From Planctomycetaceae bacterium UBA7805 (GTDB lineage Bacteria > Planctomycetota > Planctomycetia > Pirellulales > UBA7805), in assembly GCA_002480485.1 (NCBI GenBank), contig DLCF01000033.1, forward strand, positions 35,990 through 99,989: 64,000 bases of DNA. The letters run 5' to 3'. Each line of letters starts with the position of its first letter. Positions within the stretch are counted from its first letter, which is position 1. The position numbers and the translations under genes are program-made. Of this stretch, positions 1 through 64,000 are shown in pieces. The notes under the pieces were generated by a model, which was not told the origin of the DNA, made no database searches, and saw only the letters and a list, made by a program, of their open reading frames with translations.

Positions 1-712
1 TTTAGGATATCCGCGTAACCGAGGATCGTATATTCCAAACGGCGTGGATACTGATCAGTTCTCACCAAATGAGAACGTTCGGCAGACGACACGGAGACAA
101 TTGAATATTCAACCGCATGAAACCGTAATCCTCTGTGCGCGACGAATCGTCGAAAAATGCGGCATTGTCTATTTCGCGAAAGCACTCCGGCGGTTGCAGA
201 ATGTACAGAATCTGGTCGTATTGTTGACCGGTTTCTCCGGACGTTTAACCTGGAGAGATCATGAATATGAATCGCTAGTACTTGAAGAACTCGAGCACCT
301 TCCATCAGGCATCCGCGTTGTCAAACTCGGCCACGTTCCTTCTGATGACATGCCCTCCTACTATCGCGCTGCTGACTTTTGTGTTTTGCCATCACTCGTC
401 GAGGCAACCAGTATTGCGGGCTTAGAAAGCATGGCATCGGGAGTACCACTCATCGGCACCAATGTAGGTGGTATTCCCGCTATTATCCAAAATGACTTTG
501 ATGGTTTACTGGTCTCGGCCAAAGATCCTCACGCCTTAGAGCAAGCAATCCGTGTAATGATTGACGCCCCTGAAAAACGACGAGCAATGGGAGACCGCGC
601 ACGCGAGGCAGCCATCAGCCGATTCTCGTGGGACATCATTTCTCGCAAAACTGCTGAAATCTATGAGCGTGCCTCAGAAGAATTTAAAAAATCTGGTCCT
701 GTCAAAGTTTAG
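1..712 (+). CDS. Glycosyltransferase, GT-B fold (GT4-like), C-terminal part; 5' end lies upstream of the window
   Basis: Frame 2 is open from nt 2 (LGYPRNRGSYIPNGVDTDQF...), so the listed ATG at 44 is internal. It carries a GT4-type C-terminal signature: PSLVEATSIAGLESMASGVPLIGTNVGGIPAIIQNDFDGLLV. Stop is TAG 710-712. Confidence 0.85.
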   Translation, partial: LGYPRNRGSYIPNGVDTDQFSPNENVRQTTRRQLNIQPHETVILCARRIVEKCGIVYFAKALRRLQNVQNLVVLLTGFSGRLTWRDHEYESLVLEELEHLPSGIRVVKLGHVPSDDMPSYYRAADFCVLPSLVEATSIAGLESMASGVPLIGTNVGGIPAIIQNDFDGLLVSAKDPHALEQAIRVMIDAPEKRRAMGDRAREAAISRFSWDIISRKTAEIYERASEEFKKSGPVKV

Positions 713-726
713 AATTTGCATCCGCA

Positions 727-1851
727 ATGAATCCAAAACAATTGTTAGTCGGCGTATTGATCGGCACTAGACCGGAAGCGATTAAACAAGCACCTCTTAT
801 CCTTGAGGCCGCAAACAATTTTCCGCGGATTCGTCCTGTTGTGATCTGCACCGGTCAACATAGAGAATTGGCTAGAGAGAGCCTGAGTGATTTCGGAATT
901 TCGATTGATGTTGATTTAGACATCATGCAACAAGGGCAAACGCTCTCTTACATTCTAAGCAGCATTGTGCAAAAGCTTGACAACCTATTCGAAAAAGACC
1001 CCTTGGATGCGATCTTGGTGCAGGGTGATACAACATCAACATTAGCTGGCGCGTTAGCTGGGTTTCACAGGCACATTCCCGTTGGCCACGTCGAAGCGGG
1101 ATTGAGAACATACAATCTCGAAGAACCATTCCCAGAAGAGCTTAACAGACAACTCGTTACCCGAGCAGCGTTGTATCACTTCGCGCCAACTCAGAGCGCT
1201 AAAGATGCTTTGATTAGGGAAAATATCAGCCCTGATAAAATCTGGGTGACAGGCAATACAGTAATTGACTCACTCAATTACATTGCCTCGGATACACGAT
1301 GTGCTGCGCCTTCATGCCTAACTGATGAATTTTTAAGACAACCCTTCTTTTTGGTTACCTGTCATCGAAGGGAAAACCGCGGAGAAGGCATTTCATCTGT
1401 GTGCAATGCGGTCAAACGTTTACTCCAAGCGTATCCGGAGATTTCTTGCGTTTTCCCTACGCACCCCAGCCCTTACGTTCGACAACCCGTGCTGGAACAT
1501 CTCTCAGGAATTAATCGGGCCCTCGTTACGGATCCATTCGAGTATTCAAAACTTGTCTGGTGTTTGAAAAATGCACATTTTGTCTTAACAGATTCGGGCG
1601 GCATCCAAGAAGAAGCGCCAACATTTGGTACACCCGTGCTTGTCGCACGCGAGACGAGTGAGAGACCAGAGGGTGTAACGGCCGGATGCGCGCGATTAGT
1701 CGGCACAAACGAAGATTTAATCGTTAAAGAGTGTTCACGCTTAATGGATGACGAGGTTGCCTATGCATCGATGGCAAACTCAGCAAACCCGTATGGAGAC
1801 GGAACTGCCGCGCATTCCATCCTTAATATTCTCGAGCGAAATATTACCTGA
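727..1851 (+). CDS. wecB: UDP-N-acetylglucosamine 2-epimerase (non-hydrolysing)
   Basis: 374 aa. It is colinear by eye with WecB/MnaA: GTRPEAIK, VQGDTTSTLAGALAGF, GHVEAGLRTYN..EPFPEE, TGNTVIDSL, CHRRENRGEG, LTDSGGIQEEAP, ETSERPEGV, NPYGDG. Confidence 0.9.
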   Translation: MNPKQLLVGVLIGTRPEAIKQAPLILEAANNFPRIRPVVICTGQHRELARESLSDFGISIDVDLDIMQQGQTLSYILSSIVQKLDNLFEKDPLDAILVQGDTTSTLAGALAGFHRHIPVGHVEAGLRTYNLEEPFPEELNRQLVTRAALYHFAPTQSAKDALIRENISPDKIWVTGNTVIDSLNYIASDTRCAAPSCLTDEFLRQPFFLVTCHRRENRGEGISSVCNAVKRLLQAYPEISCVFPTHPSPYVRQPVLEHLSGINRALVTDPFEYSKLVWCLKNAHFVLTDSGGIQEEAPTFGTPVLVARETSERPEGVTAGCARLVGTNEDLIVKECSRLMDDEVAYASMANSANPYGDGTAAHSILNILERNIT

Positions 1852-1893
1852 TAATTGTTGGTCGTCCACTTTAAATGCAATAGATTTTCACTG

Positions 1894-2796
1894 ATGGCTT
1901 ACTCTATTAGAAGATTACTAAAAAATATCGTACCGACATGGGCTGTGCGCCGTATTCGAACGCAGCGTGCGCTATCGATTGTCAAGAAATCTATCGCCCA
2001 AGCCCCAGACTCTCCTGAATGGCTAGACAAAAGTATGCTACGCCAACTCATGGAGGATTATGATTTTCCGGAGGCCTACGGATATGACCGTGAAAGGTTA
2101 GAAATTCGTGGCAAGGAGCGCGCAGCAGAGATTCTAGACTTACCGGAAGGCAACAAATTCAAAACGACCCTGGAGTTCGGATGTGGTGACGCGATGGTAA
2201 GCGCGACACTCGCAAAACGCAATTTACGAGCCATTGCTTCAGACATTTCCAACGTAAGACTAGATCAACGAGCATTGGCAGCCGGCGTTGATTTCCGTCA
2301 TGGTGATGCTGCTGGAATTGATATCGAATCTAATATTGTCGATTGCGTGTTCTCGTATAACGCGTTTGAGCACGTCCATGACCCGCCTGCTGTCCTGAGG
2401 GAAATGGCAAGAATCACCAAGCCCGGTGGTACGATATTTCTCAGCTTCGGGCCTTTATATTGGTCGGCATTTGGAGAGCATGCTTACAGATCAATCCCTA
2501 TTCCGTTTTGCCAATGTTTATTTCCGTTATCGATATTGAATGATTTCTGCCGCGAGCATGCTTACGATGAGATTGATCCGATGCATGTAAACCAATGGTC
2601 TCTCACGCAATACAGGAAGTTATGGTCGGCTATCAGTCCACAGCTGAAATGTATCTCTTATCGAGAGAACCCGAGCGTAAACCATATAAATCTTATCCAA
2701 AAATTTCCTTCTTGCTTTAAGAACAAAGCGCTATCGCCACTCGATTACATCATTGGTGACATTCGAATTATTCTTCGCAAGAAAAGGGTCGCGTAA
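1894..2796 (+). CDS. Class I SAM-dependent methyltransferase
   Basis: Motif I LEFGCGDAM, then DCVFSYNAFEHVHDP...KPGGTIFLS (Methyltransf_11-like). ATG 1894 is preferred over the TTG at 1855 used by the track, but the start is uncertain. Confidence 0.75.
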   Translation: MAYSIRRLLKNIVPTWAVRRIRTQRALSIVKKSIAQAPDSPEWLDKSMLRQLMEDYDFPEAYGYDRERLEIRGKERAAEILDLPEGNKFKTTLEFGCGDAMVSATLAKRNLRAIASDISNVRLDQRALAAGVDFRHGDAAGIDIESNIVDCVFSYNAFEHVHDPPAVLREMARITKPGGTIFLSFGPLYWSAFGEHAYRSIPIPFCQCLFPLSILNDFCREHAYDEIDPMHVNQWSLTQYRKLWSAISPQLKCISYRENPSVNHINLIQKFPSCFKNKALSPLDYIIGDIRIILRKKRVA

Positions 2797-3764
2797 TGTC
2801 TAAGCCCATCGTGTCTGTTGTCATTCCTTTTCGTAACGCGCGACGCACTATCCTTCAATGTGTCCAATCTGTTTCCGCACAATCCCTGGACAACATAGAG
2901 ATCGTGCTGTGTGACGACCGCAGTACAGATGGCACGAAGCAATACGTGCTGTCAAATCATGTGGACGGTCGTATCAAATGGTTTCATGCAGCAGGAGCAG
3001 GAGCCTGTGCTGCAAGAAATACTGGATTTCAAAAATCCAGTGGTGATTACATTCAGTTCCTTGATGCAGATGACTTGATAGCAAAAAACAAATTAGAGCT
3101 TCAGGTACGTCAAATCGAATCGAGCTTGAACCCTGGCCAGACTGTCAGTTTCTCTGCACTACTTCAATTTCAAAACGGAAGCTCACCTGATTCGGGTGAG
3201 CGATGGCATGACGATTTTAAAAGCTTTGATGAACCGATGCGATTATTATGTAAACTCCTTTTGTCTGATCAATACATTCAAACAGGACAATGGTTGATTC
3301 CGCGTGGATTGGCAAAGCAGACGGGACCGTGGGATGAATCGTTAGCTGCCGATCAAGATGGTGAGTTTTTTGCTCGCGTATTGCAAAAATCAACAACCGT
3401 CATTTCGTGCCCAGAGGCTGTTGCCTATTATCGTAAAGCGGTTGCTGGGCAAATATCCGCACGAAAAAACGCATCGCATTTTCGTTCGCGACTCCGAGCG
3501 TTTGAAAAAAAATTACAGCTTCTTGAAGAAGTTAACGAGCGGGAAATCTTACAAGAGATCGTCACGAAACAATGTCAAACGCTCGCGACCTCCAGCTATC
3601 CAAGATCGATAAATACTTCGAGACAGGCGATTCGAATATTGCACGAACATCGATGCGAATTTAATCCATCTTTTCCAACCACCAAGCTTGCACTGATAGC
3701 ACGGATATTTGGTTGGCGTTTTGCACGTTGGTGCAGCTTTATCAAGCACGCAGGCCAGGGATAG
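2796..3764 (+). CDS. Glycosyltransferase family 2
   Basis: N-terminal GT-A signature VSVVIPFRNARRTILQCVQSVSAQSLDNIEIVLCDDRSTDGT and a DXD-like FLDADD. Its ATG overlaps the upstream stop (TAATG), which suggests translational coupling. Confidence 0.85.
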   Translation: MSKPIVSVVIPFRNARRTILQCVQSVSAQSLDNIEIVLCDDRSTDGTKQYVLSNHVDGRIKWFHAAGAGACAARNTGFQKSSGDYIQFLDADDLIAKNKLELQVRQIESSLNPGQTVSFSALLQFQNGSSPDSGERWHDDFKSFDEPMRLLCKLLLSDQYIQTGQWLIPRGLAKQTGPWDESLAADQDGEFFARVLQKSTTVISCPEAVAYYRKAVAGQISARKNASHFRSRLRAFEKKLQLLEEVNEREILQEIVTKQCQTLATSSYPRSINTSRQAIRILHEHRCEFNPSFPTTKLALIARIFGWRFARWCSFIKHAGQG

Positions 3765-4022
3765 AGGCTTTTTCTACGGTTAGGCGGCCACAAAAATCTT
3801 GATCGCTGCGCTAAAAATTTGTATAGACAACCCGTTCTTTTACAAATTTTTCGACTGTGGTTTGCGAGATTCGGCTAGTCTCTTCTGGACAATACGAGCG
3901 AAAGGTAACCCAACTTCAATCGTTGAAAATTGTCGACCAAAATTCAATCTACCGATCATGCCAACCAAATTAAAAAATAGTTCCCAACTGCCTCGCCTCG
4001 GACCACGACATGATTTTCGCGA

Positions 4023-4883
4023 TTGTCAAACGCACACATACTGCCATCAGGAGATCACGTCGTGATTGAAAAAAGCGTCAATCTTGTTCCTTGGCGATTA
4101 CGCCATTGGATTCGTTCTATCCCCGGCATTGCAAAGATGCAGCGAGAATTTTTCATGCACTGCATCGGCGAGCGTCAATTCGAGCATCACATTAACGCCG
4201 GCCCGGCATCGGGACTGAAATATTTGGTTGATCTACCACAAGATAAGCTTATTTGGACCGGCACATATGAATCAGAGGTCGCTACAAAGATCCGCGACGA
4301 AGTCATCCCGGGAAAGGCATGTTTTGACATCGGTGCTCACCGTGGATTTCTTTCTGGAGTGATGGCAGTCGCGGGGGCAAGTGAAGTGCACTGCTTTGAG
4401 CCTAACCCTGCGAACCTTGAGCAACTTAAATCGCTGGGTGATTTAAACAAACAGTACAAATTCGTAATTCATGAAATGGCAATTGGGAATCACTCGGGAA
4501 CAGTCGAATTCCTACTCATGAATAAATCTAACATGGGAAAGATGCGAGAAAGCACTTTTCAGCCGAATGCCTCAGAAGCGGCCAAACTGACCGTACAGGC
4601 ATGCCGACTCGATGATTTGATTGCAAACGGCGTTGTACCGCCGCCGGGCCTCATAAAAATCGATGTCGAAGGTGCCGAATCCCTCGTTCTTGAGGGGGGA
4701 ACAAACCTATTAAAAATGCACCGTCCCAATATTGTGCTTGAGGCACACTCCCAACATCTTGCATCAAAATGCCTCTCCCAGTTGCAGCAAATAGGATACA
4801 AAATTGAAGAGCTGTGCGAAAATACTACTATAAAGCCATCGGCCGATGAAACAACTTCGCATTGGCTGGGGCGTGCTGCCTGA
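4023..4883 (+). CDS. FkbM-family methyltransferase
   Basis: CFDIGAHRGFLSGVMA...HCFEPNPANLEQL...IKIDVEGAESLVLEGG is typical of Methyltransf_21/FkbM. The start is uncertain (TTG 4023 or ATG 4137). Confidence 0.75.
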   Translation: MSNAHILPSGDHVVIEKSVNLVPWRLRHWIRSIPGIAKMQREFFMHCIGERQFEHHINAGPASGLKYLVDLPQDKLIWTGTYESEVATKIRDEVIPGKACFDIGAHRGFLSGVMAVAGASEVHCFEPNPANLEQLKSLGDLNKQYKFVIHEMAIGNHSGTVEFLLMNKSNMGKMRESTFQPNASEAAKLTVQACRLDDLIANGVVPPPGLIKIDVEGAESLVLEGGTNLLKMHRPNIVLEAHSQHLASKCLSQLQQIGYKIEELCENTTIKPSADETTSHWLGRAA

Positions 4884-6121
4884 TGGCAAAAATAAATATC
4901 ATCTCCGGTATCCAAATTTCCAACAACCCGCGGGTTGTCAAGGAAGCAGATGCGTTGACTGAGGCAGGACACGAAGTAGAAGTATTTTCTTCAATATTAA
5001 ACCGTGCAGATGCATCCCTGGAAACGGCCCTATCAAAAAATAAAGGCTGGAAATCAACCCCCGTGATCGACAACTCGAGTCAATCGATCGCCCAACAAAT
5101 TCGTTGGTTTAAAGTGCGATCTAGGCGTCAACTCTGGAATAAAATCTACCGAGCATCAGGGTGGGGAAATGTAAGGCAGCTCGGATATGCTGCACCCGAA
5201 ATGCTCAGTCTCTGCAGGCAACGAAACGCCGCTTTGAATATTGTTCATCTTGAAGAGGCTCTTTGGGTGGGCAATAAACTGTTAAACGACGGTGAGCGAG
5301 TAGCCATCGACGTGGAAGACTGGTACTCGGAGGATCTCTCTTCTAAAGACAAGAAAAATCGACCCAGCTATTTATTGCAGCGTTGGGAAAAACGTCTCCT
5401 CCGCGATAGTTGCTACGCGACGACCACGTCCCACGTCATGGGCTCCGCCCTCGCAAAGGCCTATCGTTGCACAGCTCCCAGGGTTATTTACAACACCTTT
5501 TCCCGAAAAGAACGTAATTTACTCGATGGAAAAGCGCTTGACCGCCACGATCACGAGACGCCATCGATCATATGGTTCTCTCAAACGGTCGGTCCCGATC
5601 GGGGCCTCGAGGTGCTCATAGACGCCCTACCACACATCAATATCCCGGTGCAAATTCATATTCGTGGTAACTGCCGCGAGGGCTACGAGGGTCGCTTGCG
5701 ATCGAGGATGCCATCAGACTCAAAGCATCACCTATTCTTCCATCCCAGCGTACCACATCATCAACTTCTGTCTCGGCTTGCAGAACATGACATTGGCTAC
5801 GCAGGTGAAATTTCTTACTGCCTAAATAAAAACCTCACTATTTCAAATAAATTATTTCAGTATCTGCTATCTGGATTAACCGTTCTAGCGAGCGACACTG
5901 CGGGCCAGAAAGAAATTGCTGACTCTCATTCGGAGTTCATTCACGTTTTCAAAAATGGCAGCGCAACCGATTTGGCAGTTACATTAAATGAGATGATCTC
6001 AAATCGCGTTGACCTTGCAAGAGGTAAACAGTCAGCACTACAGCAAGCCGAATCTCACTATTGCTGGGAAGAGTCAAAACAGGTCCTACTTTCCAGCGTA
6101 TCCGAAGCCCTTAGCCGCTGA
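4883..6121 (+). CDS. Glycosyltransferase, GT-B fold (GT4-like)
   Basis: ATG 4883 overlaps the upstream stop (TGATG). N terminus MAKINIISGIQISNNPRVVKEADALTEAGHEVEV. The C-terminal half has a nucleotide-sugar binding-like block: NKLFQYLLSGLTVLASDTAGQKEIA. Confidence 0.7.
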   Translation: MAKINIISGIQISNNPRVVKEADALTEAGHEVEVFSSILNRADASLETALSKNKGWKSTPVIDNSSQSIAQQIRWFKVRSRRQLWNKIYRASGWGNVRQLGYAAPEMLSLCRQRNAALNIVHLEEALWVGNKLLNDGERVAIDVEDWYSEDLSSKDKKNRPSYLLQRWEKRLLRDSCYATTTSHVMGSALAKAYRCTAPRVIYNTFSRKERNLLDGKALDRHDHETPSIIWFSQTVGPDRGLEVLIDALPHINIPVQIHIRGNCREGYEGRLRSRMPSDSKHHLFFHPSVPHHQLLSRLAEHDIGYAGEISYCLNKNLTISNKLFQYLLSGLTVLASDTAGQKEIADSHSEFIHVFKNGSATDLAVTLNEMISNRVDLARGKQSALQQAESHYCWEESKQVLLSSVSEALSR

Positions 6122-6299
6122 CCATATAAAAAGATCAAAACGTTGTTTTTATTTCGCCAAGGTTACTACCGATGAAAATAGCTGGCCATCAACGAGTTCG
6201 GGTAGTACCGAATCAAATCCTTGACCGTCCGCAAGATGGCAGAACGGTTCACTGAATTTTTCGAACTGGCTGCCCAAAAAGCGTAATCCTTATTGCACC

Positions 6300-7460
6300 A
6301 TGAAACGACTTGCGATCATTGCAACGCATCCTGTCCAGTATAACGTTCCGTGGTTTCGTCGCCTCGCTAACGAAACAGGAATCGAGTTATGCGTATTCTA
6401 TACGTGGCATGCCGACGACCAAGTAAAATACGACCCCGATTTTCAACGAAACATCGCTTGGGATATTCCGCTGTTGGAGGGATACAATTGCAGGCTTGTC
6501 GCCCCTCAACCCACCGTCTCTCGGAAAACATTCTGGAATTTAAACAATGATATCTCCGGTCCGATTGAGGCATGGGGCCCCGACGGCATACTCGTCATGG
6601 GTTGGAATTATCTATCGCATCTCAGAGCGATGCGACATTTCTCCGGGAAAATTCCGATTTTTTTCCGCGGAGATTCCACCCTGCTCGACCACCATTCCGG
6701 ATGTCGCTCGACACTTCGCCGGATGCTACTGACACAAGTTTACAAATACGTGGATACCGCATTTTTTGTCGGTAAAAATAACTATGACTATTTCCGAAAA
6801 TTCGGTGTAGGCCCGGAACAACTGTGCTTTGCGCCTCATGCAGTTGACAATAGAAAATTTTCATCTGATGGAAACAGATATGAAGAGATCGCCACTGACT
6901 GGCGAAGTAGTTTAGGGATCGGTAAGAAAAATATCGTGTTCCTTTTCGCCGGCAAACTCATTCCGAAAAAATCACCTGACTTGCTACTTGCGGCGTTCAA
7001 GACATTTTCTCGGGTGCGTGCAGCAGAGCTCGTTTTTGTCGGCCAAGGATCCTGGGAAGAGAAACTTCGATCGCAAGCCCATGGAATGAGCAACGTGCAT
7101 TTTTTGCCCTTCCAAAATCAGTCTAAAATGCCGATTGTCTACCGCTTAGGCGATGTGGTCTGCCTTCCCTCGGCCGGCCCGGGAGAGACCTGGGGACTGG
7201 CCATTAATGAAGCAATGGCGTGCGGACGCAGTGTGATCGTCAGTGATAAAGCAGGCTGCGCCCGCGATCTGGTTGCAGACCAGCAAACTGGATACGTCCA
7301 TAAGGCAGATTCTCAGACATCTCTTCTCGAAGCAATGCAAAAGTGCCAAAACCGTGACGAGCTCGTTTCGAGAGGCAAAGCATGCTCGCAATTCATTGAT
7401 ACTTGGTCATGCGACGCTATAGCCAAACAAATTAAAAATCGTTTTCTTAGTGCAGCATAA
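6300..7460 (+). CDS. Glycosyltransferase family 4 (GT-B)
   Basis: LFAGKLIPKKSPDLLL...CLPSAGPGETWGLAINEAMACGRSVIVSDKAGCARDLV matches the Glycos_transf_1 signature. Confidence 0.8.
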   Translation: MKRLAIIATHPVQYNVPWFRRLANETGIELCVFYTWHADDQVKYDPDFQRNIAWDIPLLEGYNCRLVAPQPTVSRKTFWNLNNDISGPIEAWGPDGILVMGWNYLSHLRAMRHFSGKIPIFFRGDSTLLDHHSGCRSTLRRMLLTQVYKYVDTAFFVGKNNYDYFRKFGVGPEQLCFAPHAVDNRKFSSDGNRYEEIATDWRSSLGIGKKNIVFLFAGKLIPKKSPDLLLAAFKTFSRVRAAELVFVGQGSWEEKLRSQAHGMSNVHFLPFQNQSKMPIVYRLGDVVCLPSAGPGETWGLAINEAMACGRSVIVSDKAGCARDLVADQQTGYVHKADSQTSLLEAMQKCQNRDELVSRGKACSQFIDTWSCDAIAKQIKNRFLSAA

Positions 7461-7493
7461 AATTCATAGAATTTACCCCTGAATACTCCAGAT

Positions 7494-8957
7494 ATGAGCC
7501 AAGTCATCGCCAATCGACTTCTGCCCACCCGTCCCAAACAGAAGACCGCGAAGGCAAGCGGAGGTGCTGCCCATGAGTATTTTTCGTCACTGACCTTTTT
7601 GTGCCTGGGCCTGATCGGCTACTACCAACTTTTGCCAAGCAGCTGGCTGACCATCATCATGCTCGCTTGCATAGCACAAAGAATCTACTTTCGCATTGAT
7701 CGTGCTCTCATCATTTTAGAAATCGCAGCACTGATTGCGATTCTTCAGTGCGTTGTCGGGCCTTTATTGATGTACGAAAGTGCGTTTGTTCATCACAAAT
7801 ACATGATGTATGTGAATCCGAACACCTATTTTTCCTTTGCGATTCCCGCGATCTGTCTGTTCGTCGCTGCGTTATGCTTACCAGTGTTTGGAAACACAAA
7901 TATTGGGATTCAAATACGCGACAGCAAGCAAATGGATCGGTTAGGTTGGTACTTATTAGCGATATCCTTGGTGGGGATTGTGGGGTCCCATATCGGCCTT
8001 GGATTTTTTGCTTATCTTTTGGTCCAACTTAAATACGTTGCCGCGATTTGCCTGTTCATGAGCAATAATCGCTTTCGATGGCCCGTGCTTCTTGCTGTGC
8101 TCTTCTCTGGTTATCTCACTGCAGCGGAATATGGCATGTTCCACGAGTTACTTATCTGGGGCAGTTTTGTTGGGAGCTTTATTTTTCTCCATAAAAAACG
8201 CTCCCACGCTTTAAAAATCACCGTCTTTGCCAGCGCGATTATTGCGGTGCTTACAATCCAAGGTGTTAAAGCCGAGTACCGCGAAGCATTGGCAGATGGA
8301 AAAACACCAAATCTTACAGACGCACTGCTGGGTGTGCTTTGGTCGCTCGAATCGGTATACGAGGACAAAGACTTTCAGCACTTGGCTGTTACTAGGTTGA
8401 ATCAGGGATGGATTGTGTCCCGCGTCATGCAGTACGTACCGGTCTACGAGCCTTACGCCAAGGGAGAGACCATCTCTACTACGATTTCGGCCAGTTTAAC
8501 CCCCAGGTTCCTGAAGTCTAATAAAGAGGGCGCTGGCGGACGAACAAATTTCGTTCGCTTCACGGGACTACAACTTTCCGCCAATACCTCCATGTGCATC
8601 GGCACATTAGGAGAAGCCTACGCGAACTTTGGCAAGGACGGGGGAATTTTGATGATGCTTGTTTTGGGAGGCCTCCTGAACAAGGCCTTCGCATATTTCG
8701 TAACTCTCGGAAAATTCAACGGATATTTTTTGCTGTGTTTGCCTCTCGTCTTTCTCCAAGTCATCAAGTCGGAAACCGAAATGATTGTGATTACAAATCA
8801 TTTTGTCAAAGCCACCATAGTTATTTTACTGCTTTATCTTATTTTGCCACGGGCCTTTGGTTCGAAGCGTAAGTCGAAGCGTACGGGATTTAAGAATCGA
8901 CATTTAAACAATGGATGGCGAACGAAGGCATCACCCATTGCAATGATGAAACAATAA
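7494..8957 (+). CDS. Polytopic membrane protein, putative repeat-unit polymerase (Wzy-like)
   Basis: 487 aa with roughly 10 or more hydrophobic segments and one large hydrophilic loop (about aa 255-340). It is embedded among glycosyltransferases. No soluble-enzyme motif was seen. Confidence 0.5.
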   Translation: MSQVIANRLLPTRPKQKTAKASGGAAHEYFSSLTFLCLGLIGYYQLLPSSWLTIIMLACIAQRIYFRIDRALIILEIAALIAILQCVVGPLLMYESAFVHHKYMMYVNPNTYFSFAIPAICLFVAALCLPVFGNTNIGIQIRDSKQMDRLGWYLLAISLVGIVGSHIGLGFFAYLLVQLKYVAAICLFMSNNRFRWPVLLAVLFSGYLTAAEYGMFHELLIWGSFVGSFIFLHKKRSHALKITVFASAIIAVLTIQGVKAEYREALADGKTPNLTDALLGVLWSLESVYEDKDFQHLAVTRLNQGWIVSRVMQYVPVYEPYAKGETISTTISASLTPRFLKSNKEGAGGRTNFVRFTGLQLSANTSMCIGTLGEAYANFGKDGGILMMLVLGGLLNKAFAYFVTLGKFNGYFLLCLPLVFLQVIKSETEMIVITNHFVKATIVILLLYLILPRAFGSKRKSKRTGFKNRHLNNGWRTKASPIAMMKQ

Positions 8958-9025
8958 CATCTTCACCTTCAAGATTTCGCGAATCGATAGTTAGGCTGTA
9001 GAAGAGCTTACGACAATTACACCTT

Positions 9026-10108
9026 ATGCCAGTCCATTTTTTTACTCGGCTACACATGATTGCTCCACAAACAAAGCTGACCCGGGATACGCACGGTGTA
9101 TCGCACGCACCGATGACGGTGAGTTACTTACAGCGGAAGCCTCGCCCAAAGCAAAACTATAGCCTGGAGTTTATTTTCGATGACTTGAGACATCGACTTT
9201 CCGGAGACATAAGACCTACTGTCCATCGCGCCCCCTTTTACAGTAAGGGCTTCGTGCGGAGAGTGTTGATTGCGATATCTGCCGCATTGCATCAAGGCGA
9301 CTTAAATCATCTCACAGGCGACATCAATTTTGCGAGCCTTTTTTTAAAACGAAAAAAAACGCTGCTTACCATTCTCGACGCCGGTGTACTGAGAGAAAAA
9401 AAGGGGCTAAGGAAGTCTCTTTTAGAGTGGCTCTGGTTTCGCTTACCTGCAAAATCTGCTGAGGTAGTCACCACCATCTCGGAATTTGCCAAGCACGATA
9501 TTTTGAAGCATGTAGATATTCCGGCCGACAAAATTCGCGTCATTCCCGTTGCGGTGTCTCCCCAGTTTCAGTTGAAGCAAAAACCATTCAACGCACGATG
9601 TCCACGAATCCTTCAGGTGGGCACCAAAGAAAATAAAAATCTTGCACGGTTGATTCCTGCGCTGGCAGATATTCCGTGCCGGCTACAGATTATAGGTCCG
9701 CTTACCGATGAGTTTAAGAACAAACTGACGTCATTTAATATCGCTTACGATAATTGGACAAATCTCACACTCACTGAAGTAGTCAAACGATACGAGCAAT
9801 GTGATCTGCTTGCTTTTTGCTCGACCTACGAAGGGTTCGGCATGCCGATCGTCGAGGCAAATGCGGTCGGGCGTGTGGTCGTCACCAGCAATTGTGCCTC
9901 AATGCCCGAAGTCGCTGGAAACGCAGCAAGTCTCGTGAACCCGCACAGTATCGAGTCGATCAGGGAAGGAATCCGACGAGTGATCAAGGATGCAGCGTAC
10001 CGGCAGGAACTTATCGACCGAGGCACGCTGAATGCTAGACGATTTGATCCGACAATCATTGCCCAGCAATATCTTTCGCTCTATGAGGAAATCGCGATTG
10101 GTTCCTAA
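9026..10108 (+). CDS. Glycosyltransferase family 4 (GT-B)
   Basis: LLAFCSTYEGFGMPIVEANAVGRVVVTSNCASMPEVAGNAASLVNP matches the E-x7-E type GT4 signature. The start is uncertain (ATG 9026 or 9056). Confidence 0.8.
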   Translation: MPVHFFTRLHMIAPQTKLTRDTHGVSHAPMTVSYLQRKPRPKQNYSLEFIFDDLRHRLSGDIRPTVHRAPFYSKGFVRRVLIAISAALHQGDLNHLTGDINFASLFLKRKKTLLTILDAGVLREKKGLRKSLLEWLWFRLPAKSAEVVTTISEFAKHDILKHVDIPADKIRVIPVAVSPQFQLKQKPFNARCPRILQVGTKENKNLARLIPALADIPCRLQIIGPLTDEFKNKLTSFNIAYDNWTNLTLTEVVKRYEQCDLLAFCSTYEGFGMPIVEANAVGRVVVTSNCASMPEVAGNAASLVNPHSIESIREGIRRVIKDAAYRQELIDRGTLNARRFDPTIIAQQYLSLYEEIAIGS

Positions 10109-10212
10109 TCGCATTGATAACCTAATGTTTGAACTTGTGATAATTTTGCGACTGGCGTAATCTAACTTTTGCATCCGTTTAGGCACCTACAATCCACTCT
10201 GGTCTATCTTCT

Positions 10213-11367
10213 TTGTTTAACAATCAGCAACTGTTCATTTTCACCGATTGGTTCGCCCCCGGTCATCGCGCCGGAGGCCCAATAACTTCGTGCGTTAATC
10301 TTGCATATGCGATGCGCGATCATTTTTCCGTCAGTGTCGTCACATCGGATCGGGATCTCGGTGCCAAACAATCTTACCCGTCTGTAACTACCGACACCTG
10401 GCATTCATTTGATCGAGGAATTCGCGTGAGATACTGCAAGCCAGGGATATCTCGCGTCAAGCAGGTATGCAAAATTTTGGATGACGCAGCAGATGCGACT
10501 GTTTTTCTCAACAGCATGTTCTCCCCATCATTTACCTTGCTCCCTCTTTGGTTATTGAGCCAAGACATCAATCAAAATCGAGTTGTCCTTGCGACTCGGG
10601 GAATGCTCAAACCTTCGGCGCTAAAAAATAAACGATGGAAAAAAGTTCCCTTTTTGCGATTGATGCAAAGGTGGCAATTCCTAAAAGAACTTGCATTCCA
10701 TGCCACAGATGAAAAGGAGCGCGAGGATATTTTTCGAGTATTCGGCAAAGAATCTCGCGTTGCTATTGTGCCAAACTGTACGCCTAAACCGCAAACGCTG
10801 AAGAAGCCTGTATCGAAAGACCCTGGAACCTTAAAAGTCATTTCCGTGAGTCGCATCCATCCCATCAAGAACACCCTTTTTTTGATTGATGCGATCGCCG
10901 ACGTGCGTCAAAGCATCGTGCTCGATCTCTATGGCCCGATTGAAGACTCCGCTTACTGGAGCGTCTGCCAGCGGCGAATTCACACACTACCGAGTCACGT
11001 GCAAGTGAATTACCGCGGTGAACTCGCCTCTTGCGACGTGCGGTCGCACATCGAGCGTTATCATCTTTTCGGATTGGCGACAAAAGGTGAAAATTTCGGC
11101 CACGCGATCTATGAATCGCTGTCGACGGGAACCCCCGTGCTCATCAGCGATCAAACCCCATGGCGTGATTTAGAGCAGCAGCGTGCGGGTTGGGATCTCC
11201 CGCTCGACACCACGCAGTCTTTTACCGAGGCACTAGAGACAGTGGCGCAATTTGTTCAGTCCGAATACGACGAGTGGTCCGTCGGCGCACATACCTTGGC
11301 TAAACATTTTTGTGGATCCCAAGATACAACCGAACTTTATAAAGAACTGTTTTCCAAGGCGGCGTAG
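10213..11367 (+). CDS. Glycosyltransferase family 4 (GT-B)
   Basis: LFGLATKGENFGHAIYESLSTGTPVLISDQTPWRDL; N-terminal LFIFTDWFAPGHRAGGP. TTG start; there is no in-frame ATG nearby. Confidence 0.75.
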   Translation: MFNNQQLFIFTDWFAPGHRAGGPITSCVNLAYAMRDHFSVSVVTSDRDLGAKQSYPSVTTDTWHSFDRGIRVRYCKPGISRVKQVCKILDDAADATVFLNSMFSPSFTLLPLWLLSQDINQNRVVLATRGMLKPSALKNKRWKKVPFLRLMQRWQFLKELAFHATDEKEREDIFRVFGKESRVAIVPNCTPKPQTLKKPVSKDPGTLKVISVSRIHPIKNTLFLIDAIADVRQSIVLDLYGPIEDSAYWSVCQRRIHTLPSHVQVNYRGELASCDVRSHIERYHLFGLATKGENFGHAIYESLSTGTPVLISDQTPWRDLEQQRAGWDLPLDTTQSFTEALETVAQFVQSEYDEWSVGAHTLAKHFCGSQDTTELYKELFSKAA

Positions 11368-11373
11368 GGCCAT

Positions 11374-12705
11374 ATGCACCGCTACGACCCGCAAGCAAGG
11401 ATCTCCATTGCATTGAAAATTACCATTGTCAATCAGTTCTATCCTCCGGATATAAGCCCCACCGCCAGGCTTGCAGCATCGCTGGCTGAGCACCGGGCGG
11501 CTCTAGACGATCGTGTCACCGTCATTGGCGGACAGGGGTACCTTGGTTCAGGGCAGTCTCACGCACGCATTTGCCCCAAGCAAAATGTCGACGAACAAAA
11601 GGTATCGTGGCGGTCCGAGACCGAATCCGACTCAAATATCCACGTTCACCGACTTTGGACACCCAAATCGGGCAAGCGCACTCTGGTGCATCGTTGCCTG
11701 GACTACTTCGCCTTTTATTTTTTAGCTTGCCTCACCATCGCACGCTTACCCAAACAAGATGTCGTCGTATGCATGACCACACCGCCTTTGATCGCCGGTG
11801 CGGGTATCCTACATAAGTTGATTCATCGGACTACGCGGGTGATCCTGTGGAACATGGACTGCTATCCCGAGGTTGCCGAGCGGTCAGGCATCATTCGTAG
11901 CGGTGGACTGATAGATCGATTGTGGAAATGGATGAACCTAGTCATCGGTTCGCAACTTGACCACGTGGTGTGTCTTGATGATGCCATGCAGCAAATCATC
12001 AACGCGCGGCCTCGTGCAGATCAAATCCCAAAAAGCGTCATTCCAAATTGGGAACCGTTAGCCGAGTTTCCACTACGCGAAGTCAAGCATATAGAGAAGC
12101 AGGTGCAGCCACCGTTCACGATTTTGTATTCAGGTAATATGGGGCACGGGCATTGCTTTACGGCGATGTTGTCCGCAGCGCGATTGTTGCTGGAAAAAGA
12201 GAGCTCTATCCGATTTGTGATGACCGGTGGTGGTATCCAGTCTTCCAAAATTCAACAGAGAATAAAAGATGAGCGACTGACAAACATTACCTTCATGGGT
12301 TACGTTAGCACTCGGGAACTGCGCGATATTCAGTCCCAGTCCCATTGCGCCCTCATCACTCTAAAGGACAGCATGCTTGGCTGCATGAGCCCAAGTAAAC
12401 TTCATGCCAGTTTGGCGATGGGGCTTCCAATTGTCTATCTCGGACCCGCTGGAAGTAGCGTTGATGAAACGATCTCACATTTTGGATGCGGGGTCAGCCT
12501 TCGAAATGGCGATGTCAATGGATTTGTTTCGGCTATGGAGACTCTTGCTAAGTCACCACATCTTCAGCAGCGGTATTCCGACGCTGCCCGACGATCTTTT
12601 GAGAGCAACTATTGTGATCAAAAAAATCTGAAATCGTTTGACGCGGTTATTAATGCCACCGCAGTAATTTCAGATCGCCTTGAGATCTCACGAGATGCTG
12701 CCTAA
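11374..12705 (+). CDS. Glycosyltransferase family 4, WbuB-like
   Basis: N-terminal KITIVNQFYPPDISPTARLAASLAEH is typical of WbuB/colanic-acid-type GT4 enzymes. C-terminal SPSKLHASLAMGLPIVYLGPAGSSVDE. Confidence 0.75.
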   Translation: MHRYDPQARISIALKITIVNQFYPPDISPTARLAASLAEHRAALDDRVTVIGGQGYLGSGQSHARICPKQNVDEQKVSWRSETESDSNIHVHRLWTPKSGKRTLVHRCLDYFAFYFLACLTIARLPKQDVVVCMTTPPLIAGAGILHKLIHRTTRVILWNMDCYPEVAERSGIIRSGGLIDRLWKWMNLVIGSQLDHVVCLDDAMQQIINARPRADQIPKSVIPNWEPLAEFPLREVKHIEKQVQPPFTILYSGNMGHGHCFTAMLSAARLLLEKESSIRFVMTGGGIQSSKIQQRIKDERLTNITFMGYVSTRELRDIQSQSHCALITLKDSMLGCMSPSKLHASLAMGLPIVYLGPAGSSVDETISHFGCGVSLRNGDVNGFVSAMETLAKSPHLQQRYSDAARRSFESNYCDQKNLKSFDAVINATAVISDRLEISRDAA

Positions 12706-12752
12706 ATTTACACTCGCATGAATCGAATAGTTTGCTATTTGAATCTAACGCC

Positions 12753-14090
12753 ATGACACCAACCGATATTCGGAAAAAAACAACTCCAAACTCAGCGCCT
12801 CCAGGTGGCGAGATTGCGGTTTTGGGTCCACTGCGAGGAATTGCAGCCTTAGCCGTCATGTGGTTCCACTTCACAAGGCCAAGTGATTTGCTGCCTAGTG
12901 GCACGAGTCGTTTCAATGATCTTCTTATCGCAAGTGGTGGTTGGGGCTGGATGGGAGTAGAAATTTTCTTTGCTATATCCGGGTTTATCTTGCCTTATTC
13001 AATGTATAGAGGCCGCTATCGAATTAAATATTTCCTTACCTTCATTATCAAACGAGTCGTAAGAATCGACCCTCCCTATTTTGCAAGTATTGCTTTAGTT
13101 CTTGCGTTGTGGTGGCTCGCAACACATGTGCCCGGATTCCAAGGCCGAAATTTTCAAATTGACTATTCCGGTCTGTTCGCCCATGTTGGATACCTTAATG
13201 ATATCCTAGGGTATTCCTGGGCAAATCCTGTTTACTGGACCCTTGCTCTGGAATTTCAGTTCTATCTGTTGATTGCTATTCTCTTTCCACTGGCTGTACA
13301 TAGGCGTCGATCAATTTGCTGGCTGTTCGGCCCAATGCTGGGATTAGTTCAACTTTGCCTCCCAGGAACTAACACAATTTTCTCATGGCTTGGATATTTT
13401 GGTTTAGGGGTAATTACATTCCAGGCCTATTCGCGAATTATTCCAAAATGGTTTTTTTGGGTTTCTCTCTTCGCGTTAGGAGCAATCGTTTCTGAAAATG
13501 GTGGTATTGCCGCAGCGACGCTTGCGATTGGAACATGTATAACCATTTTGTTTGCTAGCCACAGTTTTGCTCAGTTGTGGAATCGACCTCATCGCATTCT
13601 CAGTTGGATCGGGGCGATTTCCTACTCACTTTATCTCCTTCACTGTCCCATAGGAGGAAAAATTATCAATTTGGGTGGTAGGTTAAGCCCATCTCCCTGG
13701 ATCGCCTGTTTATTTCTCGCGATTGGCGTGGCAGTTTCCTTACTTTCGGCCTGGATCTTTTATGTGGGTATTGAACGACCAGCCAAAAGGGTAGCGTCCT
13801 CTATTCGCTATCGAAGCAACAAAGTGGAACTAAACAACATTAAAATAGATGAATCACCTGAATTAATCGCAGCATTAAAATCGCAGTCGCCCATTTATTT
13901 ATGTTCGGACGATGCGGATCAGCAAGAACTGCTGCTGAACCTGATTGTCGCTTCGAAAAGTCTTGAATCTCACGCAACTCATTCGAGAATTTCGCAAATT
14001 GCTTTCTGCAATTTCACCGAAGCGGCTACATTACGCGACAATGATGCAACCGTACTCGACCTCAGGCCACTGATTCGTCGAGCTGCCTGA
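12753..14090 (+). CDS. Acyltransferase family 3 (polysaccharide O-acyl/acetyltransferase), membrane protein
   Basis: LGPLRGIAALAVMWFHF...GVEIFFAISGFIL...WTLALEFQFYL...ISYSLYLLH is a classic Acyl_transf_3 motif series. About 90 aa of extra soluble C-terminal tail follows. Confidence 0.75.
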   Translation: MTPTDIRKKTTPNSAPPGGEIAVLGPLRGIAALAVMWFHFTRPSDLLPSGTSRFNDLLIASGGWGWMGVEIFFAISGFILPYSMYRGRYRIKYFLTFIIKRVVRIDPPYFASIALVLALWWLATHVPGFQGRNFQIDYSGLFAHVGYLNDILGYSWANPVYWTLALEFQFYLLIAILFPLAVHRRRSICWLFGPMLGLVQLCLPGTNTIFSWLGYFGLGVITFQAYSRIIPKWFFWVSLFALGAIVSENGGIAAATLAIGTCITILFASHSFAQLWNRPHRILSWIGAISYSLYLLHCPIGGKIINLGGRLSPSPWIACLFLAIGVAVSLLSAWIFYVGIERPAKRVASSIRYRSNKVELNNIKIDESPELIAALKSQSPIYLCSDDADQQELLLNLIVASKSLESHATHSRISQIAFCNFTEAATLRDNDATVLDLRPLIRRAA

Positions 14091-14138
14091 GGGTGGCCGG
14101 TGGTGAAGTGGGACGAAGTGAGCTACCGATTGGCATAA

Positions 14139-15053
14139 TTAACAGGATTCGGATACCGTCTTTCCAAGAAGCATGCGGCCCTGCGCTACTTGCGTGATCG
14201 CGAGAAGGAAAGCGATAATTTCCCGAATCCCCATAAGCGGCAACAGCCAAGGGCGACGAATAGCAAACCTTCCGCAACGCGGTCGAAAGAGGCGATAGAT
14301 AAAGTTGTACAACGCTTTTCCGACACCCACATTTTTAAGTGTGAAGTAGTGCTCCCCTACAGATCCACTGCAAGACAGTGGATCAAAGGCCGCATGTCGG
14401 GAATCACATCCTCCTGACCAAGCTGCTAGGTGAACGACAGATGCCTGAGGTGTGTATTTTGCCAAACAATGGTATTTTGCGCAAAAGCGGAAAAGAAAAT
14501 CACTGTCCTCTCGATATGCGACGCGATAAAATCTTTGATCAAATCCGCCCACTTCGAGAGCTAATTCTCGCATGACACTGAAATTTCCCCCGCCCATATT
14601 CTTGATCCAGGCACTTCGATTGTGACTCAAGGGGAAACCTAACTCAAAATCATCGATTTCGCCGGAATGGATAGGACGGTCTGCTGCGATAATTTGCCCA
14701 GCAACAAGCTTTACATTTTTGTCACAATAACTCTTCTGGTGTGCAAGAATGAAATCTTCAGATAAGATCACATCGTCATCCAGAAAAACTACGACATCCG
14801 ATTTTGCCTCGAGCAACGCTCTATTTCGGGCTGCCGAAAGATTGGCAAACTCCTGCTTGATCCAACAAATAGATCCATCGGCATGCCAACTCGAGAGTTG
14901 GCGATCGACATCTGGCTCGTGCTCTGGTGTTTGATCCACCACCAGGATTTCATCCGCAGGTCGTCCTTGGGCCATGACATGCTGGATGGTGTTGATCAGA
15001 ACCTGTTCGCGGTTATAGGTCGGAATGGCAACGGTAATCGTTAAGGAGTGCAC
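14139..15053 (-). CDS. Glycosyltransferase family 2
   Basis: ITVAIPTYNREQVLINTIQHVMAQ...EILVVDQ...VVFLDDDV (GT-A, DXD motif). GTG start. It is the last gene of the minus-strand arm and converges on 12753-14090. Confidence 0.8.
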   Translation of the reverse strand: MHSLTITVAIPTYNREQVLINTIQHVMAQGRPADEILVVDQTPEHEPDVDRQLSSWHADGSICWIKQEFANLSAARNRALLEAKSDVVVFLDDDVILSEDFILAHQKSYCDKNVKLVAGQIIAADRPIHSGEIDDFELGFPLSHNRSAWIKNMGGGNFSVMRELALEVGGFDQRFYRVAYREDSDFLFRFCAKYHCLAKYTPQASVVHLAAWSGGCDSRHAAFDPLSCSGSVGEHYFTLKNVGVGKALYNFIYRLFRPRCGRFAIRRPWLLPLMGIREIIAFLLAITQVAQGRMLLGKTVSESC

Positions 15054-15296
15054 AGATTTCTTTCACAAGAGCTAGTTAAGAAAAACTATAACATGGCCTT
15101 AAAAATGGTCGGCAGCATCAATACAGAGCGATGCGGAGGCTACCGAAGAGACTTCCAACGGTCAAGGCATGGCGTTCACATCTGCCGACTATGTGTGCTA
15201 GCACTGCATTCATTAACGGTCATTCGACGATTGATACCTCGACAAAGGTCGGTACATTTTCAAGACACGCTCCACTTTAAGATAACGCGTTTTAGT

Positions 15297-16418
15297 AAAC
15301 CGATTTTGGTAATCGGCACGCGATCTAAGGCGATTAAAAAGTGTTCTGTCGTTTACGAGTGCATTGCAGCCCCCGAAATCAGCCTTATAGGCTGTCCCAC
15401 AGGGCAGCGTCGTGCACTTCTCAGCCAAGCAGCAAAGTATTTTGAAATGACTCTAGACATCAACCTTGATGCAATGCGGCAACGCCATTCGTTTGCGGAG
15501 ATCGTTTCGTGACGTTTGCGATAGTATTAATCGAGCGATCGTGAAACAGAGGTGCGATAACACATCGCATAGGCCGACACGAAGAAAACCTTGACAGCAC
15601 CGCTAGTATCCCTCTCTCGTCACGTTCGGTTGATGCATATTGAGGCGGGTCTGCGTACCGGAAATCGTCACGCACCTTGGCCCGCAGAATGCCATCGGCG
15701 TTTTATCAAGAGTGCAGCGAACCTGCACTGAGCGCCTACCTTTGACGCGACCAGAGTATTTTGCCGGAGAGAGTAAAGGTAGACCATACTCACGTCATCG
15801 GTAAAACCGTACATGATTGCACTCTCTGGAGACGAAACCGTGGAACTTTAGCGACTGCTCCGTGATAAGACCATTTCGGTGGCTTGCAAATTGAAAAATG
15901 GTCCTAATCACCACACGTCGCAAAGAATACTATTGACCGATTTTTAAACAGATTCTTGCAGCCAATTTGGTGCTCGCAAATTTTTTCCCCAAGATGCATC
16001 TCCCATATCCGCCTCATATCAATTCAATCCACACATTTACCAACCAGCCACTGATTACCTCTCTGCATTTTCGTACGCTCATGCCACTCCATCAGCAACC
16101 TAACCGGAATTTGTCAGGTTGATAGAGCGGTCAACACGAATACTGGCTGACCCAGGTGGCGTCTACCCGGAAAACACTCGTTGTCGTATTACGCGACTCA
16201 ACGGACCGACAACACGTTGACGCAAATGGGCCTGTCGCCCTCGCTGGCACTCGCAGCAAAATTATTTTGAATCCCCATCAAGACAATTGACCGGCAAAAA
16301 ATCTGACGCCGGTTGCAAAAAACCAGAGAACCCATACAGCGGCATGAGCATTTGCGAGCGAATTGTCCGTTTACTTTGTGGCAAAACGGTTGGGCAGTGC
16401 CATCTAGTCGCTGCCTGA
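15297..16418 (+). pseudogene. Decayed UDP-GlcNAc 2-epimerase (wecB) paralogue
   Basis: A hand translation in a single frame is colinear with WecB over about 374 codons. Matching blocks: KPILVIGTRSKAIK; CPTGQRRALLSQAAKYFEMTLDINLDAMRQRHSFAEI; *ADTKKTLTAP; HIEAGLRTGN..APWP; H*APT; FNPHIYQP; RILADPGGVYPEN; ENPYSGMSICERIVRLL. There are 12 internal in-frame stops (15510, 15522, 15528, 15558, 15570, 15729, 15774, 15780, 15849, 15945, 16101, 16218). Confidence 0.75.
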
Positions 16419-16517
16419 ACATGATTAATTCGATTAGCAGGGAAACTAGATTTTCATATCACAGCATCCGAATCTGATGGATTGCGAACACCACAGCCAA
16501 ATGCCAGAAACAAGGTG

Positions 16518-17432
16518 TCAGTAGACCCGCATTATTTTGCATGCAGCTTCCTTCATTCTGAGGGCAACAATCATGAGAGTGTCACGGAAAACGGCAATTG
16601 GTGATGTCTTGCATGCACTTACAAAATGCAGGATCCCCGACCAGGTTTCCCCCATGATGCAGGATCTACGTGACATCGCGTACTCACATCGTGCGCGTGT
16701 AGCAGGTCCTAGGTGTTGCATCGATGGAAGATTTTTCTCTAACACGTTTCGTGACGCTGCTTGAACCAAGCGCCGGTGCTTACGCGTCAGGGAACTTTGG
16801 TGATCGCGGTAGGAGTAAAGATTTTCGCGGAAATGATAAAAGCAAAATCCTGCAATGTATGCTCGAAGCCAAAAGTCCCAATCTTCGGCACAATGCAAGG
16901 ATTCTTCATAGCCAGATAACGCATCGTGCACAGCACAACGATACATAAAACAGGCGCCGATACCATTACGAACAGGTAATTCTCGCGGTGAAAGACACTG
17001 AATTGAACGTATTCGTTGGCCCGCAGCGTCGATCATTTTAAAGTCGGCATAAACAATATCAATCTCATCACGGTCATTAAGAACGCCAATTAATTTTTGG
17101 AAAGCATTTTGGTTGTAAACGTTGTCATCAGAACTCCACGTCAAATACTCGCCCCTCGACTCTGAGAACCCTGTATTCAGGGCGGTGGGAAGATTTCGAT
17201 TCTCTGCGTGCGTGACCTGTCGAATTCTCGAATCCCGGGCAACAAATTCTTGGATAATTTCCGGAGTGCTGTCGGTTGATCCGTCGTCGATGATGATAAG
17301 TTCCCAACTTGAGAATGACTGCCGAACAATACTCGTGATTGACTCCACGAGGTAGGCAGCACCATTATACGTGGGTAGGACTACAGAGATTTTTGGGCGA
17401 TCGCTCACAGTGCCTCTTCCACCATTCTGCAT
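16518..17432 (-). CDS. Glycosyltransferase family 2
   Basis: ISVVLPTYNGAAYLVESITSIVRQSFSSWELIIIDDGSTDSTPEII...WSSDDN (GT-A with DXD). Confidence 0.85.
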   Translation of the reverse strand: MQNGGRGTVSDRPKISVVLPTYNGAAYLVESITSIVRQSFSSWELIIIDDGSTDSTPEIIQEFVARDSRIRQVTHAENRNLPTALNTGFSESRGEYLTWSSDDNVYNQNAFQKLIGVLNDRDEIDIVYADFKMIDAAGQRIRSIQCLSPRELPVRNGIGACFMYRCAVHDALSGYEESLHCAEDWDFWLRAYIAGFCFYHFRENLYSYRDHQSSLTRKHRRLVQAASRNVLEKNLPSMQHLGPATRARCEYAMSRRSCIMGETWSGILHFVSACKTSPIAVFRDTLMIVALRMKEAACKIMRVY

Positions 17433-18348
17433 CGAGAAAATATTTTACGGCCCACGAAGGTTCAAAACGTGGGAAATATGCTGCACCTCGACCACTACTT
17501 CCTAAGAATCCACCAGAATAACGTTGCTGAGTTTTTAAGAAATCTAATGCCCGGTCGGCCTCTGCGTGACGGCCCACTTTATACCAACAGACTGCCAACT
17601 GAGCGATGCCAGGGTTACAGAACCAAGAGACTCCATTACGTGCAGGAATGGATCCCGTAGGTGACTGCACACCTGCAAGGTAATGTAATATTTCGTTAAC
17701 TTTTTGCGGATGGCCTAGGTCAATGAGCGCTTCGATTTCGTAGGCCAAAAAATGTGTCAAGCTCGCGGTAGAGAGAAGTTTTTCGTGCACGATATAGCTT
17801 TGGAAACATGCATCGGCAGCACATGCGTATTTTTCGCTACCTGTGCGATTCGAAAGGTCTCGGAGAGGAGGCAATACGTAGAGCTGGATGGTTTCTGAAA
17901 TCCCATGAGGCTCACATTGAATCGAAAAGCCATTCGCGTTTTGCTGCACTTGCGAGAGCAAATAATTGCCGGCCGCAATCATGTTCGGAAGCAACTGTGG
18001 GTGCTCCGGGTGAAGTGCCAGCAAACCGCGGAGTGCCTGCCCGGTATCAAAAACATGCGGAATTCCCTGATCAGGATCAGAAAAACTTCCATCCGGATTT
18101 TGAATTCGAGCGAGCCATTTGCCGCACCGATCGGCAAGTGCATCCTCGCCCCAGTCCAATAGCGTAGGGATTAAATAACCGGTGACCTCCGGGTATGCGC
18201 GGCGATGCCTGTGGTGAACGCGAATACCCCCGTCGGGGAGTTCATGGCTTTTGAGCCATGCAAGGGCTTGATCCACAGGCGAATCAACTTCTTGATCGCG
18301 AAAAAAAATCCTCTTTACGTGCTGCGGGACCCAATCCAAAAGCCTCAC
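17365..18348 (-). CDS. Prenyltransferase / squalene-cyclase-repeat (alpha/alpha toroid) protein
   Basis: Four spaced Q/x-x-x-DG-type repeats: HELPDGGIRV, IQNPDGSFSD, VQSPTGSIPA, QQRYSGGFLG. GTG start. The 3' end overlaps the downstream GT2 start by 68 nt. Confidence 0.55.
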   Translation of the reverse strand: MRLLDWVPQHVKRIFFRDQEVDSPVDQALAWLKSHELPDGGIRVHHRHRRAYPEVTGYLIPTLLDWGEDALADRCGKWLARIQNPDGSFSDPDQGIPHVFDTGQALRGLLALHPEHPQLLPNMIAAGNYLLSQVQQNANGFSIQCEPHGISETIQLYVLPPLRDLSNRTGSEKYACAADACFQSYIVHEKLLSTASLTHFLAYEIEALIDLGHPQKVNEILHYLAGVQSPTGSIPARNGVSWFCNPGIAQLAVCWYKVGRHAEADRALDFLKTQQRYSGGFLGSSGRGAAYFPRFEPSWAVKYFLDAEWWKRHCERSPKNLCSPTHV

Positions 18349-18370
18349 CCTCCCCTACTTGAAACGGTAA

Positions 18371-19546
18371 TTACGCTGCATTTTTTTGTTCTGATTTAAA
18401 AAGCCCCAATACGTGTTTTGCTCCAGATCGAATTGCATGATAGGCAAATTGCTCCGCATTCCATCGCTGCTGCATCCATGTCGACGGCGGACCTCCCAAG
18501 TGACGATGCATCACTTGCTGATAAATTTGCACCTCCATCGCATCGACTTCAGATAGCTCAAAGGGTAGCGCCGCTGCTTGAGCGCCGGTTCGAATGCGGG
18601 CAGCAAAAGCAGCGTCATCAACGGTGCGGTGGATTGACTCGGCAAGGCACCTCGGGTCTTCATATTCCTCCACCAAAAATGCGCTCTCTCCGTGCCGGAG
18701 GTATTCGGTCATCGGAGGAATTCGGGAAGTCACGATGGGTGCCCCACACGCAGCCGCTTCGATAAATACGATACCGAACCCTTCCCAACGGCTCGGCACA
18801 CAAAAGCAATCACATGCACTGTACCAGTACGGCAAATCCCTATTTTGAATATGATCCAGCCAGTAACAACGATCTGCGACTCCCTCTGATCTTGCCAATG
18901 CTTGATAAGACTGAACATCACCGTTTCCAATGAAAACACACCGATACTCTTTTGGAAGATGGCTCAGCGAGCAGATTAGGGTATCCAGATTTTTCTCTTC
19001 ATGCTTGCGACCCACATGAAGGATTAACTTTCCTGGATGTATTTTTCTAATTCTGTGACACTCCGGAGTATGTCTTAGAGGCTGAAATCGATTGAGATCA
19101 ACTCGATTTGGAAGGATCACTGCTTTCTCTGGACCAACACCCTTCAGCCTGACTGCTTGACTGACTGCTTGAGACATGCACAGCACAGCGTCCGCCAAAG
19201 TGACGGACCGATGAATACGATGTGCTAGGCGGTCGTGGACACTCACGACTACAGGTACGTTTGGTAAACGATTGCGAGCTACCAGATCCGCAGGCCAATA
19301 TCCCCCGTATGCTCGTACAACATCGGGCGCGATTTCTCGGAGGGCGGATCGAAAATATCGCTCTGAAACTCGCCGAATCGACATCCCGTGCGCTTGCCGA
19401 TTCTTTTTTTCTCGTGGACTTAGCGCAATGACCTCACCGAAATAGCCCGAAGGATTGTAATAGCGCTGCAGCCAATCGTACCCTGCCTTTTCATAGGCAG
19501 AAATTGGGTCCGATGGTACCACAACCAATCTCGGTTTTGGAGACAT
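18371..19546 (-). CDS. Glycosyltransferase family 4 (GT-B)
   Basis: CVPSRWEGFGIVFIEAAACGAPIVTSRIPPMTEYL. ATG 19546 (MSPKPRLVVVPSD...) lies 16 nt downstream of the upstream gene's stop. The track's longer ORF would overlap that gene. Confidence 0.8.
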   Translation of the reverse strand: MSPKPRLVVVPSDPISAYEKAGYDWLQRYYNPSGYFGEVIALSPREKKNRQAHGMSIRRVSERYFRSALREIAPDVVRAYGGYWPADLVARNRLPNVPVVVSVHDRLAHRIHRSVTLADAVLCMSQAVSQAVRLKGVGPEKAVILPNRVDLNRFQPLRHTPECHRIRKIHPGKLILHVGRKHEEKNLDTLICSLSHLPKEYRCVFIGNGDVQSYQALARSEGVADRCYWLDHIQNRDLPYWYSACDCFCVPSRWEGFGIVFIEAAACGAPIVTSRIPPMTEYLRHGESAFLVEEYEDPRCLAESIHRTVDDAAFAARIRTGAQAAALPFELSEVDAMEVQIYQQVMHRHLGGPPSTWMQQRWNAEQFAYHAIRSGAKHVLGLFKSEQKNAA

Positions 19547-19562
19547 AGGGCTTATCGTTCTC

Positions 19563-20390
19563 TTAACCGTTGGGCTGATTGCTTGATATGGGAGGAGGCA
19601 AGACTGCATCTATTTTTCGACAAACATTAATTCGCCGAAACGCGATAGCGTTTAGTAGCGGCGCCGAACTTATCCATTCGTCAAGCATTTTTCCACCTAA
19701 TGCAAGACTCATCAACTTTTTCCAAATTGGATGTAGTAGTGGACGCAGCCATGCTGGCTTATTTCCCCAGAGTGGCAATATCTGAAACGACCGGGACGAA
19801 AGCAATTGGAAATTAGTATGCTTCAGCATTGCTCGAATATCTTTACGCGAGCGATGGTACCCATCGGCAATTTCCTCATACGCTTTGACAACGTGTGTAT
19901 TAAGAGATGCCTGGAGACCAAAATCAAGAATCGCGATGCCACCGGGTATCAGCACCCGGCTGCACTCAGCCAAAACGTCTTCAACATGGGGAATCGCATA
20001 AAGCGACGAGTAGCAATAAGCTAAATGGACGCTGCCTGAGGGTAATGGAATATGACGGGCATTGGCTTGTACACACTGCACGCGGACCTTATTCTCCGCA
20101 TCTAGCCCCCTGTTGGCCAGTGCTAGCATCTCCCTCGAAAAGTCTACGCCGATCAATCGATCTGCAAAAATCGATGCTCGCTTAAGGAAATATCCATCCC
20201 CGCAACACAAATCGAGGATCGTCCCTCCCGTATAGTTCTCCCGCACCATACTTAATTTGATCTGACGCATTTTTGAAAAGTAGTCTTTTGACGCCTCGGG
20301 CTCAACGGGAAGACTCGGATAATAGTTGCGAAATTTTTGCAACTGCATTTGCTCTGCTTCAAAGACATGGGGGTCAGCGACTGACGGCAT
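19563..20390 (-). CDS. Class I SAM-dependent methyltransferase
   Basis: Motif I ILDLCCGDGYF, then LIGVDFS and LIPGGIAILDF. Confidence 0.75.
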   Translation of the reverse strand: MPSVADPHVFEAEQMQLQKFRNYYPSLPVEPEASKDYFSKMRQIKLSMVRENYTGGTILDLCCGDGYFLKRASIFADRLIGVDFSREMLALANRGLDAENKVRVQCVQANARHIPLPSGSVHLAYCYSSLYAIPHVEDVLAECSRVLIPGGIAILDFGLQASLNTHVVKAYEEIADGYHRSRKDIRAMLKHTNFQLLSSRSFQILPLWGNKPAWLRPLLHPIWKKLMSLALGGKMLDEWISSAPLLNAIAFRRINVCRKIDAVLPPPISSNQPNG

Positions 20391-20461
20391 CGTGTTTTAT
20401 CTCTGCTTTATATAAAAATCTTCTACGATCTATTTCTTAGAAAAATTCATCGCCAAATCAC

Positions 20462-21559
20462 CTAATCCATCCTGATGGTCGAACTCAAAACTCGCTTTGC
20501 TTTTCTTCCACACCGCCAACTAAAATCTAGAACTCGATATTTTGATGAGAGTGGCACTATCATTTGACCGCGATACAATCGCCTTAGTTCACCTCCAAAC
20601 TTTCGCTTGAAGATAGACAAGTTGTTCGCTTTGTTTTGATCTAACGCGAGGACAATTTCTCCCACGTCAAAACTCTGATACCCTTCTTTTTGTGCACCAA
20701 TAATGGCGTTCCACATTAAAAGGTAGTTTACGCCTGATGCAAGATGCTCGCTTCTGGAGCAACCCGTCCAATAGAGGGCTCCGGTATTTTCTCCAGCATG
20801 GTCGTCATGCGCTGTATTTAAAAACCCGACCGCACGGCCGTCTGAATCCATACAAACCCACAGACTCGCGAGTTTGTTTACTGCCATACCATCTGCAATG
20901 CCCTGAAAATAAGTCTTGGGATGTGGCCTTACCCCAGTGCGCGTATAGGTCTCTTGATGAATTTCGTAGTAGGCAGCCACCTGCTCGGGCCAACTCGTCT
21001 TTTCCACTGTATACCCATCTGACCGAGCCTTCGTAATCGCTTGTCTGGTGCTTGAGGAAAGGCCAGACCAGAGATCGTCGTATGGAAGCGTCAGGTCGAT
21101 TATCACCGAAATTGTCGATGTATCTTCCCAGCCGGATAGTTGTAAAGAGTTGACTCCCGCATCATTACATAACTGTGATTTTGCGATTGGTGGCAAACTG
21201 CACTGCACAGTAGGGATTTGATGTTCTGCTGCGAAACGTCTGACTGCCGTCGCTAGAAGATCCAGATATTGACGCCTTTTTTTTTCGGAAACATTCTCCA
21301 GGACAAATGGGCCAGAGTGCCCCATGGCTGACGCTCGGGCCACTCGTTGACTCGGGGGGGTGCCCCTAGGTATCTGCAGAGGAATGCCAGCCACGATCCG
21401 ATCTTGTTTTCTAACGACAAAAAAATGGTTTTCTAAATCCCATACCTTAGCCGTCATACTAAGCCATTCCCAACGATGAAAGATCCAGGTGTCTTCCGAA
21501 GCAAATACCGTCGCGTTCCATTCACTCGGCTCGACGGTCGCGATTCGTTCTACATCCAT
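20462..21559 (-). CDS. FemAB-family / GNAT-like (Acetyltransf_6-type) transferase
   Basis: N-terminal IFHRWEWLSMTAKVW. C-terminal GVNYLLMWNAIIGAQKEGYQSFDVGEI...LSIFKRKFGGELRRLYRG resembles the FemA/FemB/FemX-type tRNA-dependent aminoacyl-transferase core. Confidence 0.65.
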   Translation of the reverse strand: MDVERIATVEPSEWNATVFASEDTWIFHRWEWLSMTAKVWDLENHFFVVRKQDRIVAGIPLQIPRGTPPSQRVARASAMGHSGPFVLENVSEKKRRQYLDLLATAVRRFAAEHQIPTVQCSLPPIAKSQLCNDAGVNSLQLSGWEDTSTISVIIDLTLPYDDLWSGLSSSTRQAITKARSDGYTVEKTSWPEQVAAYYEIHQETYTRTGVRPHPKTYFQGIADGMAVNKLASLWVCMDSDGRAVGFLNTAHDDHAGENTGALYWTGCSRSEHLASGVNYLLMWNAIIGAQKEGYQSFDVGEIVLALDQNKANNLSIFKRKFGGELRRLYRGQMIVPLSSKYRVLDFSWRCGRKAKRVLSSTIRMD

Positions 21560-21580
21560 ATGGTAAATTTCCTACCCGAC

Positions 21581-22429
21581 TTAAACCGCACAGCGATGAT
21601 TGAACGATGAATAAAAAGAGCGATTTCGGTCCATTACTTTAAATCTCTCAGGCAGAGCACCTAAACAGCTCTCGACGTACTGAAGCGTTGATGGTTCCAT
21701 ATACTCAGCATACTGACCGATTTGACCGCATCGCGTCTTCAGACCCTCGGTGCGCGTAACTTTCTTTTTTTTACGGAGCCAGCCTTGCTTAATCTGACAA
21801 TTAACCTCGATATTTCGCATATTGTCAAAGCGACCAAATGCAACTGCGTCTTGTAGTTGTTGCAAGCTTAATTGAGCTAGCCTTGCAAAATTCCATGTAG
21901 TGTCCATCGTGCTCAGTGGGTCTCTATGAAGATCTTCGTAGTGCACAATTATCTGGCCATCGGATTCAAACCACGCTGCGTCCCACGCACAATAAAATTT
22001 AATGAGCTTCTCCACTCCGTAGACTGGATCACGGATCATTGAGTCAAGTGTTCCGCAAAATCGCTGTGAACGAAAAGACTGATCAAAATAAAGCGATAAG
22101 AGTGTATCCCTCGGATCGCGCATTAAAAATACAAGCCTGGATTTTTTGGCTAATTTCGTTTGCACTTCTATTTGGCTTGCAGACTGCGTATTGAATTGAG
22201 GCATCGCATGAGACATCTGCACTAGAGGAACATCGTGTTGCCTCTGCACATCAGCATCAAGTGCGAAACTCCATTGTTTTTCTGGGATTCCATACGCTGC
22301 AACCAGCATCCGCCGCAACATCACACCAAACCAGGTGTTCCCGACCTTCGGATAGCCCACAACCAGAAGATGAGGGACGGATGGACTGCACCATTTTTCA
22401 CGAATTTTTTTTCGGAACAAATTAAACAT
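21581..22429 (-). CDS. Sulfotransferase-family protein
   Basis: 5'-PSB-like loop LLVVGYPKVGNTWF and 3'-PB-like FLMRDPRDTLLSLYF. Confidence 0.75.
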   Translation of the reverse strand: MFNLFRKKIREKWCSPSVPHLLVVGYPKVGNTWFGVMLRRMLVAAYGIPEKQWSFALDADVQRQHDVPLVQMSHAMPQFNTQSASQIEVQTKLAKKSRLVFLMRDPRDTLLSLYFDQSFRSQRFCGTLDSMIRDPVYGVEKLIKFYCAWDAAWFESDGQIIVHYEDLHRDPLSTMDTTWNFARLAQLSLQQLQDAVAFGRFDNMRNIEVNCQIKQGWLRKKKKVTRTEGLKTRCGQIGQYAEYMEPSTLQYVESCLGALPERFKVMDRNRSFYSSFNHRCAV

Positions 22430-22518
22430 ATCGAGATTTATATTCAGCAGATGAAAATGCTGTCTTTAGCGCGGCACGTAAAAACTTTCGAAGTAATATG
22501 TTTAAAATTGTGCGATTG

Positions 22519-23436
22519 TCATTGGGGGTAACCAACCGCTGCAAGGTCGCGAGCAAGCAATTCGGAAGTTCGCGCATTGCTTTCTCGGTACATTTTCTCG
22601 ACAAGGTCTCGATCCGCACGGCTTATTTGATAGCAGCTATTTCGTAATTTCAGCGGTAGCATTGCCGCAATTCGATTACGAATCGCAATTCGCTTATGTT
22701 TGTGTCGTCCCCGGTTACAGACGGCCTGAGTGGCGGTCGTTTGATTAGGATCTACGGATAGAAATTCGTTTAGATCAACAAGAGACTGGGGGCATTTCTG
22801 TAAATCTTCGAGCAAAAGAACTTGAATATTATCTTTTCCATGTGTTCGGTGCAGAGCCAGAATACATTGATCAAAAAAACCAGCCATAGACGCTGCCTGG
22901 CCCTCAGCAGTAGACAAAAAAGAATTCAGTGATCGATCTTGGTTAGAGAAGTATCCCCAATAATGATTGATCATCGACTCAAACCATGTAATTTGGTTGC
23001 GCAATACGATCAATACGCGCGCTGCAGGAAAACAGCTTTTTGTTCGACGTGCGATTTCTGCGAAATCGATACGAACAGGCCAGTGATCACTCGCAAGCTT
23101 GGGATCGAGCGCCCAATCAGCAGACCACCGTGGACCGGTTTCCTCTCGTGCGGTTGCTGAATGTGCTAAATCAAAATATTGGCCCAGCATAAGTGATTCA
23201 TACATTTCGATTAGACACCGAGTATCGGATGTCCGTCCGTCGGCTTTGCGGACTAAATGCTGGTAAATATCGGACCGTTCATGGTCGGATTGGCCTAACT
23301 GCAGACACCAGGCAAAACGCCGCCAAGCGATTTGAGGATGCTGTGTAAAATACGATCGTAGCGAGGTTGAACCCGCGCGCATTAAACCCAAATAAACAAC
23401 ATCAGGTTGATCGTCGCTTGACTTTGGACAATGCAT
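22519..23436 (-). CDS. Sulfotransferase-family protein (second, divergent)
   Basis: N-terminal VVYLGLMRAGSTSLRSYF (PAPS-loop-like) and LIVLRNQITWFESMINHY (RNP/RDP-type motif). Confidence 0.65.
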   Translation of the reverse strand: MHCPKSSDDQPDVVYLGLMRAGSTSLRSYFTQHPQIAWRRFAWCLQLGQSDHERSDIYQHLVRKADGRTSDTRCLIEMYESLMLGQYFDLAHSATAREETGPRWSADWALDPKLASDHWPVRIDFAEIARRTKSCFPAARVLIVLRNQITWFESMINHYWGYFSNQDRSLNSFLSTAEGQAASMAGFFDQCILALHRTHGKDNIQVLLLEDLQKCPQSLVDLNEFLSVDPNQTTATQAVCNRGRHKHKRIAIRNRIAAMLPLKLRNSCYQISRADRDLVEKMYRESNARTSELLARDLAAVGYPQ

Positions 23437-23565
23437 CCTTCAATACGCCGTGGTCGAAAACGAGCGAGGGAAGTAAGAGTGTAACTGGCCCGCTTTATTT
23501 CGAGCAAGGCAATCTCACATCGATAGCACTGATAGCATGACTCAAACGCAAATCGAATTTAACTA

Positions 23566-26298
23566 TCAGCGTATTTTCGTTCCGTTCGGCAGCCGCTGAC
23601 CTGCAATCCGTGCCTTCACAATCATTTTGAGTAATTTCTGAGCCTTTGAATGTTCTGGACGTCGTGCAATAAACCACCGAAGTTCCTGCTCTGCGTTTTC
23701 AAATTGCCTTAATTCGAACAGAATCGATGCCATGAGTAAACGAGAATCAAAATTACCTGCGTCGCAATGAATCGCTTGCTTAACACATCGGAGCGCATCT
23801 TCATTTTTTTCGATGTCTCGATATGCTTGCGTTAAGGTAATCCATAATCCGGTTGCCCTGCTCTCTTCAATCTTTTCTCTCCACAGCATGGACTCAAAAT
23901 GCTTATTTACGAACTCTATTTGCTGCTGATCACCGAGGATCCGGTAGGCTTGATAAAATTCCGGCAGGTCACCCGCCGAGGGCTCCAGCATCTGAATCAC
24001 AATATTGGCAGGAATTCGTTGAGAAAGAAGCCTCAGTAAATCTAATTTTCCATCAACAGAGCACTGAAAAGATTTTTTCCAATGCGCAACAGCTTCCTCT
24101 ACCTCTCCGGCCACAGCAGACTCTTTGCCCGCCATCAAAAGCACTTTTCCATCAAACGGTCGCACTCGCGTAGCCTGTTCGACGAGTGCTCGCTTTGCGG
24201 ACTCGTTCTTTCCCTCAAGAAACACAAGCTCCGCAAGGAACAGGTAAGCCTCCCCCTGTAGCGGGCATCTCATCACTGCCTCTCGCGCGTGCCAAAGAGC
24301 ACGATACAAAAGCTCCTGATGTTCGCCGATGGCTCTTCCCAACCATTCGCTTAATGCTTCTTTTGAGGGAAATTGTGACGCGATTGCGGCGTCGCGAATT
24401 TGTCCAATATCCATCGGATTGATGTTTGAGCGCTGCTGCGTCTGAAATTGCCGAAGGTAAATTGCCGCCATTCGTAAATGCGCTGTCGCATTGTTCAAGT
24501 CTTTTGAAAGATATGCCCGAATTTCTTGTTCCAGGATTGTGTCAAGTCCCTCAGCAATACGGAAAATTTCATTGTCATCTATTTCATTCGGCTTGAAACT
24601 ATTCAACTGTAAACCGACGCGATGACGCTTCCTCGCATACTTCACATAATTATCCCAGTGCCCGGATGCTTGCGCGGGACTCATCAGAAAATTAACAATC
24701 CCAATATTCAATACAACAACGATGACCGTAATTCCTATCCAGACAATCTTCGGAAGTGACACATTGCATTCTGCATCCGAAGTCCGTCGCATCTGGTAAA
24801 GTCGGCACCCGATTCCGCACAAAATCATGGTCCATGACATGCAGGCGGGAATATACCAGACGAAATCTACAATAGATTGTACAGCGCTCGCGCCGAGAGC
24901 AGCGACAACCGATGCAATACAAATTACCTGGACCTCATCGTGATTCTTTCGCACCGCCTGAACACACCAAAAACCACAGATAAGAAAAGCCAAAAACAAC
25001 AGAGCGAGACCAATAAAACCACTTTCGCTTGCGATCTGCAGGTAGCCGCTCTCTGCATGAGTGAATAAAACCGGAAAGGGGATTTCGAGATATGTTTTGT
25101 AAAAATCTTGATGTGTCCCGACACCATGGCCAAACCAAGGACGTGTTTCAATCGCCTTGATGTTGGCGCCCCAGATCGCGGTTCGCATTTGCTTGTAATC
25201 CGCTTGCTGAAAGGATAATTCCTTCACGGTGTCGATCTCTCGTACAAGATCATCGAAACCGTGGACGGCCAGCAAACATCCACCCAAGGCGATGCCCCCA
25301 AGCAAGTAGACAAGAATTTGGCGGTCCAAAACTTTCCGGCAGGCAACGGTGAAAGTAATGGTGGCTACCAGCATGGCTAACATGCCCCCTCTCGACATCG
25401 CGAATACACCGGTAAACGCGACAATCCCAACGCCAAGGCACCCAATCACGAGGGTTATAAAATTTGGATACTTACTGGTATTATTCCATCCCTCGCTGAT
25501 TTTCCCCGCGATCGGTTGTCGAATTTTTATCAGAAGCCAGCCTGCACACGATCCAAGGCCGAGGGAAAGAAGATGCGAAAAATGATTCGGATTTGTGAAA
25601 CATCCACGCAACCCATTGGCTTTTTTTATTGATGGATCCTGGACCCACCATAATATTTGGTCTTTGAAAAAAAATTGTGCCAAACCCAAAAGGGCAAGCG
25701 CAACAGACGAAAACGCAATCCACTGTAACATTTTCTGAACATCTTGAAGCGTTTCTGCCCGCTGCACGGTGACAAGGAAAGTGATGCCGTACGCAAAAAG
25801 TATGGCAAGTCCGGCTTTTGTTGACTGCGGATTCAGGGAAATATAAGGCCAATGGCCCCAATTCATTCCGCTTTCCCCGCTTTCATTCCATAACGATAGA
25901 ATATCGTTTGACGAGGGAGTTAATACGCTTATCCACTCTTGGGTAAGAGGAAATACCTGAAACAAAACCAGGAAACATGCCGCCAAGAACAACCATTGGC
26001 CGGCAGTCGATCGCCAGATCGCTCGTTTCAAAAGACATTGACGGGTCAACCAGGCTGCTGCCATGACGGATGCAATTGAAACATACACCAGTCGACCTAC
26101 CGGATGCCTTCCGCCCATAAAAAGCGGTGCAAAAATCAATATGCCGATAAAGCAAGCGTCAACAATCCACAACAACATCTGCGGGGCAAAGACATTTAAT
26201 GCGGGCAACTTTGAAGAGCGGCCCGAAAAATGATTTGATACCACCGTTTTAATTCCTAAAAGCAAAGGTCGTTGATCCGACTGAATCTTTGCGCTCAA
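23566..26298 (-). CDS. O-antigen ligase-like (Wzy_C) polytopic membrane domain fused to a C-terminal TPR domain
   Basis: About 540 aa with many TM segments and a loop block GHGVGTHQDFY...HAESGYLQIASESGFIGL typical of the O-antigen ligase/Wzy_C family. About 370 aa of TPR-like helical repeats follow. The TTG start is 4 nt after the wzc-like stop. Confidence 0.7.
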   Translation of the reverse strand: MSAKIQSDQRPLLLGIKTVVSNHFSGRSSKLPALNVFAPQMLLWIVDACFIGILIFAPLFMGGRHPVGRLVYVSIASVMAAAWLTRQCLLKRAIWRSTAGQWLFLAACFLVLFQVFPLTQEWISVLTPSSNDILSLWNESGESGMNWGHWPYISLNPQSTKAGLAILFAYGITFLVTVQRAETLQDVQKMLQWIAFSSVALALLGLAQFFFKDQILWWVQDPSIKKANGLRGCFTNPNHFSHLLSLGLGSCAGWLLIKIRQPIAGKISEGWNNTSKYPNFITLVIGCLGVGIVAFTGVFAMSRGGMLAMLVATITFTVACRKVLDRQILVYLLGGIALGGCLLAVHGFDDLVREIDTVKELSFQQADYKQMRTAIWGANIKAIETRPWFGHGVGTHQDFYKTYLEIPFPVLFTHAESGYLQIASESGFIGLALLFLAFLICGFWCVQAVRKNHDEVQVICIASVVAALGASAVQSIVDFVWYIPACMSWTMILCGIGCRLYQMRRTSDAECNVSLPKIVWIGITVIVVVLNIGIVNFLMSPAQASGHWDNYVKYARKRHRVGLQLNSFKPNEIDDNEIFRIAEGLDTILEQEIRAYLSKDLNNATAHLRMAAIYLRQFQTQQRSNINPMDIGQIRDAAIASQFPSKEALSEWLGRAIGEHQELLYRALWHAREAVMRCPLQGEAYLFLAELVFLEGKNESAKRALVEQATRVRPFDGKVLLMAGKESAVAGEVEEAVAHWKKSFQCSVDGKLDLLRLLSQRIPANIVIQMLEPSAGDLPEFYQAYRILGDQQQIEFVNKHFESMLWREKIEESRATGLWITLTQAYRDIEKNEDALRCVKQAIHCDAGNFDSRLLMASILFELRQFENAEQELRWFIARRPEHSKAQKLLKMIVKARIAGQRLPNGTKIR

Positions 26299-26302
26299 TC
26301 AG

Positions 26303-28666
26303 CTAGGCCGACTTTCGAAAATGTATCGATGCATTTTCTATCTCACTCACTTTCTGATCGAGGGGCCGCATTTGAAAGTTGATATCTGCGTAGTTATCTT
26401 CGGCATTCAATGTTGTCCCATCTGCTTCATCCAAACTGCCACTGTCATCATCACCATAGCCATAGCCATACCCATATCCCTCGCCTTCACCGAAATTATA
26501 TCCTTTGCCGTTTTCGGCTTTGATACAGTTGGCTACCAGACCATACACCGGGATTTTCATTTCAGAGAGGTTTTGTGCTGCTCGGAATACAACTTTACGC
26601 CGATTCTTTTCTGGTCGGACAACTATCACCATGCCATCCGTAATGCGGCCTACAAGAACTGCGTCACTCGCAACAAGAGTTGGGGGACAATCTACTAGAA
26701 TTTGGTCGTATTCTCCCTCCGCCCAAGCGAGTATTTGCGCAAGTCGATCGCTTGCCAGTAATTCAGACGGATTCTGTCGTCTCGGACCTGCAGGCAACAC
26801 GTCAAGATTTGCAGCTGCGGTGGGCACAACGTGACCTGGAATTATCTCTTGAATTGGGTCATCTGCAGCCAAAACATCCGACAGACCACGATGGCTTTTT
26901 AAGTCAAGTAACCGAGTCAATCCAGGCCGCCGCAGATCACCATCGATCAAAAGCGTCCTCTTTCCGGACTGGGCATAAACAACCGCCAAATTTGCGATGA
27001 CAGTGGTCTTACCGTCACCCGGCTCTGAACTAGTTAATGCAAGACGAGTTGACTCAGCTGCTGAAAGTGCCAAAGAGGTTCGCAACGTGCGAAAAGATTC
27101 CACGAAAACTGACGCGGGATCATTGTAGGCTGAAACCTTTTCAATCCCCTTACCACCAAGCTCTGGTAAAGCACGAACCAGGCTAATAATCGGATAGCCA
27201 ACGCGTTTACTCATCTCATCAGGTGTTCGAAATCGATCATCAATTGTGTCTTGAACATACACCAAGGCGAACCCGATGCCGATAGTTGCCAAAAACCAGA
27301 AAACGATCACTCTGGAAAGCCGAGGGGATACAATCTGTCCAGACGCTGCAGCTTCTTTTATGATTGTTGCGCGAATTTCACCCTCACCGTGACGCAGGTC
27401 GACGCTTGCGATTTGGTCAATGATTGCATCGTGAAGTCGACGCAAACGCATGACGTTCTGCTCAAGCATGGTGATATGCGCCGTGTCGCGCTGATGCGTG
27501 ACTGCCTTAAATCGCGCTTCCTCGAGACTTGCATGCAAAATCGATTCTTTTTGCTTAGCTTTGTTAAGACCCTGCTGTGCCATTCGTAACAGCACAGGAC
27601 CCAATTGGTTCGACTCCAAATTGTCTACCTGGGTTTTGAGTTGTGCATCGTGATATTCAATGTACTGCTTGGTCGTTTGAATTCGATTTTGTATTTCAAT
27701 AATTTTAGGATGCGACGGGCCGAAATCACTACTTAGCGATTTTAGCCGTGCGATATCTTCAATCAGGCCCTGCTCCAACTGGCTCCGCGTATGAATCGTG
27801 TCTGTGCTGAATCCGAGTCCTTTGGCCAAAAGCTCGCGTCCAAGAGTCTCTTCAATCGCCATCGCATATTGTTTTAGATCTTCTCCTCGAACGATTGCTC
27901 TCTGAATACCCTCTACCAAAGATTGTTGAACGAGCCGATCCTTCTTTGCGTCAAGAAAAGCCTCGTTGAGGGTAACCACCGTCTGAACGACGGGATGAAT
28001 AACATCTGACTCAGGATCAATACTAAAATCTCCCGCTGCAAGGCGCGCGTCAGCAAGCTTTACCTCTTCTGCCGAGAGTTGTCGTGCGAGATTATCTTTC
28101 TCACGAGTCATCACCTGAATAATTTTTGTCGCAGTGCCCTGATGGGTTTGATCGACAAATTGTAAATACGATTGAATTACGGCATTCACCATCGCAACAG
28201 CATTTTTGGGTTGAGTGGAGGTGGCACTGATATTCAAAACCGTTGTGCTTCTGACCACGTGCGTTGAGATTTTACTTGCCAATTCACGATGCCACGATTC
28301 CCGATTTCCCTTAAATTCTTGCAGGCACTCAGAGGGGATGTGTTGAATCGCGTTCTCCAACACCGGTTGGCTTACGATTAGTTGTTGATGTGTCGGCATC
28401 AGTTGTTGGTCATTTCGATTGACCCCTAATACATTGCCATGATCTGCACTGCCGTTTTGCACTATCAGAACCGACGTTGAGGACTGATAATATCGCGTTG
28501 CTGTCGCGGCATACCAAGCAGCGACAATTGCACAAACGATGCCCACCACGAGCATCGAATTTCGCCTGTACCAGACAATCTTGAGAAACTGAAAGACATC
28601 ATGGATGGCCCCAGCCGCATTCGTCAGGGGCAATTCATACGCTCCGTCGTCTGTCTCAACCGACAT
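26303..28666 (-). CDS. Polysaccharide co-polymerase / tyrosine autokinase (Wzc / GumC-EpsG type)
   Basis: N-terminal Wzz-like TM plus a long coiled periplasmic region and a second TM. Then a CpsD/BY-kinase domain (LTSSEPGDGKTTVIANLAVVYAQSGKRTLLIDGDLRRP) and a Tyr cluster GEGEGYGYGYGYGDDD. Start is ATG 28666 or GTG 28669. Confidence 0.85.
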   Translation of the reverse strand: MSVETDDGAYELPLTNAAGAIHDVFQFLKIVWYRRNSMLVVGIVCAIVAAWYAATATRYYQSSTSVLIVQNGSADHGNVLGVNRNDQQLMPTHQQLIVSQPVLENAIQHIPSECLQEFKGNRESWHRELASKISTHVVRSTTVLNISATSTQPKNAVAMVNAVIQSYLQFVDQTHQGTATKIIQVMTREKDNLARQLSAEEVKLADARLAAGDFSIDPESDVIHPVVQTVVTLNEAFLDAKKDRLVQQSLVEGIQRAIVRGEDLKQYAMAIEETLGRELLAKGLGFSTDTIHTRSQLEQGLIEDIARLKSLSSDFGPSHPKIIEIQNRIQTTKQYIEYHDAQLKTQVDNLESNQLGPVLLRMAQQGLNKAKQKESILHASLEEARFKAVTHQRDTAHITMLEQNVMRLRRLHDAIIDQIASVDLRHGEGEIRATIIKEAAASGQIVSPRLSRVIVFWFLATIGIGFALVYVQDTIDDRFRTPDEMSKRVGYPIISLVRALPELGGKGIEKVSAYNDPASVFVESFRTLRTSLALSAAESTRLALTSSEPGDGKTTVIANLAVVYAQSGKRTLLIDGDLRRPGLTRLLDLKSHRGLSDVLAADDPIQEIIPGHVVPTAAANLDVLPAGPRRQNPSELLASDRLAQILAWAEGEYDQILVDCPPTLVASDAVLVGRITDGMVIVVRPEKNRRKVVFRAAQNLSEMKIPVYGLVANCIKAENGKGYNFGEGEGYGYGYGYGDDDSGSLDEADGTTLNAEDNYADINFQMRPLDQKVSEIENASIHFRKSA

Positions 28667-28681
28667 CACTCGACCTTTCGA

Positions 28682-29743
28682 TTAAAACATCGGAACTTGA
28701 GTCGTGGCACCAACGCCAAAATTGACAAACCGGTCGAAAACATCAAATGCGACCGTGAGCGGTGTCCGCTCCACACTGACAACATCTCCTGAGGCAAGTC
28801 GAATGTTTTCGCGCCGCACTCTTTTTGCCTTGTGATAACTGACCTTAATGACCTGCGCTTCGGGTTTACCGGGAATACGGCGGATCACGTAGATTTTATC
28901 TGCCACCGGGGAGGTCAAGCCTCCCGCCATACCGATGACATCAAGCACATGAAGGTCGCGGTCAGATGGCAACTTGTAATCTGCCGGTTTTTTGACAAGC
29001 CCGAGCACGGTGACCGGATTTTGGTCCATCTCCGGAACCATCACAACATCACCGTCTTTCAAATTCACGCCCCGACCAGCGTTGCTTGCCGTCACGAGAT
29101 TAATTTTCACGCTACGGGAGACTGGTTGCACATGCTGATTCGCGTCATTGTAATTCGCTAATCTGTTCTGCCGTTGGCGATTTAAAGGGAAATGCTGTTT
29201 TGCAGGTGAGCGCACCTCAATGTTCGTGGCCGCATTGGAGGTCAAACCTCCGGCCGCAACAAATGCCGTGAGAAGGTTGGAAGAGCTACGAGGCAATTCG
29301 TAGGTTCCTGGATTCTCTACTGCACCAATCACAGTTACCTTGTTGGCATCTTTCGTTTCAAGGACGACTGTCACGTGGGGATTTACATATACACCACCGG
29401 CCATCGCCTGTTGCCGAATAATCTGCTCCGCCTGCTCGACACGCATCCCGGCAAGCGGAATTGATCCGAGCAATGGTACCAATGCGGTTCCATCCGCATT
29501 GATTCGAATTGGAATCGACAAAGGACCTTGATCACTCGCACCGGCAACAATTGTTACTTCAATGACGTCACCGATCTCGATAAAGTCTTTGGTCGATGCA
29601 AATCCGGATAGTCGAGATAGATCAATCGCCTTTGCATTTGTCACGTGGGGTGCTACCAGATCTTTCGGTAAATGCTTTGGGGTGATCACCCGACGATAGC
29701 AACCACTGCCGACGAGCAATGCAATTGCGAGAAGCCATGGCAT
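28682..29743 (-). CDS. Polysaccharide export protein (Wza-like; Poly_export + SLBB repeats), lipoprotein
   Basis: ATG 29743 gives MPWLLAIALLVGSGC (lipobox). Repeated SLBB-like blocks: VTVIGAVENPGTYELP, VTVLGLVKKPADYKLP. It ends 12 nt before the wzc-like start. Confidence 0.8.
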   Translation of the reverse strand: MPWLLAIALLVGSGCYRRVITPKHLPKDLVAPHVTNAKAIDLSRLSGFASTKDFIEIGDVIEVTIVAGASDQGPLSIPIRINADGTALVPLLGSIPLAGMRVEQAEQIIRQQAMAGGVYVNPHVTVVLETKDANKVTVIGAVENPGTYELPRSSSNLLTAFVAAGGLTSNAATNIEVRSPAKQHFPLNRQRQNRLANYNDANQHVQPVSRSVKINLVTASNAGRGVNLKDGDVVMVPEMDQNPVTVLGLVKKPADYKLPSDRDLHVLDVIGMAGGLTSPVADKIYVIRRIPGKPEAQVIKVSYHKAKRVRRENIRLASGDVVSVERTPLTVAFDVFDRFVNFGVGATTQVPMF

Positions 29744-30042
29744 TGAGCCAATGACTGATACGCCGAAGACTGCATTTTTATTTGGGTTTGCTAACACTCT
29801 ATTGCGATGTCGTCTTACGTTATCACCCGCAACGGCATACACACACTGCGTATCCCTACCGCCGAACTCAGCCCCACTCACGTGTGCCGAGGGTCTTTGC
29901 GAAAGCGGGTAACTAGCAAAAGCCTGTTGATTTGGTCAAGATCATACACGGAAGCCCTTGCAGATGGCCTCCATCCAGAGAGATTGCGACCGTGTGCTAT
30001 CGATGCGGGCAGATCTTGCAACTATAGCGGGCTTCAAAGGCG

Positions 30043-30864
30043 TCAGGTAGCAAAACCTTCAGCGTTAGCAAACGCGACTGCCTCCGATTCCTCAACGCAA
30101 ATTCGTTTGATAGCCAACGCGCGTCCGTTTGCCTCATCAACATCTACGAGCGTTCCACTTAGTCGCACGTCCGCAGAGGCAACGTCAAAAGGGGTGGGCG
30201 TAAAATGTCGAGTGGTTTGAAGGACACGATCAATTCGTCGACCCAGAATGCTCTCATAAGGACCGGTCATACCGACATCACACTGAAAAGCTGTACCGTT
30301 GGGAAGGATCGTCTCATCCGCTGTCGGGACATGAGTGTGGGTTCCCAGTACTGCAGAAACACGACCATCTAAAAATCTTCCCATTAATTGCATATCGCTC
30401 GTCGCCTCGGCATGCATGTCAACTAGGATCATCTGAACATCCTCTTCTAGTTTCTCGAGCACCCGATCCACAGCAGCAAAAGGGCAATCAACGGGCTTCA
30501 TAAATACGCGACCAATCAAGCTAATGATGGCCACCTTATCCCCCTTGGAAGTGCGCACCACACAGTGGTCGCGACCCGGTGCATCCGACGGGTAATTGGC
30601 AGGCTTAACGATATTCGATTTGGTCTGCAAAGTGCGAATGATGGCGCGTCGTCGATAGATGTGGTCACCGAGCGTGATGCCCCCAACGCCGGCCTCGATC
30701 AGCTCATCATAGATCGCTGGAGTCAATCCAGACCCGCCAGCCGCGTTTTCAGCGTTGGCAACCACCAGATCAATTGAGTCTCTTTTTGTGAGCCCCCGCA
30801 ACGCTTGACGAACAATCTTGCGGCCAGGGTTACCTACAATGTCACCGATCATCAGGATTCGCAA
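30043..30864 (-). CDS. TIGR00282-family metallophosphoesterase (YmdB-like)
   Basis: (M)RILMIGDIVGNPGR...VVANAENAAGGSGLT...ITLGDHIY...VDMHAEATSD...GTHTHVPTAD. TTG start. It lies immediately downstream of rny, as in Bacillus rny-ymdB. Confidence 0.85.
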   Translation of the reverse strand: MRILMIGDIVGNPGRKIVRQALRGLTKRDSIDLVVANAENAAGGSGLTPAIYDELIEAGVGGITLGDHIYRRRAIIRTLQTKSNIVKPANYPSDAPGRDHCVVRTSKGDKVAIISLIGRVFMKPVDCPFAAVDRVLEKLEEDVQMILVDMHAEATSDMQLMGRFLDGRVSAVLGTHTHVPTADETILPNGTAFQCDVGMTGPYESILGRRIDRVLQTTRHFTPTPFDVASADVRLSGTLVDVDEANGRALAIKRICVEESEAVAFANAEGFAT

Positions 30865-30954
30865 GTTATTCCCTCCAAAACCGGATACTCACGCCACCGA
30901 GAAAAATTGATGAATACTTTTTTTCAACACCGATTGATTTTTCTGATATTTTGT

Positions 30955-32520
30955 TCAATGTGCAAATTCCGTAGCGCGGGTCTCCCGCAGGACCGTTACT
31001 TTAATTTCTCCCGGGTAAGTCAACTGCCTTTCATACTCTGCGGCAATATCCCGGCAAATTTTCGCCGCGGTTTCATCGGTAGTCTGCGTCGATGAGACCA
31101 TCACTCGGACTTCTCGCCCGGCTTGTACTGCGAATGCTTGCTGCACTCCCTTAAAACCGGTTGCAATCTCCTCCAATTCCTCCATGCGCTTTACATAACG
31201 ATCCAGACTTTCCCGCCGAGCGCCGGGACGAGAGGCGCTACAAGCATCTGCCGTCGCACAGATCATCGTGTAAGGATACTCCAGCCGAATATCGTCGTGA
31301 TGCCCAAGCGCCGCGTGTACAACCTCCGGGCCCTCTCCATAGCGTTTCAGCAAGTCCGCTCCAATTTTCGGATGGCCACCCTCCGCATCATGGTCTGCCG
31401 CTTTGCCAATGTCGTGCAATAATCCGCAGCGTGTTGCTAGGTGGCGATCAAAACCCATGTCCTCGGCAATCATCCCAGACAAAAAAGCAACCTCCACCGA
31501 ATGTCTCAGAACGTTTTGACTGTAGCTTGTACGGAAGTGCAGACGTCCGAGCAGGTGCACAATTCGTTCATGCAGTCCGTGCACTCCCACCTCGTCGGTC
31601 GCTTGCTGACCATCTTTTTGAATATGGTCATCAATTTTCTTTTCTGTTTCTCGGACCACCTCTTCAATTCGACTTGGATGGATGCGACCATCTGCTATGA
31701 GGCGATCGAGTGCCATCCTTGCTATTTCACGCCTCACAGGGTCAAAAGCGCTTACAATGACAACCCCCGGTGTATCGTCGATAATCACGTCGACGCCTGT
31801 GGCCTTTTCGATAGCGCGAATGTTGCGACCCTCACGCCCGATAATTCGGCCTTTCATCTCATCGTTGGGAATGTCCACAGTACTGGTCGTTGTTTCAGAT
31901 GTGTGCGATGCGGCATATCTTTGCATGGCGGTAAGCAGCATCTCTCGAGACTTCTGATCGGCAATCTCAGCAATTTTTTTCTCGTGCTTCAAAATGATGG
32001 AACCGGTCTCTTGCTCTAATTCCCGATCAAGTAATTGCAGCAACTGAGTTGTTGCTTGCTCACGACTCAAACCGCTAACCTGATGGAGTGCTTGACTCTG
32101 CTCGTCAAGCGTTCGCTCCAATTGCTCCTCCTGTTGCTTCACGACTGCCATTTTTTCCGATATTTTTCTCTGATTGCCCTCAACCATCCGTTCCTGTTTT
32201 TGTAACTCCTCAGCACGGGACTCAAGCAGTCTCTTTCGCTTCTCAAGATCGCGATCCTCTGCATGCAGTTTCTCGCGAATGACCGTCAACTCTTTTTCAA
32301 CCTCCGCCTTTCGCTGCAGCGCCTCCTCTTTTGACTGCAACGCAGATTCGCGTCGCTGACTTTCAATTTCCTTGCGTGCATCGTCTAAAATCTTCTTCGC
32401 CTGAGACTTTGCATCTTGACGACGCAGGTGATCAAAGATCTTGACGGTCAGGATTGCTATAGAAATGGCGACAATCAAAAGTGCAATCAACAGCCAAAGC
32501 TGGATTGAAATAGGATCCAT
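30955..32520 (-). CDS. rny: Ribonuclease Y
   Basis: N-terminal TM, a long charged coiled coil, a KH domain ([31 protein letters not shown]) and an HD domain ([14 protein letters not shown]...LLHDIGKA). Confidence 0.9.
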
Positions 32521-33197
32521 CGATTAATGCTCCCTTAACATTCGACTGAACGGACAGTCATCCAACATCCAGAACCGAACGCCAAAGTCACATCGATGTC
32601 TATTCAAACCGACGCATGAGCGGAGACTCCACCCAAGCAGAGATGAGCAAAAACGTCACGTGCACCCAAGAGTCGATGTCTTACAATCGAACCAATGACT
32701 GCCTCACTTGAAGCCTTGAAAAACCAATCACTCGGTGTCGGCATGTTACGGACATACTGCTGCCCCAAACATCGACAAAAATAAATATCTATCTCTTACT
32801 CAATTTACTCAAGGCAACCCAAACTACAATTTTCAACGCACATGCATTCCAAACAGTACCGAGCAGCTTCACTTTTAACTCGTAAGGTAAGATCTCCTAT
32901 TTACCTTCGTAAAATATTAATCGAGCTCGGCGTATGATTTTCCGTAAAAATTTGAAATAAGAAATCAAGGAATGGCAGGGCGTATTCAAAAACTAAAACA
33001 TTTGTTGCACGATACTTGTATCGAGACATTTTCATTTTTTATGCGTTTATACTCAATTTTCTGCTTGCGTCCGTTGTTCCGATAGCCGCTTTCGACTCTT
33101 CAATCAACAACTCTGACGTTGCAATAATTTAACACACTCTAGAAAAACTTCAACCGAACAGTTTTACTGCCGTTCCACAGTTCATTGAGACACTTTT

Positions 33198-34325
33198 ATG
33201 ACAAATCTGAGATCGGACCACTTGCGCAAAGATCCATCTGCCAAAGAGCAGGACGATTCCTTTACGCGCCGCCTGCAGCAGGCATGGCCACTCGAAGATT
33301 GGATTGACCTGCCTGTTGTGGTTGCGGTTTCTGGAGGATCCGATAGTGTGGCTTTGCTACTCGCCCTGAGTTCGTTGCGGGCGCGATATTTAAAATCGAG
33401 CAGCTTGCTGCGCGATGCAACTGGTGGGGAAGTTCGCTTTTCCTCATCGGTTTCGCCTTGCGGAAAACTGATCGTTGGTCACTATCACCACGGCGTACGC
33501 GGCAGCGATGCGGACCAAGACGCAGCGTTTGTCGAATCACTCTGCGAGCAACAGGGCGTTCAGTGCGAGGTGGAGAAATCTAACACCGAGTCCGAGAGCT
33601 TCAGAAAGAAGGCGGGAGAAGGCTGGGAGTCGACGTTTCGGGAAAAGCGATACGCTTTTCTACTCCGCTTGGCCGAAAGTCACGGAGCCCGCTACGTTGT
33701 CACAGGTCATACGAAGGATGATCAAGTCGAGACAATCCTGCATCGTGTGATCCGAGGCACGGGACTCCGTGGCCTTTCGGGCATGCCACGCAGCCGGCCA
33801 CTCTCACCAGCCGTCTCACTGATCCGCCCAATGCTCACGCTTTCGCGCGATTTGGCCCAAGAGCATCTCACAGCCCTGGGGGTCAACTGGAGAACCGACC
33901 CGAGTAATGAAAGCTGTGAGTTTACGCGCAATCAAATTCGTCACGATCTTTTGCCGTTGCTGGAGCGCGAGTTCAATCCCCAGGCCGCCACTGCCATTCT
34001 GCGACTCGGTCACTTGGCGAGTGAGGCCCAGGAAATGATCGACGAGGTGATTACGCGGGCACTAGAAGAGTGTAACTGGAAAAAACGTGGTGAGACCATT
34101 GAACTTGAGGCCCGAACACTCCGTATTGATTCGGAATTTCTCGCCCGTGAGCTGCTGATCGCACTCTGGCGCAAAGCGGGTTGGCCGCTGCAGGCGATGG
34201 GCATGAAAGAATGGCAGTGCCTGGTGAAACTGATCAAAGAACCGGGCGTGGCAACGCGCACGCTTCCAGGCCGTGTGGTAGCAAAAAAAGAGGGCGGGAA
34301 GCTCTCGCTCCACCGCCCTGATTAA
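33198..34325 (+). CDS. tilS: tRNA(Ile)-lysidine synthetase
   Basis: PP-loop VVVAVSGGSDSVALL, GHYHHGVRG..AD, VTGHTKDDQVETILHRVIRGTG, RPML. Confidence 0.85.
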   Translation: MTNLRSDHLRKDPSAKEQDDSFTRRLQQAWPLEDWIDLPVVVAVSGGSDSVALLLALSSLRARYLKSSSLLRDATGGEVRFSSSVSPCGKLIVGHYHHGVRGSDADQDAAFVESLCEQQGVQCEVEKSNTESESFRKKAGEGWESTFREKRYAFLLRLAESHGARYVVTGHTKDDQVETILHRVIRGTGLRGLSGMPRSRPLSPAVSLIRPMLTLSRDLAQEHLTALGVNWRTDPSNESCEFTRNQIRHDLLPLLEREFNPQAATAILRLGHLASEAQEMIDEVITRALEECNWKKRGETIELEARTLRIDSEFLARELLIALWRKAGWPLQAMGMKEWQCLVKLIKEPGVATRTLPGRVVAKKEGGKLSLHRPD

Positions 34326-34350
34326 CTTTTGGAAATTTCTCCTCGCTGCG

Positions 34351-35931
34351 CTAGGCACTTCCGCCCGCGGTATCCAACTCTACAGGCTTGTATCCACCAC
34401 GACTCTTAAAGTAAAGAAAAAGCAAGACATAGCAGACCAACATAAAGGTCGGAAAATAAGCCATCTTCCCGAGGGCCGTGAATTGCCCGGCTTTGCCGGC
34501 GGCTTCAAGCTGCGATTTTACCTGTTCACCGCCTTCGGCAATCGCAGCCTCCGCTCTGGGTTCATCAATTGCCGTATAACTTAGGCCAAACAATTCTTGA
34601 TCCTTGACCACCATTTCTGCCGTTGCCGGAGCAGCTGCCGCCAACTCCGCACTCGCCGTCCGGTCTTGGAGCAACCCGATAAATGGGAAACCTAGGACAC
34701 CGACGGCAATCATTCCGATGCCAGAGATTGCATTTAACGACAAGCTACCACCCTTAGGACATTGCTCGGATGTAACCCCAAGCATGGTCGGCCAAAAGAA
34801 AGTCTTCCCGAAAGCATAGAGTGTGGCGGCCGCCATAATCAAACCAAGCCCAGAGTCGCCCGTTTGGGACAAGGCAAAGAGCCCTGCAATTGCCAACACC
34901 GAACTGACGATGAGCAGACCAATCGGCGACAATTTGTGAACGATCGGGCCGGCAAAGAACCGGAGGATCATCATGATGGCCGAGGTATACACCAGTACCC
35001 ATCCGGCGTTGTACCCCAACGCGGTCATCGGGCCCTCCATCAAACTACTGATCCAGCCGTCCGTGCCGATCTCCGTCGTTGCCAGAGGCATCATGATAAC
35101 AATCAAAAAGGCCATGATCGGACGGCCAAAACTTTTCGTGTAAATTGCAAAAATAACAACCGCAATCGCAGTCAGTGCGAGCCTGACCACAGTTGACCAA
35201 GCAAATACCTCACCCAGCTGCCAAAATATCAATCCAAAACCAACCAGCGCACCGAAACCACCGAACTCTGCGAGCATCTCCCTGTAACTTACTCCGGCTT
35301 CCTCCCGCTCTTGCACCGGAAATCGCACGCCGATGAGCATTAAAAGAAAAATCACTGCTGGTACGGCCACAATACCCAGGACAATTCGCCAGTCACCACC
35401 CTCAGCCGTATCGGCCAGGGCAATAGTAATCAAACCCCCGAGTACCAATCCCCCCGGCCAACCCGCATGCAGGATATTAAGCCACTTCGTTTTGTCCTTG
35501 TTGAACATCGTGGCCACCACCGGGTTGATGAATGCCTCAACGGTCCCGTTGCCAAGCGCAAGGATGAAGCTACCCCAATAGAGGAGCATATATCCCCGCG
35601 ATTGCGCCGCCGCAAGCGTCTCACCCTCGACACCCTGGATCGCACCGTAGGCCATCCAGGCCATCACGAGGTAGACCGCATAGCAAACAAAGGAGAAGAG
35701 CATCGCAACACGGTAGCCGACTTTATCGATCACCAGACTGAAGAGAATGATCGAAATGCCGAACGGCCAGATGCCTGCCCCCATCAGTTCTCCGACCTCG
35801 GTTTCGTCGAGCCCAAAATCAGCTTTGAACCTGGCACCGCACAAGTACATGCGGCTAAAAAATGCAAAGGATGTTGTTATCAGCGCGATAAAGCATCCCC
35901 AGAATACAATCTTATTGTTTTGATCATTCAT
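34351..35931 (-). CDS. MFS-type transporter
   Basis: About 12 or more TM segments. ATG 35931 (MNDQNNKIVFWGCFIALITTSF...) is preferred; the upstream 106 codons of the track ORF look non-coding. Confidence 0.7.
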   Translation of the reverse strand: MNDQNNKIVFWGCFIALITTSFAFFSRMYLCGARFKADFGLDETEVGELMGAGIWPFGISIILFSLVIDKVGYRVAMLFSFVCYAVYLVMAWMAYGAIQGVEGETLAAAQSRGYMLLYWGSFILALGNGTVEAFINPVVATMFNKDKTKWLNILHAGWPGGLVLGGLITIALADTAEGGDWRIVLGIVAVPAVIFLLMLIGVRFPVQEREEAGVSYREMLAEFGGFGALVGFGLIFWQLGEVFAWSTVVRLALTAIAVVIFAIYTKSFGRPIMAFLIVIMMPLATTEIGTDGWISSLMEGPMTALGYNAGWVLVYTSAIMMILRFFAGPIVHKLSPIGLLIVSSVLAIAGLFALSQTGDSGLGLIMAAATLYAFGKTFFWPTMLGVTSEQCPKGGSLSLNAISGIGMIAVGVLGFPFIGLLQDRTASAELAAAAPATAEMVVKDQELFGLSYTAIDEPRAEAAIAEGGEQVKSQLEAAGKAGQFTALGKMAYFPTFMLVCYVLLFLYFKSRGGYKPVELDTAGGSA

Positions 35932-36434
35932 AAAAAATTTACCCCTCCGCTGGGTCATTCGTTCGAGTGTTGTGCGATGAGCCAAAGTCAATCGAGAGTG
36001 CACGCTGAGAGCATCTCCGGAGGCCCAAACCTCGAAAATGTCAGCAGTGCAAGCAATGAAGCGGACCCCCATCTTGTGAGGCGATCCATTGGTCGCCTGA
36101 GTATAAAGTAGACCGATTGTGAAGTAAATATTTAGATGGGTCCTTTTTACCGGGGTTTTTAGCGGTTTTTTCAAGTTGATCATTCGAGCAGCTTGGCAGT
36201 CCGGCAAGAGCTTAAGCGACGACAAGTGGCTCTTGACCATCCTTTCCATCCGAGCGTACGATCATCCGCCCCCTGAGCACGTTGTGCGGAAACTCAGGGT
36301 GCTTTGCTGCGAGGCTGCACGCGATAAGCGCCGGTCACAGTCTCGTTTGCCGTCGGAGTACACCAACGCACGTCGCGTCGAATCGTGATTAAAACGGCGA
36401 AAGGATTCGCATCATTTTTACCCGCCTGATCAAC

Positions 36435-39400
36435 GTGTGCTGGACGATTCTCAAATACGGTGTGCTTTGCGGTGGACTCGCGATTCTTGCTGCTGTTTTT
36501 GGAAGTTGGTATTTCCAGAATACGATCAATGACAAGATTCGCGATCGCGTTGAAGAGAGAATCGCCGAGGGCTATCCCCATCTATCGGTCCGAGTCGAGA
36601 GTGTGCAGCGGATCGAAGGGAAGGGTCTTCTCGTCCGTGGCCTTTCACTCACAGAAAAAAAGGCAAGTGGACCACAAACCGAGTTGGCTTTCTTCCAGGA
36701 GGTGCTTCTAGGGTGCCAAGCCCAATTACAGGAATTGATCGCCGATAAACTCAATATTACGCACATTGTGATCCGCCGACCCACGCTACGCGGCACGCGT
36801 CGTACCGACGGGACATGGAGCCTGCAAAAGCTCCTCCCATTGCCTGCATTCGGGGGTTCCGCGAAAAGCATTCGTATTGAACAGGGAGAAATCGTACTCT
36901 TTGATCCCCTGAAAAATCCCTCAGGAATTTTTAAGGTCAGTGACGCCAATTACGTGGTGCAATTTGATTTCAAAAACAGCGACAACGGACAAACCGATAA
37001 ACAAACCAGCATCAAAGGATCAATGCTGAGCGAACATCTTGGCAGAATCGAGCTCGAGGGAAATACATCCAGTCAAACCCAAGCATGGCAGGTATCTGGT
37101 CGTGTGGAAAACGCAACTCTCTCACCGGATCTTCAGCAGGATCTTCCGGGAGACATCGCGCGGCACCTCGCGTCCCTAAGCCCGTTACGCGGACAACTCG
37201 GATTACAATTCCTTGTGCACTATCGGCCGGGTAGTCCTATAAAATTCACCACCCAGGGAAAATTTTCCCAGGGGAGTTTTTCCGACGAAAGGCTTCCCTA
37301 CCCGATCTCAGATATTCAAGCCGAAATTTATTTGGACCAGGATGGAGGACAGATCAAAAATGTGACAGGCCACAGCGGACGGACCCGGTTCGCGATCGAC
37401 GCAAGGTTGGATGGCTATCACGAGAATGCGAATCTTCTGATACGAGGTAGAGCGACACATCTTGTAATCGATCAACAGATCGCACAGATCCTGCCTGCAA
37501 AATGGAAATCTCAGTGGAACCGTTACATGCCGGATGGCGAGGTCAACGCAGATTTCCAATTACGTCGCGATGGAAAAGGCTGGCACCCTCAATGCCGGAT
37601 CGAATGCATTTCTCTGGGGTTCACTCATTATAAATTTCCTTACCGCATGGAACATACCCGGGGCATGATTGAGTTGCAAAATGATCAGCTCTATTTGCAA
37701 CTCTCGGCTCAGGCGGGCGACCAGCCGGTAGAGATTGTCGGTCGTATTGATAACCCGGGACCGTTGGGTGTCGGCGAGGTTTTCCTGAAAGCCAACAACG
37801 TGCCACTGGATCAAAAATTAATTAGGGCAACCCCGGAAAAGATACAGCAGGTGATCAAGTCATTTTCGCCCCAGGGAACCGTTAATGTATTTTTTCACAG
37901 CAAGCGGGAGACGCCTGAAGATTCGTGGTTTCCGCATTGTGTTATTGATCTTAATGGCATTGCAATCCGTTATGAAAAGTTTTCTTACCCGCTACAGAAT
38001 GTTCGCGGCAGGCTTGAAGGCCGTGGAAAAAACTGGGGTTATCACAATTTAACGGGCACCAACGATACTGGCGTGGTCACTGCGGAAGGCGAGTCAAAAC
38101 CCACAGATTCCGGCATCGAGCTGAATCTGCAAATCACTGCCCAAAAAATCGCGCTGGATGAGGAATTACAGCAAGCTTTACCCCACGGCATGCGTCAACT
38201 CTGGGCTCAGCTTCGGCCTGCCGGGGATATCAATACGGCAATAAAATTTAATTTTATCTCTGCCACCAAAGATCTAAATCTGTCGGTCGCGACAGATCTT
38301 AATAAGATTCGTATCGAACCTGTTTTTTTTCCTTATCGAATGGAAAACCTATCCGGCAGAGTTGATTATGAGAACGGACACGCGCGATTTTCTCAACTTG
38401 TCGCCAACCACGGTAAAACTAATTTCACCGCTTCCGGCAATTGTCACTTCGCGCCCGCGGGCAATTGGACATGTCATTTCACCGAGTTAAATGTCGATCG
38501 GCTCCGCATGGATAGGGAACTGCTGCTCGCGCTACCCTCTCGCCTACGGTCTGGTATTTCGGCACTGCAGTTTTCCGGCCCCATGAATCTCAATGGTGCC
38601 GTCCGATTCACGCGCGGAAATAGCCCCAACGCTCCGGTCGTATCCGATTGGAATGTGGGCCTGGAAACCGTGCAGGGTAAAATTGATTGTGGCATTGTCC
38701 TCGATCAGATTCATGGGGGAATCAGTCTTATCGGCAGTTATAACGGACGGCAGTTTTACACGCAGGGCGAACTCGACCTTGACTCGGTCCTCTATGAAAA
38801 CTTCCAGTTCACCGCTGTTCGTGGGCCTCTTTGGTTCAATCATCAGCACCTGCTATTCGGTAGTTATGCTGAACGAAAATCACCAGGCAAGACACCGAGG
38901 CGAATCTCAGCCGATTTCTATGGTGGCCGATTGGTGGCCGACTGCCGGGTCTCCCTCAGTGACACATCCCGATTTTTGATTGATGCACAAATGTCAGATG
39001 CCGATCTGGCAAAATTTGCAACAGAAATGATTCCCGGGGGAAGGAACCTCCGTGGAAAAATGGCGGGCAATCTTCAGCTTGCGGGAACCTCCCGAGGTAG
39101 CCATACATTGCGTGGCAAAGGCGCTCTTCGGTTAAAAGAAGGCGACGTCTACGAACTCCCGCTTGTGCTTTCGCTACTCAAGTTACTAAGCATCCGTGAA
39201 CCAGACTCCACGGCATTCAACTCGTGCGATGTCGATTTCCAGATTGACGGGGAACACATTTTGTTTGACCAATTCAATTTCCACGGGGATGCAATCAGCA
39301 TGCTGGGAAAAGGGGAGATGGATTTTGACAAAAGTCTTCGCATGGTTTTTCACGCCGTGATTGGCAATGATCAATTACAATTGCCAATTGTGCGACCACT

Positions 39401-39590
39401 GTTAGGCATGGCAAGCCAACAACTGATGCTACTCTATGTCTACGGGACACTCGACAATCCTCAAACCACGCGGGAAGCATTACCCGGTGTGCGACGAGCC
39501 GTACAGGAAATTCAGACGGAGGCTGAAAAAGAAAAAAATATTATCGGTAAAACAAATGATTGGCTTCAGGAATGGATCCCGAAACGGTGA
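36435..39590 (+). CDS. Large N-terminally anchored AsmA/TamB-like envelope protein
   Basis: 1051 aa with a single N-terminal TM (VLCGGLAILAAVFGSWYF). AsmA-like opening (VESVQRIEGKGLLVRGLSL...IVIRRPTLRGTRRTDGTWSLQKLL) and long beta-rich repetitive G-x-hydrophobic segments to the C terminus. GTG start. Confidence 0.45.
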   Translation: MCWTILKYGVLCGGLAILAAVFGSWYFQNTINDKIRDRVEERIAEGYPHLSVRVESVQRIEGKGLLVRGLSLTEKKASGPQTELAFFQEVLLGCQAQLQELIADKLNITHIVIRRPTLRGTRRTDGTWSLQKLLPLPAFGGSAKSIRIEQGEIVLFDPLKNPSGIFKVSDANYVVQFDFKNSDNGQTDKQTSIKGSMLSEHLGRIELEGNTSSQTQAWQVSGRVENATLSPDLQQDLPGDIARHLASLSPLRGQLGLQFLVHYRPGSPIKFTTQGKFSQGSFSDERLPYPISDIQAEIYLDQDGGQIKNVTGHSGRTRFAIDARLDGYHENANLLIRGRATHLVIDQQIAQILPAKWKSQWNRYMPDGEVNADFQLRRDGKGWHPQCRIECISLGFTHYKFPYRMEHTRGMIELQNDQLYLQLSAQAGDQPVEIVGRIDNPGPLGVGEVFLKANNVPLDQKLIRATPEKIQQVIKSFSPQGTVNVFFHSKRETPEDSWFPHCVIDLNGIAIRYEKFSYPLQNVRGRLEGRGKNWGYHNLTGTNDTGVVTAEGESKPTDSGIELNLQITAQKIALDEELQQALPHGMRQLWAQLRPAGDINTAIKFNFISATKDLNLSVATDLNKIRIEPVFFPYRMENLSGRVDYENGHARFSQLVANHGKTNFTASGNCHFAPAGNWTCHFTELNVDRLRMDRELLLALPSRLRSGISALQFSGPMNLNGAVRFTRGNSPNAPVVSDWNVGLETVQGKIDCGIVLDQIHGGISLIGSYNGRQFYTQGELDLDSVLYENFQFTAVRGPLWFNHQHLLFGSYAERKSPGKTPRRISADFYGGRLVADCRVSLSDTSRFLIDAQMSDADLAKFATEMIPGGRNLRGKMAGNLQLAGTSRGSHTLRGKGALRLKEGDVYELPLVLSLLKLLSIREPDSTAFNSCDVDFQIDGEHILFDQFNFHGDAISMLGKGEMDFDKSLRMVFHAVIGNDQLQLPIVRPLLGMASQQLMLLYVYGTLDNPQTTREALPGVRRAVQEIQTEAEKEKNIIGKTNDWLQEWIPKR

Positions 39591-39697
39591 TCGCTCACTC
39601 ATTGCACTTGCGCGATCTCAAAATTCGACGTTTATTGCTGGCAACTAGGGTGGTCGATAGAATGTGCCAAAAGCAAAACAAATTTCAGTGAGTATTG

Positions 39698-40567
39698 ATG
39701 ATGCAATTCATAAAGATGCAAGGTGCCGGCAATGACTACATTTATGTCAATTGCTTTGATGAGCGTTTTGCGGGGGACCCTGGTCAGGTGGCACGGGAGA
39801 TCTCTGATCGGCATTTCGGCGTCGGTGGTGATGGACTTGTCCTAATCCATCCGAGTCAACAGGCCGATGCACGGATGCAGATGTTCAATGCGGATGGATC
39901 CGAGGCAGAAATGTGCGGCAATGCAATCCGCTGTGTCGCAAAGTATCTTTACGAGGAGGACATCGTTCCAAAGCAGAAGATGACAATTGAGACTGCATGC
40001 GAGAATTTAAGCTTAGAGTTGCAGGCAGAAAAAAAACAGGTCTGCTCGGTTCGTGTCGACATGGGACGCCCGATCCTGGAAGCTGAAAAAATTCCGACAG
40101 TGCTTGCTGGAGATCCAGTTGTTGATCAACGCATAACGCTGAAAAACACTTCTGGTGAAACCCAGGAACTGCGCGTTACGTGTGTCTCCATGGGAAATCC
40201 GCACTGTGTCATCTTCGTTGATCACGCAATAGATGAGCTCGTTCTCGGAATCGGTCCCCTGATTGAGCGCGACGAAAGATTTCCCAAACGAACTAATGTT
40301 GAGTTTGTTGAAGTGCTCAATCGTCATCACGTGAGGCAGCGGACCTGGGAACGCGGATCCGGCGAGACCCTAGCCTGCGGCACGGGGGCGAGTGCCGTAT
40401 GCGTGGCAGGGGTGCTTACCGATCGAACGGAACGCAAAATCACTAATCAGTTGCTGGGAGGTAACCTAGAGATCGAGTGGGCGGAGGATGATCATGTTTA
40501 TATGACCGGACCTGCAGTTGAGGTCTTCCGCGGAGAATGGAACATACCCGACGGGTTAAGAAAATAA
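39698..40567 (+). CDS. dapF: Diaminopimelate epimerase
   Basis: FIKMQGAGNDYIYV, NADGSEAEMCGNAIRC, SMGNPHCV, ERGSGETLACGTGASA (both catalytic Cys motifs). Confidence 0.9.
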   Translation: MMQFIKMQGAGNDYIYVNCFDERFAGDPGQVAREISDRHFGVGGDGLVLIHPSQQADARMQMFNADGSEAEMCGNAIRCVAKYLYEEDIVPKQKMTIETACENLSLELQAEKKQVCSVRVDMGRPILEAEKIPTVLAGDPVVDQRITLKNTSGETQELRVTCVSMGNPHCVIFVDHAIDELVLGIGPLIERDERFPKRTNVEFVEVLNRHHVRQRTWERGSGETLACGTGASAVCVAGVLTDRTERKITNQLLGGNLEIEWAEDDHVYMTGPAVEVFRGEWNIPDGLRK

Positions 40568-41367
40568 TGAAGCTTAACAACCCAATCACCAACAAAATCG
40601 CTGCACTGATTATGCAGGGGGTAGTCCGCAGCTGGATGGGCACCTTGGATTTCAAGGCCGCTGCCTATGATCCCTCGGTGGATCCCGCATCGCCCGATTG
40701 CCGGACCCGAGGCATCTACATTTTTTGGCACGAGTACATTCCTCTGTTAATGTATCTGCGTGGCAATTGTGATCTTGCCATGCTGATGAGTCGCCATCGT
40801 GATGCCGATATTCTTTCGCGACTGGCGATGCATTTCGGTTTTGACTTTGTTCGAGGATCAACCCGTCGTGGAGGGGATGGAGCGTTGCGAGAGATGATTC
40901 GCAAAAGCGATTCGATGCATTTGACGATTACGCCTGATGGACCTCGGGGCCCGAGAAGAGAATTAGCAGCTGGTTGTGTTTACCTGGCGTCAAAACTCGA
41001 GATGCCCATCATTGCAATGGGTCTTGGTTACGACCGCCCCTGGCGGGTATCAACCTGGGATCAATTTGCAATACCCAAGCCTTTTTCACGCGCACGCATC
41101 GTTGCAAGTCCCCGAATCTGGATTCCGAGAGACCTAGATCGTGAGGGTCTTGAGCATTATCGCAAACAGACTGAAACAGTTCTTGAGTCGATGACGATCG
41201 AGGCAGAGACATGGGCCAAGGCGGGCACATCAAAGAAAAATCAGATACCGGTTCGTCCGACGCCTCGACCGCTCCGCCACCCCGATTTTCTCGAGTACCG
41301 CAACTATACCTCGCGATCATCCGTGGCAACAAAACCGACAAGTTGCCGAACGCCGCGGGCCGCCTGA
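40567..41367 (+). CDS. DUF374-type lysophospholipid acyltransferase-family protein
   Basis: ATG overlaps the dapF stop (TAATG). FWHEYIPLL...SRHRDADILS...GSTRRGG..AL...ITPDGPRGPRRELAAGCVYLASKLEMPII. Confidence 0.7.
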   Translation: MKLNNPITNKIAALIMQGVVRSWMGTLDFKAAAYDPSVDPASPDCRTRGIYIFWHEYIPLLMYLRGNCDLAMLMSRHRDADILSRLAMHFGFDFVRGSTRRGGDGALREMIRKSDSMHLTITPDGPRGPRRELAAGCVYLASKLEMPIIAMGLGYDRPWRVSTWDQFAIPKPFSRARIVASPRIWIPRDLDREGLEHYRKQTETVLESMTIEAETWAKAGTSKKNQIPVRPTPRPLRHPDFLEYRNYTSRSSVATKPTSCRTPRAA

Positions 41368-41566
41368 TCCGTCCGGAAATTGTGATATCCACGCTGGGCG
41401 ATTACAGGCACTGATAGCATAACTTCCAGTCCGGCGTACGGTACGTTGATTCAAGTTCTGGAAAGATGTGATCTCAGGATCCGGGAATTCCGAAGAATAT
41501 GGTGGGCAACACCTCTACACGGAGTTTTGTCATATTGCTCCCTCACACTGATCGTAAAGTCACGTC

Positions 41567-41965
41567 ATGATTCGTTACGCGTATTGGATAGGAGGCCAAT
41601 CAGCCCTAATGCTGATGCTGCTATGTGCGACATCCGTCCAAGCGAGCAACTATCGCGAGGGGCTGATTCAGGGCAAAACCTGCGTGCCGGACTGTGTCCG
41701 AGATTATTGCTGCGATGACTATTGTCCGAAGCATGTGCCTTGTCTCCACGGCATCAAGACCAAATGCTGCGACGATTATTGCGAAAAACCGACTCCATGC
41801 ATCCGAAGGGCTTGCATCGTTTGTGACGACTACCGACCAAAATGTCAGCCACAGGTGCCCTGCCCTGCCCGCAAACTCACCTGCCAAAAGGGTTGTTCCC
41901 GGGACCGCTGTGAGCCATTTAGGGATATTCAGATCATGCGCACCACAGGTTTTTTGCGGAAATAG
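41567..41965 (+). CDS. Secreted cysteine-rich repeat protein (CCDDYC-x-K-x-x-PC repeats)
   Basis: Signal peptide ...LMLMLLCATSVQA. About 17 Cys in about 105 mature residues. Three copies of a C-[CV]-D-D-Y-(C)-x-K-x-x-x-PC unit. Confidence 0.6.
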   Translation: MIRYAYWIGGQSALMLMLLCATSVQASNYREGLIQGKTCVPDCVRDYCCDDYCPKHVPCLHGIKTKCCDDYCEKPTPCIRRACIVCDDYRPKCQPQVPCPARKLTCQKGCSRDRCEPFRDIQIMRTTGFLRK

Positions 41966-41994
41966 TTCGTCGCCCAAAAAACACCTAACGACGA

Positions 41995-43764
41995 CTACGT
42001 TCTTTCTTCCGAAGCCAACATGCGATCCGCAAGCGCCGTGGTCTCTGCGTCATCATTAGACCACAGTTCATTTAAATTTTGATGCATCCGTCGCCGCGCA
42101 GTCTGTAGATAGTAGCGGCCCGTTAATAACGCATCTTCACGTGCGCCGGCCTGACCGTTGGATCCGGACAGAATAAAATCTAGTCGTTTCAAAACACTAG
42201 CGCTGACATAAATTTCAGTCGCAACATCAGCAACTCTCCGCAAATGGTATTGGCTGTCAACAATGTCTTCCTGATATTTGCGCAAAAGTCGCTCAACGTT
42301 ACTACCAAGTTTACCGACCAAATTACCCAGCTTTGCCGCATCGTCTGTGAGCATCGCATGCTTCACCGGCACATGAGGCGAAACTACGAGTGACCCAAGT
42401 TTGCGCTTCGCGAAACGACTAAGTGTTGAAACGTTGCCCAGCGGACTCTTTAGCGCTTCAAGTACACCCTGTAGATCCATCCCGACATCACGCATCCCGA
42501 CAGCAGCGATAAAAACCTTGAGCACCTCATTTGCCCCCTCACCTATGGTGTTGATTCGGGCATCACGCATCATTCTTTCAAATGGTTCGTCGGTAAAATA
42601 TCCCTTCCCCCCGTAAAGCTGGATCGTGTCGTTGATAATTTCCCAAACTACTTCGGTTGCAAAAACCTTCAGCATGGCCGTTTCGACCATGTAATCGCCA
42701 TCCCCCGAATCCATCAGCGCCGCTGTCTGATACGTTGCCGATTCCATGGCAAAGGCACCTGCCTTCATGTGCGCTAGCTTCTGCTTCACCAGTTCAAAGT
42801 TCCCGAGTGATTGTTGGAATTGCACGCGTGTGTTGCAATGCTTCACAGCATGCTCAACGCAAAACTTTGCCGCTCCAGTGCAGCTTGCACCAAAGGTGGT
42901 GCGACCGTAATCAAGAACTGTGAGCGCTATTTTCAAACCTTTTCCCAGATCACCCAGCACGTTTTCATTAGGAACGAACATATCATGAAAAGCCAGGCGA
43001 CCGGTCGCTGTGCCACGGACACCGCACTTGTCCATCCGCTCCTCGACAACCTCAAAGCCCGGCATCTCCGGCGATACCAAGAATGCCGTAACCTTCGTCT
43101 GATCACTTCCCTCCACCGGCGTCCGTGCCATCACGGTAAGTGCTTGTGCGATTCCACCATTGGTAATCCACCGCTTCTGACCGTTCAGTCTGTAACCAGT
43201 GCCGTCGTCCGTAGGTGTCGCCGTGGTCTGGACATTTCCTGCATCGCTTCCAGCCTCTGGTTCAGTGAGGGCAAACGCGCTGATCCATTCCCCGGTTGCC
43301 AGTTTCGGTAGCCACTGCTTTTGTTGCTGCTCGTTGCCGAAAAGAACGATCGCCCGCGGACCAATCGAGTGATGTGCATTCACAAAAAGCGAAGTGCTTC
43401 CACAATGACCGGCAAGTCTCTCCACTAGACGGCAATACTGAGTTTGACTCATGCCCAGGCCCCCGGTCGATTTCGGCAGGCACGCGCCGAGAATTCGCAT
43501 TTGACCGAGACCATCAATCACTTCGTTTGGAATACGCGAATTCCGATCGATTGCCACAGGATCAATTTTTTCATCGCAAAAAGAACCCAATTTATCGAGG
43601 AGTTCGTTGCCTTCCTTATCCGCCCCAATATCCGGATAAGGCAGTAGCTTGTCACCTAAAAAATGCCCGAAGTACAGGGCTCGTGCGAAACCGATCTTAG
43701 CAAGCCGATCACCGAGTAATTCCTCGGCTTCAGCCATTTGTTTTTCCCGTAATGATTCCGACAT
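41995..43764 (-). CDS. Acyl-CoA dehydrogenase family protein (long form)
   Basis: AFALTEPEAGSDAGN...RWITNGG...GRTTFGASCTGAAK...LYGGKGYFTDEPFERMMRDARINTIGEGANEV, plus a C-terminal extension. Start is ATG 43764 or GTG 43767. Confidence 0.85.
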   Translation of the reverse strand: MSESLREKQMAEAEELLGDRLAKIGFARALYFGHFLGDKLLPYPDIGADKEGNELLDKLGSFCDEKIDPVAIDRNSRIPNEVIDGLGQMRILGACLPKSTGGLGMSQTQYCRLVERLAGHCGSTSLFVNAHHSIGPRAIVLFGNEQQQKQWLPKLATGEWISAFALTEPEAGSDAGNVQTTATPTDDGTGYRLNGQKRWITNGGIAQALTVMARTPVEGSDQTKVTAFLVSPEMPGFEVVEERMDKCGVRGTATGRLAFHDMFVPNENVLGDLGKGLKIALTVLDYGRTTFGASCTGAAKFCVEHAVKHCNTRVQFQQSLGNFELVKQKLAHMKAGAFAMESATYQTAALMDSGDGDYMVETAMLKVFATEVVWEIINDTIQLYGGKGYFTDEPFERMMRDARINTIGEGANEVLKVFIAAVGMRDVGMDLQGVLEALKSPLGNVSTLSRFAKRKLGSLVVSPHVPVKHAMLTDDAAKLGNLVGKLGSNVERLLRKYQEDIVDSQYHLRRVADVATEIYVSASVLKRLDFILSGSNGQAGAREDALLTGRYYLQTARRRMHQNLNELWSNDDAETTALADRMLASEERT

Positions 43765-44015
43765 CACATGTGGTCCTTCAATCGAACAAAACCATGGCCC
43801 CGCTTCGAGGAAATATACTCCAGCTTGATCCTACGAGCTACCGGAATCCGACCCGTAAGCGGACAGGAAAAATTGGCTCAAGGTGCATGAGTGCCTCTCA
43901 TAGCAATGAAAGTTGATGCGTGACTGGATAATCGGCCCTCTGAATGGCCACGCAATTTTTTGATCACATCTAAGACAGGACAAACAGACCACACAAAAAA
44001 ACTGTCCGTCTGAGG

Positions 44016-46052
44016 TCATGCTGCCCAATGGGTCTCTTCTTCCTCGGGTTCTTCGGCGGCATCCAGAGCCGCCAGATCTTCCGGCGAAAAAAAACGGCTC
44101 GCCAGCAATCGAATAGGGATCAAGCCGGCAATAAATAAAGGAAACAGTAAGCCAAGAAAACTGATCTTTACAATCCAGAGAATCGCCAAGCAGATTAACT
44201 GCAGAAGGGTAAACTTATGCACGGTGGCAATCGGTACTCTGCGCAGATAGTGCGTACTGGGATACAAACCGGGATCGATCAACCACAGGCTTAATCGCTC
44301 GAAAAATTGATTCGAAACCAGCGAGACAACCCCCATGAACAAAAACAGGCCGTAAAGCACTGCCAAAGGAATCGCCTTCATCAGCGGTAAAAACAGAAGA
44401 GTTGAACCGATCAGCACCACCGTCACCAGTGCGGTCAGTCGATTCTCGCGAACATGCAACACACGTTCGTGCTTGTAACCATCAGGCTTATTTACAACCT
44501 CCGTTGTCGCAAGCGAACGCACGTGATTAAGAGAGCGCACCGTCGCAGCAACCAGCCAAGGCATTCCGAACAAAGAGCAAATGCCAGTCAACACCGACAC
44601 GACTGCTAGATCAAGATGATAACCGCCACCTTTCTTTAAATTGTGGTCCGGACTGTTGACCAAGCGGGCAGCGATATTTTCCTCAAGGTAAATCAGTACC
44701 GTCACAAGCAGTGCCGGTCCGATCGCAGCAAACGGCAACCACACGGGAACCGACCAAAACGGGATCACCCAGGATCGCTGTTTTGTACCAACAAAAACAT
44801 CTGCGACATTCAGTTTATCCAGTTCAATCCCGCGGAACAGAAATGCAACCACCGTCATCAACAGGACGGCGATCGTGGGGCCAAAATCGGAGAGAAATTC
44901 TCGGAAATTCGACCGCAATAGCCGACTTCTTCGCATCCGTGAGAGGCCTGACGCGATGAAAAAGGTACCCAGCGTTAAGACAAGGGAAAACAGTGCGGTG
45001 TCATACGGGCCCACGTTCACGCGATCAAAAATGGAAAATAACCATCGCAAGGACTCATAGATAAATATAAATGAGATAAGAACCACAAAAATTTCGTCGG
45101 TGAACCGGGTAAAGTACCGCATCAGACAACACACTTCGGTCAATGAGAGAATCATCAGGAAAAGAGCTGTCCAGAGGCCGACCCAACAATAAGCGGGCAG
45201 AAAATCAATTCCATTTTGTTCGCACAGTGAGTAGAGAATCACGGTCATCACCAGCAGCGGACCCGTGTGTCCCAGGACAATCAACGGTTGACCTGAAAAA
45301 AGAGCGAAGATAACCCCACACACCGCAGTGGCAGCGATCATCTGTATCACACCAATCTCGTTGTTTGTCTGCACGGCAAGAATCGCACCAAAGGTGATGG
45401 TTGGTGTGAAGAGTGCAAAAAAAAGAAACAGGGCGGACCCAACTGATTTCTGATGTAATGCGTCGGTAAAGTCGCTCCGGTAGAAAGTGGCCCGACGCCG
45501 AATATCGGCCATCAGCCCTCCACCGAACCGCCCGGTATAATCAAGGCCGTCGAACGAATCACTCACCACCTCCACAGGTTGCGTTGTCCGGCGGAGATAT
45601 CGATCGAGGGCCGTTGTAAGGTCAGTATGGCTGTGGGCTCGAATTGCATCGAAGCGAAACTCATCATCTGACATCAAACGCGCGATGCTTGCCAGCGTAT
45701 CGAGGTGTCCCGCAGCGTCTCCCGGAGGGCCAAGCATGAAAAACAGAAACCGAGTGGGAATGCCATCCGGCGCGCCAAGATTTACGGCATGCGATAAGCG
45801 CGCAAAAATCACGCGCGGTTCCTGAAGGCCCTTTAGATAGGCATGGGGGATGGATACCGAGTGGCCAATCGCGGTCGGCGCCGTCTGCTCTCGCTCGAGC
45901 AATGCTTGCTCTACTGTCTCGGCCAGCTCAGCCGGAATCCACTGTTGCTGGACAGAAACCTGTATCGCCTCGTGAAAAATGGAGTTCAGATCCTGCGAGC
46001 GAATGTCCAGGATAACCTGATCATTTTCGAGCGCTTGTTTGAGTAATTCCAC
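44016..46052 (-). CDS. PTS EIIA type-2 (PtsN-like) domain fused to an SLC4/HCO3_cotransp-family anion transporter
   Basis: N-terminal about 150 aa: ...REQTAPTAIGHSVSIPHAYL...FFMLGPPGDAAGHLDTLASIARL. Membrane part: FGGGLMADIRRRATFYRSDFTDAL..SVGSALFLFFALFTPTITFG, a Band 3/Bor1-type opening, with about 12-14 TM segments. GTG start. Confidence 0.8.
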   Translation of the reverse strand: MELLKQALENDQVILDIRSQDLNSIFHEAIQVSVQQQWIPAELAETVEQALLEREQTAPTAIGHSVSIPHAYLKGLQEPRVIFARLSHAVNLGAPDGIPTRFLFFMLGPPGDAAGHLDTLASIARLMSDDEFRFDAIRAHSHTDLTTALDRYLRRTTQPVEVVSDSFDGLDYTGRFGGGLMADIRRRATFYRSDFTDALHQKSVGSALFLFFALFTPTITFGAILAVQTNNEIGVIQMIAATAVCGVIFALFSGQPLIVLGHTGPLLVMTVILYSLCEQNGIDFLPAYCWVGLWTALFLMILSLTEVCCLMRYFTRFTDEIFVVLISFIFIYESLRWLFSIFDRVNVGPYDTALFSLVLTLGTFFIASGLSRMRRSRLLRSNFREFLSDFGPTIAVLLMTVVAFLFRGIELDKLNVADVFVGTKQRSWVIPFWSVPVWLPFAAIGPALLVTVLIYLEENIAARLVNSPDHNLKKGGGYHLDLAVVSVLTGICSLFGMPWLVAATVRSLNHVRSLATTEVVNKPDGYKHERVLHVRENRLTALVTVVLIGSTLLFLPLMKAIPLAVLYGLFLFMGVVSLVSNQFFERLSLWLIDPGLYPSTHYLRRVPIATVHKFTLLQLICLAILWIVKISFLGLLFPLFIAGLIPIRLLASRFFSPEDLAALDAAEEPEEEETHWAA

Positions 46053-46446
46053 GATTAGCCCAAGGTGAAACGGATGACGGTTGGAGATGGGGACGATTTA
46101 CCGTTCGAAATAGTAAAAATCATCAACGTAGTTTGCAATCCAACTTGGCCAAAGTCTGGCCAAATCGCAAAAATTACCACATATCCGATACCGCCAATGT
46201 GTCTGTTGGGTGAATTCAGATGAAATGTCAAATCGCACTGACATGCTAGCATCGATCTATTTTGTTGACCGAAATTTTGCTGTTTCGCGTATATAGCACA
46301 AATTGATGACCAAATGTCTGACCGACCGAAGCCCTCAAAAACAATCTATTGCAAGTTGTTTCCCATGAACTTTAAAAAAAGTTAGACCAATTTTTAACTT
46401 GCTGCGTAAAATCTAATAAATCTCCTCCATACATCTCATCTCGCAT

Positions 46447-46453
46447 AAAGGAG
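46447..46453 (+). promoter_or_regulatory. Shine-Dalgarno (AAAGGAG) of csrA, containing a GGA core
   Basis: AAAGGAG lies 6 nt upstream of ATG 46460. Confidence 0.5.
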
Positions 46454-46459
46454 TATGCC

Positions 46460-46882
46460 ATGTTAGTTCTAACTCGAAAGTCGCAGGATTCCATTCGGAT
46501 TGGCGACCACATTAAAGTTACGATACTGCGAATCAAGGGGAACACTGTCAGAATAGGAGTTGAGGCGCCGGACGACGTGCGGATTGTGCGCGGTGAGCTG
46601 CCGCGGTTCGAGGATCCGGTGGAGTCTTCGTCCGGCCGCACGGCACCTCAAGTACGTGAACTAAACCGAACCGACGTAGATGATCACACGATCGCCGGCC
46701 CGGAAAGTGATCAAACGGCAGCGCATCCGGGCTCGAGTCCGCAGATGTCGACGTCTCGGCGAAAACCCTATTTGCCCTCTCAGTTAAATGACTCGCAACG
46801 TTCGCATCCGATCAGTGGAAGTCGGATGCCGACTGATGATATGACGGGAGGAGGGACTCATCTCCCTCTGCCACCGCGATAA
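46460..46882 (+). CDS. csrA: Carbon storage regulator CsrA with a long C-terminal extension
   Basis: MLVLTRKSQDSIRIGDHIKVTILRIKGNTVRIGVEAPDDVRIVRGEL is colinear with the E. coli CsrA core. About 90 further Pro/Ser/Asp-rich residues follow. Confidence 0.85.
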   Translation: MLVLTRKSQDSIRIGDHIKVTILRIKGNTVRIGVEAPDDVRIVRGELPRFEDPVESSSGRTAPQVRELNRTDVDDHTIAGPESDQTAAHPGSSPQMSTSRRKPYLPSQLNDSQRSHPISGSRMPTDDMTGGGTHLPLPPR

Positions 46883-46933
46883 TACGGCGAGCCATGGTTT
46901 TTCGAGCAGCGATTTCAATAAATCGCCACTCAG

Positions 46934-48985
46934 CTAAAATCTTGGCGTCAGTGACCGAACGGGACCGCCATCCGGTGGCGAACTCAAACGGCCGTCAGGC
47001 GTTTCCGGTGCGAATTGCGGACTCGCGATATCCGAAGCGACCGCCGGCCGCACGCTATCAAGGTGCTCCAATAGAATCCGACGAACCTCAAGGATGGTTC
47101 GTGGATGACGATGGATCGAGTGATGATCAGCATCAACAATGATTTCTGAAACGACATCGTCTGCTTGAGCACTGGAGATGGTGACCACGCCGTCTCCGTC
47201 TCCGGTAACTCGACGCAAAAAGTCTTTGCTTTCTGTGCGGCCGATCACGTTATGGTAAGTGACCCAGGGTGCCCGGGGTGCTGCCGCTAGAGATTTTAGG
47301 GCTGCGGATCCTGGAGCAAGCATTTCCAAGCTGGTCGGCGTTAGATCGGCAACATCGGTTTTCAATAATTTTGGATTCTCACTTTTAAGTTTTTGAAGCG
47401 AGTCCATGATCAATTTTGGCGGTTCTATCAACTGACTTCCAAGCCATTGGGTGGCCGAATTTGAAAGATCACTGCCGGAGAAGGGGGTTGCAATTGTGAC
47501 CACGCGTCGTACTGCAGGGTTCGCCCTGAAAAAGAAAAGACGCTCAATCTGTTTCCGCGTTTCGGGGTCTGCTTTTGCCATATTAAGAGGTTGTTCGGCA
47601 ATTTGCTGCCAGAATAGATCACCACTGTCGACTGATTGGAGCCGCGAAATCAATCCACCCATGCTGTGGCCCACCATGACGATTTGCTCCAGGGCGGGCT
47701 CTTCCTTTTGCGGATCCAGTATTTCTCTTAATTGAACCATCTGCTCACGCAAATCAGCTGCAGTGTAAACAAAAGGCTCACCGGTGGGATAAAAATAGCA
47801 CCAAAACTGATAATGTTTCCTGATCTCCGGGATACTGCGTAAATCGTTAAACATCGTCATCCAACTGATGGGGGTCGCCCAAATCCCATGGACCATAAGC
47901 ACAGGAATCTTGCCCGGCTGGTAGGGCTCCAACATATAGAGTCCTCCTGGATAGGGCGTTTGATCCGGTCGCAAAAGACCACTGGTTGCCGCTGCCGTGT
48001 CGGTATATTCGAGGTTATCGAGAAAATACGCCAGCGGTGTTGTCGAGTCACTTTGCAGGGGCACCACTCGATCAGCGACTTGCACGGTCGGTGTACGTAA
48101 CGGATCACGAAGCTCTAATACCGCTTCACGTATCATCGCACCCTCCGGCCCCATCCGTCGGGATGGGTGCATACGTAAATAGGCGGTAACCGGTACGCTC
48201 ATTCCTGGTGGATAGTGCGATTCAATCTGTTGATTTTTTTCAAAAACGGCACGCTTTGCAATAAGAGGTACGCCCAATCCATAAGTCCGATAGTGATTGG
48301 AAAGCCCGTTGATTTCATAGTCTGAAACAAATGCAAATGTTTTAAAACCGTCATCTCGAAGATGATCCACATGGGAAGTTATGCGAAACACAATCGATTC
48401 ACTCCCTGTATGACAAAAGTGCTGCAAACCCGGCTTTAATCCACCATGACGATTGGCAAGTCGCATAGCTCGATCAAGTGACTCATTGTAGAGATCACAG
48501 GCTTGGCGAAACTGGGGATCGTAAGTATTTCGTGTCGATGCAAACTTACTACCGAATAGATATTCAAAACTGTCTGCTGCAGCTGTCACATAAAAATCAA
48601 ATGCCTTTTTCTCGTCCTGATTTTCACTACGCTTTGCCAGCATGTTCGAAATTTCTGCTTGCGCGAACAGAATATGGGCATCATTTTCCGCATGCAAAAT
48701 GATCTGTAACTGACGCAGAACCTGCTCCGGATGGGTTTTAAATCTCTCCGCAAGGTCGTATTGCCTGAGAACTTGCCCCGTTCTCGGGCTCGGCTCAAGC
48801 GAATTGTGATCCCTGTAAACAAGTTGATTAAATGAGGACCAATCGGGCTGCTTTTTGATTAACCAATGGCTGCTCTGACAACCACCTACCAGTAAAATCG
48901 TCGACCAGACAATCACGACGAACGATAAAAGAAAAACAACACCGTTGTGGCGTCGGGCAAACGGTGGAGCGGGTTGGAGAGTCAT
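46934..48985 (-). CDS. Alpha/beta-hydrolase (lipase/esterase-like) lipoprotein
   Basis: Signal/lipobox ...TILLVGGCQSS. The C-terminal half has VLMVHGIWATPISW and the nucleophile elbow MVGHSMGGLISR. Confidence 0.65.
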   Translation of the reverse strand: MTLQPAPPFARRHNGVVFLLSFVVIVWSTILLVGGCQSSHWLIKKQPDWSSFNQLVYRDHNSLEPSPRTGQVLRQYDLAERFKTHPEQVLRQLQIILHAENDAHILFAQAEISNMLAKRSENQDEKKAFDFYVTAAADSFEYLFGSKFASTRNTYDPQFRQACDLYNESLDRAMRLANRHGGLKPGLQHFCHTGSESIVFRITSHVDHLRDDGFKTFAFVSDYEINGLSNHYRTYGLGVPLIAKRAVFEKNQQIESHYPPGMSVPVTAYLRMHPSRRMGPEGAMIREAVLELRDPLRTPTVQVADRVVPLQSDSTTPLAYFLDNLEYTDTAAATSGLLRPDQTPYPGGLYMLEPYQPGKIPVLMVHGIWATPISWMTMFNDLRSIPEIRKHYQFWCYFYPTGEPFVYTAADLREQMVQLREILDPQKEEPALEQIVMVGHSMGGLISRLQSVDSGDLFWQQIAEQPLNMAKADPETRKQIERLFFFRANPAVRRVVTIATPFSGSDLSNSATQWLGSQLIEPPKLIMDSLQKLKSENPKLLKTDVADLTPTSLEMLAPGSAALKSLAAAPRAPWVTYHNVIGRTESKDFLRRVTGDGDGVVTISSAQADDVVSEIIVDADHHSIHRHPRTILEVRRILLEHLDSVRPAVASDIASPQFAPETPDGRLSSPPDGGPVRSLTPRF

Positions 48986-49144
48986 GGCGTGTTTCCCGCC
49001 GGTCGATTGTCACAATGAAACAAGGCTACAGAGGTTGTGCTATTGCACGAGAACGCCCTTTGCAACGTAAAAAACAACCACGCGGCAAAAAAATAGGTCG
49101 CATCACCGCGGGCGTCAATGTCTTTTGAGCGTTTGCCAGAGCCA

Positions 49145-49174
49145 ATGCTAGCCACTCAGCGATCTTGCTAGCAT
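49145..49174. promoter_or_regulatory. Perfect 8-bp inverted repeat ATGCTAGC-N14-GCTAGCAT, candidate operator
   Basis: Read directly from the sequence, about 95-120 nt upstream of the MFS gene start (49267). Confidence 0.2.
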
Positions 49175-49266
49175 CAACGTTCGGTCGCCATAATGCGTCC
49201 GCTGAAATGCTGGTCTTCGCAGATGACTACAGCAGGCAATAAATTCGCAATGCACCGGAATAGAAA

Positions 49267-50643
49267 ATGAAGAAAAACGTGCCACACCACGAGAAACTCC
49301 TGCCTCCACTTTATGAGGATCCCGGTTTTTGGGGCATGACAACGACTCAGTTTCTTGGTGCATTCAATGACAGCGTATTTAAACAAATTGTTTTGTTGCT
49401 GTGCGTTGCAGTAATAGTCAATCCAGCAGGTGAAATCCGAGATCAACAATTTCTTGCCCAAGGAACTTTCGCGATCGCGTTTATTTTTCTCTCTGGGATC
49501 TCTGGATATTGGTCGGATCGCGTCAGTAAACGTGGATTGATTGTCTTTTGTAAGTGCCTAGAGATTCTTGTCATGCTGGCCGCGGTTTTTGCATTTACAA
49601 TGATGAAGGATCTAAATGCCGGAGAAGCGCACGATGGAACTGAGCAATTCAGTATTGTCGGTACACCCTGGTGGTTGTTGTTTGTTCTATTTTTGATGGG
49701 TTCGCAAAGTGCGGTGTTTGGTCCCGCTAAATATGGCATCCTACCGGAAATGGTTCGCGGAACCGATTTGCCGAGAATGAATGGAATCATCCAAATGACA
49801 ACGTTTCTAGCCATCATTCTGGGAACTTGGGTTGGTGGTATTCTGTTGGATGCAATGCACCACATCCTTTGGGCAATCGGGGTAATTTGTGTAGGAATCG
49901 CGGTGGTAGGAACTTTTACATCGCTACTCATCAGAAGGACACCGGTCGCAGAACCAGACGCTCCCTTTTTTTGGTCCAACCTCACCATTTCTCCTGACGC
50001 GCGAAGTGTCTTCTCTCGGGACAAGCCGCTCAGAAATGCGCTTTGGATCTATTCAATCTTCTGGTTTGTCGCCGCAATTTTTCCCCTGATGGTGAACTGG
50101 TTGGGTCGGGAACAATTTCTGATGAGTAACGCTAAAACTAGTTTTCTACTAGCCACTGTATCGATTGGAATCGCAGCCGGATTCGTTACCGCGGGAAAAA
50201 TTTCCGGGGGGAATGTAAATTTTCGTCTCGTTAAGATCGGGGCACTCGGTTTAGCCGTCTGCCTGCTGCTGCTTGCCCTGCCCTCCTCGCTGGATCAAAA
50301 ATCATGGCATCACTTACTGGGTGTCCGCGGAAGCTGCGTGGCGCTGATTTTTTCCGGTTTTTTTGCTGGGCTGTTTGCGTTACCCGTGCAGGTCTATCTG
50401 CAAGCTAGGCCCCCGCAAAAGGTAAAAGGTCGTGTGATCGGAGCGATGAACCTGGTGAATTGGATCGCTATCGTGCTCGCTGCCCTATTTTTCTTCGCGA
50501 GTGATGAAATATTGCAATGGATGCAAATGCCGAAGTTTAGCATCTTTGGAATCACCGGAATGTTATTACTACCGATCGCAATTTTTTATCGGTCTGACAC
50601 CGTCCGTCTGGGAACCGAAATTGATACTGAAATGCAAAATTAA
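49267..50643 (+). CDS. MFS transporter (LplT-like lysophospholipid transporter family)
   Basis: 12 TM-like segments. The loop 2-3 motif SGYWSDRVSKRGLIV resembles LplT/MFS_1. Confidence 0.7.
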   Translation: MKKNVPHHEKLLPPLYEDPGFWGMTTTQFLGAFNDSVFKQIVLLLCVAVIVNPAGEIRDQQFLAQGTFAIAFIFLSGISGYWSDRVSKRGLIVFCKCLEILVMLAAVFAFTMMKDLNAGEAHDGTEQFSIVGTPWWLLFVLFLMGSQSAVFGPAKYGILPEMVRGTDLPRMNGIIQMTTFLAIILGTWVGGILLDAMHHILWAIGVICVGIAVVGTFTSLLIRRTPVAEPDAPFFWSNLTISPDARSVFSRDKPLRNALWIYSIFWFVAAIFPLMVNWLGREQFLMSNAKTSFLLATVSIGIAAGFVTAGKISGGNVNFRLVKIGALGLAVCLLLLALPSSLDQKSWHHLLGVRGSCVALIFSGFFAGLFALPVQVYLQARPPQKVKGRVIGAMNLVNWIAIVLAALFFFASDEILQWMQMPKFSIFGITGMLLLPIAIFYRSDTVRLGTEIDTEMQN

Positions 50644-50658
50644 GGTTAGCTGACACAA

Positions 50659-51222
50659 ATGCAAAAAAAATTCAAATCTCAAACAGATCAATTGCATGCA
50701 TCACTGCTGGATGCCGAACAGTGGCATCGGCAACTCGCTGAGACGGTCCAATGTTTGAAGCAAGCTTTTACCAAGCGAAAGAAAGTCCTCGTGGCGGGTA
50801 ACGGTGGATCCGCAACGATCGCACAGCACTTTGCCGACGAAATGGTGGGCAGGTATCGCATGAGTCGTCCACCCTACCCCGTGATTGCACTTACGGCAGA
50901 CAGTGCGGTGCTCACCTGCATTGGTAACGACTTCAGTTTCCAGGACATCTTTTCCAGACAGGTACAAGCGTTGGGCGAGGCGGGAGACGTGCTACTTGTT
51001 TTTTCTACGTCCGGTAAATCTGAAAACCTATTAAGGGCGGTGCGACAAGCCTCGCAACAAAACATGTTGATTGTGGCATTCACAGGAAACAAATTTCCAT
51101 TAGAAGAATCAGTATCTTGCGCTGTCACTGTTCCAAGTGAAGATCCGCCCCGGATTCAAGAACTCCACTTGCACGCCATTCACTTAATTTGCGAAACCTT
51201 TGAGCCCGATTCAGCCAAATAG
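50659..51222 (+). CDS. gmhA: SIS-domain D-sedoheptulose-7-phosphate isomerase
   Basis: VLVAGNGGSATIAQHFADEMVGRY...IALTADSAVLTCIGNDFSFQDIFSRQVQALGEAGDVLLVFSTSGKSENLL. Confidence 0.8.
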   Translation: MQKKFKSQTDQLHASLLDAEQWHRQLAETVQCLKQAFTKRKKVLVAGNGGSATIAQHFADEMVGRYRMSRPPYPVIALTADSAVLTCIGNDFSFQDIFSRQVQALGEAGDVLLVFSTSGKSENLLRAVRQASQQNMLIVAFTGNKFPLEESVSCAVTVPSEDPPRIQELHLHAIHLICETFEPDSAK

Positions 51223-51281
51223 ATTCGCGCATGGCGCAAGCGGTTTTGAGATTGTGCCGCCCCATAGTCGGATACCCAAGC

Positions 51282-51650
51282 TCAACGATAGCGTGATTGC
51301 ATCTGGGCCCTTACCTCGGGAAGCGGATATTCGATGATCGGTATGTCCGAGTCGACTAACTTGCAAAGACGCTGCCACCCTCGGGTGATTAATTTTTCCT
51401 GCTCGGCGACATAGCAGCGATCCATGTTCCGCTTGTTGAAATCTCCAGTAGCAGTGATCGGTGAGAACTCGTCATCAACAATGAATTGCGCCACCGCCGG
51501 ATTGCAGCCGATATGGCGTTCAGCAGCCGTATGCAGTGTCTCGGGGTCCACATGTCCGATGACGTAACGCAGGTAGAGATCACTTTCAGTGATTCCGGCA
51601 ACGTTCTCACCGCAAACATCGCATCTATAGCCCTCATCACATTTTGCCAT
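51282..51650 (-). CDS. Hypothetical protein with an N-terminal CxxC-type pair
   Basis: 122 aa opening MAKCDEGYRCDVCGENV... It fills the gap between gmhA and dapB cleanly. No family was recognised. Confidence 0.5.
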   Translation of the reverse strand: MAKCDEGYRCDVCGENVAGITESDLYLRYVIGHVDPETLHTAAERHIGCNPAVAQFIVDDEFSPITATGDFNKRNMDRCYVAEQEKLITRGWQRLCKLVDSDIPIIEYPLPEVRAQMQSRYR

Positions 51651-51710
51651 TGAACATTCCGCCTACCTTTTACTCGCCTTCTAGGTTCCTGGCGAAGATT
51701 TTCCCAGTAA

Positions 51711-52505
51711 TTAAAAGCCGAGGACATCCCCCATTCCATACCATCCGGCTGGTTGCTCAACCAAAAAACGGGCCGCGGCGAGTGCCCCGCTTGCGTATGC
51801 ATCGCGGTTTGTTGCAGCAACATTTAACTCCAGAGTCTCTCCCAGCAGTCCGAAAAGAATGCTGTGTTCTCCCGGATTGTTACCGATTCGCACGGCATGA
51901 TAACCAATTTCATCTGCGGCACGAGGACCTGTTTGGCCTTCGCGACCGTGACGGTGATGGTTGATACCCATAGCTGCCGCAATCAATTCGCCGAATTTTA
52001 ATGCCGTACCGCTAGGTGCATCTTCCTTGAATCGGTGATGACGCTCAATAATCTCAACATCGACCCCGGATTCACAGTCCTTCAAGGATTCACCGGCCAT
52101 CTCCGCAAGTTTCATAGTTAAATTAACCAACAGACTCATGCTCGGTGCCCAAAGTACGGCAATCTTATCTGCGACATCCTGAACGGTTTTTAATTGCGTC
52201 TCCTCGAGTCCAGTTGTCGCGGTAACGAGTGGAATGCCTTGCGACGCGCATATCTCGGAGAGCGATACCGTAGCCTCAGGCACCGAAAAATCGACGACCA
52301 CATCCGCTGCAGGCAACGTTGATTCGAGGGGCAACTCTAACGGACCGACGCCGGCGATTTCGCCGGCATCTTCCCCCAGGCGCGGATGATTTGCGGATTC
52401 TAGGGCCCCGACAATTTCCCATTGTGGATCGATTGCCGCCAGCGCGATCAACCGCTGTCCCATGCGGCCTGCTGCACCATGAATGACGATTCGTTTTTTT
52501 CCCAT
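51711..52505 (-). CDS. dapB: 4-hydroxy-tetrahydrodipicolinate reductase
   Basis: IVIHGAAGRMGQ (NAD(P) loop), DFSVPE, VEIIERHHRFKEDAPSGTA. Confidence 0.9.
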   Translation of the reverse strand: MGKKRIVIHGAAGRMGQRLIALAAIDPQWEIVGALESANHPRLGEDAGEIAGVGPLELPLESTLPAADVVVDFSVPEATVSLSEICASQGIPLVTATTGLEETQLKTVQDVADKIAVLWAPSMSLLVNLTMKLAEMAGESLKDCESGVDVEIIERHHRFKEDAPSGTALKFGELIAAAMGINHHRHGREGQTGPRAADEIGYHAVRIGNNPGEHSILFGLLGETLELNVAATNRDAYASGALAAARFLVEQPAGWYGMGDVLGF

Positions 52506-52561
52506 CCGTTTCCTTTCAGATGTCGATTAAATATTGCCTGCGATCTGCAGCCCGTTGTCGC

Positions 52562-53989
52562 TCAAGCGTGCTTCTCAATCGCTCCAACAATCTGATCCAA
52601 GTCGTTGGGCACGACGACTGCCCGATTTGCAAAATTGGTATGCTCCACGCCCCGAGATGCGAGCACACGCTCAAACATTTCCTTATTGTCGGTGTGGTAA
52701 GCGACCGTGGCATCGGGATCTTTCAATAAATGCCCGGTGAGCACACAGACAACTCGATCCCCAGCACCGATCACTCCCTCCCCCCGTAACTTTTTTGCAC
52801 CCGCAACGCTGGCAGCGCTGGCCGGTTCACAACCAAGGCCGCCCGCTCCAACCTGTGCTTTCGCATCAAGAATTTCCTGATCACTGACCTCCCTTACCAC
52901 CCCGTCACATGTCTCGAGCGCTCGTAAACATTTATAAAAGTTCACCGGCTGATTGATTTCAATCGCGCTGGCGATGGTTGTTGCCCGCTGCCCTGTTGCT
53001 TCCAACTGATTGTAGTAGCCATCAACTTCACCCGGTTGCGGAGCTCCTCGATTCCAACGGAGCCCCTGTTGCTCATATAGCTGGTACAGCGTATTTGCAC
53101 CCTGCGCGTTGATCACCGCCAGTCGGGGAATCCGCTGAATCAACCCGAGCGCGAACAACTCGGCGAAGGCTTTTCCAAATGCGCTTGAATTTCCAAGGTT
53201 TCCCCCGGGAACAACAATCCAATCGGGCACTTCCCAGTTGAGCGATTGAAGCACTCGGAACATGACTGTTTTTTGCCCCTCAAGGCGAAAGGGGTTAACA
53301 CTATTGACCAAATATATTCCCAACTTCCCGGCCACTTCCCGAACACGCCGCATTGCATCATCAAAGTCACCCTTGATCTGCACTGTCAACGCACCGTAAT
53401 CAAGAGCTTGTGATAACTTGCCGAAAGAAATTTTTCCTGAACCGATGAATATGATCGCTTTCATTTGCCTAGTGACCGAACAAAATGCTGCCAACGAAGC
53501 ACTGGTATTTCCGGTCGATGCGCAGGCAGCCCGTTTGGCTCCCATGCGGGCAGCATGCGTAAAAGCGGCTGCCATTCCATTGTCCTTAAAACTACCGGAA
53601 GGGTTCATCCCTTCATATTGCAAGTACAGCTCCCCGGCTTCGAGGCCTACATATCCTGCCACACTCGAAGCCTGTTGCAACAATGTGTGGCCTTCACCGA
53701 TCGTGACTACGTGATCCAGAGGCGCAAAGGGAAGCAGTGAATGAAATCTCCAAACACCGCTCCGGATTCGCGGATCTTGCAACGACCCATTGTGGCCGTC
53801 GAACACACTCAGACTTCGCGGAACTTCAAGTCGATCCCAGTCGTAAGCAACATCAAGAAGTTGACCACAGTCTTCACACTGCAGTTGAATTTGGGCAAGG
53901 TCATATTGCCTGCCGCAATCTGGGGAAATGCAGCGTTGAAAAGCGATGTCTCTCACGATCTCTCCGCAAGCCAACAGCGGACTCCTCAA
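52562..53989 (-). CDS. thrC: Threonine synthase (long form with N-terminal zinc ribbon)
   Basis: [12 protein letters not shown]...[13 protein letters not shown] lysine motif [11 protein letters not shown], and GNTSASLAA. The start is uncertain (TTG 53989 or a downstream GTG). Confidence 0.85.
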
Positions 53990-54225
53990 GCGAAATCAAA
54001 AACGCTCTTGATCAGAAAATCAGAGGGCAGATACCGTTAATTTATCAATTTTTTAGTCTATTGCAGGCACCTGCCCCTAGCAAGATCATAGCAACCAGGT
54101 CCTTTGACAGTTTTATTAGCGGTCCCTACAATGTTGCCTCTTTCCATACGGTCCAAAGCACTACGAATTGGACTCAAATGATTTCTGTAAGCGTCCAGCG
54201 GAGGAGCCATCAGCGGGGAAACAAG

Positions 54226-54594
54226 ATGAAAAAAGCAGAGATGAAGCCTTACAAAGAAATGCTTTTGAGCCTGCGGTCACGTTTACGCGGTGATGTGACG
54301 ACCATGGCGGATGTCGCTCTCAATAAAACTCGAAGTGAATCAAACGGGGATCTTTCGAGCATGCCGATCCACATGGCAGACATCGGAAGCGACAATTATG
54401 AACAGGAATTCACGCTCAGTATGATGGAGAGCGAGGAATCGACCTTGGAAGCGGTAGAAGCAGCACTCGAACGCATTGAAGACCGTAGCTATGGCGCATG
54501 CGAAGACTGTGGTAAAGCCATCCGCAAAACACGTCTCAAAGCAATACCTTACACTCCGCTTTGCATCCAATGTGCATCGAAGCGTGAGCAGTAA
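54226..54594 (+). CDS. DksA/TraR-family C4 zinc-finger protein
   Basis: ATG 54226 (MKKAEMKPYKEMLLSLR...). C-terminal YGACEDCGKAIRKTRLKAIPYTPLCIQCASKRE. The upstream part of the track ORF is antisense to thrC. Confidence 0.8.
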   Translation: MKKAEMKPYKEMLLSLRSRLRGDVTTMADVALNKTRSESNGDLSSMPIHMADIGSDNYEQEFTLSMMESEESTLEAVEAALERIEDRSYGACEDCGKAIRKTRLKAIPYTPLCIQCASKREQ

Positions 54595-54707
54595 GCGCGT
54601 GATTGAACTAGGAAACCTTAATCCCCAAAAATCCATTTTTATGGGTAATCTGGGTGTAAGGAGGCATCCCGCTGGTTCCCGCTAATCGCTACCTGGCGTT
54701 TCTATTC

Positions 54708-55274
54708 GTGGCCCTGATGGGTGTGGTTGTTGACCTGGGCACCAAGAGTTGGATTTTTTCCAGGCTTTGGCCACCCGCGCCGAACAAACCGGATGTCCTC
54801 TGGCTCTGGGAAGGCCACGTCGGATGGCAAGTCAGCTTAAATCAGGGTGCGGTGTTCGGCATCGGCCAAGGTTTGGTATTATGGTTTGCACTCTTCTCGG
54901 TGTTGGCAGTGGGTGGCATTATTTACTGGCTATTTATTGCAGGCGAGGCAAAAGACTGGTATCTCACGCTCGCACTCGGTGGCATCACGGGCGGTATCCT
55001 GGGAAATCTATATGATCGCCTAGGGCTCCATGGACTCCGATGGCCAGAGGGCCTGGTAGGAGGCGAGCCGGCGGGGAGCATTATTTATGCCGTGCGAGAT
55101 TGGATTCTACTGCAGTGGAATGAAGCGTTGCGGTGGCCGAATTTTAACATTGCCGACAGTCTGCTTGTCTTGGGTGCCATCGTATTGTTGTGGCACGCCT
55201 ACACGACAAAGAGCAACGGTACCCCCGTAACAATCGAAGCGGCGGATAGCCCCGAAACGACCGTGAACGAATAA
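54708..55274 (+). CDS. lspA: Signal peptidase II (lipoprotein signal peptidase)
   Basis: DLGTKSW, NQGAVFG, GGILGNLYDRL, FNIADS. GTG start; an in-frame stop sits at 54657. Confidence 0.8.
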   Translation: MALMGVVVDLGTKSWIFSRLWPPAPNKPDVLWLWEGHVGWQVSLNQGAVFGIGQGLVLWFALFSVLAVGGIIYWLFIAGEAKDWYLTLALGGITGGILGNLYDRLGLHGLRWPEGLVGGEPAGSIIYAVRDWILLQWNEALRWPNFNIADSLLVLGAIVLLWHAYTTKSNGTPVTIEAADSPETTVNE

Positions 55275-55340
55275 TGCCAACCGTTGTGTGATTTAAGATA
55301 TGGGCGACCGTTTTGACCGTGAAGTTTGTTGAATCGAACT

Positions 55341-56321
55341 TCATGGACCACGGGGTGCCATCGCTTCGGGTGGCAGTTGGTTCAAAAGTTGGACACTTAG
55401 CGGGTGGTCGGGATCCACTTGTAGTGCCATCTCCGTTGCAATCTTGGCTCCCCGGACCTCACCTGCCCGCAACTCTGCTTGCGCCAAGCGGTAATATCCG
55501 TCGGCCGAGGGCGGGGCCTGCTGACAGGCCATGCGGTAATGCGCCGCCGCCTCCTGGTAACGCCCCAAGGCGGTAAGCGCATGTGCTTTGCGGGCTAGCA
55601 CAATCGGAGGAACCTCACCCGAAACATACGTTTCCGAGAGATTTTGTAAATGCAAAAGCGCGCGGCCCGGCCTGCCCAATGACATGTAGATTTCTGAAAC
55701 GGCAACGAGTAACTTTGGATCTTCCGGTCGATATCCCAACGCGCGTTGAAAATCAGACAACGCTTTTCGAGGATTTTCTTCTGCACGATAAATTGATGCA
55801 CTCAGTGCCCATCCGTCGGCAGACGTGGGATCAATGTTGATCGCCTCGTAAGCCCAACGCCGCGCGCGCTCATAATCACCCATCTGGTAGCAGATTTCAC
55901 CCGCGCGAATCACCAGGGACGTATCGTTGGGCGTTAGGCGGACTGCTTCCTCGAGCTGAGCGAGAGCCTCGGATGATGCGCCGCGATTTAAGAGCGTTTC
56001 AGCATAGTAGCGACGTGCGTCCGGATCGATGGGACATGCAGTGACGGCACGATCCAATAATCCCTCCGCTTCTTTCCAGCGTTCCGCCTCCATACTCGTG
56101 ATGGCTTGTTGAGAAAGTTCCCGGCACATAGCCACCGAATCAGGGACCGCCCCCTCACGCCAAGGCCATCCATTGCAGCCGGTAATCATGAAAGAAATCG
56201 CCGCTGCAATAAAAATTTCCGGTACTGGCCGCACACACTTGGTTGCAGGATGCAGAATGAGGTTATCCGGCCATCGCCAATCACAATTGCCTCGGCGTTG
56301 TGCTACCGTTTTGACTTCCAT
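55341..56321 (-). CDS. TPR-repeat protein, probable lipoprotein
   Basis: Lipobox-like FMITGC, followed by about 7 TPR-like 34-residue repeats (AxxYYxxALxxxP pattern). Confidence 0.7.
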   Translation of the reverse strand: MEVKTVAQRRGNCDWRWPDNLILHPATKCVRPVPEIFIAAAISFMITGCNGWPWREGAVPDSVAMCRELSQQAITSMEAERWKEAEGLLDRAVTACPIDPDARRYYAETLLNRGASSEALAQLEEAVRLTPNDTSLVIRAGEICYQMGDYERARRWAYEAINIDPTSADGWALSASIYRAEENPRKALSDFQRALGYRPEDPKLLVAVSEIYMSLGRPGRALLHLQNLSETYVSGEVPPIVLARKAHALTALGRYQEAAAHYRMACQQAPPSADGYYRLAQAELRAGEVRGAKIATEMALQVDPDHPLSVQLLNQLPPEAMAPRGP

Positions 56322-56449
56322 AATTCAATTTCCCAGACTCCCTCGGGCAGGGGATGGTATCAACGACAGCGGGAATCGACAACCGCAATGTATGGCAAAG
56401 AAATAGATGTTTCGTGATCGCAAAGACCGACGCGCTATCCACCTCATGA

Positions 56450-57547
56450 TCAGGACAATCGCGACATTTCCGGCGTTGTGGAGAGCGGAACAGTCTTCGG
56501 CACTGCGATACGTACAATCAATCGTTCCAGTACAATTCTTGCCCTATCCGCGCGACTGCTCTCCCCTTTCATGGCAAGATCCGCCTCAAGCAACCAACGG
56601 TGGAGGGCTACCGCACGCTCACGTCCCAGTCGCTTCAATCGGCGTTCGCTTTCGGCAAGAAAGTAACGGGCAACCCCAGCCCGCTCCAACGCCGCGCTGA
56701 GCGAAATCTTCTTCTGGTCTTGTTCCCCGAAGCGGTAAATGCTCGCCGCGAGGGCAAATTTTCGGAGTGGAAACGCAACCTGTCCCAGAATAGCAATCGG
56801 ATGCTCGCCCGCGTAAATGAGCCGCTCAAGTTGTTTCAGTGCGTCAGCACAGTTACCGTCGCATGCCGCATCCAGCATATCCCAGACTTTTTTTGCCCGC
56901 CAACCACCGATACGGTTCTGTATTTCTTCCGGAGTCAATGGTTTGTCTGGGTCGACCGTCAAGCTCATTTTTTGTATTTCTTGGTCAAGCAGACCCGGCT
57001 CACAACCGAGAATGTCAACCATCGCCCTGGCGGCCTCCGAGGTTAGCTTGAAATCACCCGATTCAATTGCTCGATGCTGAAGCCATTTCACAAGCTCTGC
57101 CGGCTTAGGTGAGCTGCAATCGATTTGCAACCCTGTCTTCTCTAACTCTTTATAGAGACGAGTCGACTTAGGCCAGGTATTGACCATTACCACTAAAATG
57201 GCGGTCGTCGCAATCTGTTTCGTGTAATCTTCAATAGCATTGCGATTTTTTTTGACAAAATCGTCAGCGTCATCAAGGATGACCAATCGCTTCCCGTCTC
57301 CGAATAGAGAACGTGTAGCCAGAATATCCAACACGTCACGCCAAGTCTCTTTTTCAGCGTCGATGTGCGAGATGCTGAATTCCGAATCATTATCCGGCAA
57401 GGCCGTCTTTTTTAACTGCGTGAGAACAGCCTTTTTCAGGTAAGAATCACCACCGAATAAAACGGTCACTGCTCGCGGTGCAGCCGTTTTCTTTCCAATC
57501 AGATAATTGATGGCTGACGTGCTGCCTGCCATGGGGGCTACCTCCAT
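56450..57547 (-). CDS. holA: DNA polymerase III delta subunit
   Basis: VTVLFGGDSYL...SLFGDGKRLVILDDADDF...LDQEIQKMSL...VWDMLDAACDGNCADALKQLERLIYAGEHPIAILG is colinear with HolA domain architecture. Confidence 0.75.
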   Translation of the reverse strand: MEVAPMAGSTSAINYLIGKKTAAPRAVTVLFGGDSYLKKAVLTQLKKTALPDNDSEFSISHIDAEKETWRDVLDILATRSLFGDGKRLVILDDADDFVKKNRNAIEDYTKQIATTAILVVMVNTWPKSTRLYKELEKTGLQIDCSSPKPAELVKWLQHRAIESGDFKLTSEAARAMVDILGCEPGLLDQEIQKMSLTVDPDKPLTPEEIQNRIGGWRAKKVWDMLDAACDGNCADALKQLERLIYAGEHPIAILGQVAFPLRKFALAASIYRFGEQDQKKISLSAALERAGVARYFLAESERRLKRLGRERAVALHRWLLEADLAMKGESSRADRARIVLERLIVRIAVPKTVPLSTTPEMSRLS

Positions 57548-57907
57548 AAAATGCTAGCGTACCTCAATGTAGCAAATCGGGTAATTCCTGACAGCCGACC
57601 GATGGTGTCAAGCTGGGCCTTCGCTCGAGTGTCCGCGTGCGATTGATAAAAAGTATCACGAATCGTGGAGTGCCGTTTGTGGCATACGATGTGGGCTCGA
57701 CAGTGACGCAAACTGCGAAGCTACTAAATCTATTGCTTTTTTTTAATTTTAAAGTTTTGGTCATCGCGTGGTGCGACGGATAGAAATCGGAATTGTCACA
57801 CGTTATTAATGTGGGATCCTAGACTTTATTGGCCACGAGCTACATAATGCTGTGAGCCGAGACGGTTCGCGGATTCCGCTTTTTCCGTTATTTTCAGATG
57901 GCTCATC

Positions 57908-58171
57908 ATGGTCGAAAATTTAGAGGGTCCGTGGTATCTGGCGATTATTCTGTTTGCCGCGGTCGTGGCGTTGATCGCGATTGGGGCATACGCTGTGTCA
58001 AAGTGGCGCGATGCTACCGACGATGACACAAATTCCGCCTCAGAACTACTAACCAATTTCAGAGAAATGCATTCCAGGGGTGACCTAACGGACGAAGAAT
58101 TCCGAACTATTAAAGCACGGCTTTCGTATGAAATGAAAGAGGAGATAAAAAATTCTGACCATGCGGGTTAG
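57908..58171 (+). CDS. Small membrane protein with a SHOCT-like C-terminal motif
   Basis: One TM (WYLAIILFAAVVALIAIGAYAV), then FREMHSRGDLTDEEFRTIKARL. Confidence 0.5.
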   Translation: MVENLEGPWYLAIILFAAVVALIAIGAYAVSKWRDATDDDTNSASELLTNFREMHSRGDLTDEEFRTIKARLSYEMKEEIKNSDHAG

Positions 58172-58393
58172 GTCGAGCGAATCGGTCGTGCCGACTAAAC
58201 CAGCTGCTGGAAGATTTGGTGACGGTCGGAAAAAAGCGTGGAACATCACCTTTCTCGAGACTTTGCAGGGACACGGATGCCCTACTCGGTGAGCATTCAC
58301 TGAGACCACTCGAGCAACACCCGATGAAGGATTCCTTGACCTTGGACACAGGCCAGAGGTGCTGCAATGCACCAGTCGTTGAAAGGAGAGACG

Positions 58394-59683
58394 ATGCCCA
58401 CCGGACGTGACAACAATGGCGGAACCCGCCGCAGTGGAAGCACCACAAAGAAAAATGCATTTTGCTCATTCTGTCGCAAAAGTTATCGCGATGTGGGCCC
58501 TTTGGTAGAGGGGCCGGGCGACGTATACATCTGCGGAGATTGCATCGAGCTTTGTCAGTCTATCCTTGACCAGGAGCGGCGTCGGCGCGGAACTTCTAAG
58601 CAACTTTTCTCGAATGTTCCAACACCGCGAGAAATCGTGGCACACCTCGATGAATACGTTATCGGTCAAGAACACAGCAAGCGTGTATTGGCAGTCGCGG
58701 TACACAGCCACTACAAACGATTGATGGCGGGCGACACAGATTCGGACATTGAAATTGAGAAGTCGAACATCCTACTGGTCGGTCCCACTGGTTCGGGCAA
58801 GACGTTGCTCGCTCGGTCGCTGGCACGTGCACTCAACGTGCCATTTGCGATTGGCGATGCGACAACCCTGACCGAGGCGGGCTACGTTGGCGAGGATGTG
58901 GAAAATTTGCTGCTTAAGCTTCTTCACGCGGCCGACTTCGACATAGAGGCTGCACAGCGTGGAGTACTATACATAGACGAGATCGATAAAATCGGTAAAA
59001 CGAGCCAGAATGTTTCCATCACGCGTGATGTTTCGGGCGAAGGAGTCCAACAGTCACTCTTGAAAATGCTTGAGGGCACCACAGCTAATGTACCGCCGCA
59101 AGGTGGACGAAAGCATCCTGAGCAACAATATATTCAAATGGATACCACGAACATTTTGTTCATTTGTGGCGGAACATTTGTGGGCATCGAAAAAATTATT
59201 GGTAAGCGTCTCGGCAAACGGACAATCGGTTTCGGGCAGGAATCAGGATTTGAAAATGATTCAGATCTGGCCAGCACCCTTCCGCACGTCACGAGTGACG
59301 ATATTCTCGAATTTGGACTTATTCCTGAGCTTGTCGGTCGTTTGCCGGTACACTCCTCCCTGACACCACTTGGCCGGGATGCCCTGGTTCGCGTGTTAAC
59401 CGAACCAAAAAATGCGTTAATCAAACAATATCAAAAGCTGTTCGCAATGGAGGATGCGGAGCTGGAGTTCACCGATGGAGCCCTTGCCGCGATTGCTGAC
59501 AAGGCACAACAGCGTGAAACCGGTGCCCGCGGCCTACGTTCGATCATTGAGCATATCATGCTGGACATAATGTTCGAGTTACCGGACCAACCGGAAGGCG
59601 AGAAACACATTGTCACCGAAGCGATGGTGCAAGGTCATGAGAAGATGTTTCCGGTCGAAGGCCCGAAGCAGCGCACGGCCTAA
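58394..59683 (+). CDS. clpX: ATP-dependent Clp protease ATP-binding subunit ClpX
   Basis: Zinc finger [31 protein letters not shown], Walker [25 protein letters not shown]-type pore region. SD AAAGGAG lies upstream of ATG 58394. Confidence 0.9.
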
Positions 59684-59938
59684 AAAGTCGCGATTACTCG
59701 AGCCAGCTCGCTAATTGCGGCATTATTCGATACCGGCATACCTTTGCGGCGGTGTTCAACTTTCGTCCTGCCCTTCGGATTCTGCTTTTGCAGATCGAAT
59801 GGTTGACTCAGCGCTTCCTCGGGAAGCGTTGCTTCCGGGCCGCGCGCCATACTCTCGGTGCGGGTCTGATTAGCGTTTCGGATTCTTCCATGTTCGTCCA
59901 TGCGAATTATTTCGTCTATTCGCGTGTCCACCACTTGA

Positions 59939-60976
<1,038 letters not shown>

Positions 60977-61280
60977 TGGTTACCGGCGTGACTGCCCTCA
61001 CTCCTTGAATTGATAGCGATGCCAGTATCTCTCGCCTCTTCGAATCTAAACCGAAAGTCACCTTGCTTTAAGTTGGTGTTGCGATGTAAAAATCTCGGTC
61101 TCGCCAACCACGCCCTCAACCTCCTGGTAGCAATATCCGTTGCAGTCCCTGTACGCGGATTCCAAATTGGTCGCAGCGTGCAAGCGATTATTTTATGAAT
61201 GCGTATCCGGAATTTTGTTGCCCTTTTTGACTAATGCCATATTGCAACAGATTGATGGACGACCCAGGAGACCCAAACCG

Positions 61281-62087
61281 ATGAATCGCCTCTCATCCAG
61301 CGTGATGCCTGAAAATCTCACGTCCACAATTAGCGATGCGAACGTCGCCGATGATTTTCTGCATGACAATCTCGGTCAGCACAACACATCCGAAAGCCGA
61401 TCATCTGCAACGGAACCAGCGAATATCTGTTCCGTTTTCACACCGTTGCATTACGAACCCAACTATGCATATCCGTTGGTCGTCTGGTTACACGCCGAGG
61501 GGGAAAATGAAACTCAACTTCGCCAGGTCATGCCTAAGATCAGCATGCGAAACTATGCTGCCGTGGCTCCACGAGGTACTGTATCGCTTGGTATGCCGCG
61601 ATTGGACCAATGGGGCGCAACCTATAGTTGGCCATTGAGCAATGGTGATCTTTCGGAAGCATCAGAACACATCTGCATGGCTATGGAACATGCCGAGCAG
61701 CGATTTCGCATAGACTCCAACCGCATTTTTCTTGCCGGTAGTGGAGCGGGTGGCACCATGGCACTGCAAATCGGCATGACTCTCCCGGAGCGGTTTGCGG
61801 GCATCGTATCGGTAGGCGGGCCGCTTCCCAGAGAAGATGCTCTGATGGCACACTTGAATGAAATTCGCCAAATGCCCATTTTACTCATGGTTGAGCGAGA
61901 CAACGAGCACTATCCGAACACCATGGTTTGTGAAGATTTACGCCTGCTCCATATCGCAGGCATGACCGTTACGTTAAGACAGTATCCCGCGGGTGGCACT
62001 CTGCGTGATTCCATGCTCTCAGACATCGATCCTTGGATAATGGACGTCCTTGCTAGCGGGCAAAAGACGCCGATCGTGACCGCGTGA
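61281..62087 (+). CDS. Alpha/beta-hydrolase, phospholipase/carboxylesterase-like
   Basis: PLVVWLHAEGENE, a nucleophile-elbow-like IFLAGSGAGGTMAL, and GIVSVGGPLP. The start is uncertain (ATG 61281 preferred over 61140). Confidence 0.6.
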   Translation: MNRLSSSVMPENLTSTISDANVADDFLHDNLGQHNTSESRSSATEPANICSVFTPLHYEPNYAYPLVVWLHAEGENETQLRQVMPKISMRNYAAVAPRGTVSLGMPRLDQWGATYSWPLSNGDLSEASEHICMAMEHAEQRFRIDSNRIFLAGSGAGGTMALQIGMTLPERFAGIVSVGGPLPREDALMAHLNEIRQMPILLMVERDNEHYPNTMVCEDLRLLHIAGMTVTLRQYPAGGTLRDSMLSDIDPWIMDVLASGQKTPIVTA

Positions 62088-62355
62088 TCAAATCGCGGCC
62101 TCTCGTCTCCCAGTGGAGCGAGTTAGCAGTCATCCGCCCTGTTGATTCTATTGCGCCGGCGGCTTTCATACCTCGGAATCTGGCAAGCTATCGATGCTGC
62201 CAGGTAAAACGCGGATTGACGCCTGTTGGAAGTTTCGAGTAGCCTCCCCCTCCCTTGGAAGATGTTGCATCTGATCCAAGGATAAATGATTCGCCGCTTA
62301 TTGCGCTATGATCCCGCTTTGAGAACGTGAAAGTCGTTGAAAGGCATAACAGGTG

Positions 62356-62868
62356 ATGAAAATATCAAACTCCAATAAAAACAAAGACCCACTCCCCGTC
62401 CTTCTGGCTGGTACTTTTGAGGCTAAAGCATCGACTTCGCAACTGAGAGATTCTGTGAATCGGATACTAGAAACACTATCGGGTCAGTTGTCTGAGCAGG
62501 CCATCACGCTGAACGTTGATATCTGCGATTCTCTTCGCTACGCATTGAATGCGTCACTCTTTGAGCGTGCGGTTCGATGTCTGTGCGAGCAATCGATTCA
62601 TGGAATGCCTTGCGGAGGCGAGTTGATCATCACGGCGGTTGAGCAAGCTGACGGGATCGATTTGGAGATTGCCGACAGTCGCAACGACTACATCGAATCC
62701 CCGCGTTTATTAGACGGTCAAAGCGATCAAACATTCACCGAACTGATTCCCGTACATTATTTCGTCGCGGTTCACGGTGGTACGGTGAGGGTGCAGAATT
62801 GCCCCGAGGGCGGGGTAGCATTTACTATCCATCTTCCCTTTTCGCAGGCTTTGCGGTCAGCCGCTTAA
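62356..62868 (+). CDS. Stand-alone histidine-kinase-like ATPase (HATPase_c) domain protein, degenerate G1 box
   Basis: N-box-like LFERAVRCLCEQSIHGMPCGGELIITA. DLEIADSRND stands in place of DxGxG. G2/C-terminal VHGGTVRVQNCPEGGVAFTIHLP. No DHp/HisKA segment is present. Confidence 0.55.
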   Translation: MKISNSNKNKDPLPVLLAGTFEAKASTSQLRDSVNRILETLSGQLSEQAITLNVDICDSLRYALNASLFERAVRCLCEQSIHGMPCGGELIITAVEQADGIDLEIADSRNDYIESPRLLDGQSDQTFTELIPVHYFVAVHGGTVRVQNCPEGGVAFTIHLPFSQALRSAA

Positions 62869-62874
62869 AAAAGC

Positions 62875-64000
62875 ATGGAATCTCTCCAGCACGCATGGAA
62901 TGATCTTACCGATCGGATACGGAAACTGCCAAAAAGAACCCAAGTTCTTATTGCAGTCGGTGCGATTCTCTGCCTTGTTGCATCAGCCCTATTCAACCAT
63001 GGGAATAAAAAAAATGCTGAAATTACATTATTCCCTGACGCGCTTTCTTCACGACAAATTTCAGCTTACCAGATCGCATTTGCGGATGCTGGGCTCGCAG
63101 ACTATCGGATCGACAAACAAAAAATCCTGGTTCCAAAAACAAAAAAATCCAGTTTCATGGCCGCTTTAGCGAAGGCTAATCTGCTGACGAAATCATCAGG
63201 CAAGTACCTCGAAAAAGCGCTTGACTCCAGTAGTCCTTTTGAAAATCAGCAGCAACGAAAACATCGGATAAAAATCGCGCAAGAGAAAGAATTCGCTCAA
63301 ACCATTAGTCAATTCAACGGGATTGAAGAGGCCACGGTCCATTATGATGCCAAGGAGAAAAAGGGGCTTGCCCAAGATACGATCTTCACAGCAAGTGTCA
63401 CTGTGCGGGCAAAAAACAATAAACCACTGACATCCCAGCAAAGTCAGATTATTAGAAATTACCTCGCAGGATGCATCGCAGGGCTGAAGCCCGAGGTAAT
63501 TTATATTGTAGACCTCAATCTGTCTCCGGAACCGCCTGTCGCAACGCACCTGCCGGCAAATTTTTCCCAAATCCATTCTGGAACCCCAAATAGATCGCCT
63601 AGCCAAGTTCCGAAAGAGTCGGTGAAGCAACCAGAATCTTTCCCCGCCGGCACACTCGCCATCGTTGGCACGGCATTGGTTGCCGGCTGTGTTGCCTTAC
63701 TACGAAGAAAAATTGGCACCGAATCCACCGACCGGAATTGCGTTTCTGAGCCAACGAAACTTGACATTCAAATCCCCAGTGAGCCACCCGATAAAAGTCA
63801 AACATCTTTAACTGAACTGCCGGGCGAGAACCTTCCTAACTCAGCACAAAACTTCGGAGCGGATGATCATACAGCCAAAGCCCGTCTGCTTTTGGCCGGC
63901 CAATCTGATTATTCACACTTGATACCGAACCAACAAACCGACGGGATTGAACTTACAACAATGGCGGTGCATTCTGATTCCGAATCGACGCAACCATCAA
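62875..64000 (+). CDS. YscJ/FliF-family ring protein (short form), 3' end beyond the window
   Basis: This ORF is not in the supplied track. ATG 62875 lies 6 nt after the preceding stop, and hand translation shows no stop through nt 64000 (375 codons). It is colinear with the FliF N-terminal part. Matching blocks: LTDRIRKLPKRTQVLIAVGAILCLVAS (TM1); LFPDALSSRQISAYQIAFADAGLADYRIDKQKILVPKTKKSSFMAALAKANLL; PFENQQQRKHRIKIAQEKEFAQTISQFNGIEEATVHYD...FTASVTVRAKNNKPLTSQQSQIIRNYLAGCIAGLKPEVIYIVD. A second TM (LAIVGTALVAGCVALL) sits at about aa 258-275. Confidence 0.65.
   Translation, partial: MESLQHAWNDLTDRIRKLPKRTQVLIAVGAILCLVASALFNHGNKKNAEITLFPDALSSRQISAYQIAFADAGLADYRIDKQKILVPKTKKSSFMAALAKANLLTKSSGKYLEKALDSSSPFENQQQRKHRIKIAQEKEFAQTISQFNGIEEATVHYDAKEKKGLAQDTIFTASVTVRAKNNKPLTSQQSQIIRNYLAGCIAGLKPEVIYIVDLNLSPEPPVATHLPANFSQIHSGTPNRSPSQVPKESVKQPESFPAGTLAIVGTALVAGCVALLRRKIGTESTDRNCVSEPTKLDIQIPSEPPDKSQTSLTELPGENLPNSAQNFGADDHTAKARLLLAGQSDYSHLIPNQQTDGIELTTMAVHSDSESTQPS

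Follow-up and report, generated by a model that had tools for sequence, protein, structure and literature searches.

A predicted sulfated surface-polysaccharide locus with two non-paralogous sulfotransferases in an uncultured marine planctomycete

Introduction

The xss (synechan) cluster on pSYSM of Synechocystis sp. PCC 6803 encodes the sulfotransferases XssA and XssE, and sulfation of its product has been shown experimentally (PMC8205485). In Sinorhizobium meliloti, the nodP2-smb21248 cluster on pSymB contains three sulfotransferases and is predicted to make a sulfated surface polysaccharide; among rhizobia, sulfation is documented for lipopolysaccharide (LPS) and K-antigen (PMC5498481). Sulfated capsular polysaccharides (CPS) have been proven chemically in Vibrio sp. 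KMM 8419, where sulfotransferase genes lie within the CPS cluster (PMC11641403), and, reportedly, in Cobetia marina KMM 1449 (PMC11766843). Pontiella sulfatireligans F21 (Kiritimatiellae, PVC superphylum) produces sulfated exopolymers as judged by a dye-binding assay (PMC7356697). A survey of metagenome-assembled genomes (MAGs) had already recorded PF13469 genes in some Planctomycetes (PMC9723792). The architecture described below is therefore already known from Synechocystis xss, S. meliloti pSymB, the Vibrio and Cobetia capsules, and Pontiella, and the concept is not new; a first-pass annotation of the present DNA, which held that few bacterial loci for sulfated exopolysaccharide (EPS) are characterized, overstated their rarity.

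In the sea, sulfated polysaccharides occur in large amounts and break down slowly. Algae and cyanobacteria make up most of the known producers, and Planctomycetes enter the discussion almost exclusively as consumers rich in sulfatases. Here we analyze a 64 kb stretch of DNA (the window) from an uncultured marine Planctomycetaceae MAG, from which production of a sulfated polysaccharide is predicted. The best reading of the locus is a surface-polysaccharide cluster of the Wzx/Wzy type, comprising about 10 glycosyltransferases, a Wzy_C-TPR protein, a Wzc co-polymerase, a Wza exporter, and two embedded sulfotransferases.

Results

Organization of the locus

Two adjacent minus-strand genes that had been annotated as sulfotransferases are both confirmed as open reading frames whose products pass Pfam cut-offs: ST-A (282 aa; 21581..22429) and ST-B (305 aa; 22519..23436). 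They are flanked by the genes for a Wzy_C-TPR protein and a FemAB-like protein within a run ordered Wza-Wzc-Wzy-STB-STA-FemAB-MT-GT4-toroid-GT2, all on the minus strand, in which the gaps separating Wza, Wzc, Wzy, ST-B, ST-A, and FemAB measure 12, 4, 129, 89, and 21 nt. The co-directional arrangement with export and polymerization genes noted in the first-pass annotation thus holds. Judged by gene spacing only, the run would be co-transcribed; a promoter/terminator consensus scan, which itself performed at or below chance, placed no terminator-like site in the Wzy/ST-B/ST-A/FemAB gaps.

The export genes comprise a Wza-like outer-membrane polysaccharide export protein (OPX; 28682..29881, minus strand), with Pfam Poly_export and SLBB matches above cut-offs and EpsE/EpsY-like NCBIfam matches below cut-off, and a 788-aa Wzc-like polysaccharide co-polymerase and BY-tyrosine autokinase (26303..28669, minus strand; Pfam Wzz and AAA_31). 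The latter scores 147.8 bits against NCBIfam TIGR01007 (cut-off 108) and carries a tyrosine cluster, GYGYGYGYG, in its C-terminal tail, so that the locus contains an OPX (Wza) and PCP-2a tyrosine autokinase (Wzc) pair. Next in the run is a polytopic protein of 910 aa (23566..26298, minus strand) with about 12 hydrophobic segments by hydropathy and a C-terminal TPR region, the TPR-family matches being weak and all under gathering cut-offs. It matches Pfam Wzy_C with an E value of 1.2e-19 (71 bits; cut-off 31.7), which places it in the O-antigen ligase/polymerase family, a family that covers polymerases and ligases alike.

This family membership bears on whether the polymer is released. An O-antigen-like LPS chain, a capsule, or a holdfast or stalk glycan, each cell-bound and with sulfation decorating the cell surface, would also suit a Wzy_C/O-antigen-ligase protein; Wza/Wzc systems export capsules as well as EPS, and the documented rhizobial examples are LPS and K-antigen (PMC5498481). 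We consider a cell-bound product instead of a released exopolysaccharide rather unlikely, and the two are indistinguishable from sequence: the choice changes the name of the product and leaves the mechanism of sulfation as it is.

On the other side of the sulfotransferases, 21 nt downstream of ST-A, lies the gene for a FemAB/GNAT-like protein (20462..21559, minus strand; Pfam Acetyltransf_6 E 8.7e-10, FemAB E 9e-9), a candidate aminoacyl or acyl decoration enzyme. It is followed on the same strand by a SAM-dependent methyltransferase (19563..20390; Pfam Methyltransf_11/25), a GT4 glycosyltransferase (18371..19609; Glycos_transf_1 E 8.2e-34), a putative α/α-toroid protein resembling squalene cyclases and prenyltransferases (17365..18348; family matches under cut-offs), and a GT2 glycosyltransferase (16518..17432; Glycos_transf_2 E 1.5e-32). 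A second GT2 glycosyltransferase (14139..15053; Glycos_transf_2 E 2.5e-19) is the end gene of the minus-strand run. Between the two GT2 genes, on the plus strand, is a decayed wecB-type UDP-GlcNAc 2-epimerase pseudogene (15288..16415) with about 14 in-frame stops, which tblastn aligns through its stop codons, over 393 aa and at 40% identity, to the epimerase of a related locus (L001). Both L001 and a second related locus, L007, have an intact copy of the gene. Because of this decay the locus is not wholly intact.

A divergent plus-strand half (44..14090), characterized by Pfam scans and hydropathy, encodes a partial GT4, a SAM methyltransferase, a GT2, an FkbM methyltransferase, two GT4 enzymes, and then three more GT4 enzymes. 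It also encodes an intact UDP-GlcNAc 2-epimerase (727-1851), a polytopic membrane protein of 487 aa without a family match (7494-8957), and an Acyl_transf_3 protein (12732-14090).

Weak matches of window proteins to pepcterm_femAB (the FemAB-like protein), PEP_O_lig_1, and PrsT in NCBIfam led us to consider membership in a PEP-CTERM/exosortase system. We rejected it, as all three matches fall far under cut-off and the window encodes no exosortase.

Scanning window ORFs of at least 120 aa, we found no match to Polysacc_synt, Bac_transf, or Glycos_transf_4 that would indicate a Wzx flippase or an initiating phosphoglycosyl transferase; these genes may be located beyond the window. The same ORFs contain no PAPS-supply domain (APS kinase, ATP sulfurylase, or others), in agreement with the earlier annotation, so PAPS would come from genes elsewhere in the genome. 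PAPS genes together with sulfotransferases have been called the hallmark of a sulfated CPS cluster (PMC11641403); the window holds half of that pair, the sulfotransferases, with cysD, cysN, and cysC absent from its 64 kb. The missing flippase, initiating transferase, and PAPS-supply genes count against the explanation that we favor below.

ST-A resembles cytosolic sulfotransferases

ST-A matches Pfam Sulfotransfer_1 (PF00685) over residues 19-254 with an E value of 8.9e-12 (45.4 bits; cut-off 22). When its family profile was searched against PDB sequences, it matched plant SOT16 (E 2.5e-20), motif aligned to motif. Four sequences had been put forward as PAPS-binding motifs, two per protein, and all four are located in the translations; those of ST-A are VVGYPKVGNTWF (aa 23-34) and FLMRDPRDTLLSLY (aa 101-114). 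Within the first, the 5'-phosphosulfate-binding (PSB) loop YPKVGNTW (aa 26-33) pairs with YPKSGTTW/YPKTGTTW of SULT2B1b and SOT16, and its key positions are kept among 77 relatives (K28 in 69, G30 in 77, T32 in 76, and W33 in 77). The second holds the 3'-phosphate-binding (3'PB) motif RDPRDTLLS, in which R104 and S112 are present in 77/77 relatives and which pairs with RNPRDVVVS/RDPKDTFIS. Toward the C-terminus, R233-C-G235-QIGQY pairs with the RxGxxGxW/Y nucleotide-binding motif of SOT16 (RKGKVGDW), R233 being invariant in the 77 relatives and G235 kept in 75. His74 ends a strand of the structural model (residues 70-74), is invariant in sequence set A1, and occurs in 68/77 relatives, although HMMER does not pair it with the histidine of SULT2B1b or SOT16.

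The model of ST-A has a pTM of 0.72. Its best 50 Foldseek matches in the PDB all have the sulfotransferase fold and are nearly all PAP(S)-bound sulfotransferases, together with retinol dehydratase (probability 1.0, TM about 0.5-0.58). On this evidence ST-A is a PAPS sulfotransferase similar to cytosolic SULTs, with a conserved histidine. Its nearest solved relatives are cytosolic SULT, plant SOT, and glycopeptide sulfotransferases (SOT16/18, SULT2B1b, Teg12/14, StaL), which share with it YPKxGxTW, RDPxDxxxS, and RKGxxGxW/Y; the strand that would carry the catalytic histidine may align as well. These enzymes differ from ST-A in that their acceptors are small molecules or glycopeptide aglycones, whereas the gene context of ST-A points to a glycan. 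That they sulfate glucosinolates, steroids, and glycopeptides, not polysaccharides, counts against a polysaccharide reading.

ST-B belongs to a rare subfamily near heparan sulfate sulfotransferases

ST-B matches Pfam Sulfotransfer_3 (PF13469; E 1.4e-7, 32.4 bits, cut-off 27) and PF17784 (25.1 bits, cut-off 22.8), and its family profile retrieves from the PDB sequences the bacterial protein 3rnl (E 3.7e-19), 3-OST-1 (8.8e-6), and NST (1.1e-5). Its two motif sequences are YLGLMRAGSTSL (aa 15-26) and IVLRNQITWFESMINHY (aa 143-159). The loop GLMRAGST pairs with GVRKGGT in 3-OST-1, GPQKTGT in NST, and GVPRSGTT in tyrosylprotein sulfotransferase (TPST). Among 66 relatives, position 20, an arginine in ST-B, is Lys in 43, Arg in 22, and His in one, and the loop keeps G22 in 59 and Ser/Thr at position 23 in all. 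The 3'-phosphate motif LRNQITWFES (R146-NQITWFE-S154) pairs with LRNPVDRAFS of 3rnl and LRDPSERVLS of 3-OST-1, with R146 present in 66/66 relatives and Ser/Thr at 154 in 63/66.

An N-terminal sub-profile (A4) aimed at placing Glu80 aligned with PDB sequences at the PSB loop alone, and neither HMMER nor hhalign paired this residue with the catalytic glutamate of 3-OST-1/NST or with the "GESS" segment of XssA. We therefore assigned it by model topology and conservation: Glu80 follows model strand 74-79, the sole strand between the PSB and 3'PB strands, and is kept in 64/66 relatives, which makes it a candidate catalytic base.

The ST-B model (pTM 0.79) finds 3rnl, NDST1, and 3-OST-1/3/5 as its top Foldseek matches, then TPST and the CurM ST, each with a probability of 1.0. 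The family is rare: a search of 1.84 billion protein clusters yields only 81 representatives at E ≤ 1e-10. By sequence and fold, then, ST-B is a PAPS sulfotransferase of a rare subfamily, nearest to carbohydrate sulfotransferases of the heparan sulfate (HS) type. Its closest solved folds and profile matches, the animal HS sulfotransferases (the NDST1 domain and 3-OST-1/3/5) and bacterial 3rnl, have the PSB loop and the Arg/Ser pair of the 3'PB motif in common with it, and probably also a glutamate as base, at 12-17% identity. ST-B differs from this set in some 40 inserted residues (aa 81-124) and in the loop Arg in place of Lys, and in its setting, which is predicted to be the bacterial cytoplasm, in contrast to the Golgi lumen.

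Family profiles, fold searches with predicted structures, and conservation of the PSB and PB residues across 77 (ST-A) and 66 (ST-B) relatives, the checks proposed at the outset, thus agree for both proteins, whose Pfam and profile matches are far beyond chance. NCBIfam has no model matching either. Sequence prediction gives neither protein a transmembrane segment or a signal peptide, and both are predicted to be cytoplasmic.

The two proteins are neighbors under selective constraint

The description of the pair as "tandem" stands for adjacency and fails for kinship. BLASTP detects no similarity between ST-A and ST-B (best E 6), and hhalign relates them at superfamily level only (probability 94%); we therefore reject a recent tandem duplication and regard the two as neighbors, not duplicates. 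Their dN/dS ratios, 0.20 for ST-A and 0.16 for ST-B, compare with 0.12-0.19 for neighboring genes.

Might one or both nevertheless be inactive relics, or structural or regulatory subunits? The Arg of ST-B at the position of the HS sulfotransferase Lys and the decay of the neighboring epimerase gene speak for this. Yet the reading frames are intact, dN/dS is 0.16-0.20, the cofactor residues are all retained, and the same Arg occurs at position 20 in 22 of the 66 relatives and in the solved TPST loop aligned with ST-B; TPSTs are catalytically active with a loop Arg. Loss of function is accordingly highly improbable, and the comparisons establish that ST-A and ST-B are intact, evolve under selective constraint, and belong to the PAPS sulfotransferase fold, their cofactor-binding motifs being complete.

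Conservation of the locus

The order RNaseY-YmdB-Wza-Wzc-Wzy-STB-STA-FemAB-MT-GT4-toroid-GT2 is common to four related marine Planctomycetaceae lineages (L001, L007, L086, and L087, of which L007 is Planctomycetaceae bacterium TMED10), so that the placement of the sulfotransferases beside Wza, Wzc, and Wzy_C-TPR is kept in all four. Proteins of these syntenic loci are 57-85% identical, and the toroid protein 77-85%.

A tblastn panel of single sequences (Wza, Wzc, Wzy, glycosyltransferases, APS kinase, Wzx), run against 79 loci that contain relatives of ST-A, was too insensitive for divergent families, and only its APS kinase and Wzx matches are usable: APS kinase lies within 10 kb of the ST-A relative in three loci, and Wzx about 1.6 kb or less downstream in four others. 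In a further locus, genes for a Wzx-type flippase, another sulfotransferase, and an APS kinase flank the ST-A homolog. Around distant ST-A homologs, Pfam scans of crude ORFs, run without a background control and with many calls probably spurious in GC-rich loci, find polysaccharide genes only moderately enriched, the commonest neighbor being another sulfotransferase; this moderate enrichment counts against a polysaccharide reading. Most ST-B relatives are on contigs shorter than 6 kb, and the gene context of one that is 43% identical to ST-B is uninformative.

These neighborhoods also bear on the acceptor. Genuine PAPS sulfotransferases could act on a small metabolite, on a lipid or glycolipid, or on tyrosine in a protein, their genes merely riding in the locus; the small-molecule acceptors of the closest solved relatives of ST-A, the TPSTs and polyketide sulfotransferase domains among the fold matches of ST-B, and the heterogeneous surroundings of distant homologs would fit. 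Against this, both genes lie between a polymerase-family gene and decoration and glycosyltransferase genes, with short gaps, a placement kept in four lineages, the best fold and sequence matches of ST-B are carbohydrate sulfotransferases and XssA, and relatives adjoin Wzx, APS kinase, and Wza/Wzc-type genes. We judge a non-polymer acceptor to be quite unlikely.

Discussion

Sequence and gene context together favor, with fair confidence, the reading that two PAPS-dependent sulfotransferases add sulfate at two sites to a lipid-linked repeat unit before it is exported. Their acceptor would be this oligosaccharide unit, linked to undecaprenyl diphosphate, at the inner membrane face, where both enzymes would have to act since PAPS is found only in the cytoplasm, and sulfation would occur alongside the neighboring methyltransferase, FemAB-like, and acyltransferase enzymes. 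ST-A would use Lys28 of its PSB loop and His74 in the fashion of cytosolic SULTs; ST-B would rely on Arg20, a position at which most relatives have Lys, and on a Glu80 base, as in HS and tyrosylprotein sulfotransferases, with PAPS supplied by genes elsewhere in the genome. The difference between the two active-site architectures suggests two different hydroxyl or amino positions or residues, and two sites of sulfation for two enzymes are plausible. The sulfated unit would then be flipped, polymerized by Wzy, and exported through Wza/Wzc, giving a sulfated exopolysaccharide or capsule that is probably methylated and acylated too.

Because two intact sulfotransferases lie within a conserved synthesis and export cluster, this planctomycete probably makes a sulfated slime or capsule. 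We propose more tentatively, and with less than even confidence, that a free-living marine Planctomycetaceae clade (TMED10-like MAGs) makes a doubly sulfated, methylated, and acyl- or aminoacyl-decorated exopolysaccharide, with ST-B representing a rare bacterial carbohydrate-sulfotransferase subfamily nearest to animal heparan sulfate N-/3-O-sulfotransferases.

That a locus with two sulfotransferases is conserved and maintained by selection suggests a contribution of some pelagic planctomycetes to the pool of sulfated polysaccharides. If so, Planctomycetes, known as sulfatase-rich degraders, would make sulfated glycans in the ocean too, with a bearing on how particles stick, how metals are bound, and how carbon is exported. 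For microbial production of sulfated glycans, bacterial carbohydrate sulfotransferases that are soluble and cytoplasmic are in demand, as the animal Golgi enzymes express poorly, and ST-A and ST-B could, if the prediction is true, serve as soluble bacterial tools for glycan sulfation.

Comparison with described systems

Like the planctomycete locus, the xss cluster is a Wzx/Wzy-type EPS cluster with many glycosyltransferases and two non-paralogous sulfotransferases. The ST-B family aligns with XssA over nearly its full length (hhalign 98.9%, E 2.9e-17, about 14% identity) and with XssE at 96.7%; ST-A has no xss counterpart (34% and 16%), and a tblastn search of pSYSM gave no match at E ≤ 1e-3. 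ST-A and ST-B are thus not orthologs of XssA and XssE, ST-B being a remote homolog only. The two clusters also differ in host phylum, in regulation, with XssQRS belonging to xss and no STAND or response-regulator genes seen in the planctomycete locus, and in the position of the exporter: Wza and Wzc adjoin the sulfotransferases here, whereas for synechan the OPX gene maps elsewhere on the chromosome.

The pSymB cluster of S. meliloti has a homolog of ST-A (25% identity, 84% coverage, E 2e-15) grouped with a second sulfotransferase, a Wza-like exporter, an O-antigen-ligase-family (Wzy_C) protein, a chain-length determinant/tyrosine kinase, and a GT4 enzyme. It encodes a PIG-L deacetylase and has PAPS genes of its own (nodP2Q2), neither of which is in the window; its product is a prediction, as in the planctomycete locus. 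Vibrio sp. KMM 8419 and, reportedly, Cobetia marina are comparable as marine heterotrophs with sulfated CPS. The Vibrio cluster, unlike the window, combines CPS export by an ABC transporter (Kps) with copies of cysNDC. Pontiella F21 belongs to another phylum, has one sulfotransferase in its cluster with no Wza/Wzc context reported, and makes a mostly N-sulfated polymer; like the planctomycete locus, it carries a PF13469 sulfotransferase within a cluster of GT2, GT4, and methyltransferase genes, a putative sulfated glycosaminoglycan cluster.

Two predicted PAPS sulfotransferases

The first-pass annotation had called two adjacent minus-strand sulfotransferase genes, each with a 5'-phosphosulfate-binding (PSB) loop and a 3'-phosphate-binding motif, and the sequence analysis bears out both. 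ST-A (21581-22429, minus strand; 282 amino acids) and ST-B (22519-23436, minus strand; 305 amino acids) are open reading frames at exactly these coordinates, with the paired motifs at residues 23-34 and 101-114 of ST-A and at residues 15-26 and 143-159 of ST-B. The proposed family membership holds as well: in Pfam, the Sulfotransfer_1 match spans the full length of ST-A (E = 8.9e-12; 45.4 bits, cut-off 22), and ST-B exceeds the cut-offs of two models, Sulfotransfer_3 (32.4 bits against 27) and Sulfotransfer_4 (25.1 bits against 22.8). NCBIfam contains no model for either. Identical and near-identical proteins and contigs bear source names that identify the organism as a marine Planctomycetaceae MAG. 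The two genes are not duplicates of one gene, as the best BLASTP E-value between them is 6; they are linked by profile-profile comparison only (hhalign probability 94%).

When searched as a single sequence against PDB sequences, ST-A matched cytosolic SULT2B1b, plant SOT16/18, and the glycopeptide sulfotransferases Teg12/14. A family profile of 11 members reached SOT16 at E = 2.5e-20, pairing YPKvGrTW with YPKTGTTW, RDPRDtLvS with RDPKDTFIS, and RkGkvGgY with RKGKVGDW. The 50 top matches to the AlphaFold model (pLDDT 72, pTM 0.72) all have the sulfotransferase fold, nearly all being PAP(S)-bound sulfotransferases, plus retinol dehydratase. Across 77 family members drawn from named genomes, the PSB residues are K28 (69/77), G30 (77/77), T32 (76/77), and W33 (77/77); H74 is present in 68, R104, D108, and S112 each in all 77, R233 in 77, and G235 in 75. 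ST-A itself retains every one of these residues. Some family members (P0008 and P0010) carry an N-terminal tetratricopeptide-repeat extension of ~90-100 residues.

The single sequence of ST-B gave no significant match in the PDB, and its family profile identified an Alicyclobacillus sulfotransferase (PDB 3rnl; E = 3.7e-19), heparan sulfate 3-OST-1 (8.8e-6), and the NST domain (1.1e-5). The folds nearest to its model (pLDDT 78, pTM 0.79) are 3rnl, the NDST1 sulfotransferase domain, and 3-OST-1/3/5, followed by tyrosylprotein and polyketide sulfotransferases. The ST-B loop GLMRAGST pairs with GVRKGGT and GPQKTGT, so that Arg20 occupies the catalytic-lysine position of those enzymes; the TPST loop GVPRSGTT, which also bears an arginine, aligns with it too. 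Among 66 ST-B relatives, position 20 is Lys in 43, Arg in 22, and His in 1, R146 is invariant, position 154 is Ser or Thr in 63, and E80 is kept in 64. In the sulfotransferase fold the catalytic base is located after the strand between the PSB and 3'-phosphate strands, and in the ST-B model E80 comes right after the sole strand between these two. An insertion of ~40 residues after E80 kept the sequence aligners from matching it to the known catalytic Glu, and we therefore treat E80 as a model-inferred catalytic base. That ST-A and ST-B are enzymatically PAPS sulfotransferases is a prediction in which we have high confidence.

Organization of the locus

Neither ST-A nor ST-B contains a hydrophobic segment or signal peptide, and both are therefore predicted to be cytoplasmic. 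The two genes were described as lying inside a co-directional Wza/Wzc export run, and they do: the minus-strand genes run RNase Y, YmdB, Wza-like exporter, Wzc, Wzy_C-TPR, ST-B, ST-A, FemAB/GNAT, SAM methyltransferase, GT4, toroid protein, GT2, a gap, and a second GT2, with ST-B and ST-A directly after the Wzy_C-TPR gene. Intergenic distances from Wza to the first GT2 are 12, 4, 129, 89, 21, 71, -47, 22, and -68 nt. The gaps around ST-A and ST-B contain no terminator-like hairpin, in a scan that overall performed at chance level. The Wzc-like co-polymerase/tyrosine autokinase scores above the TIGR01007 cut-off and has the tail GYGYGYGYG, and the Wzy_C-TPR membrane protein (23566-26298, minus strand) has 910 residues. 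The divergent plus-strand half contains six further GT4s (one cut by the window edge), one GT2, an intact UDP-GlcNAc 2-epimerase, two methyltransferases, and an Acyl_transf_3 protein. As the first-pass annotation also noted, PAPS-supply domains are missing, here from every window ORF of at least 120 amino acids; nor does the window contain a deacetylase, or a recognizable Wzx or initiating transferase.

Several other products are of interest in their own right. A FemAB/Acetyltransf_6-like protein (20462-21559, minus strand), 21 nt downstream of ST-A, weakly matches the PEP-CTERM-associated FemAB family, a hint that the glycan may carry aminoacyl or acyl groups. The alpha/alpha-toroid protein between GT4 and GT2 (17365-18348, minus strand; 327 amino acids) has weak, below-cut-off squalene-cyclase/prenyltransferase-like matches and is 77-85% identical across syntenic loci. 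Amid the GT4 genes, a polytopic protein of 487 residues (7494-8957, plus strand) has ~8-10 hydrophobic segments and matches nothing in Pfam or NCBIfam; it may be a flippase, or else a second polymerase, from a family not yet described. Further away, a 678-residue protein (44016-46052, minus strand) joins an N-terminal PTS EIIA-2 domain to an SLC4/Band-3-type bicarbonate-transporter domain (HCO3_cotransp, E = 8e-169), a family typical of eukaryotes.

Conservation of the locus

Four other contigs (L001, L007 from Planctomycetaceae bacterium TMED10, L086, and L087) keep the entire run, RNase Y through the last GT2, with ST-B and ST-A in the same position; protein identities to the window are 57-85%. 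The dN/dS values against the L001 orthologs are 0.20 for ST-A and 0.16 for ST-B, and 0.12-0.19 for their neighbors. The 1.46-kb gap between the GT2s is filled by a pseudogene of a wecB-type UDP-GlcNAc 2-epimerase (15288-16415, plus strand) with ~14 in-frame stops and 40% amino-acid identity to the intact L001 ortholog; the gene is also intact in L007, and an intact paralog lies in the window at 727-1851. Genes of this locus that lose function do decay, and the sulfotransferases have stayed intact; that they are inactive relics is very improbable.

Divergence within the conserved run is greatest for the Wzy_C-TPR protein (57-64% identity versus 70-85% for its neighbors), as expected should the lineages differ in the structure or linkage of their repeat units. 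The RNase Y-YmdB pair (30043-32520, minus strand), directly upstream of and co-directional with Wza, is adjacent to it in all four contigs. Biofilm gene expression in Bacillus subtilis is linked to its rny-ymdB pair, so the pair here might conceivably take part in regulating the polysaccharide locus.

Relatives and their gene neighborhoods

The ST-A family is large and widely spread, with 425 confirmed loci in a scan of named genomes, and its hosts include Casimicrobiaceae, Kofleriaceae, Paracoccus, Mesorhizobium, cyanobacteria, Verrucomicrobiota, Fuerstiella, and Phycisphaerales, among others. The ST-B family is small: 1.84 billion representative proteins yielded 272 matches at E <= 1e-3, 81 at <= 1e-10, and 5 at <= 1e-30, and a metagenome collection only 8 loci.

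In the locus L004, the genes that flank an ST-A relative of 31% identity encode a Wzx-type flippase, a further Sulfotransfer_3 protein, and an APS kinase. These genes form a string (10001-13888; ST-A homolog, flippase, Sulfotransfer_3 protein, APS kinase) that, from its gene content, is a putative compact sulfation module carrying its own PAPS step; it is flanked by Polysacc_synt_2, Acyl_transf_3-SGNH, GT4, and pectate-lyase-like beta-helix proteins, with sugar-nucleotide genes around. In three further loci an APS kinase lies <10 kb from the ST-A homolog, and in four Kofleriaceae/deltaproteobacterial loci a Wzx lies at most ~1.6 kb downstream, directly adjacent in three. The commonest nearest-neighbor family of ST-A homologs is another sulfotransferase (14 of 126 ORFs from 36 loci, by crude ORF calls and without a background control), followed by methyltransferases, asparagine synthase, GT4s, and sugar epimerases/dehydratases; PVC loci are alike. 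The polysaccharide signal in these batch scans is moderate.

Proposed role

Two intact, constrained, predicted-cytoplasmic proteins of the PAPS-sulfotransferase fold, with complete cofactor motifs, lie in a conserved Wza/Wzc/Wzy/GT locus. Because PAPS is a cytoplasmic nucleotide, and because in the accepted Wzx/Wzy pathway a lipid-linked repeat unit is flipped, then polymerized and exported, we infer that ST-A and ST-B would sulfate this unit at the inner face of the membrane, ahead of these steps. Methylation and acyl or aminoacyl decoration by neighboring genes may occur at the same stage, and PAPS would be supplied from genes elsewhere in the genome. The two active-site types (Lys28/His74 in ST-A, Arg20/Glu80 in ST-B) suggest that two different positions or residues are sulfated, through either O- or N-linkage. 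PAPS-dependent sulfation of the lipid-linked unit before export is, as a whole, a probable reading for this uncultured organism. We consider it unlikely that ST-A and ST-B act on an acceptor other than a polysaccharide. Instead of a released exopolysaccharide, the locus may yield a glycan that stays bound to the cell (LPS O-chain, capsule, or holdfast), a less likely outcome that is compatible with pre-export sulfation and alters only the name of the product.

Comparison with known systems

Canonical polysaccharide machinery with embedded sulfotransferases is an already known design. It is experimentally established for synechan of Synechocystis (PMC8205485) and chemically supported for the capsule of Vibrio sp. 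KMM 8419 (PMC11641403), and a similar case has been reported for Cobetia marina (PMC11766843). The same design was proposed for the PVC bacterium Pontiella, in which sulfated exopolymers are actually made (PMC7356697). Remote homology links the ST-B family to the sulfotransferases of the synechan cluster on pSYSM, XssA (hhalign 98.9%, E = 2.9e-17, ~14% identity) and XssE (96.7%), and ST-A is related to them at the superfamily level only. On S. meliloti pSymB (L094; CP073680.1 774794-799501), a homolog 25% identical to ST-A lies, as in the window, alongside a second sulfotransferase and a Wza-like exporter, with an O-antigen-ligase-family (Wzy_C) protein, a chain-length determinant, and a GT4 as further neighbors; the parts list matches that of the window, and the pSymB locus has a PIG-L deacetylase and a polysaccharide lyase besides. 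This locus is the nodP2-smb21248 cluster, whose product was proposed in 2017 to be a sulfated surface polysaccharide (PMC5498481). A survey of mat MAGs reported PF13469 genes in some Planctomycetes (PMC9723792), and no account of a locus of this kind from Planctomycetota turned up in the literature searched. Set against these precedents, the locus lies in a phylum in which attention has gone to sulfatases, and one of its two enzymes, ST-B, belongs to a sparsely populated subfamily.
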